A stretch of DNA of 64,000 nt. Origin: Hemiscyllium ocellatum. Its lineage: Eukaryota. The translations under genes were made by a program, and so were the position numbers. The stretch covers positions 75,764,001-75,828,000 of the forward strand of contig NC_083417.1 in assembly GCF_020745735.1 (NCBI RefSeq), given 5' to 3'. The notes under the pieces were generated by a model that saw only the letters and a program-made list of their open reading frames with translations, did no database searches and was not told the origin of the DNA. This document shows, in pieces, positions 1 through 64,000 of the stretch (the first letter of the stretch is position 1; every line of letters starts with the position of its first letter).

Positions 1-375
1 GACTTCTGCCTCGCGCTAATGGTTATACTGAACTAGTTTAGCTCAGAACAAAGTGAATTACTCCCGTGCATTGCTACAGTGAAATAATGCAGGATATGAA
101 GATCGATGAACACACATGCAGGACGACTGGCATTTTTTCTAATGAATTATGCGACCGCTAACAATTTTCCCACAACTATTCCTCAAAAGGGGGTTGTTCA
201 ATTTACAAAATGCAATGTAATTCTTTGCAAGAGATGATTTTTAAAAAATCACTAGCTCCAGAATGTTGGCACATCATCATGACTTCATAACCATTAGCAG
301 TTCATTAAGAAAAACGTGTTCACATTAGAGATAAGTCGATTTGAAATTCGAGAAAAAAGGCGATATTGACCCGTA

Positions 376-1080
376 GCTGAAAATATGTTGCTGGAAAAGC
401 ACATCAGGTCAGGCAGCACCAAAGAAGCAGGAGGAATCCTGAAAAGGGGCTCATGCCCGAAACGTCGATTCTCCTGCACCTTGGATGCTTCCTGACCTGC
501 TGCGCTTTTCTAGCAGCACATTTTCAGCTCTGATCTCCAGAATCTACAGTCCTCACTTTCTCCGCAAAGATTTTAACCTACTGCGAATCCTCTTGCAAGG
601 ATGCCTTCCTTGAAGAAGCTCTCTTCCTCCCTCTACAAGGATTTCAGTGAGTCCCTCTCTCACTGCACACCCCAGGTCATCTCCTCTACTATTCCTGAAG
701 AAGGGTTCATGCCCAAAACGTCGATTCTCTTGCTCCTTGGATGCTGCCTGAACTGCTGCGCTTTTCCACCATCACATTTTCAGCTCTGATCTCCAGCATC
801 TGCAGTTCTCACTTTCTCCTCGAAGATTTTAAGCTACTGTGAACCCTCTTGCAAGGATGTCTTCCTTGAAGAAGCTCTCTTCCGCCCTCTACAAGGATTT
901 CAGTGAGTCCCTCTCTCACTGCACACCCCAGGTCATCTCCTCGACCATTCCTGAAGAAAGGCTCAAGCCCGAAACATCGCTTCTCCTGATACTTGGATGT
1001 TGTCTGACATGCTGCGCTTTTGCAGCAACACATTTTCAGCTCTGATCTCCAGCATCTGCAGTCCTCACTTTATCCTCGAA
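376..1080 (+). repeat. Head-to-tail array of 256-nt Penelope-like terminal repeat units, each with a hammerhead-like core
   Basis: AAGATTTTAA recurs at 567 and 823; hammerhead-core starts CTGAA at 439, 695 and 951 (period 256); each unit ends ...GCTCTGATCTCCAG-ATCT-CAG-CTCACTTT. Confidence 0.85.
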
Positions 1081-1242
1081 TATATTGACACGTTATATTC
1101 AGAGACACTGGGACATCACTGAAGACGCAAGGTTCTTCAGACCTGGACGCATCACACTCAAGAAAGAAATTGTAATGGTTAAGAACAAAACTTTGATTAA
1201 TTTAGGTAAGGAAAAATGAACTAAAATGTAACTCTCCCATTA

Positions 1243-1577
1243 ATTCAGTGTTCATTATTATCGCCCTTAAACAGATACGCAGCGGAAATCAGCCTTAAAC
1301 AGAATTGAGCAAGAGCATTGTTTGTGAATTAATAAACGCTTCCAAAAAATGGCAGGCATCCTAATTTGCGATTGAATATGAACAATTGGTCAACAGTTCT
1401 TTGTGAAGTATTCAGTGTTCATTGTTATCGCCTTTAAACAGAAACACAGCGGAAATAAGCCTTAAACAGAATTGAGCAAGAGCATTGTTTGTGAATTAAT
1501 AAACACTTACAAAAAATGAGAGGCATCCTAACTCGCGATTGAATATGAACAATTGGTTAACAGTTGTTTGTGAATTA
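1243..1577. repeat. Two-copy tandem repeat, about 167 bp unit
   Basis: ATTCAGTGTTCATT at 1243 and 1410, followed by near-identical GCCTTAAACAGAATTGAGCAAGAGCATTGTTTGTGAATTAATAAAC blocks. Confidence 0.85.
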
Positions 1578-1665
1578 ACAGGAAAAGAACATCACTGAAG
1601 ACACACTCGAGAAAGAAATGAAATCAATGCACATCACTAACATACTGCCTGTAAGATTAGCAACA

Positions 1666-1839
1666 TTATGAGATGCTGGTTTCTCCGAAGACGGCCTCAG
1701 TTGCTCCGGTTGGTGCTGTTACTTTTAGCTCGGCAGAGTCTGGAATCTTGGCGTTTATGTTCAGTTTTCTGACTTTGCTGGTGCCGTTCAATTCGAGACT
1801 GGCGGACGTTAATTCATCGTCTGCGTCCGATTGTTCCAT
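1666..1839 (-). CDS. Putative terminal cytoplasmic exon of Ig-superfamily receptor 1 (ITIM-like motifs lacking Tyr)
   Basis: Acceptor ttcatAG, phase 0; MEQSDADDELTSASLELNGTSKVRKLNINAKIPDSAELKVTAPTGATEAVFGETSIS*; LT(S)ASL and D(S)AEL are 23 aa apart, as in the ITIM pairs at 41448 and 42343. Confidence 0.55.
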   Translation of the reverse strand: MEQSDADDELTSASLELNGTSKVRKLNINAKIPDSAELKVTAPTGATEAVFGETSIS

Positions 1840-2044
1840 CTATGAAGTTCAGGGACTATTTTTAAAAAGAAAAACATACCTAAATTAAAATGCCACTTAC
1901 GAGCACGGGGAACCAAGAACATTTGCCCCTCAAGCCTGTTCCACTATTGAATTAATGATTGGTGTGCGCTGTATCTGCCTGCGCTCTGCAGTGCCATATT
2001 TGCTCCTTTTTTAACCAGAAAAAAACATGAATTAACTTCAGTTA

Positions 2045-2180
2045 CTGCATTCTGAGGAAGGGTCACTCGACCCGATAAGTTAACTCTGATTTCTCTCCAC
2101 CCATGCTGCCTGATATGCTGAACCTTTCTAGCAATTTCTGGTTTAATTTCTGATTTACAGCATTCACGGTTCTCACGGTT
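2045..2180 (+). mobile_element. Penelope-like terminal repeat fragment with mutated hammerhead core
   Basis: CTGAGGA-A-GGGTC-ACTC-GACCC-GATA (GAAA mutated) at 2052-2077, followed by the GCTGCCTGA...CTTTCTAGCAATTTCTG tail shared with other PLE termini here. Confidence 0.6.
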
Positions 2181-2497
2181 TTTATTTAGTTGTTGCATTC
2201 TGCGTTCTCTCAGTCAGACATGACGTTACGAATTCTACTCGGACTTGCTTACTGTAATGAAAGCTTGGTCTTGGTAGAACTCCGGATAGCACTAAACACA
2301 TTCGATCCCTTTTGTAAAAAAAGTGCTGGAGATTTTGAAGTAAACGTCACAAACCATGGTGACTACTACGAATAAGCTGAAAATTATTAATTGCCTCACT
2401 CTTTTTGAATGGTGACATTAGGCTAACTGGTCTCAAATTAGCTAACTTTACGCATTGTATGTTTTACACCAAGCATTGACCTGATTTACCTGACTTT

Positions 2498-3608
2498 ATG
2501 CGGAAAGTCAGGAGGCATGGGATAGAGGGAAACTTGGCCAATTGGATTGAAAACTGGCTAACTGGTCGAAGTCAAAGAGTGGTGGTAGATGGTAAATATT
2601 CAGCCTGGAGCCCAGTTACAAGTGGAGTTCCGCAGGGATCAGGTCTGGGTCCTCTACTGTTTGTAATTTTTATTAATGACTTGGATGAGGGAGTCGAAGG
2701 GTGGGTCAGTAAATTTGCAGATGATACGAAGATTGGTGGAGTTGTGGACAGTGAGGTGGGCTGTTGTCGGCTGCAAAGGGACTTGGATATGATGCAGAGC
2801 TGGGCTGAGGAATGGCAGATGGAGTTCAACCCTACCAAGTGTGAGGTTGTCCATTTTGGAAGAACAAATAAGAATGCAGAATACAGGGTCAACGGTAGAG
2901 TTCTTAGTCAGGTGGAGGAACAGAGTGATCTTGGGGTCTATGTACATAGATCTTTGAAAGTTGCCACTCAGGTGGATAGAGCTTGTAAGAAGGCCTATGG
3001 TGTATTAGCGTTCATTAGCAGAGGGATTGAATTCAAGAGTCGTGAAGTGATGTTGCAGCTGTACAGGACTTTGGTTAGGCCACATTTGGAGTACTGTGTG
3101 CAGTTCTGGTCGCCTCACTTTAGGAAAGATGTGGAAGCTTTGGAGAGGGTGCAGAGAAGATTTACCAGGATGTTGCCTGGAATGGTGAATAGGTCGTACG
3201 AGGACAGGTTAAAAGTTCTCGGCCTTTTCTTGTTGGAACGGCGAAGGATGAGGGGTGACTTGATAGAGGTTTATAAGATGATCAGAGGAATAGATAGAGT
3301 AGACAGTCAGAAATTTTTCCCCCAGGTACAACAGAGTATTACAAGGGGACATAAATTTAAGGTGAAGGGTGGAAGGTATAGGGGAGATGTCAGGGGTGGG
3401 TTCTTTACCCAGAGAGTGGTGGGGGCATGGAATGCGCTGCCCGTGGGAGTGGTAGAGTCAGAATCATTGCCGACCTTTAAGCGGCAATTGGATAGGTACA
3501 TGGATGGGTGCTTAATCTAGGATAGATGTTCGGCACAACATCGTGGGCCGAAGGGCCTGTTCTGTGCTGTTTTATTCTATGTTCTATGTTCTATGTTCTA
3601 TGTTCTAT
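2498..3608 (+). mobile_element. 5'-truncated CR1 (HER1-like) LINE, RT C-terminal half, with (TTCTATG)n tail
   Basis: 340-aa ORF with GVPQGSGLGPLLF, KFADDTK and YRTLVRPHLEYCVQFWSP; 3' UTR GGGCCGAAGGGCCTGT shared with the SINEs; (TTCTATG)n at about 3576-3608. Confidence 0.95.
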
Positions 3609-3659
3609 GAAAGTTAGTCGGAGATATATCACTTCGTAATGCTTTCCTGCACACTTTAC

Positions 3660-3745
3660 CATAAACCTCTTTTCAGCATCTGTATGACATGTAGATGTTT
3701 GGAAGCCCTTCATATTTAAAGCTGCATAAAGCACCCAGTCATCAT
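3660..3745 (-). CDS. Putative ITIM-bearing cytoplasmic exon of Ig-superfamily receptor 1
   Basis: ttttcagttcatAG acceptor (phase 1) and GTAAAG donor (phase 0); DDDWVLYAALNMKGFQTSTCHTDAEKRFM; VLYAAL (3717-3734) fits the ITIM consensus; phases match both flanking exons. Confidence 0.6.
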
Positions 3746-4939
3746 CTATGAACTGAAAAATATCTGGCCTTTTCATTGTCGAATTTGTATATAAGCGGAA
3801 TGAGAAATTGCAGATGAAGACTTTTTGATGGATTAACTGAAAACATATTGCAACTTGTCAGAGATGAGAAAGTTTATTACAGACTCCAGTAATAATGTAT
3901 TCTTGCAAGTGCTTTTCAGATTGACTGACATTCAGGGTTCAATAAAATAAATGAGATGTGACTTTTGGACTGCATTGATCCATTAAGCCGTGGCTATTCC
4001 TTTCATGAGATCACAGCCAATGTAATTTCGAGCAGGAAAATCTTGCCCATTGAGGCTGAACGCATGTTTATAAATCCAAAGTTCATTCATATTCACAAAA
4101 CCGATAGCAGGATCAGCCAGGCAACAGTCTAACGATATCTCTGAAGTCTGACATGTATATACTCATCTCTCCAGGGCAGACGTTTTAAAAATAGAAACGA
4201 AATCACATTGTTTCTTCAAAATGCCTGCAATTCCCTTGCGCCAGCAAGGATGTGATTATTCAGGGACTAATATATAAAAGTGAAATATGTAAGTAAAGTG
4301 GAGTTGAAATGGAATGATTTAATTCTAAAACTTCAGTGTTGACTTTTTTAAACCACTGCAGTATGCACTAAAGTGAATGACACCAAATTATAATCTCTTC
4401 ACTGTTCACGGAATTTTCCGCACTTCTCCGCACTCTTAGAAATGAACGGTATTATTATTCCTCCACGTATGTTATATTAAGTCTTTTTTTTAATATCTAG
4501 CATAAAGTTCGTAATTGTGTTGATTAGAATTGCAGATGCTGCAATCCTAAAAATATAAAACATCACCCACAGAGTCCAACGCTGCATTAACTTTCTCCAG
4601 TATGACTACACATTTAATGCTCTCACAAATAGTTTCCAAAGCACAATGCCAGTTTCAGGTCAACGAGCCCCTTCGGAAGAAAATAACTTCTAACTCAAGT
4701 TTGGGGTCCAGAATTCTTGATAATTACGTTGAATAAACTGCAAAAGCTATTGGAGTTTAAACAGAATATAGCAAATCAAACATACAGTCCAATACAATAA
4801 TGCTTTGAAGCAAAAAGAAGGAAAAGTTCAGAAGAACCTTTATGCTATATCTGTGTTACGTTTTGCTCAATTATTCCACTTCTTCATTACAACGGGACTT
4901 CCACTCTGTAACTAACTGAACCCCTGACTTTTATTTTAC

Positions 4940-5056
4940 CTTTGCGCTTCTTTTGCTGACAGTGGTTCCCAGTGATTACGATCAGCAACAGGAACATCAC
5001 CGCTCCCCCCATACACCCGTACACATGGGACTGGCTGAACACACTCTCCTTACCAG
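4940..5056 (-). CDS. Transmembrane exon of Ig-superfamily receptor 1
   Basis: ttaaccAG acceptor and GTAAAA donor, phase 1-1, 117 nt; AGKESVFSQSHVYGCMGGAVMFLLLIVITGNHCQQKKRK(G): hydrophobic helix plus basic stop-transfer. Confidence 0.7.
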
Positions 5057-5539
5057 CTGGTTAACAGATAATGATGACAAACTCTGTATAAGTGTGGTGT
5101 GCTAACTCAGGTATTTAATGTCTAAAATGGTGTTGTAAAACAATAATACAATGACCTGAGTTTTCAGAAGGCAGAGGCTGAATGAATGTTACTCGGACAA
5201 TAACGGCAAACCTCATATCGGGGAAAAACAGCAGTAAAGGGAAACAAAACGTCGAGTTCAAGACTTTCAGAAAGAACAAACGTTTAAACAAATAACTAAA
5301 GAAAAGTAAAATCAGCGAGAGGTGATTACTGAGACACAGTCCGAGGAAAACACGTGTCGCACTAAATATTTCATAACAGGTGTCTTCAATAAGAGGTGGG
5401 AAAACCGAAAAACAGTGCAATGACATGGCTAATAAAGCTTTATGTAAGCACAGCAATGAAATACGTACTAGCTCAGAAAATGAGAATATATATGCAGTGT
5501 TATTCAGGCGAGGAGTTTGGCAGAATTTTTAACCTGGGA

Positions 5540-5640
5540 AAAAGTGAGGACTGCAGATGCTGGAAAAAAACATAGCATGTCAGGCAGCATCCGAGGAGCA
5601 GGAGAATCGATCTTTCGAGCATAAGCCTTTCATCAGAATT
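5540..5640 (-). mobile_element. Penelope-like terminal repeat fragment (family A)
   Basis: AAAGTGAGGACTGCAGATGCTGGA...GGAGAATCGATCTTTCGAGCATAAGCCTTTCATCAG, the reverse complement of a degenerate hammerhead. Confidence 0.7.
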
Positions 5641-6434
5641 TTATGCTACTTGAGGTATAACTACAACAGGAGTACATAACAGGTAATTTTAAAAGAGCAT
5701 AATACATAAAACGTAATCATATTGCGGGGAAGAGAAGGGATGAGGACATTTATTTCAACAAATACTTGACAAAATAAATCTCCAAAAGCTAATTGGCAGG
5801 CAGAAATCAATGAATCAATTTGAAAAAGCAATCCACAATAGTATATGAATGGAACGTCTTGGAAATAGTCAATTTCAGATTGAGCACTGTGTAATAAAAT
5901 AAAATTAAGTAGTTTTTTTCAAACAATTCGAGGGAAATGAGTAATTAACAAGGATAACATTAAATTCATTAAATTCGGAAGCATTGTATGTAAGTGCAAA
6001 ATGCGGCTGTGAAATTGGAAGAAATCTGCTGGCTGAAGTTGAACGAGTGGTTTGGCCCAAGTAGATTTGAAAAAGGATTCAATAACGCGAAGCTAGAGAA
6101 TCAATAGCAATCATTAAATTCAACAATTCCAATTCATTATCAAAAATACAGTTGCTGAAACTTGATTAAACTATAGCCAAGGGCATGTGTTTAAATGAAG
6201 AAACTGACAGTGTTGTCAATAAGGAGCAATATGTTCCAGAGCTGCGATTGTTTAAAAAACAGTAAATGGGTAAGGAATAAATTGACCTGGAGAGTAAAAT
6301 GAAGTCATCAGGAAAATGAAAAACAAATCAGATTTCAACAGCAGTTCCAAGATAAGTGAAAGTAAAAATGATCACTTAAGTCTGGAACTAGAATGCATTG
6401 CAATGGAGAGTGAAAAAATTGCAGATGAATTAAC

Positions 6435-6696
6435 CGTCTGTAAACATGCTTTGGGCCAGACGGAATGAAAACTATGGGTTCTCGTCGGCTGACAAGTTAG
6501 CTGGCAAAACACTTGCTCAACCATATATTTAAGGAAGACACGATCATAAACACCAATAGGGCCCTCAACTGGTCAGTGGAAAGCTTCCACTGGCGAAAGT
6601 CCTCCACAGCTGCCAGTCAATCTCAGGTTCTCAGCTTGCACTGCTTCAAAGTGCTCTGCTGGTTGTTCAAAGTTCGGCACTGACCCGAAGCCCAGT
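6435..6696 (-). pseudogene. Possible heavily decayed Ig C1-set exon of receptor 1
   Basis: Pyrimidine tract plus ctatAG; VPNFEQPAEHFEAVQAENLRLT(G)SCGGLSPVEAFH* resembles L.C...GF.P....W with C>G and W>stop; a shifted frame gives FMIVSSLNI...FAS*LVSR. Confidence 0.35.
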
Positions 6697-6821
6697 CTAT
6701 AGACGTACACATATAAAAAAGAATGATAGATTTTGGAAACCAGAAACAGCAACATAAATAGCTGGAGAAACTCAGTAGGTCTGGCAGGAGGTATGGAGTG
6801 AAAGCAAAGTCAACCTTGCAA

Positions 6822-8745
6822 GAAGCGTGTCCAGCTGCAGCTTTTGTTTGACCGCATGATGGCTCTGCAGCTGCGGACTCACTGTGGAGCAACCACGATG
6901 CTGAGGACGTCGTGAATGGCACGTTTAGAGAATTGGTCACACCACAGGTTAGAATTGCTGAGGGAAACAGTGAATGGGTGACCAAAAGAACGAAGAAGAG
7001 TAGGAAGGCAATGCAGGTGTCCCCTGCAGTAATCTCCCTCCAAAACAGTTATGCAATTTTGGGTACTGTTCGGGGCGATGGCTCACCAGGGGAGGGAAGC
7101 AGTTGCCAGGATCATGGCACAGTGACGGGCACTGCTGTCAGAAGGGCGGGTAAAAAGACTCATAGGACCATAATCATAGAGGATTCTATTGTAAGGGAGT
7201 AGATAGGTGATTCTGTGGCCGAAATGCATCCACTTTTATGCAAGGAGTATAGTGAATAAGGCAGATGAACGTAGGGCTTGGAGTGTGCCTCGATGTTGTT
7301 GCAATCACAGAGACTTGGTTGAAGGAAGAGTATGATGATTGGCAACTAAATGCTCCAGGATATAGACACTTCAAACAGAACAGTGAGGGAAGTAAGAGGG
7401 CGTGGTGGAGTTTCATTGCTGGTCAGGGGTGATATCACGGCTGTGCTAAAGGAGAACACCATGGAGGTCTTGGGTAGTGAGGCATTATGGGTGGAGCTGA
7501 GAAATTAGAAAGGTGCAGTTACATTGTTGGGGCTGTATTGCGGGCCTCCCAGCAGTGAGCGTGAGATAGAAGAACAAAAAGATTAAACAGATGATGGAAA
7601 GATGTAAAGGCATAAAGGTAGTGATAATCGGAAATTCTAATTTTCCCAACATGGATTGGGATACACTTAGCGTCAGAGATCTGGATGGGGTAAAATGTAT
7701 AAGAAGTGTCCAGGAGAGTTTTCTAGAACAATGTGTCAATAGTCCGAAGAGGGGAGGGGCCATATTGAACCTGGTACTGGGGAATGAACCAGGAGAGGTT
7801 GCAGAAGTTGCGGTGGGGCATTGCTTTGGGAACAGTGACTACAATTCCTTAATTTTTAGAATACTCGTATATAAAGACGAGAGTGGTCTGAAAGGAAGAA
7901 TACCAAACTGGGTCAAGGACAGTTATATCAAAAGTAGGCAGGAGCTGGGAAATGTGGATTAGACACAGCTATTTGAAGGGAACTCCACATTTGATATGGG
8001 GGATACTTTCAAAGATAGGTTAAAGATAGTGCAGGATATGCATGTCCTGTTGAAGGCAAAAGACAAGAAGGGCAAGATTCGTGAACCGTGGATGACAGCA
8101 GAAATTGTATGACGAGCCAAGAGGAAAAGGGAAGCGTACATAAGGTCTCAGCAGCTAAGAATCGGGCCTTGGAGGAATATCGGAAGATTAGGATAAGGTT
8201 TAAATGAGGAATGAAGTGGGAGAAAAGAGGTCATGAAACAGCTTCAACAAACAGAATTATGGAGAATCCCAAAGCATTTCATTCTTATATAAGAAACAAG
8301 TGGGTGACTCGAGAATGGATTGGTCCACTAAAGTATAATGAAGGAAGAATGTGTGTCAAGCCTGAGACAATGGGTGAGATTCTCAGCAATTACTTTGCAT
8401 CAGTGTTCACTGAGGCGAGGGACATGATGAATTTTGAGATTAGAGATAGAAGATTGATTAGTCTGGATCGTGTTGACATAAGTAAGGCGGACAAACCCCC
8501 AGGACAAGATGGTATCTATCCCAGGTTGCTGAGGGAGGCGCGAGAGGAAATAGCTGGGGCCTTGACAGATATCTTTGTGGCATCCTAAATTACAGGTGGA
8601 GTAGCAGAAAGCATAAGGGATTGTCAAATAATACAGGAGGATATAGGTAGACTGGAGAGTTGGGCAGAAAAGTGGCAGATGGTTTTCAATCCTGAGAAAT
8701 GTGAGGTGATCCATTTAGCCAAGTCGAATTCTAGACCGAATTATG
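6822..8745 (+). mobile_element. Decayed CR1 LINE (ORF1 remnant, APE endonuclease, start of RT)
   Basis: ORF1-like ISLQNSYAIL and IIEDSIVR; APE motifs VVIIGNSNFPNMDW and ILNLVLGNEP; PGQDGIYPRLLREAREEIAGAL; many stops and frameshifts. Confidence 0.9.
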
Positions 8746-8759
8746 TAAAAAACAAAAGC

Positions 8760-11700
8760 ACTTGGAAGCTTCCAGAATCTTCAGGAAAGATCCCCAAGCC
8801 ATGACATATAAGGGTTCTAGGATTATGCAATTTCAGGACATTTCCCCAGCTTTGGTACGCAAGAGGAGAGCATTTGATGAAACGAAGGAGCATCTAAGGG
8901 ACTTAAACGTCCAGTATTCCTTGCGCTACCCAGTGACGCTGCGTTTTAACCATGTAGGTTCCGTGTATAACTTCGGATCGCCGGAGAAGCCAAGGAATCT
9001 TTGGGCTGTCTTATATAGATTGTAAGAATTAATCCGTGAGGGTAATGATGCTGTTCTGCATCGCCCCTCCCCCGTCTATCCTTCTGATTTTTCCTTTAAA
9101 TGTTTACTATCATTTCCCGGGGGGTAGTATTGAGTGGGGTATATTTGTTCTTCGTTGATTCAGGCGAGGTGGGGGGATGAGATGGGGGAGGTTGTTTGCT
9201 TCGTCCTATCCCATTTCTTTGAGAGGGATTTTACACATTTTTGTGTTATTATACTTATTTATTATCTACTGAGAATGTAACTTCAGTTTTATATGTTTAT
9301 ACATGGTATCATATTTACTAAATGTATCTGGATTTGGTATGCCTGGTGGGGTCGAGTACTCACTGTTAACTTTAGCTTTATAGTACACTTGATTTTTTTT
9401 TTCTATTTTATAATGGGGTGCTATGTCGAGAGTGGGTCGCTGGTTGGGAGAGGGTACGATGGGTTTTCAGACAGGAAGTGATGCCCCCAGGAAGCAAGGG
9501 GGGAAATCTCCTTTTAAATATGTTTTATTTTTTTAATTAGAAATAGTTTTTTACTATATCGGCGTGAGTCTATTAAAGAATCCCTCTGTTTGTGAATTTT
9601 CTATGGTCTCCACTCGGGGTTCTTTGGATGGTGTCCTTCCTCCCGGGGGTGGAGGGCGGAGGGGTGTCTCGGACTTGCCTGGACGATTATGGTTAGTCAT
9701 TCAATTAAGTGGTGCACCTGGAATGTCAAGGGGAGTACTTCGCAAATCAAAAGGAAGAAAATACTATCAAAACTTAAAAAAAAGAAAGGGTTGGTCGAGC
9801 TCTCTTACAGGAGACACATTTACTGGATAAAGAAATCTTAAAATTACAACAGGGTGGATATGATCAGGCCTTCTTTTCATCTTTCAGTTCAAAAAGTAGG
9901 GGAGTAGTCATTCTCTTCAAAATAATTTCCCTGTCAGGATCTTAAGTCACATACATACTGATTAAACCCCTTATAAATGTAGAGGAATATGGGATTATGA
10001 ATCTTTATTTTCCCCGGCCCATTCTTTCAAATTTATAATGGAAGCATTCTGTAAACTGATGAGTTTTGGGGCTCATTACACAATTATAGAAGGAGATTTT
10101 AATTGCATTATGAATCCGGAGATAGACAGGATACTCAAGAGTATGGCGTGTTTGAATAAAGAGCTAGGATTAATAGATGTGTGCAGCTGCCTCCACCTGC
10201 AAGGCAGAGATTTCTCTTTTTATTCTAATCGACAGAAGTGTCACACTGGAATTGATATGTTTTTTGCCCCTCATACTTTTTGAATTTCATACTATCCTGC
10301 GCAATAGATGATATAATAATGTCTTATCACGCTGTAGTGTGTATAGTAATCAAGACCAGGAACAATGCAACAGTCCCCCGACATTGGCGAATGGATTCTT
10401 TCTTAATGACGGATGGTAAAATCGTAAAATATTTCTCTCAAAATTCAAAACCATTTTGGAAATTAACTCAGGTACGGCTAGTAACCTGCTGATGATGTGG
10501 AAGACCAGTAAGGCTTATGCGCGGGGTCTGGTCATTTCGTACTCGGTGACCCAGAAGGAACAAAAGGGAGAACAACAGCATCTACTTCAGGCCCGGTGAT
10601 AGGCCCTCTGTTGCTAAATTACAAAGGATTACAGCCCTTCGGACAGCCCTGAATACTGTGCTTCCCCAAACGGCAAAGAGGGAAATATTATTTGCAAAGC
10701 AAAGATTATATGAATATGGCGATAAGCCTGCTCGATACCTAGCGGCTCTTGCAAGGGAAAAAAAGGCCCCTCAAGCTATCACGTCCATAAGGGAAAGTGC
10801 TGGTACTCTGACTCATGAAAGGATCAAACAATCTTCAGAAAGTTTTATTCTGATTTGTATAAATCACAGGATTGTGAAGATAGAGCCAAAAAGATGGAAT
10901 CCTTTTTTAAAAGCCTGGCCTTTCTGGACTTAACCTCGAAACAGGTGCCAGTCTTGAATGCTCCACGAACAACCCAGGAAGTACTTGAGTCAATCAGGAA
11001 GCTTCAGAGCAGTCAGGCACCTGGTCCAGATGGATTTCAGGTTGAATTCTACAAAGAGTTTTCAGGAGTATTAGCTTGTCTACTTATGGACATGTACAAC
11101 TACTCATATAGTCAGGGCTGCATCCCGCCTTCGCTGACAGAAGCAAATATCTCTCTCATTCTCAAAAAGAAAAGGACCCAGGAGATTGCGCATCATACAG
11201 AACAATATCATTGCTAAATGTAGATTTTAAAATAATTTCTAAAACATTTGCATTGAGGCTGGAGAGGTTATTACCATATATCATAAAAGAGGACCAGAGA
11301 GCATCAAGTGCCGGCGAATGTGATTCAACTCTGTCATCAGGAAACAATACTGGGAATTGCAGTCTCGTTGGATGTAGAGAAGGCATTTGACAATGTTGAA
11401 TGATCATACCTGTTCTATACACTGGAAAGATTTGGCGTTGGAAAGACATTTGCTAAATGTGTCTCAATATTGTATAATGATCCCACAGCAGCCATGATCA
11501 CCAATGATTTAGGCTCGGATAGCGTCAGTGAGGATAGGGCCTGCCATCAGGGATGTCCTCTCTCACCGTTACTATTTATGCTAATAATTGAGCCACTTGC
11601 AGAAGTTTCTACTGTAATGGCCCTGAGGGTTAGCATGGTTAAAGATAAAATTACCCTTTATGCAGATGATGTTCTCCTTTCTCTTTGTAATCCTTTGATG

Positions 11701-13693
11701 TCCGTGCCTCACCTCATTCAAGTTATTAATTTATTCTCAGGTTACAAAATTAATTTCTTAAAATCAGAGGCCATGCCGATGGGTAGTCTCGCTAGTATGT
11801 CCCACTTATTGGATGGATCTCACTTTCCCTTTCGGTGGTCTCTAGAGGGTTTTTTTTATATTTAGGTATTTTTGTGCAATTGCAAGGTCAATTTGTGCAT
11901 CTACTGGAAAGGAAAAAGCAGGACCTTCAACGTTGGGGGATCTTCCAATTTCTTGGCTTGGTAGAATAGCTCTATTTAAAATGAATGTCTTGTTCCGTTT
12001 CTAATACCTGATGGGAATGATTCTGGTGATGCTGCCGAGGCCGGCATTGCACAAATTATATGGTTGGCTTGGTTCTTTCTTCTAGAATCACAGACGGCCC
12101 CTCATTAAGTTAAAGAAGCTACAGCTTCCACAAGCAGGAGAGGACTGGATTTCCAGACTTTAGGAAGTATCATATGAGTTCTCTATTATTTTACAGAGCC
12201 GATTGGGTCTCATCTGACCCACAATCAATCCGCTGGATACCGAGGCTTCTCAAGCAAAGTGTCATTTATTAACCTCTTATTTTTATATAAAATGAAAATC
12301 ATGATGGGCCATTGTAAAAAAAAACTACAGTATTAAAAACACAATTAAAGCCTGGAAGATAACGTGGCAAAACTAGGGTAATCCACATAAAACCTCCCCT
12401 TATACTCCTATAGTGGGGTCATGAGTTTTCAACCGGGGTTCACAAACGCCACATTTAAATCCTGGAGGTCTAGGGGTATCTCCTGTTAAGGGATATGTTT
12501 GATGAGGGGGTCATGATGTCTTTTGAACAGCTGCAACAGAAATTTGGACTCCCTAATGAAGAGTTATTTCGATACTTCCAAATTCGAGATTACATAAAGA
12601 AGAATACTTTATATTAGTGAGCCTTTTTAAATCAGATAGAGAACTGAGAGTGTTGTGTCCAATGCGTTTACCCTCGGTCAGCTCTCTCTATCATTTACTA
12701 CATACTGAAGTTTTGGAAGACATGGAATGTTTGCTTAGAACATGGGATCAGGAATTAGGGTTGGAAATATCCACAGAAATGTGGGACTACATGTGGGAAA
12801 ATGCCAAGAAAATCCCCATCTGTAATAGAACCCAAGCCATTCAGTTAAAGATACTCCAAAGGACCTGTATAGAACGGAACGATTGTCAAAATTTAGGGCA
12901 GGAACACCTCCAATGTGTCCCAAATGTAAAATAGAGGTGGACACTCTCACACACTGCTTACGGATATGTCATAAGATCTGCAAATACTGGGTCAGAGTAG
13001 CAAATGATTTGATAGAAATCTTGGGAGCTGAAACTAGGGTAGATACAGTATCTCTACTCCTCGGCTTTTTGAGCTTGCCTTCGCTGTATGTGCACGGGAG
13101 GAAATTATTTTCCATCCTCTCCTTTTGTGCAAGGAAAAATATCTTCATAAACTGGGTAGCTGAGAGCCCTCCAGGACTTTCGAATAGGTTAGTCACGGAA
13201 TGTATTCCTCTTGACATGCTTACAAATATGGTACACCAAAAAAACTGAATTATTCTACAAATAATGGCTGCTCTTCCTGAATTACCTACTTACAGATATT
13301 TCGGCCATTTTTTCAAGGGCTTTCATCTAGTTCTGACAACGGTTCTGGCTGGTCAGAGATCCTTGGGGAAGGAATCTCGCATGAATGCGGGTTTTATTAT
13401 GACTTGATTTTAATTCCTTCTGAGCATGTACTTCACTATTTAATTACTATGTTATACTTTTTTTTCTTGAGTTATGTAAGATATTTTATTATATGTTCAG
13501 GTTAGATATAGATGAGATTAGGAGTTAGTTGAGTTTTGTTTTCTCCTTTTTTAATCTCTTCTTTTTGTCTATTAGGCTTTGGTTACTATTTATTTAATAT
13601 TTAAATGTATAATGATGTTTGCATTTGTGTGTATTATATTGTAAGTTTGTAAAAAAAAGTTAAACTTTGAATAAAGTATCTATTTTTTTTAAA
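8760..13693 (+). mobile_element. Decayed L1-clade LINE (ORF1 C-terminus, EN, RT, C-terminal Cys motif, 3' UTR)
   Basis: FQDISPALVRKRRAF...YSLRYP (L1 ORF1); IIEGDFNC (APE); APGPDGFQVEFYKEF, QGCPLSPLLF and LYADDVLL (RT); CPKC...TLTHC; AATAAA near 13670. Confidence 0.85.
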
Positions 13694-13853
13694 GTGTATC
13701 AGTCTTGTTTTCCCAAAGAGAAGCACATCGCATTTATCTGAATTAAACCCCAAATGCCACTTCTGAACCCATTGACCCATCTGATCAAGATCCTGTTGTA
13801 ATCTGAGGTGATAGGTTACCTTCTTCACTGTCCACGACACCTCCAATTTTGGT

Positions 13854-14733
13854 AAAAACAATGACTGCAGATGCTGGAAACCAGATTCTGGATCAGTGGT
13901 GCTGGAAGAGCACAGCAGTTCAGGCAGCATCCAACGAGCAGCGAAATCGACATTTCGGGCAAAAGCCATTCATCAGGAATGAAGGCAGAGAGACTGAAGC
14001 CTGGTGAGATAAGCTTGGGGAGGTTGGGGGTCGGGAGAGAGTAGCATAGAGTACACTGGGTGAGTGGGGGAGGAGATGAAGGTAATAGGTCAGGGAGGAA
14101 AGGGTGGAAAAGGAGCTAGGCAGGTCGGACAAGTCATGGTGACAGTGCTGAGCTGGAAGTTTGAAACTAGGATGAGGTGGGGGAAGTGGAATTGAGGAAA
14201 CTGTTGAAGTCCACATTGATGCCCTGGGGTTGAAGTGTGCCGAGGCGGAAGATGAGGCGTTCTTCCTCCAGGCGTCTGGTGGTAAGGGAGCGGCGGTGAA
14301 GGAGGCCCAGGACCTCTATGTCCTCGGCAGAGTGGGAGGGGGAGTTGAAATTTTGGGCCACGGGGCGGTGTGGTTGATTGGTGCGGGTATCTCCGAGATG
14401 TTTCCTAAAGCGCACTGCTAGGAGGAGTCCAGTCTCCCCAATGTAGAGGAGATAGCATCGGGAGCAACGGATACAATAAATGATATTAGTGGATGTGCAG
14501 GTAAAACTTTGATGGATAGAGGTGAGGGAGGAGGTGTGGGCACAGGTTTTACAGTTCCTGCGGTGGCAGGGAAAAGTGCCAGGTTGGGAGGGTGGGTCGT
14601 AGGGGGGGCGTGGACCTGACCAGGTAGTCACAGAGGGAACGGTCTTTGCAGAAGGTGGAAATGGTGGGGAGGGCAATATATCCCTTGTGGTGGGGTCTTT
14701 TTGGAGGTGGCGGAAATGTCGGCGGATGATGCT
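13854..14733 (-). mobile_element. Penelope-like element 3' fragment (GIY-YIG endonuclease plus terminal repeat)
   Basis: CHRRNCKTC, NIIYCIRCSRC.LLYIGET, RF..HL, ERLIFRLGTLQPQGIN; interrupts the CR1 between ccaattttggt and gtcatc. Confidence 0.92.
13945..13980 (-). ncRNA. Minimal type-I hammerhead ribozyme motif
   Basis: Reverse complement ATTC-CTGATGA-AT-GGC-TTTT-GCC-C-GAAA-T-GTC-GATT: intact core, GUC cleavage triplet, imperfect stems. Confidence 0.65.
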
Positions 14734-17700
14734 GTCATCTGAAAACTTTCTAACTGTACCTCTTATGCTCACATCCAAATCATTTGTATAAATGACAAAA
14801 AGTAGTGGACCCAGCACCGATCCTTGTGGCACTCCACTGGTCACAGGCCTCCAGTCTGAAATGCAACCCTCCACCACCACCCCCTGTCTTCTACCTTTGA
14901 GACAGTTATGTATGCAAATGGCTAATTCTCCCAGTATTCCATGAGATCTAACCATGCTAAACAGTATCCCATGGGGAACCTTGTCGAACGCCTTACTGCA
15001 GTCCATATAGATTACGTCTGCTGCTCTTCCCTCATCAATCCTCTTTGTTGCATCTTTAAAAAACACAATCAAGTTTGTGAGACATGATTTCCCATGCACA
15101 AAGCTATGTTGACTATTCTGAATCAGTCCTTGCCTTTCAAAATACTTGTATATTCTGATCCTCAGGATTCCTTCCAACAACTTGCCCACCACTGACTTCA
15201 GGCTCACTGGTCTATAGTTCCCTGGCTTGTCCTCACCACCTTTCTTAAATAGTGGCACCACATTAGCCAACCTCCAGTCTTCCGGCACTTCACCTGTGAT
15301 GATCGATGATACAAATATCTCTGCAAGAGGACCAGCAATCACTTCCCTAGCTTTCCACAGAGTTGTCGGGTACACCCGATCAGGTCCTGGGGATTTAGCC
15401 ACCTTTATGCATTTCAAGACATCCAGCACGTTCTCCTCCGTAAAATGGACATCTTTCAAAATGTCACCATCTATTTCCTTACATTCTATATCTTCCATAT
15501 CCTTTTTCACAGTAAGTACTAATGCAAAATGCTAGTTCAGTACCTCCCACATTTTCTGCGGCTCCACACAAAGGCTTCTTTGCTGATCTTTGAGGGGCCC
15601 TATTCTCTCCCTAGTTACCCTTTTGTCCTTAATGTATTTGTAAATACCCTTTGGATTCTCCTTAATTCTGTTTGCCTAAGTTATCTTTTTGCCTTCTGAT
15701 TTCCCTCTTAAATATACTCCTAATGCCTTTATACTCTTCTGTGGGTTCATTCCATCTATCCCGACTATGTCTGACATATGTGTCCTTCTTTTTCTTAATC
15801 AAACCTTCAATTTCTTTAGTCATCCAGCATTCCCTATACCGACCACCTTTTATTTTCACTCTTACAGGAATCGCTGGATTCTCATTATATCTGAAGTCTT
15901 CCCATTTTTCAGCTGTCTCTTTACGTGCAAACATTTGCCCTCAATCAGCTCATGTTCTTGCCTTATACCGTCAAAATTGGCCTTTCTCCAATTTAGAACT
16001 TCTACTTTTAGATCTGGCCTATCCTTTTCCATCACTATTTTAAACTAATAAATTATGGTCGTAGCTGGCCCCAAGGTGCTCCCCCACTTACACCCTACCT
16101 TATTTCCCAAGAGTGGGTCAAGTTTTGCGCCTTCTCTATTAGGAAAATCCACATACTGAATAAGAAAGTTTTCTTGCATACAAGCAACAAGTTCCTCTCC
16201 ATCTAAACCCTTAACACTACAGCAATACCAGTCCATGTTGGAACGTTAAAATCCTTGACCATAACCACCATATTATTCTTACAGATAGCTGAGAACTCAT
16301 TGTGAGTTTGTTTCTCAATTTCTCTCTGACTATTAGGACTTCTATAATACAATCCTAATAAGGTGATCATCCCTTTCTTATTTCTCAGCTTCACCCAAAT
16401 AACATCTCTCGCTGTATTTCAAGGAATATGCTCCCTCAGCACAGCTGTAATGCTATCCCTTGTCAAAAACTTCACTCCCCCGCCTTTCTTGCCTCCCTTT
16501 CTATCCTTCCTGTAGCATTTGTACCCTGGAACATTAAGCTGCCAGTCCTGCCCATCCCTGAGCCATGTTTCTGTAATTGCTATGATATCCCAGTCCCATG
16601 TTCCTAACCATGCCCTGAGTTCATCTGCCTTCCCTGTTCGCCCCCTTGCATTGAAACAAATGCAGATCATTTCATTAATCCTCACTTGTCCCTGCTGGCT
16701 CTGACTGTTTTACTCACTTCTATTCTCAACTGTATCAGTCTCAGATTGGTTTCCTTCCTCACTACCTCTCTGGGTCCACATTCCACCCCTCCCCACCCCC
16801 GCCTCTTACCTTACTAGTTTAAATCCTCCTCTGCAGTTCTAGCAAATCTTTCTGCCTGTATATTAGTCCCCTTCCAATTTACGTGCAATCCGTCCTTCTG
16901 GTACAGGTTACCTCTACCCCAAGAGATTCCGATGATTCAAAAATGCCAATCCTTCTCCCATACACCAGCTCCTCAGCCATGCATTTATCTGCTCTTTCCT
17001 CCTATTCCTACCCTCACTAGCTCCTAGTGATCCAGAGATTCCTACTCTCGAGGACCTCCTTTCTTAAATTCCTGCCTAACTCTCTGCAATCTCCCGTCCG
17101 CATCTCAAGCTTTTCCTTTCCTATGCCTTTGGTTCCAATGTGGACAATGTCCTCTTGCTGGTCCCTCTCCCCCTTGAGAACACTCTGCACCCTCTCTGAG
17201 ACACCATTGATCCTGGCGCCCTTGAAGAAACACACCATTCTGATTTTTCACTGCTGGCCATAGAAACATCTATCTGTACCTCGGACTACAGAATCCCGTA
17301 ACACAATTGATCTCTTTGAAGTTGGAGTAACCCTCGTTGCATTGGAGCCAGTCTCAATGCCAGAAACTTGGCTGTCGGTGCTATGTTCCCTTGTGAATCA
17401 ATCACCCCCGACATTGTCCAAACAGCATTCTTGTTTGAAATGGATAGAGCCACAGAAGACTTCTGCACTAACAGCCTACCTCTCTTTCCTGATGTTAACC
17501 CATCTCTGTGATTGTATCTGTATCTAATTGCTATCCATCACATACTGTTATTGATGAAAATTCCTGATTGCTTTTAACTGTCTCTCCAACCGATTCATTT
17601 GATCAGCGAAAATTCACAACCAACATCATTTATTGCAGATACAATCCGCAGTAATCATTAAACTTTCCTTAAACTCTCACATCTGACAAGAAGTGCATAT

Positions 17701-18074
17701 CCCTCAACGAAAGGTCATTTTTGCTCCTTCAAAATCTCCAGACCCAGAAAATAACACCGTCTTATTCCTCTACAAAACACTGATACAGGTTAAATTTATA
17801 GTTAATGGTTATATTTTAAGTTTAATCAAGAGATATATTTCAAAACAATATCATCAAGAAAGAACCCACTATACTCATATCAATGCAACCTTAATGGCTA
17901 AAGGGCCTCCTCTGTGTTTTATGTCTCCATGACCGTGACTGGACAAAACGTCAGCGAACCAACTCTCTGTCAACTATGGACAGCTAGTCCACTGGGTGGC
18001 GTGCATTCAGAGGCAATTGCCACATTTATAATGGATTGAAATAAGTTGATAGCTGCAACACTAAAGTAGTTCTA

Positions 18075-19990
18075 CAATTGATTGCAACACCTACCACTCC
18101 CCATCACTGGCCTTCTCTTCCCATCACTATCTCGCACTCCCCATCGCCACCCACTTTGGCTCACCACTGCTGTCCTGATATGATTCCCTTCCTCCTCTCC
18201 CCACTACCACCTCCCTTTTCCCATCACTGTCACTCACACTCTCAATCAATGACACCACACCACCATTCCTGTTGGTCTCCCGTCATCACTATCCTCCACA
18301 CTTCCCCAACTCCCTGCACACCATCCCATTCTCCCATCAATATTACTCTCTTCTTAACACAGTCCCATTATCCAAAGATTATCGCTATCTGTTCAATATC
18401 CTCTCCAAAACAAGTGGGTCAAGATTAAAGGTGTGTAAATTGTAGAGGGGACTTCAGGGGACAGTTACGAAACAAATGGAGCAGAGTGATGGGGTGTGCA
18501 AGTGTGATAGTGAGCAGAAGGATGGGCAGAGGTGACGGATGGTTGGAAGGATTTGGCAAGGGAGAGGAAACAAAAAAGATGGATTGAGGTGCTCACTAAG
18601 AGACAGTAAGTGCTTGTGGTAGATGGTTGCTCCAATTTCTCATCTTTGTTAGATGTGATGTGCCTTTTCCTCTGCTATATGTAGAAGTTATTGCCACTTT
18701 GGTAATGTTTCAAAATAATCGAGGAGAAAGTGAGGACTGCAGATGCTGGAGATCAGAGCTGAAAATGTGTTGCTGGAAAAGCGCAGCAGGTTAGGCGGAA
18801 TCCAAGGAGCAGGATAATCGACGTTTCGGGCATGAGCCCTTCTTCCTGAAGTAGGGCTCATGGCCAAAACGTCGATTCTCCTGCTCCTTGGATGCTGTCT
18901 GACCTGCTGCGCTTTTCCAGCAACACATTTTCAGCAGTGTATCCAAATAAGCCGAGATTTGCATTATTGATGTTGGCTGCATCTGCCTCTCCCATTAGCA
19001 TCCCCACCACCCCTCTCCCCATCTCCTTCCTGCTCTCCTTATCAACAATCCATCTTTTATTAGCTCCCTCCTCTGTCTAACCCTATCACTGCATCCCACT
19101 CCCCATCACCGTCAGTCTCTCCCAAAGCAATCATACTTTCCTATCACCAATTCCCACTTCTCAACACCATCCTCCTCTTCTTCAGTCCTGATTCCGCTTT
19201 TCCATGATCATTGGCTTCACACTTCCATCTATGTATGCCTCTCATCATTACTGCAACCTCCACACTGCGCCCTCTTGCCATATTACTATTGTTCCTTACC
19301 CAATCAGAGCTCATTTCGCCTACCTTCATTCTCTGTCCCTGTCCCCATTCTCCTCTCGCTTTTCCTATTGCCCACTGTCATCTACTTGACCCCAGCTCAT
19401 CTCCCTCCCTCATATATGTTGGTCCTTCCTCTATTACGATCCTTCTCTCCTTTCCCGAATCACCTACTCTTCTTCCCAACAAAATTTACCCTCTGTCACC
19501 TATCACTGTCACACTTTTACTATTCATGCTGCATTGCACCAGCCCCTATTTCCCTCACTCATTGTCATCCGGCTCACCTACATCATTATTCTCCACCCCC
19601 CCCACCCCCATCATTCATTCATGAAAACTGAGCCCTCTACCGCCAGGTAGCCTCACCCTCTGTCTCCAACACCATCCCTCTCTGTCCCCTGTTATTACTA
19701 TCATCACTCTCATCCCCCAGTACTGTAACTCGAACCCCATTAACAATATTGCCCTCTCTCCCAAGCATCCTGCCTATATCCAACATCTTCTCATCAATCA
19801 CCTCAACAGTTTCAAAGCTCTGTCCCCTCAGATCCCTCAAATCCAATGTTCTCCCTCAGCCATTTCCCCAAATCTCCATCACTTTACTTGCACACTGAAA
19901 TACATTACCCTCAAATCTGTCCTTCCTCACGCTGGCTGCCAATAATTGTGGACTTTAATCTCTCCTTCACCTTGTTACCGGGTCTCAATT
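18075..19990. repeat. Strand-asymmetric C/T-rich low-complexity tract (CCCCATCACT-like), interrupted by other repeats
   Basis: G-poor, pyrimidine-rich degenerate repeats at about 18075-18420 and 18960-19990; ORFs there are Pro/Ser/His/Leu compositional artefacts. Confidence 0.7.
18722..18936. mobile_element. Fold-back pair of Penelope-like terminal repeats (family A)
   Basis: GCTGAAAATGTGTTGCTGGAAAAGCGCAGC...GGGCATGAGCCC on the left mirrored by GGGCTCATGGCC...GCGCTTTTCCAGCAACACATTTTCAGC on the right; both cores damaged. Confidence 0.85.
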
Positions 19991-22875
19991 ATCCTTCAGA
20001 GCCTAGAGTAGCAGCAGATTTGAGATCTGATAACACGCAACAAAAAATTTGGTATAAAGCATGAATCCTCTCTCGTTCCGACCTTTTCAAGTTCGTTCCT
20101 ATTGATCATGTTTACTGGACTCTGATTTTATTTTGATGGGCGGTGTGGTTCACAGAGTGCATATGCAGCAAACGTGAGGGGAAAGGTAATGCACGTGCTA
20201 TGCTTGGGCATCCTTCCATACACGGTATCAGTAGATTAGACTAATTCCTTCACGGGTTTTAGTGGAAATGAATCAACCCACAGCATCAGAGATGGCTTAC
20301 GGATATCACCAAACCACGTTCTATGCTCTTAGAGGGGCAGATTCAGAGTCGCTATTCTCAAGCAGAGGGAAATAACCCTTCAGCCCAATGAGTCGGTAAT
20401 GGTCCAAAGCAATCACTGAAACTTTCTAGCACCATTTCCCAACATTTTGTGCAAAGCTTTGTATGCCTTGATATCTCATTGTTCGATAACTATTCTGTTA
20501 ACTGTAGGTGATATCATCTCTCATATAATAGGTATGCAATGATCATCTTCAGAAGTAATCTTCAGTTCTTCAAAGGACGCAGCCAACTGAGGAGAACACA
20601 GGAGAGTGAAATGCAGTCAGAAAATTATACACATACCTTTATATATTCAGCAGCTTGAAAACACACAGAGCTGGTGGTTTTTATTAATATAGTCACCAAC
20701 AGTTAAAAATATTGCAGAAGTGACCACAAAACTAAGGTTGCTAATTGAAGCTTAGTTCAGCTCGAAAAACTGAACAACAATGAAGAAGCTGGAGAGTATC
20801 ATCAGAGTGTCACGAAACTGCAATGGGAAACAAAATCCGAGTCATAAACCTTGGATTTAATGATTTTCTCTTAGATCTCAGAAGATTTGTGAAGGAGACC
20901 AACAATAAGCTTAAAATGATCACTTCCCCATTTTTTCAAAACACCTTATATCAGAAATAAGCCACATGGATTTTTTTTAAAGCTTCTCATAAATAACAGA
21001 AATGCCATCAGTGACAAACTACTCTGGAGTATTGTCAAAGATTGTTAATCAAAATTGTAACAGGGATTGTGGAGCCTTGAAAGAAGCCACAATGGTCAGA
21101 CACCATTAGCAAATCGAAACGAATGTGCACCAGAATTCCATGCAGCTCAGTTCCCTAATGAGCTGTAACATATCATGACTACAATGGAGTTGCCGCGTCG
21201 CAATGGAGATTAGCCATAGTTAACTTCAAAAAGGATCAAGAATCAAATAACTTGTCCTAAAATACGAAAAATGGTCAATGTAATGATATCCAAAGATATA
21301 CTTAATCAAAATGGACAGGCAAGCCTCCAGACCAATTGATTGTTTTGTGAATTCAGAGACATGGGAGGAATCAGACATGTTATAAACCTGCTTTGCTTAT
21401 TAAAAATAATAGTGTTGACATTGAACATTTCAGAAATTAAAATCTTGAGGGGAGTTGTTATGAGAGATTAAGTCTTGAGGGCTATGAGGAATTAGCATTA
21501 AATAGAGTCATTTACTGCGGCTGATCAGCCATGACTTTATGGAATGCTGGGGAAGATTGGATGAATCAGAAATACTATCCCTGCTCCTGTTTCTTATGTT
21601 GTTTTGAAACATCTATCCAATCTCCAGCCATTTAATAACTGTCTGCAGAGGTGTTGGAGTCTGTCAACCAAAAACATTTAGTTTTAATTTTGAGCTTTGT
21701 TGGAAGAGTCTGAAAGAAATTCTACCACTAAAATTACAACAAAGATGTCCTAAACCATAATTCCAACTCAGTTACTATAGCATTTCCCTTGTCTTAAACA
21801 ATAGGTTTTACACAATGCGTGCAAAAGTCTGGCTCAGAATTTGTTACAAAGGAAATAAAATATAAATTCTAGTAAAGTCAGATGGCCAATGGAACTCCAA
21901 GTTCAACAAATATCAATTTGAATTTCAATCACATCTTTAATATCAGAGGGGTGGAATCAACATACATATTGACTTCAACAATCCATCAGCCCCAAACTTC
22001 ATTAACCTCTGAAATTTAATCAATTGCATATACCCAATGTATTGCCATTTTCCCGAGCTGTTAATAATATTTGAAACATCATCAAATTGATGTCCAATGC
22101 AGAAGAGTATAAAGTTATGAGCAGCACTGACAGAGCAGATAGTGATAAGCATTTCCTGTTAGTAGAGGCATCAAGAACCAGGGGTACAGTTTTGAGGTGA
22201 GGAACAGATGGTTTAGAGGGGTTTGAGGAATTTGTTTTCACCCAGTGAGTAATGTGTGGTATTGCGGGCAGCATTTAGCATGCATCATGGGAAAAAGTGA
22301 CCAAATATCTAGTGTTAATTCCGTAAGTTAAAAGACAAAAGATCAGAAACAGCTTTCAGAACCTGACTGAATGCAAAACAAAATCCATAAGTTTGATAAA
22401 ACTTCAGCAAGCTTTTTCACAGCGCTTGTATATTTCGACCTGTACATCTCAACCTAAACAAAAGGTCTATATCATGGAAACAGAGTTATGGAAGGATGCA
22501 AATGATCAATGAATTTTTAAAGACTAAGGTTCAGTGTTTCAGGTGATGCACATTTCATGATAATTTGTAATTGCTCAGTATATTTTAAAATATATAATGT
22601 GTTCCTTTTCTTTTGTAAGGCGCAAAACTTGGAAGTGAAACAGGGAGCGAACGGGATCCCTCTTCTTTCCAAGTCTCAGCCAAATTGCTGCAGTATTTAC
22701 AATAAAGGCTAATTATTGTCAATTGAATAGATTTTTGAGTATTGTTGATTTCTTGTGCTCTCACACATTCCTGCTAATTAAACTCTGATACAACAAGTGG
22801 GTACCTTGAGCTCACTGGCTAAAAAATCAAGAAAGGTGGCAAACTTCAAGAAATTGAAGATAGCTATTAGGAGGT

Positions 22876-23343
22876 TGTGAGGAGCAATTGCAAATGTTGT
22901 TGCCTGCAAAAATCAAAAGGCTGAAACATGAAGTCGGGGTGGGAGTGTAGGTTAAACTAGACATGCTTGGACAAACAATTATAAGCATCTGTTTCCTGCA
23001 TCTGCAAAAAACAAAAAAAAACACAATCAAGAGGTCATAAGGATAAGTGTAGACGAAACTTCGGAAGAAATGTTGTTTTAGCAAGCAAGGAAGCAGATGG
23101 CAGTGAAGGCGGGTATACGCTAACAATTGACAACAGAGGGATGTCGTGAAATGGTCAAGCAAAACCTGCACTTTGTCACACACAATGCCAGATAAGGCAA
23201 AAGATAAACAAGAGTAATGGGCGCCGGGATTAGAGTAGTGGGAGATGTAAACTTGGGAGGAGCAATGGGAGGAGAAAAGGAGAAATGAATTGTATGGAAG
23301 TTGAGTACTCGTTAAACTCGGCGTGCCTATCTAGTAGATGCCT
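22876..23343 (+). mobile_element. 5' LTR of endogenous retrovirus (3' end lost at a microsatellite)
   Basis: Starts TGTGAGGAGCAATT; collinear with 27797-28245, including the identical GAAATGGTCAAGCAAAACCTGCACTTTGTCAC. Confidence 0.85.
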
Positions 23344-23360
23344 GTGTGTGTGTGTGTGTC

Positions 23361-23419
<59 letters not shown>
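23344..23419. repeat. (TG)n(AG)n compound microsatellite
   Basis: Direct reading of the sequence. Confidence 0.95.
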
Positions 23420-23424
<5 letters not shown>

Positions 23425-24239
23425 TGCACAGCTAATAGAAAGTGTAACCATTTGTGATTCGGTTTGAGTGCACATTTGTTTGTTGGTGATTGAGTGTTTA
23501 TGAATCGCTCCCTGGAGGTGGAGATCCAGGACTGTTTTGAATCTGATTTCTATTATGGAAATTTAACATGATTTCTTTTAAGGTTAATGATTTTACAGTG
23601 ATTATGAAATAAAATGTTTACTCCTGTTCTTTTTACAGGTCATGACTGCCTTACTATCAGTTTCTAACTAGCCTCTTTTATCCTTACTTCAAAGCGATTT
23701 ATGGAGGACAGTTGAAGTTTCAGTTCACCCTTAGATTGTAATAAAAAAAAATCCCATGGTAAACATCTGTGACCTTGGATTTCGCCATTATTCATGAATT
23801 CGAAGTTTTTATTTTACCTTGAATAAACAAATCCTTTTAAGGCAGCTACAGTTATTTCACGACCTGTAGCACTGTAATTGAGCAATGACTGGTCTGGACT
23901 ACTTACGAAAACTAATTTTGGCTTTAAATTAAGGGACTAAATCTGGATAATTATAGTGGTTTTCAAAGTTGAGAACTGTATGCATTTTATATTTTAAACA
24001 CTGAATACTGAATAAATGAATTTATAATATAGAAATACACATTTCTAAGTAAGGTTCCAAAAAGAATAGCTAGGAACAGGCTTTAAAGTTAGGCAAGCAT
24101 AAATTATTGAATTGGCTTTACAAGTTATAGCGAGCAAGAAATATTGCAATATTTCTTTAAAAAATTCAAGGTCTAAAAAAAATCTGGCAACGTAACATGA
24201 GAAGCAGAAGAAAAAGGCAAAAATAATGATAGCCATGGT

Positions 24240-24484
24240 TGATGAGGCAATAAAGCAACGGACAAAACTAACAGGAACAGGAAACTGGAATGGTGGTGGG
24301 CAGCATGTCGAAAATAAAGGGAAGAGGTGTTAAGGGGTCTGGTGGACAGGGACAGGGATCAAGGTGGAAATCCCCATAGGCGGGATGTTACTCCTGTGGA
24401 AAGACAGATCACTTTAAGCGTAAGTGTCCGGATCTGAAAAGGGAAGAGGGAACGACACCACTTATGAGCTTTGATGAAGAATAA
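24240..24484 (+). pseudogene. gag: ERV gag C-terminus with CCHC zinc knuckle
   Basis: CYSCGKTDHFKRKC (Cx2Cx4Hx4C) at 24386-24427, then PDLKREEGTTPLMSFDEE and TAA at 24482-24484. Confidence 0.85.
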
Positions 24485-24630
24485 GGGTGTCAGGGGTTCC
24501 TGCCCACGGGAACCCACCAGGAACCCTTCTTAAATTTAAAATTGGGACCTTACAAAGACGACGCAGTTTTCTGAGCCGATACGGGGGCAGCAAGGTTATC
24601 CTTAAATTTTAAGCCCAAAGCAGTCGGAAC
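24485..24630 (+). pseudogene. pro: ERV aspartic protease N-terminus, in frame with gag
   Basis: GCQGFLPTGTHQEPFLNLKLGPYKDDAVF*ADTGAARLS; DTGA active-site motif at 24578-24589. Confidence 0.85.
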
Positions 24631-25149
24631 GAAAGAGTTCATTGGATTATGGCGACAGTTTTGTGATGAGAGGCATGAAGAATCAATTTTGCGCTCATGA
24701 CAAAATATACTGCCACCAAATTTGGGACTGTATCAACTGCAAATGGTGCTATGAAATCTGTTGAGGTTCTTGAAAATGAATGTACTCACGCAAAACAATT
24801 ACAGAAACAGAATGGTAAGTCACAAATGACTGGTAAACAAACTGCGTAATTACAGTTTTAAAAATGTTTTAGTCATTTGTTGCGTTTCCACCCTGGATTG
24901 CAGATAATGATCATTTTATTTATATAATATCTATATAATTAATACATATTATATAATATTTATAATAATCGATTGTGTTAGCCTGAATCAATATTAATTG
25001 GCAAGATTCCTTTACAAATTCTCAGTGACCTGTCATATTGATTCATGGTTAATTTAAATCATGACTCCATTAATTCATTGTTAATTAAAGAATGGAAAGC
25101 TACATTACTGGCCAGAGTGTGTTCAGGCAGTCGAAGCAACAACCTTCTT

Positions 25150-25810
25150 GGTAGAGGATAGTCAGAAACGTACATCAGGGGAGCCACTGCGGAGTGCAAG
25201 TAATGTGTGATTTAGTCTTAAGGAAATATGGATGCAAATGGATATATAAGATAGCCAAACAGATATGTGAGGGATATATAACATGTAAAAAAAAAGTAAA
25301 CAAGAAAATGTTAAGGAAACAAGTCCCGAGAGGAAGAAACCTGGGATTGAGACCCTTTCATACAAGCAGATTATACTGAACTACCCAGAGTAGGAAGACT
25401 GAGGTTAATGTTGGTAACAGCTGATCATTTATCCGGATGGGCGGAGGCATATTCTCTGGTCACTGCCAATTCCAGAAAGTAAAGGCTTGTTCTTAAAGAA
25501 CTATGTGTTGGGCTTTTCCTCCTCTTTGTCTTTCCTCAGGAAACAGAGTTTATTGGCACAGACTCCGCCCCGTGAATTGGCTGTTCATCCGATTCGACTG
25601 GGCTATTGGGTCTCAGTAAACTCATGGACAGAGACTAAATAGCAACCAGTCTGGGAAGGGCCGTATCAGGTTCTTTTGACCACTGAAACAGCGATAAGAA
25701 TGGCAGAGAAAGGCTGGACTCAATACACTCTGATCACAGGGCCAGTGGAATCTCCTGATGAGGAAGAAGTCTGGACAGCCGAATCAACGCAGCTACCACT
25801 GAAAATCAGG
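25150..25810 (+). pseudogene. pol: ERV integrase fragments
   Basis: GSHCGVQVMCD...C..Y..C (HHCC remnant); QADYTELPRVGRL...LVTADHLSGWAEAY (first catalytic Asp region); GWTQYTLI near 25710 resembles the IN C-terminus; no RT/RNase H seen. Confidence 0.75.
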
Positions 25811-25914
25811 CAAAGTAGACTTTGAGTAACCGATTATACAGTGCGACCCGAGCGCGGGATTATTTCTATGGGATTGTATATTAAGTCTATCGGTGCTTCA
25901 GCACGATTTTTAGA

Positions 25915-27620
25915 ATGTTGGGGATGCTTAAGGTTATGATACTAGCTCTCTTAGTGTTGGGATTTTGTCAAACATCGTCTTCATATGTGTTATTAACGGT
26001 ACCTGAATCTGATAATCCGCTAGTAATAGACGCCGATGCATGCAGCTTAGTAAATCGTAGGGATATAGATAATCAAAGACAGCGCCACAGCTCAGAGATA
26101 CATCTTAACTCCTATGGGAATGGCCTGGAGGATGGTACTTGGTATAATGGTCTCGTCAAAGTACACTGGGCTACCTTCCGAACAGCTTTCGATTGTCCCG
26201 ATAAAAAGTGCAACCCAATATACTTAATGATAAAGAAAACCACAAGGCACGAAGCAACTCTGGGGTGCACCTATCAGCTACAATCAATACAGTCAAATGA
26301 AACATTTGGGATAGAAATGAAAACAAACGGGAATGATTTCTCAGGTTCTTGTATTCGAATTAGCGTAGGAAAGGGAAAACAGGCAGAACAACTGGATGAT
26401 AAGATACAACCATTCACTCCTCCTGATGACCGTAAAGTGGTAAAAATTATAGAGGTGAAGGATTTGAAATAGAATCTGGCTATGGAGATGCAAATGCCTG
26501 GGTAGAATGGTTAAAGTACACAGTAAAAATGTTAAATAAAAGCAATTGCTATGCATGTACCTCTGGTAGACCAATGGCCCAGGTTGTCCCCTTTCCGCTC
26601 GGGTGAAAGCGAGACAGGAATGTATGATAGCCCTGCATGGAATGATAGGATTTGTACCTCCCTATCTCTGATGTTCTCTCCCTGAGAGAAGAAAGACTTA
26701 AAACACCCCCCCACCCCACGTTTTCAGCCACAATCAGAAATCACACGTCATGTGTACATAGAAAAGGTACAAATCGCCTAGAGACTCGGGGGTGCTGAAA
26801 TTATGAACAGAGATTAAGAATTTCACCGAAAAGGACAAGGGAGGGAACTACTCATCAATGAATGTTCGCTGAGAGGATCTGTGGTGGTACTGTGGAGGCA
26901 AAGTATTGAGACAAACCCTACCTCCAGATTGGAGAGGGATATGTGCAATTTTACAATTGGCCTTTCCATTTACCCTGACATTTGAGAAGGAAAGGATAGT
27001 AGGGAAAAAGGGAAGGAGTAAGAGATCACTGTTAGACACTTCTTTCGATGACATGATTTAGCTCAATTCTATAGGAGTCCCTACCTGATGAGTTCAAGGC
27101 TCGCAACCAGCTTGCATCAGTCTTTGGGTCAGATCTCTTTTGGTGGGTAACGGTTAATAAAAATGTAGATTGGACAAATTACAGTTTCTATAATCAACGG
27201 CGATTTATAAATTATGCAAGAGATGCTGTTAAAGGAATATCAGAACAGCTTAATGCGACAAGTAGGATGGCATAGGAAAACAGAATGACCCTTCATATGA
27301 TTTTAGCGGGAAAAGGGTGTGTGTGTGCGATGTTAGGAAGATGCTGTTGTATCTTTGTTCCTAATAACACTGCACCTGATATTTCAATTACTCGGGCCTT
27401 AAGGGATTGATTACCTTAGCAGAGGAACTGGCTGAGAATTCAGAAGTAGACACTTCTCTCCCGGGATTGCTTGAATTATGGTTTGGAAAATATAAGGGGT
27501 TGGTGGTGTCCATCCATACTTTCCTAATAATGGTAGTTGGGGTATTGGTAGCCATTGTCTGTTGCATCATACCCTGTTTACAAGAGCCCACCCAATGACT
27601 GATTGAGACAGCCTTAATGA
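25915..27620 (+). pseudogene. env: Gamma-type retroviral envelope (SU-TM), interrupted after codon 185
   Basis: Signal peptide MLGMLKVMILALLVLGFC; CYAC (CXXC) 26547-26558; furin site RSKR 27014-27025; ISD-like ENRMTLHMILAGKG; CX6CC CAMLGRCCC 27324-27350; TM LVVSIHTFLIMVVGVLVAIVCC. Confidence 0.92.
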
Positions 27621-27796
27621 ATTAGATGCACCGAAAAGGGAATCAGACAGAGGAACTTTATCTAATAAATAACGAGAGGATGAGTGAGACCAAGATGGAT
27701 GAAGTCTCAGGAATGATGCTTGCGAAGTTTGGGGGTGATTCTAAAAGGAAAAAGTTGCAGAAATAGCAATTGAATGTAAAAACAAAAAGGGGGTAT

Positions 27797-28306
27797 TATG
27801 AAGAGCAATTACAAAGGCTGAATCATGAAGGCGGAGAGTGCAGGTTCAACTAGATATGCTTGTACAAACAGTTATAATCATCTGTTTCCTGCATGTGCAA
27901 AAACAAAAACAACAAAAAAACACAATCAAGAGATCATAAAGCTCAGTGTGGATGAAAAATGGGAAGACATGTTGCTTTAGCAAGCAAGGAAACAGATACC
28001 AGTGATGGAGGATATATGCTAACAATCGACCACAGAGGAATGTGGTGAAATGGTCAAGCAAAACCTGCACTTTGTCACGCCCAAGGCCAGATAAGGCAAG
28101 AAATAAACAAGCGTAATGGACGCTGAGTTTAGAGAAGTGGGAGATGTAAACAGGGCAGGAGCAATGGGCTGAGGAAAGGGGAAATGAATTACATAAAAGT
28201 TGTGTTTTCGTTCAACTCGGTGTACCTATCTAGTAGACACGCCTCTTGCAAGAACGTAATAAACGATACTGCTGCTTCAGATCTTGTCTCGGAATGAAAT
28301 TATTTC
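27797..28306 (+). mobile_element. 3' LTR of endogenous retrovirus
   Basis: Polypurine tract AAAAAGGGGG at 27784-27793; starts T(A)TGAAGAGCAATT; AATAAA at 28257-28262; ends at ...TTTCA (end approximate). Confidence 0.85.
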
Positions 28307-29377
28307 AGCAAGTGGGTTCTTTTTCCCACATGGTTGTCATATCATGGTTCACGTATTTGTTCAAGGCTAGTTTCATCAATAAACATCGCACACAAGCACA
28401 CACACCAACCTTCACCAGGTATGGCCCAGTGAGGCAGGTATCAGTTTTTGATGCTATGTGCAATATATTTTATAATGTCATCAAATATGTGATAAGAAAT
28501 GAACTTAACCGGCGTATACATTAATATAAATGTTGACTTCAGACTTTGTCAATTTTCATTCAATTGACAATGCTTAACTTTGTTTAAACTAGTAATTTTT
28601 AATCTTAAGAACGTTGAACCATAAAGGACGGTATGTTATATTTCAGGAATATCAATCCCATGAATTCAAACCGAGGCAGCATGTGGTGGTGTAGCTCACG
28701 TTTAGTCAAAGTGGGAGTACACTTCACAACATGTTGGTGTATCACTGTGAAGTTCCAACATTCTGTAAAGCCAAAAGAAATTAAATAAATAACAGATCGG
28801 TGAGATGTGGTGAAACTACAGCTTTTTCTAAGGATATAACTTTTGATGGTGCAAATGTAAAATTTGTAATAGGTCATTCAGATCAAAATCAGTAAAGGAC
28901 GCTTCACAAATGTATAAAATGCCTACAGTTCTCTGCTCAAAGATAAAGAGTTACATATGCATTGTGCAAGAAAGAAAGAGAAACAAATTGTTCTTCCCCA
29001 GGTGTACGTGGGGAAATTGTAACAGAACATATCTTTTATTTTGGAGGCTGTGCGTTGAAAATAAGGTATGTAAACACTATTTTTAAGTAGAAACAGTGTA
29101 CAAAGTGTTGTTTACAGCTTGGAGAAAGGTACAAGTGAAGCAAACTGATACAAGTGAAACAACGTTAACTTTTGGAGACATTGAGTCTAGATAATCTGGC
29201 ATCAATTGTTGAGGGAACAGGACAGCCCAGCACAATACATCACACCCTGTTTGGTCTGGCTTCAGTTTTACACAGGTACTGTGGAAATATGCAACACTGA
29301 AGTGTACCCCTCCTGAAGCGATCTGCATCAGTCTCTCTGTCTCTCTCTCTCTCATTTACATGTTTAAAGTTTGAGAG

Positions 29378-30330
29378 AAGATTTGTAGCTCGAGAGCTCG
29401 TTGTTGTGGTTCTGTTCACCGAGCTGAGACTTTGTGTTGCAGACGTTTCGTCCCCTGTCTAGGTGACATCCTCAGTATTTGGGAGCCTCCAGTGAAGCGT
29501 TTCTGTGATTTTTCCTCCGGCATTTATAGTGGTTTGTCTCTGCTGCTTCCAGTTGTCAATTCCAGCTGTCTGCAGCAGTGGCCGGTATATTGGGTCAAGG
29601 TCGATGTGTTTGTTGATAGAATCTGTGTATAAGTGCCATGCTTCCATGAATTCCCTGGCTGTTCTCTGTTTGGCTTGTCCTATAATAGTCGTGTTGTCCC
29701 AGTCGAACTCATGATGCTTGTCATCTGCGAGTGCGGTTACTAAGGATAGCTGGTCGTGTCATTTCGTGGCTAGTTGGTGTTCACGAATGAGGATCGTTAG
29801 CAGTCATCCTGTTTGTCCTATGTAGTGTTTTTTTTGCAGTCCTTGCGTGGGATTTTGTATGCTGGGTATCGGGTCCCTGTCCTGGTGAGTTGGTGTCTGA
29901 GAGTGGCTGTTGGTTTGTGTGCTGTTATAAGTCCTATTGGTCGCAGCAGTCTGGCTGTCATTTCAGAAATGTTCTTGATGTATGGTAACATGGCTCGTCC
30001 TTTGGGTTGTGGCAAGTCCTCATTCCGTTGTCTTTCTCTCAGATATCTGTTGATGAAATTGCGGGGGTATCCGTTTTTGGCGCATACATTGTAGAGGTGT
30101 TCTTCTTCTCTTTTTGCCGTTCTGATGTGCTGCAGTGTATTGTAGCCCTTTTGAACAGTGTATTGATGCATGTTCTTTTGTGTGTGTTGGGGTGGTTGCT
30201 TTCATAGTTCATTGACAGATACCTAAGGGAATGATAACCGAGTGAGGATATGCCAGAATCCAAAGGACTAACCACGTTACCATGCATCAAGAACATATTT
30301 GAACTATCGTGTGGTGCTTAGTTCCTACGG
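29378..30330 (-). mobile_element. Penelope-like element (family B): RT thumb, GIY-YIG, terminal repeat
   Basis: HPNTHKRTCINTLFKRATIHCS, KNGYPRNFI, YKIP..DCKK..IGQT, HEFDWDNTTII...AREFMEAWH. Confidence 0.88.
29438..29478 (-). ncRNA. Minimal hammerhead motif (family B)
   Basis: Reverse complement CTGAGGA-T-GTC-A-CCT-AGAC-AGG-G-GAC-GAAA-C-GTC; core intact, stem I weak (ATA/TGC). Confidence 0.55.
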
Positions 30331-30679
30331 GTGAGGATCAGTTTCTGAGGGCGGTTTAAGTTAAACTGATCTAGTTGGAGTGGGCTGTCCAGCAGGGTGG
30401 GATGGGGTATGTTCAACAGGGGTCAGATTTTCATTAACTTGGAGATAATGCAGGATTTATTCTAATACTGGTTTTTCCTTGTGCAACATGGTATATTGGA
30501 GCAGGAGCAGGCCATTCAGCTCTTCGATTCTGGTTAATTCTATTTGATCACAGCTGTACATCCAGTTCAGTACCCTGTTCCTACTTTCTCCCCGTATCCA
30601 ATGATTCCTTAAGAACTAAACCTGCATCTTTCTTGAAAGCCTTTGAAGTTTGAGCCTCAAATGTTTCCATATAATAACA

Positions 30680-30802
30680 AGTGATAGATCAGTAACAAAC
30701 AGAGATAATGCTCGATAATCTCAGCATGTTTGGCAGCATCTGTGGAAAGAGAAAGAAACAGAGTTAACATTTCCTGTCCACTATGACTGTTCTTCAGAAC
30801 TG
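30680..30802 (-). mobile_element. Penelope-like terminal repeat fragment with hammerhead motif (family D)
   Basis: Reverse complement AGTT-CTGAAGA-ACA-GTC-ATAGTG-GAC-AG-GAAA-T-GTT-AACT; stem I AGTT/AACT. Confidence 0.55.
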
Positions 30803-32060
30803 GTAAGTTACTCAGAGCCCTCTGAATCCTCGACTACAATTCAGATTTGAATTCTTACAGAGGGCTTTAGCCATCAGGTGACTTCCCACCGGAAATGTAA
30901 ACTTCATCGCCAAGTAACATGTCAGTGAGTCACTATTTCCAGGCATCCGAGTTGGACCCAGACTCCGAGTATCCAGAGTCTGGAAGAACTGAGCTTCATG
31001 CAAATTCCCAATAGTTGTTATTTTGTTGGTGAATGAATAAATATAACTTGTACTTGATTATATGATGTTTTCTTTTTCCTGTACGTTATAGTACAGCATA
31101 ACTTATTGATCATCAAACTAGACATTCACCAAAGATGAATTTGGTCCAAGAAATATTTCTTAGATACCTGAAAGGCAATTATTCCTTCAAATATTGTTCA
31201 AATAACAACAAGTCATTCTTTACTTAAAACTGCTTTCTGCATTTCTAAATACACTACATGCTGACATGCAGGCACACACATGTAAGTTAAAGTCACTCCA
31301 TCAAGGTAGTCTGACCTCTGTGTTAACTGATAGCAGTGGATTGATTTTGTGCTTTGCTAACAAAGTGCGCAACCTGGAGCCAACTACATGTCAATGATTC
31401 AACTGAGTGTATCAGCAAGTTGAAATATTCTACAGGTGATCTCAACGCATGAAACACAGATTCCTTCATGAACATACTTGTTTAATTAACTAATAGTCTT
31501 GCTGAGCATCCAAACTTTGAAATGTTTTAGGTTTCAAAAACTTACATATTTTATCATTGAACTGCAGAGTTTCTGCCTCTCTTTCCACTTGCACATTGCT
31601 AAATGATCTGACCACCAGTGCAGGAACCACATTTCTTCAGTCAATCTTGCCACATTTATTGCTTTATGAAAGACAACAAAGCACACGCATGACGGGATGA
31701 GACGCCATGTTTTTAACAGTGGGTTAAAATAACAATTAAAATCCCATGGCTTAAAAGAGATTTTAAATTTCGACAATTCACAGAAAAGCCATGCATTACT
31801 TCAACATTTCAACATCTGGAAAGATAACACATTACAGACATAATGCTGAGGACAAGTTAATTCAGTCCACATGGTCTCCAGTCGTAGAAGATATGTTAAC
31901 TGATAAAACACAGCTTGCATATATCAATTCTCAGCTGGACAATTAAAATTTGAATTATCTCCAAGACAATCTTGTCTATAACGTATATACTTGACAGTTG
32001 TTCTCCTGAATATGGTTATATGCAATTCATAAATTTTTCAATCCAAAATGTACATTTTGT

Positions 32061-32368
32061 GGGCGGCACGGTGGCACAGTGGTTAGCACTGCTGCCTCAC
32101 AGCGCCTGAAGACCCGGGTTCAATTCCCGACTCAGGCGACTGACTGTGTGGAGTTTGCACGTTCTCCCCGTGTCTGCGTGGGTTTCCTCCGGGTGCTCCG
32201 GTTTCCTCCCACAGTCCAAAGATGTGCGGGTCAGGTGAATTGGCCATGCTAAATTGCCCGTAGTGTTAGGTAAGGGGTAATGTAGGGGTATGGGTGGGTT
32301 TCGCTTCGGCGGGTCGGTGTGGACTTGTTGGGCCGAAGGGCCTGTTTCCACACTGTAAGTCTAATCTA
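32061..32368 (+). mobile_element. HE1-type tRNA-derived SINE
   Basis: Pol III A box GGTGGCACAGTGGTTAG and B box GGTTCAATTCC; CR1-like 3' end GGGCCGAAGGGCCTGTTTCCACACTGT; CTAAT tail. Confidence 0.93.
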
Positions 32369-32479
32369 CATCACTGATCACATTATTAATTACTCACAGT
32401 TAGGTTGCCTTATGAAACTGGAAGTGAACTGTTGCCAGGACAGAAGGCTTGAGTTGTAAAGCTGCTCCTTTTTCACTGG

Positions 32480-32862
32480 AGCATAGGAGTTTAAGAAACG
32501 ATCTAGGAGAGAATTTTCTTAACTAATGAAGGTATAGATGGAGTTACCTATAGTTGTCTTTTCCCAAAAATTAGGGATCTCAAGACTAAGGGACACATTT
32601 TTAAGGCGAGAGAAGAGCGTTTTAAAAAAGACGGGAGGAGAAAGGTTTTTACACAGAGGGTGGTTCACGTGTGGAATGAGCTTCCTGAGGAAGTGGTGGT
32701 ATGGGTACAATTGCAACATTTAAAAGGCATTAGGATAAGTACCTAAATAAGAAATGTTTATAGGGATATGGGTGCGAGCAGGCAAGTAGGACCAGTTTAG
32801 ATCAGGATTATGTTCAGCATGGACTGGTTGTACGAAAGGGTCTGAATGACTCACAGACTCCA
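32480..32862 (+). mobile_element. CR1 LINE 3' fragment
   Basis: RTRGH-like segment, F..RV...WN.LPE.VV motif, CR1-type 3' UTR. Confidence 0.75.
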
Positions 32863-33522
32863 GAGTGCAGTCAGTGTAGTTCAGGCCCATCCAATATGCT
32901 ACTGGGAAAGGGATAGATAATTTGGATCCAGGAGCAACTGAGAATATCACTATTCTAACGTGAGGTGTTCAATGTCATGACTCAAGAATGTCTACTTTCT
33001 ATCCAAGGAGTACAATTGCATAGTTTTAATGAATATTTCTACTTGCCATTACATGGATGACAGCCTCTGCAAAACAACTCTGGAAAATTGCATTGTCCAG
33101 GACAAAATAGCACATTTGATCAACAAGCATATTCTCTTAAATTATCAGAGCACTTCAGAAGGAAATGACTCATCTAGATGGTCATTAATAGTGATTCACA
33201 GAAAGTGAATGCATACGAATAACACCTATTAATAGTGCATCTGTTACAGCTTTAAGCTGAAAACTTTCATATCATGGTAAAAGTACTTCTGAACATCTCT
33301 CTGCAAAACGGATCACAACAATCCCTGATTCCCAATTTATCCCTTTTCCAGGATCCTTGTATTGTTATGGAATTGATGGATGCCCAAGACAGAAAATAAT
33401 CAATACGATTTCCTCATGATGAGACATTGTCTTGACAAAATGAATGTGGAACATTGGAAAGAAGGCTGCAGAAGCTCCAGAACAATAAGGGGAGAAACAT
33501 TATTTAAATAATCAGCTTGCAC

Positions 33523-34769
33523 GTCACATCAATTAAAGAAACAATGTCACAAATTACAAGAATTAAATTTATAATTTAACACACTAATCCAAAACACAGA
33601 TCAAGTACTTCTCAATTTTAAATTTGTGATCAATATCAGATATTTTATAACTCCTAGAATGTTGCTTACACCCGTCTGGTGTTTTACTAGTCCTTGGTAA
33701 AGTTGTGAATATCTTCATTTGAGAGTGATTGATGAAAAGGGGTTACATAGCTAAGAATCATTGAGAAAAAACCTGCACATAGATGAAGATAAATAATGTC
33801 AAAGACATGATGCTGATATGTAGCGCCGAAAAAGTAACAAGTAATGGAATTTGAGCAGATTAATCTGACAATGCTGATCAGTTTTTTAACGATACAGCAT
33901 TAAGAGGATTATTATTGTGCTCTGTTGTCCTGCTTTCAATACAGAGTTTAGCAGTAGTTCTGCCTCCCTGCTCTTCAAATTGTTACAATTACAGTGGGCT
34001 GCTTCATAAAAAGATTTTGTTTTAAAATGTTAACAACACTGAAAACCGAAAGCAATTGGCTATGCGAGCCAAACAAAGGGCCAACACATCAAATCATTAT
34101 ATGAAGGATTTAATGCAAAGCATTGCAGATTGCAGCACTTCAAGTGCACATCCAACCAAAAATAACTTGTGAAAGAGTCAAAGTTGTCTGCCTGTAATAT
34201 ACTTTCAGACCAGAGATTTTAGATAGCTACGACACTCTGGGATAAACTGTTTCATCATCTCCCCGTTAAACTTTTCTGTCAATCTCTTTAAATCTATATA
34301 CACCAATCACTGACTTCAACATGATGGCTAAGGACCTCTTCCCCGTCCAAAATATCTCAGCCTAACTAAGTTTTGTGCATCCCAATTTCAATGGCAAATG
34401 TATCATTCCATCCAATCGTTCCTCAGCTACATTTTTAGGTTGCAACAACTGCTTCAGGAATACCTTCAGCCTACTCTCTCTGATCTCATAATATTTTGTG
34501 GTGGTTTCCGGTCACAAGAAGAGTGGATCTTATTTGGAAAGGCAAGTTTTTCTTTCACTCAGTGGACATGTGCTCATTGACTCACACGCATATATGTTGT
34601 TCAATTAGGGATAGCGAAGAACGTTTAAGAAACATTTGTCTATCCTGGTCTCAGTTACAACTGATGATCTCATATTTTTCTTGCCAGTATGTCTAAGGGC
34701 TGTTCACTCTGGGATGTCCTGTCCGCTGTGCAGCTTATGTGCAGGTACATATTTCGTTTGCTGTGTATG
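33523..34769 (+). repeat. Copy 1 of a 1.25-kb direct repeat
   Basis: Collinear with 45551-46794 from GTCACATCAATTAAAGAAACAATGTCAC to GTACATATTTCGTTTGCTGTGTATG; offset about 12.03 kb. Confidence 0.92.
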
Positions 34770-35048
34770 AACTGTTCAATGTCAATTTAAAGTCAATCTG
34801 GATTTTAAAAATGATATAATTTATTAATGTTGTATTTTTGTCAAGTCAAATATTCCCAGAATTCATTTACTGCGTTTGTGGGAAGAAAATATGACATTGA
34901 CTTCATACAGTGGTTTAAAATTTGGAGAATTAATTGCACAGTAAAATATGCTAAATTGCTATTGCATCAATAGCCTGGAATAACAATGTTATTTGGGTGT
35001 TGCAGACCGTGTTTCTGTTTAATCGCCGTAAGTATCCTTGTTTGACAG

Positions 35049-35361
35049 CTGCTGCTGGTGTACTTCAGCCAAAGTGAATCCGAATCTTAAAGGATAACGG
35101 CGCAGAGAAGTTCAACAGCTATCTTGCTATGTCTTTTCTCCTACCAAATTGACAATTCAAATACTATCGCTTACTGGTGGAGAGAAGGTGATAAGACCTT
35201 TCTGCAGGAGGATAGCAGAAAGTTATTCCGTATAACTAAAGAAGCAGCCTATCTTAATATTCTGTATGTGACAGTCCAGGACGCTGGAACATATACCTGT
35301 GCAGTCAAGTCCGAACAGCGAACGATTGGCAAAGAAACTAATGTACAACTTACTGGTTATG
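35049..35361 (+). pseudogene. Ig V-set exon (germline V-J-joined type) of receptor 2, in-frame TAA at 35088-35090
   Basis: tttgacAG acceptor and G|GTAAGT donor; RITAQRSSTAILLC...AYWWREG...AYLNILYVTVQDAGTYTCAV...IGKETNVQLT: B-strand C, C-strand W, DxGxYxC, G-strand GxxT. Confidence 0.85.
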
Positions 35362-35544
35362 GTAAGTATCAGCTCAGATAAACACTGACACTTAGCCGCT
35401 TAGAGAAAAAAAAGCAAGCAACAACCATTAGATTGAGACATATCGTGTGAAATAATTGCACTTACTTAAAATGAAATATGTTCACGAATATTGAAACCTT
35501 GGAAATCCACTGAAACTACAAAGTTTCTGGTCTGCTCTGCATTT

Positions 35545-36350
35545 TCAAAAATCCCTTCTGGGACATGGGTGTTGCTGGCTGGTCCAGCATTTATTGACTG
35601 TCACTAGTTGTTCTTGACAAAGTGGTGGGCAGCTGCATAAAATCGCTGCAATCTATGTGCTGTAAATAGCCCAAAATGCTATTTTGGAGACATGTACAAG
35701 ATTGTGACCCAGTGATTGTGAAGGAATATTGATGTGCTTCCATGTCAGGATGTTTAGTGGTTTTGGAGAGACTTGAAGATGGTGGTGTACTCATAGACTT
35801 GCTGCCCTTGCCCTTCTACATGTTAGTGCTTTTGGGTTTTGTAGGTATTTTCTCAGGATCTTTGATGAATTTCTGCAGTAAATCTTGATGGCATACACTG
35901 CTGCTACTGAGTGTCTGTGGTGGAGTGACTGACTGTGGTGTCAATAAAGTGGGATGCTTTTTATGCGGATGATGTCAAACGTCTTGAATGCGCCTAGACC
36001 TGCAGGCAGACAGGCAAGTTGGGAGTATTCCAACACATCCCTGTCTTGTGTCTTGTAAATGCTGGACAGGTTTTGTGGAGTCAGTAGCTGAGTTACTTGC
36101 TGCAGTATTCCTATTCTCTGACCTACGTTTCTAGTTATCTGGCTAACCACAGTTTCTGCTCAGTGGTAACCCCCCAAAATATCAATAGTTAGGGATTTTC
36201 TGATCGTGATTCCATTGAATATCAAGCGTTGAGAGTTCGATTGTCTGTTCTTGGAGATGGATTTGACTGGCATTTGTGTTGCATGAATGTTACTTGCAAC
36301 CAAGTCTTGCTGCATTTGGTCATGGGTTGGTTCCGTTTTTTCGCAATTAG
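35545..36350 (-). mobile_element. LINE (CR1/L2-like) 3' fragment
   Basis: ILQQVTQLLTPQNLSSIYKTQ.R.VLEYS.LA RT C-terminal motif. Confidence 0.7.
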
Positions 36351-36825
36351 CTTTTGCAGAGAAATTCATTGAAATACTTTAACGTATTTTGTATTGAATT
36401 GGAACACAGAGGGACAGGATGAATATCTGCAAAATTTTGCATTTGTGATGTCCTTTAACTCACTGGAATAGCCAAATCCTCAGTCCCATTACTTGGATGG
36501 TTTTTGCTAAATTCCCAGTATCCAGGTCAAATTCATCATCGTGTTTGTAAAGAAAGATGCACTTTAATGATTCTATTTTTTTTATTTTAAGTCAGGACAA
36601 AGCCTGAAAACTAATTTTCCTATAAACACAGAAGGTATTTTGAAAGGATCTTAGGATATTTTAATGTGATAAATGTAACGTTATTTTCAAGTGCTGTCCA
36701 TAAGAACAATTAATGCAAGTGGCATGCTGGAAGAATGTTGTTCTGGTCACTTAAAAAGTATAATTTTGCAGAAGATGAAAAGTTGACTTACCCAGTTTGT
36801 GTTATTTTCCATTCTGCTTCACCAG

Positions 36826-37127
36826 CCCCTTTGAAAATTGTCTCTGTGCCATCTGAAGACCATTTTTCTGCTTCTCTCAGACTCCAGTGCAGGACGTGTT
36901 ACTTTTACTCAAAATCCTTTAACCTTACTTGGCACAAAAATGGGATCGCATCTTGACAGGATTTACGAATGAACAACAGGCAAACTTTGAGGATCTTTAT
37001 GAAGTCATCAGTTCCTTACAGTTGCAAGAGGCTATTCAAAGCGGCACAGTTGACATGTGTCAAGTTGACATGCTTCATATTTCAAGCTCATTTCCTGCAA
37101 TTGCCAGCTACACGATTACGAATAAAG
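36826..37127 (+). pseudogene. Ig C1-set exon of receptor 2, one frameshift near 36955
   Basis: ttcaccAG acceptor and G|GTAAC donor (phase 1-1); APLKIVS...LRLQCRTCYFYSKSFNLTWHKNG, then after the shift LTGFTNEQ...LYEVISSLQL...GTVDMCQVDMLH. Confidence 0.82.
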
Positions 37128-37146
37128 GTAACATTTTATACTGTTG

Positions 37147-37280
37147 ATTCCTGAAGAAGGGCTCATGCACGAATCGTCGATTCTCCTGCTCCTTGGATTC
37201 TGCCTGACCTGCTGCGCTTTTCCAGCAACACATTTTCAGCTCTGATCTCCAGCATCTGCAGTCCTCACTATTTCCTCTAA
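37147..37280 (+). mobile_element. Penelope-like terminal repeat fragment (family A), mutated hammerhead
   Basis: CTGAAGA-AGGGCTCATGCAC-GAAT-CGTC-GATTC followed by the family A tail. Confidence 0.8.
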
Positions 37281-38134
37281 CATTTTATAATATGTGTTAT
37301 ATTAAATACTCATATATGTTTCAAAATAGATAAGTAAGTATGAAATGGTTATGAAAGTTATCATAGGTGGTTGCGACAAAATCATAATTTAACTCCATGT
37401 AATGGATAAAAGTTTTCTTCCTTTGTGTTGTTTGGAACTGATGCGTAGTTCTCACATGTGACCTTACCAAAACTATTTACCATAGGTTATAAAATTATTT
37501 GTTTATGTATAGACTGACTACTCACAAAGGACTGAAAGTTTGATGCTAATTCTTGAGGAAGAATGGATAATATCGAATTTAAGTTTTCCATGTATTTCCA
37601 ATTATCCGGTAGCTCCAGTTTATATTTCCAATCATCAGAGATAATTATTAAATAATCAAGACAGATTCATAGCTGATTGGGTCGTAGCTGCAGAGAATAA
37701 GATTATTTTAGCTGAACTTTATCTCCACAAGCAACTCAAACAATTCTGAAAGCAGGCTTCATTATGTTTTTTTTCTGACTCTGATTTGAATGCAATCAAA
37801 TTAAACTCTCACCAAATCATGTATTATTTTGCAACGTAGCTTAGAAAACTGAGCAGTTATTATAGGTAGCACTATTTCCATTCATTTTAAATTTGTCATT
37901 ATTCGAGACACCTTTATCATTTACCTGTTACTTTAAATTCCAGACATTTTGTTTCCAGTTGCACAACAATCAGTTAAATAAAGAGACAACACAATTGAAA
38001 TTCTCAGCCTTAATGTACTATATTTATCATTTTTCTAAAGCAGTACAATTGAAAATGATCCTTATGATATTTAAGTCTGCATTTCTTCAGGCTATATTGC
38101 AACTTCTAATCTTCAATTTATATTAATGTTACAG

Positions 38135-38248
38135 ATTTTGCCTCGAAAATCATTGTTCCAATGATGGCTGGTTGGGCCACTGGTGCACTTGCAATTCTAA
38201 TATTGACCATGATGCTTACCAAGGGGTTCCTGTTCTTTAAAATCAAAG
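38135..38248 (+). CDS. Transmembrane exon of receptor 2
   Basis: ttacAG acceptor and G|GTATGT donor, 114 nt, phase 1-1; DFASKIIVPMMAGWATGALAILILTMMLTKGFLFFKIK. Confidence 0.75.
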
Positions 38249-38723
38249 GTATGTACAGGAATGAAATATCCCATTGAAATTAATATAATTGGGAGCTGAA
38301 TTTCTAAACTGTACAATTTAAACAACTATTTTACGTGAAACTTTTTTCAAACATATACCCTGATTCACATCTAATATAAAACAAGAACGTTTGCAGCTCC
38401 AGTTTGCTAAGATGTAGATCAGAATTGTGAGAGTGAACCACATTGCTGAAAGAAGTTTCCATTGTTTCAACGCTCAAGACATAAATTCAAAACATCAGTG
38501 TGTAATATGTAGAACTACATTGCAAAACTTTTTGTCCCATTGTATCCTGTTTACACCAGCCTTTGATTTCTGATGAGTCCAAGTATCATCCTTTTTGGTG
38601 TCGCTTCGTGTCATTTTTATTTCTCAGGAGGGAGAGAGAAAAAAAATCAATAAATCCAACTCAGCATGAAGATGTGGTGAGACAAATTTCTTTTATTATG
38701 TCTATTTTAATTTCGAAGTCGAG

Positions 38724-38890
38724 NNNNNNNNNNNNNNNNNNNNNNNNNNNNNNNNNNNNNNNNNNNNNNNNNNNNNNNNNNNNNNNNNNNNNNNNNNNNN
38801 NNNNNNNNNNNNNNNNNNNNNNNNNNNNNNNNNNNNNNNNNNNNNNNNNNNNNNNNNNNNNNNNNNNNNNNNNNNNNNNNNNNNNNNNNN
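38724..38890. other. Assembly gap (167 N)
   Basis: Run of N. Confidence 1.
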
Positions 38891-39339
38891 TTTGAAGATT
38901 TCATCAGCTCTCAAAGGCACAAATTCAGCTGAATAAAAACAACACTAAAGAAAATAGAAAATGGTAGGCAGTTCCCCAAACCGTTGCAACTATTTTAGAC
39001 AGTCAAACTCGTTCATAAACGTGTAAGCTGTAATAGTTACCTTTTGCTGATATTCTTAACCAAGATTCATAGATTTGCTGCTGGGAAAAAGCTATGATTT
39101 TTCATTTCTTTCATACTGAACAAATGACAATGTGCTGAATAATTTTGCCTTGTTGATTACAGACATAACATTACATTGGCTATTTTGAATGATACTTTTA
39201 AAAGTTTACAAATCGAGATGATTGTTCTCCCTTTTATTTCTTTACTGTTCAAAATTAACTCATCCATTAATCTGAGATCAGTGATTATGCCTGACTTCTA
39301 CCATTGCTTGTACCAAAGAACTGCAAATATTATGTAGAG

Positions 39340-39560
39340 TTGAAAAGGGTGACACTGGAAAATCACAGCAGGTCAGGCAGCATCCGAGGAGCAGAAAAGT
39401 AGTCATTTCAAACATTATATCTTCATCAAGAAGGATAGAAGGGCTTATGCTCGAAACGTGGACTCACCTGCTCCTTGGATGCTGTCTGACCCGCTGTCCT
39501 TTTCCAGCGCCACCCTTTTGAACTCTGACTCTCCAGTATATGCAGTCCTCACTTTCTTCT
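39340..39560. mobile_element. Degenerate fold-back Penelope-like terminal repeats (family A)
   Basis: CAGCAGGTCAGGCAGCATCCGAGGAGCAG mirrored by CTGCTCCTTGGATGCTGTCTGACCCGCTG. Confidence 0.7.
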
Positions 39561-40884
39561 AAATATATGATGCAGACAGCTTGAACAAGTTGGCTTCCTT
39601 CAAGTTTAACTGGAGTCTGTCTCTCTGCTACTGCAATGTGCTACGCAAAATGCTGTCTTGAAAAAGAAATGAATGAGTTGTTGTGATGCAAACTGCTTTC
39701 ATTTTTAATTTGTAAAATCAATGAAATGTGAGAGGAGCATCCGTATGTGTGGCAATGGAAAAGACGCGGAGCCATATTCAGGAATAACCGAGAACATTTG
39801 CGCCAAACTTGAAGCCCTTGTTCTGACTCCAGAGGACACAATTCAATGACACTTACTGATTCTTGACTGCAGCTGAATGCATTCAACCAGCAGATTTATT
39901 CTCTTTAAATATATTTTCAAAGCTGTTAGAGTCTCTAATTGAATTCATCAGATTTATCATCTCAATTGTAGTCCTGGATTTAAATTTGTTTTTAAAAATA
40001 TTTTTGATTCTACATCCTTGAGTTTAATACGCAAAAAAGCCTGATATTTCAATTCATTTAATACCTGGAATTCCCTCCTTGACAACAATGTACCTAAATT
40101 ACCTGGACAGCAGTAAGCCAAGAAGCTGGTTTGCTACTGGACTTTTAATGATAATCAGTTATTGGCACAGAATATTGACCTTGCCACTGTGGTTTACATC
40201 CCAGTAGAACTTGTCCGTCATGTAGAATCGACTCAACTCTATACTGCAGGTACAGCAAAAAGTAAATTCCTTTCTTGACGTCTTCAGAAATCCAGAACAA
40301 AGATTTTACTCCACTATTGCACATCTTGCTGTGAACTATCCCAGTTGTACTGTTGTAGATAGCAGAATGATGTGCAGATGCAATGTTTCGCCTGTGTTTT
40401 ATTGTTTCAATAGGAAAGAAAATTATCTATGATTGAGAAATACTGCACAGCAGATCAAAGATACCTTTTTTGATCACCGAAATTTTGTGGTTAAATTTTT
40501 TGACAAAAATGTCCCCGGTTGTTTTATTTTTTCTATTGTCACCAACCTGAACATGTTCTTCCCTAAATAGTTGACCAATTTTCTAACCTAAAACATCAAT
40601 AATTTACTTTAAAATGTATTGTCTGGCATTAAATGTACCTTGTGAATTCTTTGAAAATGCACTTCAGACTTTAGTGCTTTTATTTATTACTGTTGAACTG
40701 ACCTATTGAAATAATTACTTTCCTTTATTCATTAGGGCGCAATTTGATTTTAAAATTGATTTTCTATTGTCAATGGTAAGTAGTGTTCTTACTTTTTTCT
40801 AATTGTGCTAATTTAATTAAGTTATAATCAGGCTACGATCATTCAAATCCTGCACTATATACCCTCCAAATGAAAGCCGTTACT

Positions 40885-41112
40885 CATCCACTGATTCTAT
40901 CAACAAACATATCGACCTGGACCCAATATCCCGGCCACTGCAGCGGACAGCAACTGATAACCGGAAGCGGCAGAGACAAGCCATTATAAATGCCGAAGGA
41001 AACATGACAGAAGCGCTTCACAGGAGGCTCCCAAGCGCTGAGGATGTCACCTAGAAAGGGGACGAAACGTTTGCAACAAAAACTCCCAGCTCGGCGAACA
41101 GAACCACAACAG
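40885..41112 (+). mobile_element. Penelope-like terminal repeat (family B)
   Basis: Reverse-complement match to 29400-29625. Confidence 0.85.
41035..41074 (+). ncRNA. Minimal hammerhead motif (family B)
   Basis: GCG-CTGAGGA-T-GTC-A-CCT-AGAA-AGG-G-GAC-GAAA-C-GTT-TGC; core intact, GUU triplet, 3-bp stem I. Confidence 0.6.
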
Positions 41113-41447
41113 AAAATCACTTGTCAGAATTCAAAAACCTAATTAAATTCAACTAATGCATGCAACTTTTTCTTCAAGACATTGCATTATAGCAAAATAT
41201 CCTTGGTGACTTTAAATTAAAACTCTACTAATATTAGTAAAATTGAAACGTAATATTTGCTTTTTGGGATGTGGTGTGATATTCGTGGCAAGAAACGGAT
41301 TAGAGTGAGAAACTGTAAACTTTAATGGTTGTAATGAAGAGTTAGCAAAGTCAGTCCAACAAACTAATTGCCCATGTTAAGAATGTATGCTTGTGTCTTG
41401 ACTGCAAAATAAAATAATCTAATAAGTGCTGAATCTTGACTATCTAG

Positions 41448-41558
41448 AGAAAACGAGAGATGCCTGAGGATAAGCTGACATACGCTGCTCTCAATCTACT
41501 TGGTTCCGAGTATTGTATAATTCTTCAACAACGAGAAGAAATGACAATGTATGCCGAG
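41448..41558 (+). CDS. Cytoplasmic exon A of receptor 2 (ITIM plus ITSM-like)
   Basis: tatctAG acceptor, phase 0; RKREMPEDKLTYAALNLLGSEYCIILQQREEMTMYAE(V); LTYAAL 41475-41492, TMYAEV 41544-41561; possible donor GTACAT at 41559. Confidence 0.7.
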
Positions 41559-41569
41559 GTACATTTTAG

Positions 41570-42225
41570 ATCATATAGACTCATAGAGATGTACACCACG
41601 GAAACAGATCATTTTTTCCTACTCGTACATGCTGACTAGATATCCTAAATTAACATCGTCCCATTTGCCAGCTCTTTGCCGATATCCCTTTAATCCATTT
41701 TTATTCATGTACCCATCCAGATACCTTTAAATGTTGTAATTGCGTTTGCCTCCACCACTTTCTCTGGCAGCTCATTCCATACATGCCTTTGCATTAAAAA
41801 ATTGCCCCTTACGTCTCTTTTATATTTTTTCCTTCTCATTTTAAAAGTATGCTCTCTCGTTCTGGACTCCCAAAACCCAGGCAAAAAACCTTATCTATTT
41901 GCATTATACATGACCGTTGTGATTTTATAAACCTCGATAAAGTCATCCCTCAGCCTCCAACACACCAGGGCGACCACCCCAAGCTATTCAGCCTCTCCCT
42001 ATAGCTCATTCCTCCAAACCTGGCAATATTCTTGTAGAATCTCAACTTTCGCACCATCCTTCCTATAGGAGGAAGACCAGAATTGCACACAACATTCCAA
42101 AAGTGGTCTTACCAATGTTATATATAGCCGCAGCATGACTTCCTAACTGCTATATTCAATGCTCTGACCAATAAAGGAAAGCATACAAAATACCTTCTTC
42201 ACTATTCTATCTACCTGAGACTCTT
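41570..42225 (-). mobile_element. CR1 LINE 3' fragment
   Basis: TCATAGA-type tail; reverse complement encodes F...VQFW.SSYRK and LNSLG..ALVCWRLR.D. Confidence 0.8.
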
Positions 42226-42342
42226 GCGTAAATAATCATCTACACGAGTTGATTTCAAAATGATGTTGAAAATTGCTTATTGAAATTTTCATCGAGAATG
42301 ATTTAAATGAGCACTAATTTTGTCTCAGTGCTGTGTTTTCAG

Positions 42343-42471
42343 AAAAATCAGAGCATGACAGACAGAAAACTGACTTACCTTGCTTTGAAATTCAATGATT
42401 CCAGTACTTCATTGAAACTCAAACGCCAAGAAATCAGTCCAGTATATGCAGCAGTGAAAAACAGCCACTAA
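42343..42471 (+). CDS. Terminal cytoplasmic exon B of receptor 2 (ITIM plus second Tyr motif)
   Basis: gtgttttcAG acceptor, phase 0; KNQSMTDRKLTYLALKFNDSSTSLKLKRQEISPVYAAVKNSH*; LTYLAL 42370-42387, PVYAAV 42439-42456. Confidence 0.75.
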   Translation, partial: KNQSMTDRKLTYLALKFNDSSTSLKLKRQEISPVYAAVKNSH

Positions 42472-43639
42472 ATGTGGCAAATGAAAATATACTCAAAGGA
42501 TAGATGCAAAGACTGCATCACAGAGATGTTTATGTTGCTTATCACTTTAAAGTGTTATTTTCCTCAAATAAATCTATAGTAATTTTGCAAAACTGTGCAT
42601 TAATTTCTGCTTGATTTCAGCTTTAAAATGATTGCAACAGTTACCACTAAAAATCACAACTCAATTATTTCTAACGGTTAAAGATCTCCTTTTTTTAAAA
42701 TCTGTCCAAAGTTTGACATATTAATATTGAAGATATTATTGAGCATTTTTATGTGGCTGTACACTGTCACATATTCACCGTAATTCCGCTTGTACCTGTA
42801 ACATGGGGTAATACCGATATTTTCATTTCCGTTGTCCAATCATTGAATTTTGACTTAGAAATGACGGGCTTTACTGTGACAAATGTTCGCAAGGTTTCTG
42901 TTGGTTAATTCTCCTTAACTTGTTTGTGTTTCATTATCTTTACTGGCACAAGTTGATATTTCATTTTGCTTTCATTGCGGCACTTGTTTTAATCTGGCCT
43001 CTCCCCTTGTTTTGAGAATGTACATTTTGATTTTTCCGAATCCAGAGAGTGAAAGAGATCTAATTGCAACTCTGTCTCATATTTTGATGGTTTATTTTGC
43101 TTGGTTATTTCACTTAAGTTAATAATTGACAGTTTGTTATTCAAATTTTATTCTTATCGTACATTCCATGTAGAGTGGCACTCTGCCGAGACATTTCAGA
43201 ATGATGCTCCATCCTTGATGCTACACTATTGACGTTGCAATCTTGTTATAGTATGATATAGTAGGAAACAATGGCATGACTCATGAATGTCTCTGAATAA
43301 CGAAACGTAAAGTTATCTTTATTGATGTGAGAATGAAATTGCCGAAATAAATTAATTTACATTTGAAGAAAGTGCATTGATATACGCCTAAGCAATATTT
43401 TCAATACATATGTGTATTGTTTTCATATAGCAATCTAAACTGTGCACATGTTTTATTATGGATTTTTATGAACATGAATGTATTTTTGACCGAGTGATCA
43501 AAAACTTACAATTATGCAACTATAAAAATGAATTTATTAGTCTGAAGACTTTTGAAAGACTACTTGGTGAGTTGTAAGCTGTGATTGGCTAAATCGAGGC
43601 AAAGAAAAATGATGACAAAATCTGTTTTTCTTTGAGAAA

Positions 43640-44050
43640 AGATTAGACAGCTACAGAAAGGGGTAGGCTGATTGATTGAAGCATATAAAATCTTAAGCAG
43701 CCTTGACAGGGTAAAGTTGGAGATTTTTCCTCCGACGGTAAAACTGAGAATTGTTTAAAAGAATCAAAGGGTGACCATTGAAGCAGCAATGGACTTCTTT
43801 TTGTGTCCGGGATTTATGAGTCTTTGGACCACTGTTCCTCAAAAGGTGGCAGAAGCAAAGTTCTTGAATATTTTAAAGTCACAAATCGACAGATTCTGGT
43901 GGAGCAAAGAGGTGAAAGGTGATTGTATTGCTGTTGAATATAGATTTGAGGTTACAGTCAGACTCCATATGGCCTTGTTTGTGCAACGTGTTTTGATTTG
44001 TTCTCCCAAATGGACTGCATTTGCATATCAATTATTTTATTGAATATTCT
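43640..44050 (+). mobile_element. Old CR1 LINE 3' fragments
   Basis: LIEAYKIL..LDRV and SLW..VPQKVAEAKFLNILK..IDRF motifs. Confidence 0.6.
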
Positions 44051-44114
44051 GAATAACAGTGCAGGCTAGAGAGATTGACTGATCTACCCTTGCTTCTTAT
44101 TGTATTGTTCATAT

Positions 44115-44915
44115 TGTTGCAAAGTTGGTGTTTTTAAAGCGTTTGGGGTTGTGGGGTGGGGGGGGGGAGATGGTTAGAATATGAGGAGGCATTGCATGTC
44201 CCTTGAAAAAATGGCGTTTTTTCTTTCTTTTGAGATTTACAATGGAGGGTTGTGAACTGAGCCAATCAATGTAAACCAAGTACTAAGATACCAAAAACCT
44301 ATAAATTTGAATCAGGTGGCATAAAAGATGGGAGCAGTTGGACAAAGACCTCAGAGCTAACTGACATCTGCCAGAGCTACCAGCCCTCAGCACTTGAGAG
44401 AGAACCGCTGTCTCTCACAGCCTTCTCTAAGTATTTGAGATAACACTTAGTAAACAACAACGGTACAAATGACGCAGAAAGCATTCCTGACAGACGAATA
44501 GATGCAGAAGGTGCAGGACATTCCAGAAGACACATAACCTGACTGTACTTTCAAGAGAATAACTTCTTTTTTTTGTTGTTTGAGTTGGACTTTCGTTCAT
44601 TGGAACAGCATACAAATTAGAATTTTGTTTTGTTCAGTAATAGTTTGCAGTTAGAAGGGAATTATTCAGCTTGTTAAAAATTCAGTTTATTTGTTCACTA
44701 TTTGTGTTCGATAAATAAATTGTTACCTGTTGATATTAAAGTGAGATTCAGGGATTTATTTTATTTACTCACAAGACGTTGCTGAAAAACAGGTTAACCA
44801 TTTCACTCTATTTTTAAAGATTATCGGGCGAGCTGCTCCTCTTTCGGTAGTTTGGTTTCAGTTCTCGGGGAAGATCAATATCCATTTTATAACAGATTGG
44901 GGGCTTGTCATCTGG
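44115..44915 (+). mobile_element. LTR (TGT...ACA, about 780 bp) followed by a degenerate tRNA-Pro-type primer-binding site
   Basis: Starts TGTTGC at 44115; AATAAA near 44713; ends TATAACA at 44894; then TGGGGGCTTGTC..TGGGATT at 44898, similar to the tRNA-Pro PBS TGGGGGCTCGTCCGGGAT. Confidence 0.5.
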
Positions 44916-44959
44916 GATTTGAACAGATTTTGCGCACGAAAGGTCCCAGCAGATTTAAA

Positions 44960-45530
44960 TTGATTGACCCACAAACTGAATGTTGACATTGTGAACAGTA
45001 TTGAAAAGGAAATTAGAGGTGCATGTCACTAGGGAAAATCGGTGATGATGCGTGATTTTACTCTGCCCATAGATTGTGCAAATCAAATTATCCACAGAGC
45101 TGTAGAGGAGGAATTCCTGGAGTGTGTGCGGGATGGTTTTCTTGACCAATATGTGGAGGAACCCACTAAAGAGCAGGCCATCTTCGACGGGATTATGTGT
45201 AACGGGAAGTGAATTATTGCCAATCTAACTGTGTGAGACCCTTGGGGCTGAGCGACCAGAACATGATAGAATGGTTTATCAAGATATCGAGTGAGAAAGT
45301 TAATTCAGAGACTAGGATGCTGCATCTTACCCAAAGAAGCTATGGAGATATGAAGCATGAGTTGGCCTTGATAAATTGGGGAACGTTGATAGTGGATAGG
45401 AAACGGCAAACATTCAAGGAACGCCTGGGAGAACTGCAACAACAGTTTATTCCTGTCCAGCACAAAAGCAAAATGTGTAAGAGGGCCAATTGATGGATTG
45501 CAAACAAAACGTGAGATCGTATTAAATCCT
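44960..45530 (+). mobile_element. CR1 LINE endonuclease-region fragment
   Basis: FLECVRDGFLDQYVEEPT...AI.D, PLGLSDQNMIEW. Confidence 0.8.
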
Positions 45531-45550
45531 AGAAAAAAATCAGTTTGTAT

Positions 45551-46794
45551 GTCACATCAATTAAAGAAACAATGTCACAAATTACAAGAATTAGGTTTAT
45601 AATTTAAAACACTCATCCAACACGCAGATCAAGTACTTCTCAATTTTAAATTTGTGATCAATATCAGTTATTTTATAACGCCTAGAATGTTGCTTACACC
45701 CGTTTGGCGTTTTCTAGTCCTTGGTAAAGTTGTGAATATCTTCATTTGAGAGTAATTGGTGAAAAGGGGTTACATAGCCAAGAATCATTGAGAGAAACCT
45801 GCACATAGATTGAGATAAATAATGTCAAAGACATGATGCTGATACGTAGCGCCGAAAAAGTAACAACAAATGGAATTTGAGCAGATTAATCTGACATTGC
45901 TGCTCAGTTTTTTTTACGATACAGCAATGAGAGGTTCATCATTGTGCTCTGTTGTCCTGCTTGCAATACAGAGTTTAGCAGTAGTTTTGCTTCCCTGCCC
46001 TTCAAATTGCTACAATTACAGTGGGCTGCTTCATAAAAAGATTTTGCTTCAAAATGTTAACAACACTGAAAACCAAAAGCAATTGGCTATGCGAGCCAAA
46101 CAAGGGCCAACACATCAAATCATACTATGGAAGATTTAGTGCAAAGCATTGTGGATTGCAGCACTTCAGGTGCACATCCAAATAAAAATAACTTGTGAAA
46201 GAGTCAAAGTTGTCTGCCTGTAATATACTTTCAGACCAGAGATTTTAGATAGCTACCATACTCTGGGATAAACAGTTTCATCATCTACCCGTTAAGCTTA
46301 TCTGTCAATCTCTTTAAATCTATATCCGCTGACCTCAACATGAAGGCTAAGGACCTCTTCCCCATCCATAATATCACAGCCTTCCTCAGTTTTGTGCATC
46401 CCAATTGTGTGGCAAATGTATCATTCCATCCAATCGGTCCTCAGCAACATTTTTAGGTCGCAACAACTGCTTCCAGAATACCTTCAGCGTACGCTCACGA
46501 ATGTCATCATGTTTTGTGGTGGTTTCCAGTCACAAAAAGAGCGGATCTTATTTGGAAAGGCATGTTTTTTTTCACTCAGTGAACAAATAGTCATGTGCTC
46601 ATTGATTCACGCGCATGTATGTGGTTCAATTAGGGATAGCGAAGAACGCTTAAGAAGTATTTGTGTATCCTAATCTTAGTTACAACAGATGGTCTCATAT
46701 TTTTCTTGCCAGTATGTCTAAGGGTTGTTCACTTTGGGATATCCTGTCTGCTATGCATCTTGTGTGCAGGTACATATTTCGTTTGCTGTGTATG
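45551..46794 (+). repeat. Copy 2 of the 1.25-kb direct repeat (3' flank of the GPCR)
   Basis: Collinear with 33523-34769; ends about 115 bp from the GPCR stop codon. Confidence 0.92.
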
Positions 46795-46909
46795 CCTCTG
46801 GATCTTCTTCTCATTTGCTGCGTTACCCCATTTTCCTTGCATGCAATAACTTTTAATAAATCTTTTCCCATAAGATCAAAATAAATTCTGATAAAGGCAA
46901 CCATATTGT

Positions 46910-47802
46910 TTAGAGATTGACAGCTCTGAGAAACAAACAGATGGGATATGTCACAATTCTTTTTAACTGCTCTCGGAATTGACTCTGGGTCACTGTGTAG
47001 ATGCAAGTATTTGTGCAGGTACTGAGGAGCTGGAGCAGGTATCCAATGGTACCCATAATACGTGAAGGTGGAGATAAATTGTACATGAATGCAATTCGCT
47101 GATGGATGAAACATGAAACATAAGTCGTCCATAACAGGATGAAACTGCCTGAGATAGCGAAGAGTAAAATGACGGACTTTCTGCGCCTTTCCATCTCTGG
47201 GTCATTCGCACCTTCCCTTTCAGTTTCTACCCGGAGTCTCCTGCGGGCTTTACTAGCCATGAAAATGTGTCTGACTGTCAGAATGTTAAATACAACTATT
47301 AAAAGGAATGGTACTAAAGGGGTTAGAAAACGATGCAGAAGTTCATATGCTACCCAGAAGATTGAAGTGTAATATTCTGGTTTTGTGATGCAAAACCACT
47401 CCAAGTTATTGAAGGTGTATTTAGCTCTGTATTTCACAAACCAGGGAATACTTTCCAAACAGCCCAAAGAACTTACTGTTCCAATAACCACGAGCGCTAT
47501 TTTCTCAGTGCAGTATTTTGCTCTGAGTTTCTTACAACAAATAGCCACAAATCGATCAAAGGTGAAAGCAACTGTGAGCCAAACTGAACAGACTGTGGTG
47601 CCAATAATAAGCACTGCAACCAAACTACACACAGGAGTAATATCCAGGAAAGAAACTGGAAAATAAATAATAAGCCATCTCAACATTACGTCAGAGATGA
47701 CAACCAGAAGATCTGTCACTGCCATGGCCACCAGGTAATAATTGACACTTTTGGAGAGTCCACAGCTTCTGCGAGATAGGATTGCAACCGCCAACAAGTT
47801 AA
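46910..47802 (-). CDS. GPR139/GPR142-like class A GPCR, exon 2
   Basis: ttttatttaacAG acceptor, phase 1; NLLAVAIL (TM1), YLVAMAVTDLL (TM2), FTFDRFVAIC (DRF), IPW, VPF, LLW, STCTNTCIY; open to TAA. Confidence 0.93.
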
Positions 47803-47949
47803 CTGTTAAATAAAAGATAATATTATTGTGCAGATTCAAAGCCGAAATTTCATAGCAATTATTCTGTTAATGTGACTACATGATACCTAGAAGTGCATTT
47901 TTAGTGTACTTGCATTCTTGATAGGAAAAATGAAATGCTTATAGTTGGT

Positions 47950-48234
47950 GGGCGGCACGGTGGCACAGTGGTTAGCACTGCTGCCTCACAGCACCTGAGA
48001 CCCGGGTTCAATTCCCGACTCAGGCGACTGACTGTGTGGAGTTTGCATGTTGTCTGCGTGGGTTTCCTCTCGGTGCTCCGGTTTCCTCCCACAGTCCAAG
48101 GATGTGCGGGTCAGGTGAATTGGCATGCTAAATTTGCCCATAGTGTTAGGTAAGGGGTAAATGTTGGGTTGTGGGTCGGTGTGGACTTGTTGGGCCGAAG
48201 GGCCTGCTTCCACACTGTAAGTGATCTAATCTAA
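47950..48234 (+). mobile_element. HE1-type SINE
   Basis: Near-identical to 32061-32368 with small deletions. Confidence 0.93.
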
Positions 48235-49238
48235 CTATGAAAAACAAGCAAAGTAAGTTTTTAGAAATAGTTGTACATTGTACACAGATGAAGACAAGAA
48301 TGTCCATTTGATCGTATTCCAATATCCAATAGATCCCATTTTGTCCTGGAGTTACTGTTTGCCAGAAAATTATTGCTGAAGAGGCTTTCAGATTGTGACC
48401 TTGTAGAGTACCCGGAATTATAGATTTCAAGATTGAAGATTCCACTTATAATTACCATATGCTTGGAACACTGTAAAAATATGACAATATCTTGGAGAAT
48501 TTATAGAATTCCACTACAGTTGAGTAAATAGTAACTCAGGAAATATTAGACAATTGAATATATAATCTCATTCCTGAGCCAAATAATCGTTCAAATGCAC
48601 AAATTACAACACATCCACAACAGTTCCATGTCCACACATTCCCATCCCCCCACCAACACATGCACACAAACACACACACAGTTCTCGAGAAACCAAGAAC
48701 CTGAGCCTACATCCACCCTCTTACCCTTGGAATCCAATGAACCTACCACATCGAGGCACAGCTCTAATAGCCCAAGATCTGTCTCCCACACTTCCATCTA
48801 CCTTGCAACCGATTTATCTGCGATCATACCGATCACTTACCCACCTGCAAACATGTCCATTACTCACCTGATACCCACCGTAGCTGATCCGCTAAACTTA
48901 ATATGATAGCTTACCGGAAACCATCCATTCTGGCAACCTAACCTCACACTTACATTGCGTATCTGACCTTTCATATGAGCTTTCACGGGATGATGAACTT
49001 TAAATTATAGAATACAGCAACTGACTAATGTGAGAAATTTGTCGTGATTTACCCTCTCCCGAACTGTTCTGTAGGAACTGTCAGAATGGAAGTACATCTG
49101 ATAGTGTCCTGATCAGAATCTCCTGTCAGAAATGCAGATATTTCAGTCAGTAAAATTGGAGGAATAGTGTGGCAATCTGCATGTGAGTGCACTTGGAATA
49201 AATTGACAATAATCCCAGTGGGCTGCTCTGTCAGACAT

Positions 49239-49274
49239 AGAGAGAGAGAGAGAGAGAGAGATAGAGAGAGAGAG
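49239..49274. repeat. (AG)n microsatellite
   Basis: Direct reading of the sequence. Confidence 0.9.
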
Positions 49275-49450
49275 TATGGCTAGTGATGATTTATCCTGAG
49301 GATCACCAACAAGGGTGAAATTGTGAAAGTCCCAACTAGGTCTAGGAAGTGAGCCAATGCTATTAGCATTACGCTTAAGGCAAACCAGCCAACTGAGCTA
49401 AATTACTCACAGTCTAGAAGATAATTACATTCCTGAAAAGAAACTGATGG

Positions 49451-49744
49451 GGGCGGCACGGTGGCACAGTGGTTAGCACTGCTGTCTCGCAGCGCCTGGA
49501 GACCCGGGTTCAATTCCCGACTCAGGCGACTGACTGTGTGGAGTTTGCATGTTCTCCCCGTGTCTGCGTGGGTTTGCTCCGGTTTTCTCCCACAGTCCAA
49601 AGATGTGTGGGTCAGGTGAATTGGCCATTCTAAATTGCCCATAGTGGTTAGTGGTAAGGGGTAAGGGATGATGTAGGGGTATGGGTGGGTTGCGCTTCGG
49701 CGGGTCGGTGTGGACTTGTTGGGTCCCAGTTGATTAATCTAATC
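49451..49744 (+). mobile_element. HE1-type SINE, 3' end altered
   Basis: Same head and body as 32061-32368. Confidence 0.9.
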
Positions 49745-50519
49745 AAATGTTTTGCTCTTCAGTTTGGATCTGGGATAATTTGTAGTCCATCTTGGTTTGG
49801 CTGGAAGCTGTGTCCAGTATATGCATTGCAATTTTGCGTTATTACTTTATATACATTGTAATACATTTCTTCAAACAATGATTTTTAATTTACTCCCATT
49901 CAAAACTATAAATCACCAGTTGTTTTTTTCTTGTTTTCCTTCAGAATATCGGACGACGTTCTGACAGAATACCTCTGAGATCTATGACAAATACTCAGTT
50001 TGATGGCAGAGGCCCTTTTCATGATTTTAATATTGAATACATGCGTCAGTATTTCAGTTTATTATGATGCAAATTGCTCAACAGTGACGGACAACAAATT
50101 GGGTCTTTGAATATGTGCAACTAATCATGAAAATTTCACCAACAATTTTGTTTGCATGATAAACTAACAATGCAAGTTGTAGTTTCTTGAATTAATATCG
50201 ATTCAATTGAAGAAGGTTGGAACATACTTCATCCGTCTCTTAGGTTGAAAGTCAGTGCGCTAAGGTGGTTGTTCAGCTGTTTATCAAGTCAGCGTAATGT
50301 CAGTAGGCATGGCTCAATTCCCAGGTGCATCAGTCCTCTGGTGCGGTCATATATTTAAGGAAGATGGAAAACCTTTGGCCACTGCTCAGCAGTCCCCATC
50401 ATTAATTCTCTGACATACCTGGATACATTTGTACTGATCCTGGTGATTAATAAACGTTAAGTAAACTCGCATATCTGACAGCATTTCTTCATCAGTCCAT
50501 TTCATTTCCAGCTGTTAAC

Positions 50520-50815
50520 TAGGCATACAGTTATAGAGTCATACAGCATGGAAACAGACTATTCGGTCAAACAAATCCATGCCACCTACCCTTAGCCCAT
50601 ATACCTCCAAACATTTATTCATGTACTTATCCAAATGTCTTTTAAAACTAATTATTGCATTTCCATCCACCACTTCTTCTGAAACATTATTGCATCGACA
50701 TAGCACATTGTGTAAAAAATAGTCCCTCATGCATTTTTAAAACAAATGTTGGTCTTCTCACGTTAAACATATGCCCCTAGTCATGAAATCTCACACCTTA
50801 GAGAAAAGGTATCTG
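50520..50815 (-). mobile_element. CR1 LINE 3' fragment
   Basis: MRDYFLHNV..EEVVDGNAIISFKRHLDKYM. Confidence 0.8.
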
Positions 50816-50849
50816 CCATTTATCTGATATATAGTAGATAGGCAACATA

Positions 50850-53800
50850 CTGGAAGACCACAGCAAGCCAGGAAGTAGCAGGAAGTTCAGAAGTCGACGT
50901 TTTAGATGTGACCCTTCTTCAGGTTTGGGGGTGGATCTGGAACGAGCTGCAAATAAAACGGGAGACGGGGGTAGTGTGGTAAAGTGGAGATAGGTGAAGA
51001 CAGGCAGAGGGTGCAACTTGGTTGGTCAATGGGAAGAATGTATCCAATTGGTGGCAGGGATTAGTGGACAGGATGTGGATAGGCTGGGAAGGGATTTGGG
51101 GATGGGAGGATGGTTATTTGAAATTGGGGAACTCAAAGTTGAGTCCTCTGGGCTGTAGGGTGCCCAGGCAGAAGATAAGATGCTGTTCCTCCAAGAGGAG
51201 CTGTGGTTTGTTTTGTCAATGGGCGAGGCCAAGGATGTTCATGTCGAAAAGAGATGGTTGGAGGAATAGAAATAGGCAGTGACTGGGAGATCTGGTTGGC
51301 CAATGTGGATCCAACTGCGATACTCAGTGAACCGTTACCTAAGTTTACGTTCATTCTCCCCAGCGCAGAGAAGACCACATCGGGAGAACGTGATGCAATA
51401 AACTAGATTGGAAGAGAGACAGGTGAACCTCCGTCTCACCTGGAAGGTCTGTTTGTGGCCACGTATGATGATGGTGGGGGGTTGCATCTTTTCTGGATGC
51501 AGGGGGAAGGTACCTGGGGGTTTGGTGGCGGGGGTTCTGCGGTCTATTTGGAGTTTGCGGAGGTTTATGAGGATGATGCATTCAATGAAGAAAGTGGTGG
51601 AGTAGTAGATGAGGACAAGGGATCTCTGTCTTTATTGCATTGATAGGAGGGGTTTACAGCGGTGGGACGGGGAATGGAGGTGGTGCAGCAGAGCGCTGTC
51701 TGGATGACAGAGGGAGGTAAAGCATGTCAGTCAAAATAGGTGGGCGTGTGGGATGCTCATGAGTGGAATGTCTCATCGTCTGCGCAGATGCTGCATCAAT
51801 GGAGGAATTTGGTGAATGCAATGGAGTTCTTGCAGTATACTGGGTGGGAGGACGTGTAGTCTGGGTAGTTTTGGATGTTTGCAGGTTTGTACTGGACATC
51901 CATCTGGAGACTGTCGCCACAGATGGAAATGGTAAGGTCGAGAAAGTGGAGAGAGGTGTCTGAGTGAAGTTGAGGGTGGGCTAGAAGTTGCAGGTGAAGT
52001 TGATCAACTGCTCCAGTTCAGCCTGGATGCAGGACACTGCACTGATGCAATCATCAATGTTACGGTGCAAGAATTGGTACACAGTGCCTGTGTAGGTACT
52101 GAAGTGGGTCTGTTCGATATAGCCAACAAAGAGGAAGGTGTAGCTGGGGCCCACCCAGCTTGATTTGATTTGGAAGAAATGGGAGGCGTTAAATAAAAGA
52201 TGATTGAGGGTTAGGACCAGTTAGCGAGGCAGAAGGGGTATTGCTGGAAGGGGACTAGATAGGTCTATTGAAGAGGAAGACAGGGAGAGCCTGGAGACGG
52301 TCCTTGTGGGGTACAGACCTGTATAAGGACTGCATGCCCATAGTGAAGAGAAACACGGTGGGCTGGAGAACTGGGAACTACCGATGAGATGGAGGGCGTT
52401 GTTGGTGTCCCGGATGTGGATGGAAAGTGCATGAACTAAGTGGGAGAGGATGCATTTGAGATAGGATGAAATGTATTTGGTGGGGTATGAGCATGCCGAG
52501 ACAAAAGGTCGGCCAAGGGAATTGGGATTGTGGATTTAGGGGAGCAGGTAGAACCAGGCAGTATGGGGCTGGGGGACAATGGGTTTGGAGGCAGATAAGG
52601 GGAGATCACCAGAGGCAATGAGGGCACTGACGATGTCTTGGACTTGGGCCTGATAGACAGCGATGGGTTCGTAGCAAGGGGTAGGAAGGATGTGATTTGG
52701 AGAGTTTGTGATCGGCCTCTGATATATAGAGGACGGTCCTCCAGATATCCAGATGGGCCCCAGCTATGCCTGCTTGTTTGTCGGCTATATCAAACAGTCT
52801 CCCTTCAGTACCGACATCGGTCCTGTACTCCTACTCTTCTGCCATTGAATCGATGACTGCATCGGTGTATTGTCTGGCACCCAGGCTGAACTGGACCAGT
52901 TCATAGACTTCATCCACAACTTTCACCCCACCTTCAAATTTACTTAGACCATCTCAGACACCTCCCTCCCTTTTCTTGACCTCACCATTTCCATCTCCAG
53001 TGACAGTCCCCAGACGGACGTCACTACAAACCTACAGGCTCCCATTACTCCCTGGACAACACCTCCTCCCACGCAGTATCTTACAAGAACTCCATCCCAT
53101 TCTCCCAATTCCTTTGCCTCCGCCGCATCTGCACAGAGGAGGAGACATTCCACTCGCGAGCATCCCAGATGTCCACCTATTCTGAACAATGTGCTTTTCT
53201 TCCCTCCATCATCCAGACAGCCCTCCACCGCATCACCTTCGTTCCCTTTTCCACTTCTTGATGAAGGGCTTTTGTCCGAAATGTCAATTTTCATGCTCCT
53301 CTGATGCTGCCTGACCTGTTGTGCTTTTCTAGCACCACTCTAATCTTGTTCTAAATTACCCCCAGTGTAATAAAGGCAGAGTTCCCCTTATACTCACCTA
53401 CCACTCCACCAGTCTCCACATCCAATCCACAACCTCCACTTCTGCAAACTCCAAATAGGCCCCACACCAAGATTATCTTACCCTCCCCAATCCTCTCTGC
53501 TTTCCACAAGGGCTGTTCCCTTCAACGGCACCAAACCCCCAGATATCTTCCCCTACACCGAGAAGAGATACGAAACCTGGCCGTATACCATCTTCCCCCC
53601 CCCCCTCCATCTAGGGCCCCAAACAGGTGATATGGAGATTCACCTGCCTCTCCTCCAACCTAGTTTACTGCATCAGGTGCTCCCAATTCTCTCCATCGGG
53701 GAGACCAAATGTAAACTTAGGGAAGGGTTCACCAATTATCGCAGCCGGGCTCGCAGAGGCCAACCAAACCTCCCAGGCACTGCCCACTTCAATTCCCCCA

Positions 53801-54265
53801 ACTACTCTTATTCCAACATGACTATCCTTTGCCTCCTCCATTGGAAAAACAAACCACAGTTCTTATTGAAGTAACAACACTTTGTCTTCCGCCTGGGCAC
53901 CCTACAGCCTGGAGGACTCAACATTGAGTTCTCCAGTTTCAAATAATCACCCTCCCTAACCCCCGCCTCCCTTCCCGGCCCTCCCCCACTTCCACTGCTC
54001 CCTGCCACCAACCATATTCATTCCTCCCATTGACTAACCAGTTTGTACTCTCTGCCTGTCTTCACCCATCCCTACCTCACCACCCAGCCCCAGCCACCCT
54101 CTTTATCTGCAGCTCCCCACCCTACACACACACACATTTCCAGTCCTGAAGAGTGGTCATATCTGAAACGTTGACCTCGACACCTCCTGATGCTGCCCCT
54201 CCTGATGCTGCCTGTCTTGCTGAATTCTTGCAGCCTTCTGCCTGTCTAATTTGAATTCCAGCATC
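50850..54265. mobile_element. Two divergent Penelope-like fragments forming a 3.4-kb inverted structure
   Basis: Minus strand GPSYTFLFVGYIEQ (about 52130) and RRFTCLSSNLVYCI (about 51400); plus strand MGPSYACLFVGY (52754) and RFTCLSSNLVYCIRC (53635); family-D hammerhead remnants at about 50895 (-) and 54147 (+). Confidence 0.85.
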
Positions 54266-54284
54266 TGCTTTTTTTGTCTTTTTT

Positions 54285-55100
54285 TTATCTTATCTATACC
54301 CCTCATCATTTTATAAACATATTTAAGGTCACTCCTTAAATTCCTACACTCATTTGCTAAACGTCCAAACCTATCCAGCCCCTCTTTATAACTCAAACCC
54401 TCCGTTATCAGAAACATCCTGATAAATATTTTCTGAACACTCTCTAGCTTCATAGTCTCCTTCATATAACAGGATGACCAGAGCAGGACACAGTACTCCC
54501 GAAGAGATCTTCCAAATGTTCTGTCTAACTATAAAACATGTCAAAACTCCTTTCTTCAAGGAAATGAGCAATAAAGGCAAGTATGCTCAATGGCTTCATA
54601 ACCTTCCTGCCTTCATATTTCGCAAAGTTCAAAGAATTTTGTACCTGAACCCCAAATTTCTCGATTCTATAACTACACAATGGCACACTTTTATTTGTAT
54701 TAGCATTGTCCTTGTTTGTTTGACTAAAATGCATTTATCCAAATTAAACTCCATCTGCCACTCTTCAGTCCATTAACCCAATTGATCAAGATGTCTTTGT
54801 AATCTGAGATAAACTTCTTCACTGTCCAGTATCCTATGAATTTTGGTATTATTCGCAAACTTACTAACCATGCTTTCTAAATGCTCATCTAAATCATTTA
54901 CATAAATGACAAACAAACAAATGGAGCCAACACCAATTCTTGTGGAACACCACTGGTCACAGGCTCCCAGTCTGAACAGCAACTCTCCACCACAACTCTC
55001 TGTCTCTTGCCTTTAAGCTAATTTTGCACCAAATTTCCAAAGTCACCCTGAATCCCTTATGAACTAATTATACAAATTAGTCTCTAATGGGGAATCTTGT
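54285..55100 (-). mobile_element. CR1 LINE RT C-terminal fragment
   Basis: LFVIYVNDLDEHLESMVSKFANNTKI, LESVQKIFIRM. Confidence 0.85.
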
Positions 55101-55827
55101 TAAATGTTTCACAAAAGTAAACCTTTTTCACTTATTCACTTTAGTCTGCTATAGTCTAGCTTCAAAAACCAAACTCAATTTGTTTTCCATCTTCAAAATA
55201 TTTTAGATTTTTGGTCAATTCTTATTTCCTGGAGTGATTCTAATATTCTTCAATTTGGTTCCAATTAGCTGATCCCATAATTTCTGCCAAGGTAATTTGA
55301 ATTCAGATTATCCAAAAAGAGCAGTGGTCCCAATTCCAATCACAACTCGTTGTCTACCTATGCCAGACGGAAATTAAAACCATCATCCATCAGTAAATTC
55401 AACTCTGTGCTAACACAGCCACTGACACGGTGCTCCCAAATATGTCAGCTTAACTGGTAAATTGTTTTGTAATATTCTTTTAAAGAATTTTTAATTATTT
55501 TTTTAAAAAGCTTGCACACTGTTAGTAAATGGTCCAATTAACATTCCAATAATTATATTTTGTGAAAAGCACATTGTTAATTGTCGTTAAAACACACATT
55601 ACAATTTTATAATCTTAAAAATCTCAAGAACAATATAACATAATAATGGCTCATGACAGATTTTGAGCATAAGAAAAAAATCCAAGTTATTTTGCATGAA
55701 AACGTGACAAAGAACAGTTTTGTATTCTCACACAGTTTTGAGCACAACTGTTGGTTCATTGTGCATTAAATTCAAAGCAGAAACATTTGCCTAATTCCGC
55801 AAAGCTGAACAGCTATTAGTAACTTAC

Positions 55828-55912
55828 TGAGCACTCCTATTGCCCCAAGTACAGGGCAATAAATGAATTCAACATCAGCGAGTGTTGGAAGTAGGTTGAA
55901 TGGATACTTCAT
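55828..55912 (-). CDS. GPR139/GPR142-like GPCR, exon 1
   Basis: ATG at 55912; MKYPFNLLPTLADVEFIYCPVLGAIGVL + A|GTAAGT (phase 1); joins exon 2 to complete TM1 (GAIGVL-I-NLL); total 325 aa. Confidence 0.85.
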
Positions 55913-56106
55913 ACTCAGAGAAAAGAGATTAGTCAAAGCTGATCTGGAACTGGGATCATCATTTATATATAGAAAACATGTTCTCCAGGGATACAATTTG
56001 CTGGATGATCAATGATGTTAGTTACAGTTCTTTTAACAAACATATCAGATAGAGTTAAAAAAAAACATACATCACCAGGTTATAGACCAACCAGATTATT
56101 TGGAAG

Positions 56107-56141
56107 TAATAGCTTTCGGACCGCTGCTCCTTCATCAGAGA
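56107..56141 (-). ncRNA. Hammerhead core (family C), stem I degenerate
   Basis: Reverse complement CTGATGA-A-GGA-GCAGCGG-TCC-GAAA-GCTA. Confidence 0.45.
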
Positions 56142-56309
56142 AATGTGGAACAGGGTCATAAGACACCGAATTTGTAGCAAAAGATTGCAGTGTTATGCAA
56201 CTCAAAAAAATATTGAATAAACCTAGATTGCTGTTAAGTCTTCCATCTTTTAAAAGTGTTTGCAGATTTCTGTTCATTAGTTGTAAATGCCAGAACTTAT
56301 TTCAAGTCT

Positions 56310-56775
56310 CATAGATTCATAAGGTCATAGAGTCATAGAAACACACAGCACTGAAACAGACCATTCCCTCCAAATCATCCATGCCAACCGGATATTCAAA
56401 CCTAATCTAGTCCCATTTTCCAGCACTTGGCCCATATCCTTCTAAATTCTTCCTATTGCTCTACCCATCCAGAAGCCTTTTAAATGCTGTAACTGTACCA
56501 GCCTCCACCACTTCTTCTGGCAACTCATTCCATACACACTCCACCATCTGCTTGAAAACTTTGCCTCTTAAGTACATTTTATACCTTTCTCCTCTCACCC
56601 TAAACCTATGCCCTCTAGTTCTGGACACCCACATGTCAGGGAAATGATTTTGTCTGTTTATCCTATCCATGCCCCTCGTGATTTTATAAACCTCTGTAAG
56701 GTCACCTCTCAGCCACTGACACACCAGTGAAAACAGCCCCAGCACATTCAGCCTCTCCATATAGCTCACTCTCCA
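56310..56775 (-). mobile_element. CR1 LINE 3' fragment
   Basis: MSYMERLNVLGLFSL...SRTRGHRFRVRG...VWNELPEEVVEAGT; TCATAGAG tail. Confidence 0.9.
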
Positions 56776-56836
56776 GATAACTTAAGGTGGCCTCAACCTG
56801 GACCTGGGTTCATTTCACACAACAGGTGACCCCACG

Positions 56837-56840
<4 letters not shown>

Positions 56841-56901
<61 letters not shown>
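56841..56901. repeat. (CA)n microsatellite
   Basis: Direct reading of the sequence. Confidence 0.97.
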
Positions 56902-56902
<1 letters not shown>

Positions 56903-57016
56903 TCTTGCATATTCACACACGCATGCAGACCCTCTCTCAAAGGTGTGATTTCTCTCATACATACATACATACATCCTCCAGACCCAGACCCGTGCAGACT
57001 CCATCTCACAGGCTTA

Positions 57017-57150
57017 TATAGTGGAAACTCGATTATCCGAACTTGATGGGTGGACATTATTTCGTTAGCATAATCGATTGTTTGGAAAATCGATTAAATG
57101 CCTTTCCTCTGGGGCTCGCAGTTTTAAAATTTGCTCCCTGTTCAGGAAAC
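57017..57150 (+). mobile_element. Possible Tigger/pogo-like DNA transposon end
   Basis: TATAGTGGAAACTCGATTATCCGAA resembles Tigger-type TIRs after a TA; partner TIR not found. Confidence 0.4.
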
Positions 57151-58069
57151 TGCAGCAGCACAGAGCACGCAAGCCCCCACCACCAACACAGTCCCTCACC
57201 TGCCAGACCCCCAGCTCCCATTCATTACCTCTCGCCAGCCCCCCAACACCTCCTCCTCCCTGCAAAACTGCACCCACCTCTTTCCCCACCGTCCAACACC
57301 CCCGGTCCCCAGCACAAAGCGCGCACACTTGCACCCCCCCAACTTAATCAAACCCCATCCCTCGATGCCAACCCTGTCCAACCCCATCCAACCCCACCCC
57401 AATCCTGGACGAAACCCGCTCCCCAACCCGGTGCAACCCCACCCCCCCGCCCCCTAACTCAAAGCGCACAAGGCCCACCCCAAGCCAGACCTCCCACCCC
57501 CTCCTCATCTACCCCGGCCTAACCTCACACATTTAATGCATTGTCTGAGATAAGGTGTCATATCTTTGTGTGAAAACTTCATTTATCTCAAGAATGGGAC
57601 TGGGATTTGTATTCATATTAATGAACTGAAGCCTGCAACTTATTCTAAAAGGTGAAAGACTTAACAGCAATCTAGGTTTGTCCAATACATTGTTTCAGTT
57701 GCATGATACTGTAATCTTGGAGTAGAGTTCTGAAACCTTGTACTTCCAAATAAACCTGTTGGACTATAACCTGGTGTTGTGTCTTTTATAACTTTGAACA
57801 GCCCAGTCCAACACCAGAACCTCCATATCACATCGGGGAGAGACATATAACATGAGAAGAAACATTGATTCTGGAATAGAAATGTTGAATGCTGCAGAGG
57901 AGTAAGGATTACTTGAGGATTGGGCACTCTGAATTCATGAGTAACAGAGTGGGGGTGAGAAAAATATGATCCATTTTGGTTTAAGCTCTCCAACCCCAAC
58001 AGCATCTCTTTTCTGTAAATGTGTGGAAACAGGTCTTTCCTCCCCGAAGTTTCACACTGACCTACGGAA

Positions 58070-58320
58070 GATTATCCCACGCAGACCCATACCCTCTCAC
58101 TCTACATTTACCACTGACTAATGTACCTAACCTACATATCTCTGAACACTATGAGCATTTTAGCATGACCAATTCATATAATCTGAATTGTGAGAGGAAA
58201 CATACACAGATGCAGGGAGAATGTGCAAACTCCACACAGTCACCGAAAGCTGGAATTGAACCCAAGTCCCTGGATGCTGTGAGGCTGCACTGCTAACCAC
58301 TGAGTCGCCATGCCAGCCGC
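58070..58320 (-). mobile_element. Older, diverged SINE
   Basis: Reverse complement of the head (GCTAACCACTGAG..CCATGCC) and body (GCAAACTCCACACAG). Confidence 0.6.
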
Positions 58321-58590
58321 AAATTTCAAACAGTTAATTCATTTGTTCTTGTCATTTTCGCCATTACCAAAATGAATAAGTGAGCCACTAAAGAGTAAGT
58401 GAACAATTGAACTTCTTCAAAGAGAGTCACATTGGAGATAGTACATGAAGCAGAAAACAGAGTAACTAAAACATGGAGTTAGTTTAATGAATAAACCTTG
58501 GATATTATCATGAAAAGGATAGGATTCATGTCAAAGAAAAGCCACTTCTAAATGTGTTACAGAACCAAGTCTAACACAGGAAGTAGAAAT

Positions 58591-58834
58591 TAGATTACTT
58601 ACAGTGTTGAAACAGGCCCTTCGGCCCAACAAGTCCACACCAAAGCGCAACCCACCCCCCTATATTTACCCAACACTTCGGGCAATTTAGCATGGCCAAT
58701 TCTCCTGACCTGCACATCTTTGGACTGTGGGAGGAAACCGGAGCACCCGAAGGCAACCCATGCAGACACGGGGAGAACGTGCAAACTCCAGTCAGTCAGT
58801 CGCCTGAGCTAACCACAGTGCCACCGTGCCGCCC
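58591..58834 (-). mobile_element. HE1-type SINE with internal deletion
   Basis: Ends GCTAACCACAGTGCCACCGTGCCGCCC; begins TAGATTACTTACAGTGTTGAAACAGGCCCTTCGGCCC. Confidence 0.9.
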
Positions 58835-59671
58835 AAATGAAGCATTAAACTGAGAACAGAACAGACAAATATAGATCAAGTATAATGATCGTTAGAGCAC
58901 TTTTGATTTTATATTTGGCTTTAAGAATTCAGGAGTAATAGAGAAACTGGTAGCTTGTAATTTTTATTCTTGACAGGTCATTAGATCTGTATGACAAATT
59001 CATCAGAACTTTTCAACAAACTTTGTTTAATTTATGGTCTTATGGTCTGTAACGTGCCAGTTTAGTCAAGCACTGGGAATGGTTTTAATTCCAGAATGTT
59101 GTTCACCCAGTTAACGTTTGGATATTTAGTTAACCTCCCAAAGCAAAAAGCTCTGAGTCTACCAAGAAGGTGGAATGCAGCAGACACTAGACATCAGATG
59201 TAAAAACAGAAACAACTCAAAATCTCCCTGGAGATCAGTTGTAATCTGTGGGGAGAGAAATTGTTATAATTTCAGCTAAATGATATTTAAATATGTCTCC
59301 AGCATTCTTTATTTGAATGCCACTAATCAAATTGAAAGGTTCTGCAGAATCTTTGAAGGTTTTCTAAGCCAACATAGCCTGATGGAAGCTATAAAATATT
59401 ATCCTTTATCCAACCGTGTTGTCACTGTGACACACGTGCTCCTTTCCCTTTTTGATGAGACTGCAACATTGAGTTGAATAAGAAGGTCCTTTTAAACTAA
59501 CTAATTGTCTTATTGTCACCACAGCTGGAGAGAATAGCATTCTCAAAATCAGAATCATGTTGAGTTATAGATCAAAAAGATGGAGAGCATGGAATCAGAC
59601 CCTTCAGTCTAATTTGTCCATGCTGACCAGATATCCTGAAATCATCTAGTCTCATTTGCCGGTACTTGGCC

Positions 59672-60061
59672 GAGAGTGGGACCATTCGGCACAGCCACTT
59701 TGGCGTGAGCATTTTGGTGCAGGCTGTTTTGCCACAGAGCTGTTTCGGCGAAGGTCATATTGATTTTAGGATTAATGAAAATAGTAAAAATAAAAGTTTA
59801 ATTTTCAGGCTTAGTTAAAAACATTAATGAAAGCAATATAAATAAAAGTAATGTTTATCCCCTTCAGTAAAAATGTGAAAGAGAAAAAAAATTAAAAGAA
59901 ACTTGTTAACTAAGCCAGCAATCAATATGAGCTGCGCTGAAACAGCTTTTTTTTTTACTGCTTTCATTAATGTTGTTAACTAATCCTGAAATCAATATGA
60001 GACAGCTGCACTGCTAAACAGGTCTGTGGCAAAACGGTCTGCGCCAAATGGTCCTACCCCC
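59672..60061. mobile_element. MITE with imperfect TIRs and 9-bp TSD (Mutator-like)
   Basis: Flanks TACTTGGCC (59663-59671) and TACTTGACC (60062-60070); ends GAGAGTGGGACCATTCGGCACAG ... CTGCGCCAAATGGTCCTACCCCC; AT-rich inverted interior. Confidence 0.65.
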
Positions 60062-60830
60062 TACTTGACCCATATGCCCCTAAACCCTTTCTATCGATGT
60101 AGCCATCTAGATGTCTTTGAAAAGATGTAATTGCAACTCATTCCATACATGCACTGCAATCTGTATGAAAACGTTATCATCTCGGTGCCTTTCAAATCAC
60201 TTTCCCCTCACCCGGAATGTATGCCCTTTAGTTCTGAACTTTCCCAAAATCAGGGAAAAGATCTTGTCTATTTAGCCTATCCATATCCCTCATGATTTTA
60301 AAGACATGTATAAGATCAAACATCAGCCTCCAACTCTCCAGGGAAAACAACTCCAGCCTATTCAACCTCCCCCGATAGCTCAAATCCTCCAACCCTGGTA
60401 ACATTCTTATAAATCTTTTCTCAACCCTTTCAATTTTCCCAACATCCTTCCCATAGAAGGGAGAACAGAATTTCACACAATATTCTAAAAGTGACCTCAC
60501 CAATGTCCTGTACAGCCACAATATGATCTCTCAACTCCCATACATACTGCTCTGAACAACAAAGGAAAGCATACCAAATGCCTTCTTCACTATCCTATCT
60601 ACTTTAGACTCCACTTTCAAGGTCTCTTTATTCAGCAACACTCTCCAGGACCTTGCCATTATGTGCATAAGTCCTGCCTCGACTTGCCATTCCCGAACCT
60701 CACATTTATCTGAATTAATCTCCATCTGTCACTCCTTGGCCCATTGGCCCTTCTGATCAATATTGATTGTTGTTGAAAATGTGTTGCTGGTTAAAGCACA
60801 GCAGGTCAGGCAGCATCCAAGGAATAGGAA

Positions 60831-60866
60831 ATTCGACGTTTCGGGCATAGGCCCTTCATCAGGAAT
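60831..60866 (-). ncRNA. Minimal type-I hammerhead ribozyme
   Basis: Reverse complement ATTC-CTGATGA-A-GGGC-CTAT-GCCC-GAAA-C-GTC-GAAT: perfect stems I and II, ACGU palindromic stem III, GUC site. Confidence 0.8.
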
Positions 60867-60975
60867 GAGGAGAGGGTGCCAGGGAGGCTAAGATAAAAGG
60901 TAGGGAGGAGGGACTTGGGGGAGGGGCGATCCTCCTTCCTACCTTTTATCTTAGCCTGCCTGGCACCCTCTCTTC

Positions 60976-61011
60976 ATTCCTGATGAAGGGCCTATGCCCG
61001 AAACGTCGAAT
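60976..61011 (+). ncRNA. Minimal type-I hammerhead ribozyme
   Basis: ATTC-CTGATGA-A-GGGC-CTAT-GCCC-GAAA-C-GTC-GAAT. Confidence 0.8.
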
Positions 61012-61665
61012 TTCCTATTCCTTGGATGCTGCCTGACCTGCTGTGCTTTAACCAGCAACACATTTTCAACTGTGATCCCCAGCATCTGCAGACCTCACTT
61101 TTTACCTTCTGATCAATATCCTGTTGTAATGAAAGGTAACCTTCTTCGCTGTTCACTACACTTCCAATTTTGGTGTCACCTGCAAACTCACTAACTATAC
61201 CTCCAGTGATCCCATCCAAATCATTTTTATAAACATATAAATCGATCCTTGGAGCACACCACTGTTAACATGGCTCCAGTCTGAAAAGCAACCCTCCATC
61301 ACCACGTTCTGTCTTCTACCTTCCAGCGAGTTCTGTATCTAAATGACTAGTTCTCCCTTTATTCCGTGAGATCTAACCTTGCTATCCAATCGCCCATGGG
61401 GAACCTTGTCGAATGCCTGACTGAACTCCATATAGATCACGTCAACCGCTCTGTCCTCAACAATTCTCGTTATTACTTCTTCAAAAAACTCAATTACGTT
61501 AGTGAGACATGATTTCTCATGCACAAAGCCATGTTGACTTTCCCTAATCAGTCCTTGCCTTTCCAAATATATGTAATTCCTGTCCCTCAGGATTCCCTCC
61601 AACAACATGTGCACCACTGATATCAGGCTCACCGGTCTATAGTTCTTTGGCTTTTCCTTACCATA

Positions 61666-62880
61666 AGACAATAGGACATAGGTGTGGATGTAAGGCCATT
61701 CGGCCCATCGAGTCCACTCCGCCATTCAATCATGTCTGATAGGCACTTCAACTCCACTTACCAGCATTCTCCCCGTAGCCCTTAATTCTTCGTGACTCTC
61801 TGGCGGAAGAAATGTCTCCACATTTCTGTTCTGAATTGACCCCCTCTAATTCTAAGGCTGTGTCCAGGGGTCCTAGTCTCCTCGCCTAATGGAAACAATT
61901 TCCTAGCATCCGCCGTTTCCAAGCCATGTATTGTCTAGTACGTTTCTATTAAGTCTCCCCTCAGTCTTCTAAACTCCAACGAATACAATCCCAGGATCCT
62001 CAGCCGTTCCTCGTATGTTAGACCAATCATTCCAGGGATCATCTGTGTGAATCTCCGCTGGACACTTCCAGTGCCAGTATGTCCTTCCTCAGATGTGGGG
62101 ACCAAAACTGGACACAGTACTCCAAAGGGGGCTTAACCAGAGCTTTATAAATTCTCAGTAGCACAACGGTGCTTTTATATTCCAACCCTCTTGAGATAAA
62201 TGAAAACATTGCATTCGCTTTCTTAATCACACATTCCACCTGCATGTTTACCTTTAGAAAATTCTCGACTAGCACTCCCAGATCCCTTTGTACTTTGGCT
62301 TTACGAATTTTCTCACCGTTTAGAAAGTAGTCTATGATTTTTTTCTTGTTTCCAAAGTGCAAGAACTCGCATTTGTTCACGTTGAATTCCATCAGCGATT
62401 TCCTGGACCACTCTCCCAAACTGTCTCGATCCTTCTGCAGCCTCCCCACTTCCTCAGTACTACCTGCCTGTCCACCTAACTTCGTACCATCAGCAAATTT
62501 CGCTAGAACGCCCCAGTCCCTTCATCCAGATCATTAATATATAATGTGAACAGCTGCGGCACCAACACCACTGGTCATCAGCTGCCATTCCAAAAAAGAA
62601 CCTTTTATACCAATTCTCTGCCTTCTGTCAGACAGCCAATCCTCAATCCATACCAGTAGCTCATCTCGAACATCATGGTCCCTCACCTTGCTCAGCAGCC
62701 TCCCGTGTGGCACCTTATCAAAGGCCTTTTGGGAGTCTAGATAGACCACATCCACTGGGTTTTCCTGGTCTAACCTACTTGTCACCTCTTCAAAGAATTC
62801 GAACAGGTTTGTCAGACACGAACTCCCCTTACTAAATCCATGTTGACTTGTTCTAATCAGACACTGCTTCCAATCTATTT
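61666..62880 (-). mobile_element. Second CR1 subfamily, RT C-terminal half and 3' tail, inserted into the previous LINE
   Basis: SQKAFDKVPHGRL, YKALVKPPLEYCVQFWSPHLRK; ATAAGA-type tail at about 61663-61680. Confidence 0.9.
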
Positions 62881-62939
62881 TTGTCAGTTCCTCCCTCATG
62901 CGCTCATAATTATCTTTATTTAACTGTAACACAATTACC

Positions 62940-64000
62940 TCCGATTTTGCATTCTCTCTTTAGGACTGCAGACTGAACTCTTCCATATTATGATCGCTGT
63001 CATCTTTCTTAAATAGTGTCATCACATTATCCAACTTTACAGGGTTCTGGCATCTCACCTTTGTCTATCAATGAGACAACTATCACAACAAACGGCCCGC
63101 AATCACTACTCTAGCTTCCCACAGAGATCCAGGGAATTTATTCATCTTTGTGTTTGTTTAGATATCCAACACATCCTCATCTGTGATATGGACATTTGTC
63201 AAGATGTCACCATCTATTTCTGTATTTTCCACGCCCTTCTCCATAGAAAACACTGATATATAATACATGTTTCGTATCTACCCCATCTCTTGTGGTTCCA
63301 CACATAGGCTGCCTTGCTGATCTTTGAGGGGTCATATTCTCTCCCTAGTTACCTTTTTGTCCTCTGTATTCTCCTTAACGTTATTTACCAAAACTGTCTA
63401 CTTTTTATCTTTATGTCCTCCTTATTTCTCTCCAAAACATATCCCTCGTGTCTTTATCGTCTTCTAAGCTTTCACTTTATCTCTGCTGTCTACACCTGAC
63501 ATATGCTTCATTCGTTTTCTTAATCAAACCCTTAATTTCTTCAGTCATCCAGCATTCCCTACACCTAACAGCCTTTCCGTTCATCTTCACAGGAAATACT
63601 GTCTCTGGATTCTCATTTTCTCACTTCTGAAGGTATCCCATTTTCCAACCATCCCTTTATCTGCGAATATCTGCACCCAATCAACTTTTTAAAGTTCTTG
63701 CCTAATGCCGTCAAAATTAGCTTTCCTCAACTTCAGAACTTTAACTTTTAGATCGTGTCTATTCTTTTCCATCACTACATTGAAATTAATAGAATTATGT
63801 ACGCTGGCCCCAAAGTGATCCCCCCGAGACCTAAGTCACTTGACCTCCCTTATTTCTCATGATTGATCAAGTTTTGCATTTTCTCTAGCAGGTACACCCA
63901 CATACTGAATCAGAACATTTTCTTGTACAGACTTAACAAATTTCTCTCCATCTATTCCCTTAGTCCTATGGCAGTCTCAGTCTATGTTTGGAAAGTTAAA
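62940..64000 (-). mobile_element. CR1 LINE EN-RT linker fragment, runs off the window
   Basis: Collinear with 15200-16250 (CTCCCTAGTTACC..TTTGTCC; TTTTCCATCACTA). Confidence 0.8.

Follow-up and report, generated by a model that had tools for sequence, protein, structure and literature searches.

The question raised by this locus of Hemiscyllium ocellatum is whether a group of exons predicted to encode a V-like Ig domain, a C1-set domain, a transmembrane (TM) segment, and a tail with tyrosine motifs represents a working receptor gene, an error of the assembly, or the remnant of a gene, and to which receptors it is related. The C1-set domain is rare outside Ig, TCR, MHC, SIRP, tapasin, and B7. 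The stretch of DNA analyzed, hereafter the window, is 64 kb long, and all the positions refer to it. With a probability of about 85%, we consider the locus an unprocessed pseudogene, decayed in place, from a family of type I membrane receptors of cartilaginous fishes.

Structure of the Locus

The locus embeds seven exons, which span positions 34689-42471 of the plus strand and correspond to a leader, Ig1, C1, TM, a 49-nt linker, and two tyrosine-motif exons. The Ig, C1-like, TM, and tyrosine-motif exons occupy the positions originally predicted and are matched by real chondrichthyan proteins (1e-27 for Ig1 and 2e-22 for C1 by tblastn; identity to P0019, 55%). Two zebra shark (Stegostoma tigrinum) genes, P0159 ("signal-regulatory protein beta-1-like") and P0155 ([quoted passage not shown]), share the seven-exon plan and the intron phases, and they are collinear with the window, introns included, at about 71-72% nucleotide identity; at the protein level, about 50% of the residues are identical in Ig1 and 53-60% in C1. 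Neither of these genes is closer than the other to the window copy, so that they are co-orthologues and neither is a 1:1 orthologue.

The leader (signal-peptide) exon (34689-34744) starts with the ATG at 34689, is followed by a GT donor at 34745, and was placed by aligning the window at the nucleotide level to both zebra shark loci (positions 6001-6055 of L001, and L002). A nearer leader, with its ATG at 34986-35027, would leave an "intron" (GTAAGT...CAG) of just 21 nt, and it was rejected because of this same alignment. The Ig1 exon (35049-35361), V-like or I-set-like, scores 32 bits with the Pfam V-set and 26 bits with the I-set models. It extends from the A strand of the domain to the G strand (IGKETNVQL) and ends with a phase-1 donor. 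The zebra shark genes have the same organization, and the gene is non-rearranging, as proposed. The C1-set exon (36817-37127) was delimited by tblastn and by alignment to the zebra shark homologues. The TM exon (38135-38248; phase 1-1) encodes a span devoid of charged residues, which points to an inhibitory-type form. The cytoplasmic exons 1 (cy1, 41448-41558; phase 0-0) and 2 (cy2, 42343-42471) carry the motifs LTYAAL (ITIM) and TMYAE (ITSM-like), and LTYLAL (ITIM) and PVYAAV, respectively, the members of each pair being separated by 23 residues. The second exon, an internal duplicate of the first (E 0.012), ends with a TAA stop codon (42469-42471), downstream of which an AATAAA is located at 42567-42572. 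The tail thus contains four tyrosines and is SIRP-alpha-like, as predicted; P0155 possesses the same tail motifs.

The linking cytoplasmic exon (38628-38676; phase 1-0), originally thought to be missing and possibly hidden in a stretch of Ns, is present according to the alignment with the homologues, and it ends 47 nt upstream of the assembly gap (167 N, 38724-38890). The gap lies within the linker-cy1 intron: its flanks are collinear with both zebra shark genes, where they map 56-59 nt apart (L001 10924/10981, L002 16088/16148) without any annotated exon in between, and no reading frame crosses it. An alternative linker acceptor (AG at 38637-38638), which would restore the frame, is unlikely because the AG at 38626-38627 serves as acceptor in both homologues, whose A-run is shorter by exactly 2 nt.

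No sister copies were found on the plus strand of the 64-kb window by tblastn using the exons and 25 family proteins as queries. A more distant relative lies on the minus strand at about 1.7-5.1 kb of the window, with weak tail and TM matches only.

Lesions of the Window Copy

Translation from the conserved ATG ends within Ig1. Relative to both zebra shark genes, the leader has a +1 insertion near 34719, compensated by a +2 near 35057 in Ig1, and a 1-nt deletion between 35089 and 35090 then breaks the ancestral frame; from 35075 to 35097, none of the three frames remains open (TGA at 35075, TAA at 35088, and TAA at 35095). The TAA reported in the V exon does exist in frame at 35088-35090, but it is caused by this deletion rather than by a point nonsense mutation. 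In the C1 exon, the loss of one nucleotide between 36946 and 36947 results in a TGA at 36954, the ancestral acceptor AG is now a TG (36815-36816), leaving as the only in-frame AG a cryptic one 9 nt downstream (36824-36825), the hallmark tyrosine before the second cysteine has become an aspartate (37052-37054), FYP has become FYS, and an in-frame insertion of 6 nt is found near 37065. Finally, the linker (49 nt vs. 47 nt in both zebra shark genes) has a +2 in an A8 run, whose length is read from the assembly alone, giving a TAA at 38651.

The -1 in Ig1, the -1 in C1, the +2 in the linker, the AG to TG change in the acceptor, the Tyr to Asp replacement, and the +6 insertion are absent from both zebra shark genes and are lineage-specific. 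The three uncompensated indels (-1, -1, and +2) yield a net shift of zero and cy1 and cy2 are still open, which suggests that the decay is not very old. With a stop in Ig1, frameshifts in C1 and the linker, a lost C1 acceptor, and decayed hallmarks, the window copy cannot make a receptor. The zebra shark ectodomains, in contrast, are intact, even though a separate -2 deletion, at the end of cy1 in P0159, shifts the frame of the final exon of that gene.

The lesions were compared with contigs from four DNA samples of two studies over positions 35000-38300, the leader, the linker, cy1, and cy2 lying outside this interval. The contigs exhibit neither differences nor gaps over 35000-35194 and 36407-37198, and the frame switch in C1 is identical in all of them; hence, the Ig1 and C1 lesions are not assembly errors, as had been envisaged for them, and the pseudogene proposal holds. 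A T/G SNP at 36199 among the sample contigs implies that more than one haplotype was sampled; since contigs drop rare variants, they can show the presence of a variant and not its absence.

Other data concern the constraint on the locus. The identity to zebra shark is about the same in exons and introns (74.7% for Ig1 vs. 72.7-74.3% for the introns on either side), and the dN/dS ratio amounts to 0.58 overall and to 0.79 for Ig1. No RNA run containing the C1 exon was found, a weak result since few RNA runs exist for H. ocellatum. The locus has kept both its introns and its position, and its lesions have no counterpart in the homologues, as is the case for unprocessed pseudogenes.

Alternative Explanations

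A first alternative is that the gene, although dead as a coding sequence, has kept some importance: it might be transcribed as a non-coding locus, or it might supply Ig-exon sequence for gene conversion among the clustered paralogues. A 77%-identical paralogue, P0157, exists in the same species, and the two zebra shark copies are 87% identical over V-C1 and about 70-77% elsewhere, which suggests conversion or recent duplication. However, no conversion tract has been shown for the window copy, and the search for RNA runs with the C1 exon speaks against transcription, so that we regard this idea as improbable.

It is also quite improbable that the window carries a null allele still segregating together with an intact, functional one. 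Presence/absence and null polymorphisms are indeed frequent in immune receptor clusters, an intact allele of low frequency might have been dropped from the contigs, and cy1 and cy2 are still open; nevertheless, all four samples carry the Ig1 and C1 lesions without alternative letters, several independent lesions lie on one haplotype, and the divergence of the exons equals that of the introns.

A working gene, with a reference assembly in error at the lesions, is scarcely credible, since, in spite of the nearby gap and of a linker lesion that falls in a homopolymer outside the read check, the contigs of both studies show exactly the same lesions in Ig1 and C1, and at least five independent defects, including the lost acceptor and the decayed hallmark residues, would have to be explained away. 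We therefore retain the unprocessed pseudogene.

The Two Ig Domains

The antigen-receptor, "V(J)" reading of domain 1 turned out to be overstated. The domain has 55 residues between its cysteines, and the AlphaFold model of residues 19-226 of zebra shark P0159 (pLDDT 87) contains strands A', B, C, D, E, F, and G, with a minimal C' (one bridging residue) and no C''. The best sequence matches of domain 1 in the PDB are I-set domains (titin, DCC, and contactin) and V domains of the B7 family, and not Ig, TCR, or SIRP V domains. The J motif (F/W)GxGTxLxV, with its GxG bulge, is lacking in the window (IGKETNVQL) and in its zebra shark homologues (LGQAAVQL). Domain 1 is therefore not a classical antigen-receptor V. 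The bulge is present in the closest same-species paralogue, P0157 (IGKGTAVQL), as well as in P0034, P0161, P0165, and P0166, which argues that it was ancestral in the family and was lost in the window copy.

The proposal that the second domain belongs to the C1 set is supported by the intact relatives, since P0155, P0159, P0019, P0034, P0146, and P0165 match Pfam PF07654 with 44-52 bits (cut-off 21); relatives of the window copy also pass the Pfam V-set. The two halves of the window C1, each searched apart, gave no Pfam match, and they align with the C1 domains of the relatives at 53-60% identity. The hallmarks of the C1 set are FYP...W..NG and YxCxVxH; where the relatives have FYP and YTCQVYH, the window copy has FYS, W.KNG, DMC, and V-DM-LH with a two-residue insertion. 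The loss of the hallmark residues represents the decay of a true C1 domain.

The Family and Its Relationship with Known Receptors

As foreseen, the locus points to a family: homologues with the same architecture occur in sharks, rays, and a chimaera. In the alignment, the window copy and the single-gene models of the family have just one C1 exon, placed after Ig1 and before TM, and short-tailed forms with an Arg in the TM are also found. The original proposal was to be refuted if the domains fell inside a well-annotated orthologue group of known function. This applies in part, since the domains do belong to an annotated group, whose names are all automatic and inconsistent ("PTPNS1-like", "SIRP beta-1-like", and, for some members, "NCR3LG1 (B7-H6)-like"). 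In the literature on UrIg, shark SIRP, C1-set, and ITIM, we found no paper on this cartilaginous-fish family.

Tetrapod SIRP-alpha (SHPS-1/PTPNS1; PDB 2wng) resembles the family in its combination of Ig and C1-set domains, TM, and two ITIM/ITSM-like pairs with similar spacing, and in both groups there are paired forms in which the tail is short and the TM has a basic residue. The BLASTP match with SIRP-alpha is weak (9e-12, 28% identity) and extends from the F strand of Ig1 across the G strand and C1; a second alignment reaches LTYAALNL, which is paired with ITYADLNL, and the rodent and turtle proteins are matched at 1.5e-11 and 6.5e-13. On the other hand, the family has one C1 domain, whereas SIRP has two membrane-proximal C1-set domains, and domain 1 is about 10 residues shorter than in SIRP-alpha and has no C''. 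Moreover, in the PDB, the C domains of Ig (C-kappa and C-mu) and of UrIg2 (7e-15 to 3e-10) outrank SIRP-alpha (9e-10) as matches of C1, so that, by sequence comparison, the family does not seem any closer to SIRP than it is to the constant domains of Ig. No syntenic marker for a comparison with SIRP was found in the 64-kb window.

As for B7 (PD-L1 and ICOS-L), PD-L1 (3bik) is the best rigid two-domain match of the modelled zebra shark ectodomain (TM 0.76, rmsd 3.1); the B7 V domains are also among the best sequence matches of domain 1. The identity to B7, however, is 18-23% only, and Fab light chains and UrIg2 have equal Foldseek E-values. To our knowledge, the double ITIM/ITSM pattern is not a feature of typical B7 tails.

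The elasmobranch UrIg/UrIg2 (PDB 9dmx) are similar in that C1-set domain(s) follow an Ig domain joined in the germline, and the C domains of UrIg2 are among the best C1 matches. Nevertheless, UrIg2 is an antibody-like, homodimeric V-C1-C2-C3 molecule with a bona fide V (PMC12227049), while the receptors described here combine a V-like domain that is short with only one C1 and a tail of inhibitory type; the UrIg paper mentions neither SIRP nor ITIM (PMC12227049).

On the whole, the possibility that the family is the cartilaginous-fish counterpart (co-orthologue) of the tetrapod SIRPs, with inhibitory forms and activating forms bearing an Arg in the TM, can be put forward only tentatively, and we consider it rather doubtful.

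A Possible Mechanism

The exon plan of the family runs from a leader through a short V-like Ig, a C1-set Ig, a TM, and a short linker to a duplicated pair of cytoplasmic exons, each providing an ITIM and, about 23 residues further on, an ITSM-like tyrosine. By analogy with known receptors, the intact members are most likely inhibitory receptors. Ligand binding would fall to their membrane-distal domain, Src-family kinases might phosphorylate the paired tyrosines of the tail, and the tandem SH2 domains of SHP-1/SHP-2 might dock on them, thereby damping signalling as in SIRP-alpha. This SHP-recruiting mechanism is drawn, on the basis of the motifs alone, from the analogy with the established SIRP-alpha tail. 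The role of activating partners would be played by the relatives that have a short tail and an Arg in the TM.

Significance of the Locus

Taken by itself, the locus matters little, being one decayed copy within a rapidly turning-over cluster of immune receptors, and what happened to the window copy is ordinary gene-family decay. The annotation gains a corrected exon model, in which leader and linker are located and the gap is intronic, and the lesions, dated by comparison, can be used in birth-and-death analyses. The family is of moderate interest for comparative immunology in that, among the oldest jawed vertebrates, it combines the rare C1-set domain with a tail of the SIRP-alpha type. If the relationship with the tetrapod SIRPs were true, then a paired system of inhibitory and activating V-C1 receptors, with a germline-joined, J-like G strand, would have been in place at the base of the jawed vertebrates, and the window locus would document the birth-and-death turnover of that system.

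Structure of the Gene and Its Zebra-Shark Homologues

The window, vertebrate DNA of 41% G+C with a single 167-N gap at 38724-38890, harbors on its plus strand an intron-bearing SIRP-like pseudogene spanning positions 34689-42471. Its exon limits, derived from nucleotide alignments to two zebra-shark genes, place the leader at 34689-34744, the short V-like domain 1 (Ig1) at 35049-35361, the C1-set domain at 36817-37127, the transmembrane segment (TM) at 38135-38248, a short linker at 38628-38676 and two cytoplasmic exons with Tyr motifs, cy1 and cy2, at 41448-41558 and 42343-42471, followed by an AATAAA at 42567. Full-length relatives have the order leader, Ig1, C1, TM, short linker, cy1 and cy2; the linker reads GGKRTSLNTSQHAD in the chondrichthyan protein P0019. 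In the window, cy1 and cy2 are internal duplicates of one another. All the Ig, C1-like, TM and Tyr-motif exons of the original prediction were found on the plus strand, and the phase 1-0 linking exon that it considered missing does exist, upstream of the gap; the prediction was thus mostly correct, though incomplete. The gap lies in the intron separating linker from cy1: no reading frame crosses it, its flanks map 56-59 nt apart in both zebra-shark loci (L001 10924/10981 and L002 16088/16148), and neither gene has an annotated exon between these points.

The pseudogene is collinear, introns included, with both the L001 gene (protein P0159) and the L002 gene (P0155), at 71-72% nucleotide identity each; being equally close to it, the two are co-orthologues. 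The Ig1 and C1 exons are 74.7% and 80.7% identical to the zebra-shark gene, respectively, with introns at about the same level (72.7-77.3%), and the dN/dS ratio, 0.58 overall, rises to 0.79 in Ig1; these values are compatible with relaxed constraint or with fast evolution. The zebra-shark P0159 gene carries a 2-nt deletion of its own at the end of cy1, which throws its last exon out of frame (…TIYRDKTKHDRLQTDLPCSEIQ) and removes the distal ITIM pair (L001:13540-13552 and 13697-13750); frame 2 of the window cy2 exon contains this same out-of-frame peptide. Upstream of the pseudogene, collinearity with L002 extends over 28320-28503 and 28337-33587, and matches an unusual extension that the P0155 model has at its N terminus, which is probably a mis-annotated upstream exon lying outside the receptor. 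The cy1-cy2 intron measures 784 nt in the window versus 144 nt in L001, and the extra stretch (41580-42240) matches L002 3675-4112 in reverse, and is therefore a repeat insertion.

Other features were also observed. The introns contain copies of a very high-copy SINE-like repeat (37150-37280, plus strand, and 39350-39560), whose summed contig depth reaches 10^6-10^7 versus about 10-60 in the flanking unique sequence. On the minus strand, open frames resembling the apurinic endonuclease part of a LINE (…WDIIAITETWL…) at 16048-16709 suggest retroelement debris between receptor genes, and a more distant relative in the family is represented at 1669-5060 by its 3' exons, namely a TM-like open reading frame (GCMGGAVMFLLLIVITG) at about 4890-5060, a cy1-like piece (WVLYAALNMKG) at about 3700 and a last exon at 1669-1839 in which Ser replaces the ITIM Tyr (LTSASLELNG).

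Inactivating Lesions

Lesions were scored by comparison with the two zebra-shark genes. The leader as assembled has a +1 at about 34719, and Ig1 starts with a +2 at about 35057; the two jointly restore the frame, leaving about 15 signal-peptide codons scrambled. In Ig1, a -1 between 35089 and 35090 brings the ancestral frame to a TAA at 35095, and the other frames end at TGA 35075 and TAA 35088, so that none is open across the deletion; the TAA originally noticed in the V exon is indeed present at 35088, but the ancestral frame itself is broken by the deletion and ends at 35095. The ancestral C1 acceptor AG is now TG (36815-36816), with a cryptic in-frame AG 9 nt downstream, and the predicted C1 frameshift corresponds to a -1 between 36946 and 36947 that yields a TGA at 36954; restoring one base there gives NGTRILTG, the very sequence found in the family protein P0034. 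The C1 exon shows further decay (FYP changed to FYS, Asp replacing the Tyr before the second Cys, a 6-nt insertion), and a +2 in the A8 run of the linker as assembled creates a TAA at 38651. Open frames persist in both cy1 and cy2.

The possibility that these lesions were assembly errors, raised initially, is contradicted for Ig1 and C1. Indeed, Logan contigs from four DNA samples of two studies, aligned to window 35000-38300, cover 35000-35194 and 36407-37198 with zero differences and zero gaps, and hence the lesions in these two exons are genomic; this confirmation is limited to Ig1 and C1. An intronic T/G difference at 36199, where runs X3 and X5 out of the four have G, implies more than one haplotype among the samples. 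The C1 exon was contained in none of the RNA runs searched, which is weak negative evidence. Sequence and read check together show that the window copy is non-functional as a protein-coding gene, upholding its proposed pseudogene status.

Domain Types

Intact relatives exceed the Pfam thresholds for both C1-set (44-52 bits, cut-off 21) and V-set (30-39 bits, cut-off 26). Against PDB, the C1 domain of P0159 matched best Ig C-kappa, C-mu and C-alpha (7e-15 to 1e-12), followed by UrIg2 (3e-10) and SIRP-alpha (9e-10), and a kappa chain aligned with the whole family protein without interruption from FR3 via the G strand into C. Domain 1 is a short one: 55 residues separate its cysteines, and by sequence it matches I-set domains and the V domains of the B7 family best. 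In the AlphaFold model of the zebra-shark ectodomain (pLDDT 87) strand C'' is absent and C' is reduced to a bridging residue; the best two-domain Foldseek superposition was with PD-L1 (TM 0.76), whose E-value is equalled by those of Fab light chains, ICOS-L and UrIg2. A J-like GxGT occurs in several members, including the closest same-species paralogue (IGKGTAVQL), and is absent from the window gene (IGKET) and its zebra-shark homologues. While the architecture, tail and pseudogene status first proposed stand, the "VJ/antigen-receptor" reading was overstated, given the short domain 1, the lack of C'' in the zebra-shark model and the absence of GxGT.

A Chondrichthyan Receptor Family

Searching 1.84 billion representative proteins with Ig1 retrieved mostly giant multi-Ig proteins, together with five single-domain matches (292-412 aa, 39-55% identity) from horn shark, bamboo shark and elephant fish. 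Word-index searches added members in zebra shark, sevengill shark, catshark, sawfish, stingray, devil ray, whale shark, basking shark and white shark. Their names are automatic only and inconsistent ("signal-regulatory protein beta-1-like", "NCR3 ligand 1-like", "tapasin-related protein-like", "uncharacterized"), and our search of the available literature library found no paper on this family. The Hemiscyllium ocellatum paralogue P0157 is 77% identical to the window gene. Its RefSeq model (546 aa over 49 kb) joins this closest paralogue, whose C1 is truncated before the second Cys, to a second, different V-C1-TM-ITIM gene and is probably a chimeric prediction spanning two neighbouring family members.

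UrIg and UrIg2, shark non-rearranging genes with a V-C1-C2-C3 plan, were described without mention of ITIM or SIRP (PMC12227049) and, with that plan, form a separate family from the shark SIRP-like receptors. The window gene also differs from SIRP proper in two of the structural traits on which membership was judged, since it has one C1 rather than two and its domain 1 is short. In its mode of action, by analogy, it may nevertheless be assigned to the SIRP type of receptor.

The family tail, in agreement with the ITIM/ITSM-like motifs first noted, carries an ITIM followed 23 residues later by an ITSM-like Tyr, a pattern which occurs twice and resembles that of SIRP-alpha; the BLASTP alignment with rodent SIRP-alpha spans C1 and TM up to LTYAALNL/ITYADLNL. 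Activating partners of paired receptors carry Arg in the TM, and short-tailed family members with such an Arg were found.

The window gene adds a new but dead member to a known kind of gene. Judging from their motifs and by analogy with the established mechanism of SIRP-alpha, its intact relatives are probably inhibitory receptors, whose phosphorylated tyrosine pairs would recruit SHP-1/SHP-2, and the relatives with Arg in the TM would signal via an ITAM adaptor.
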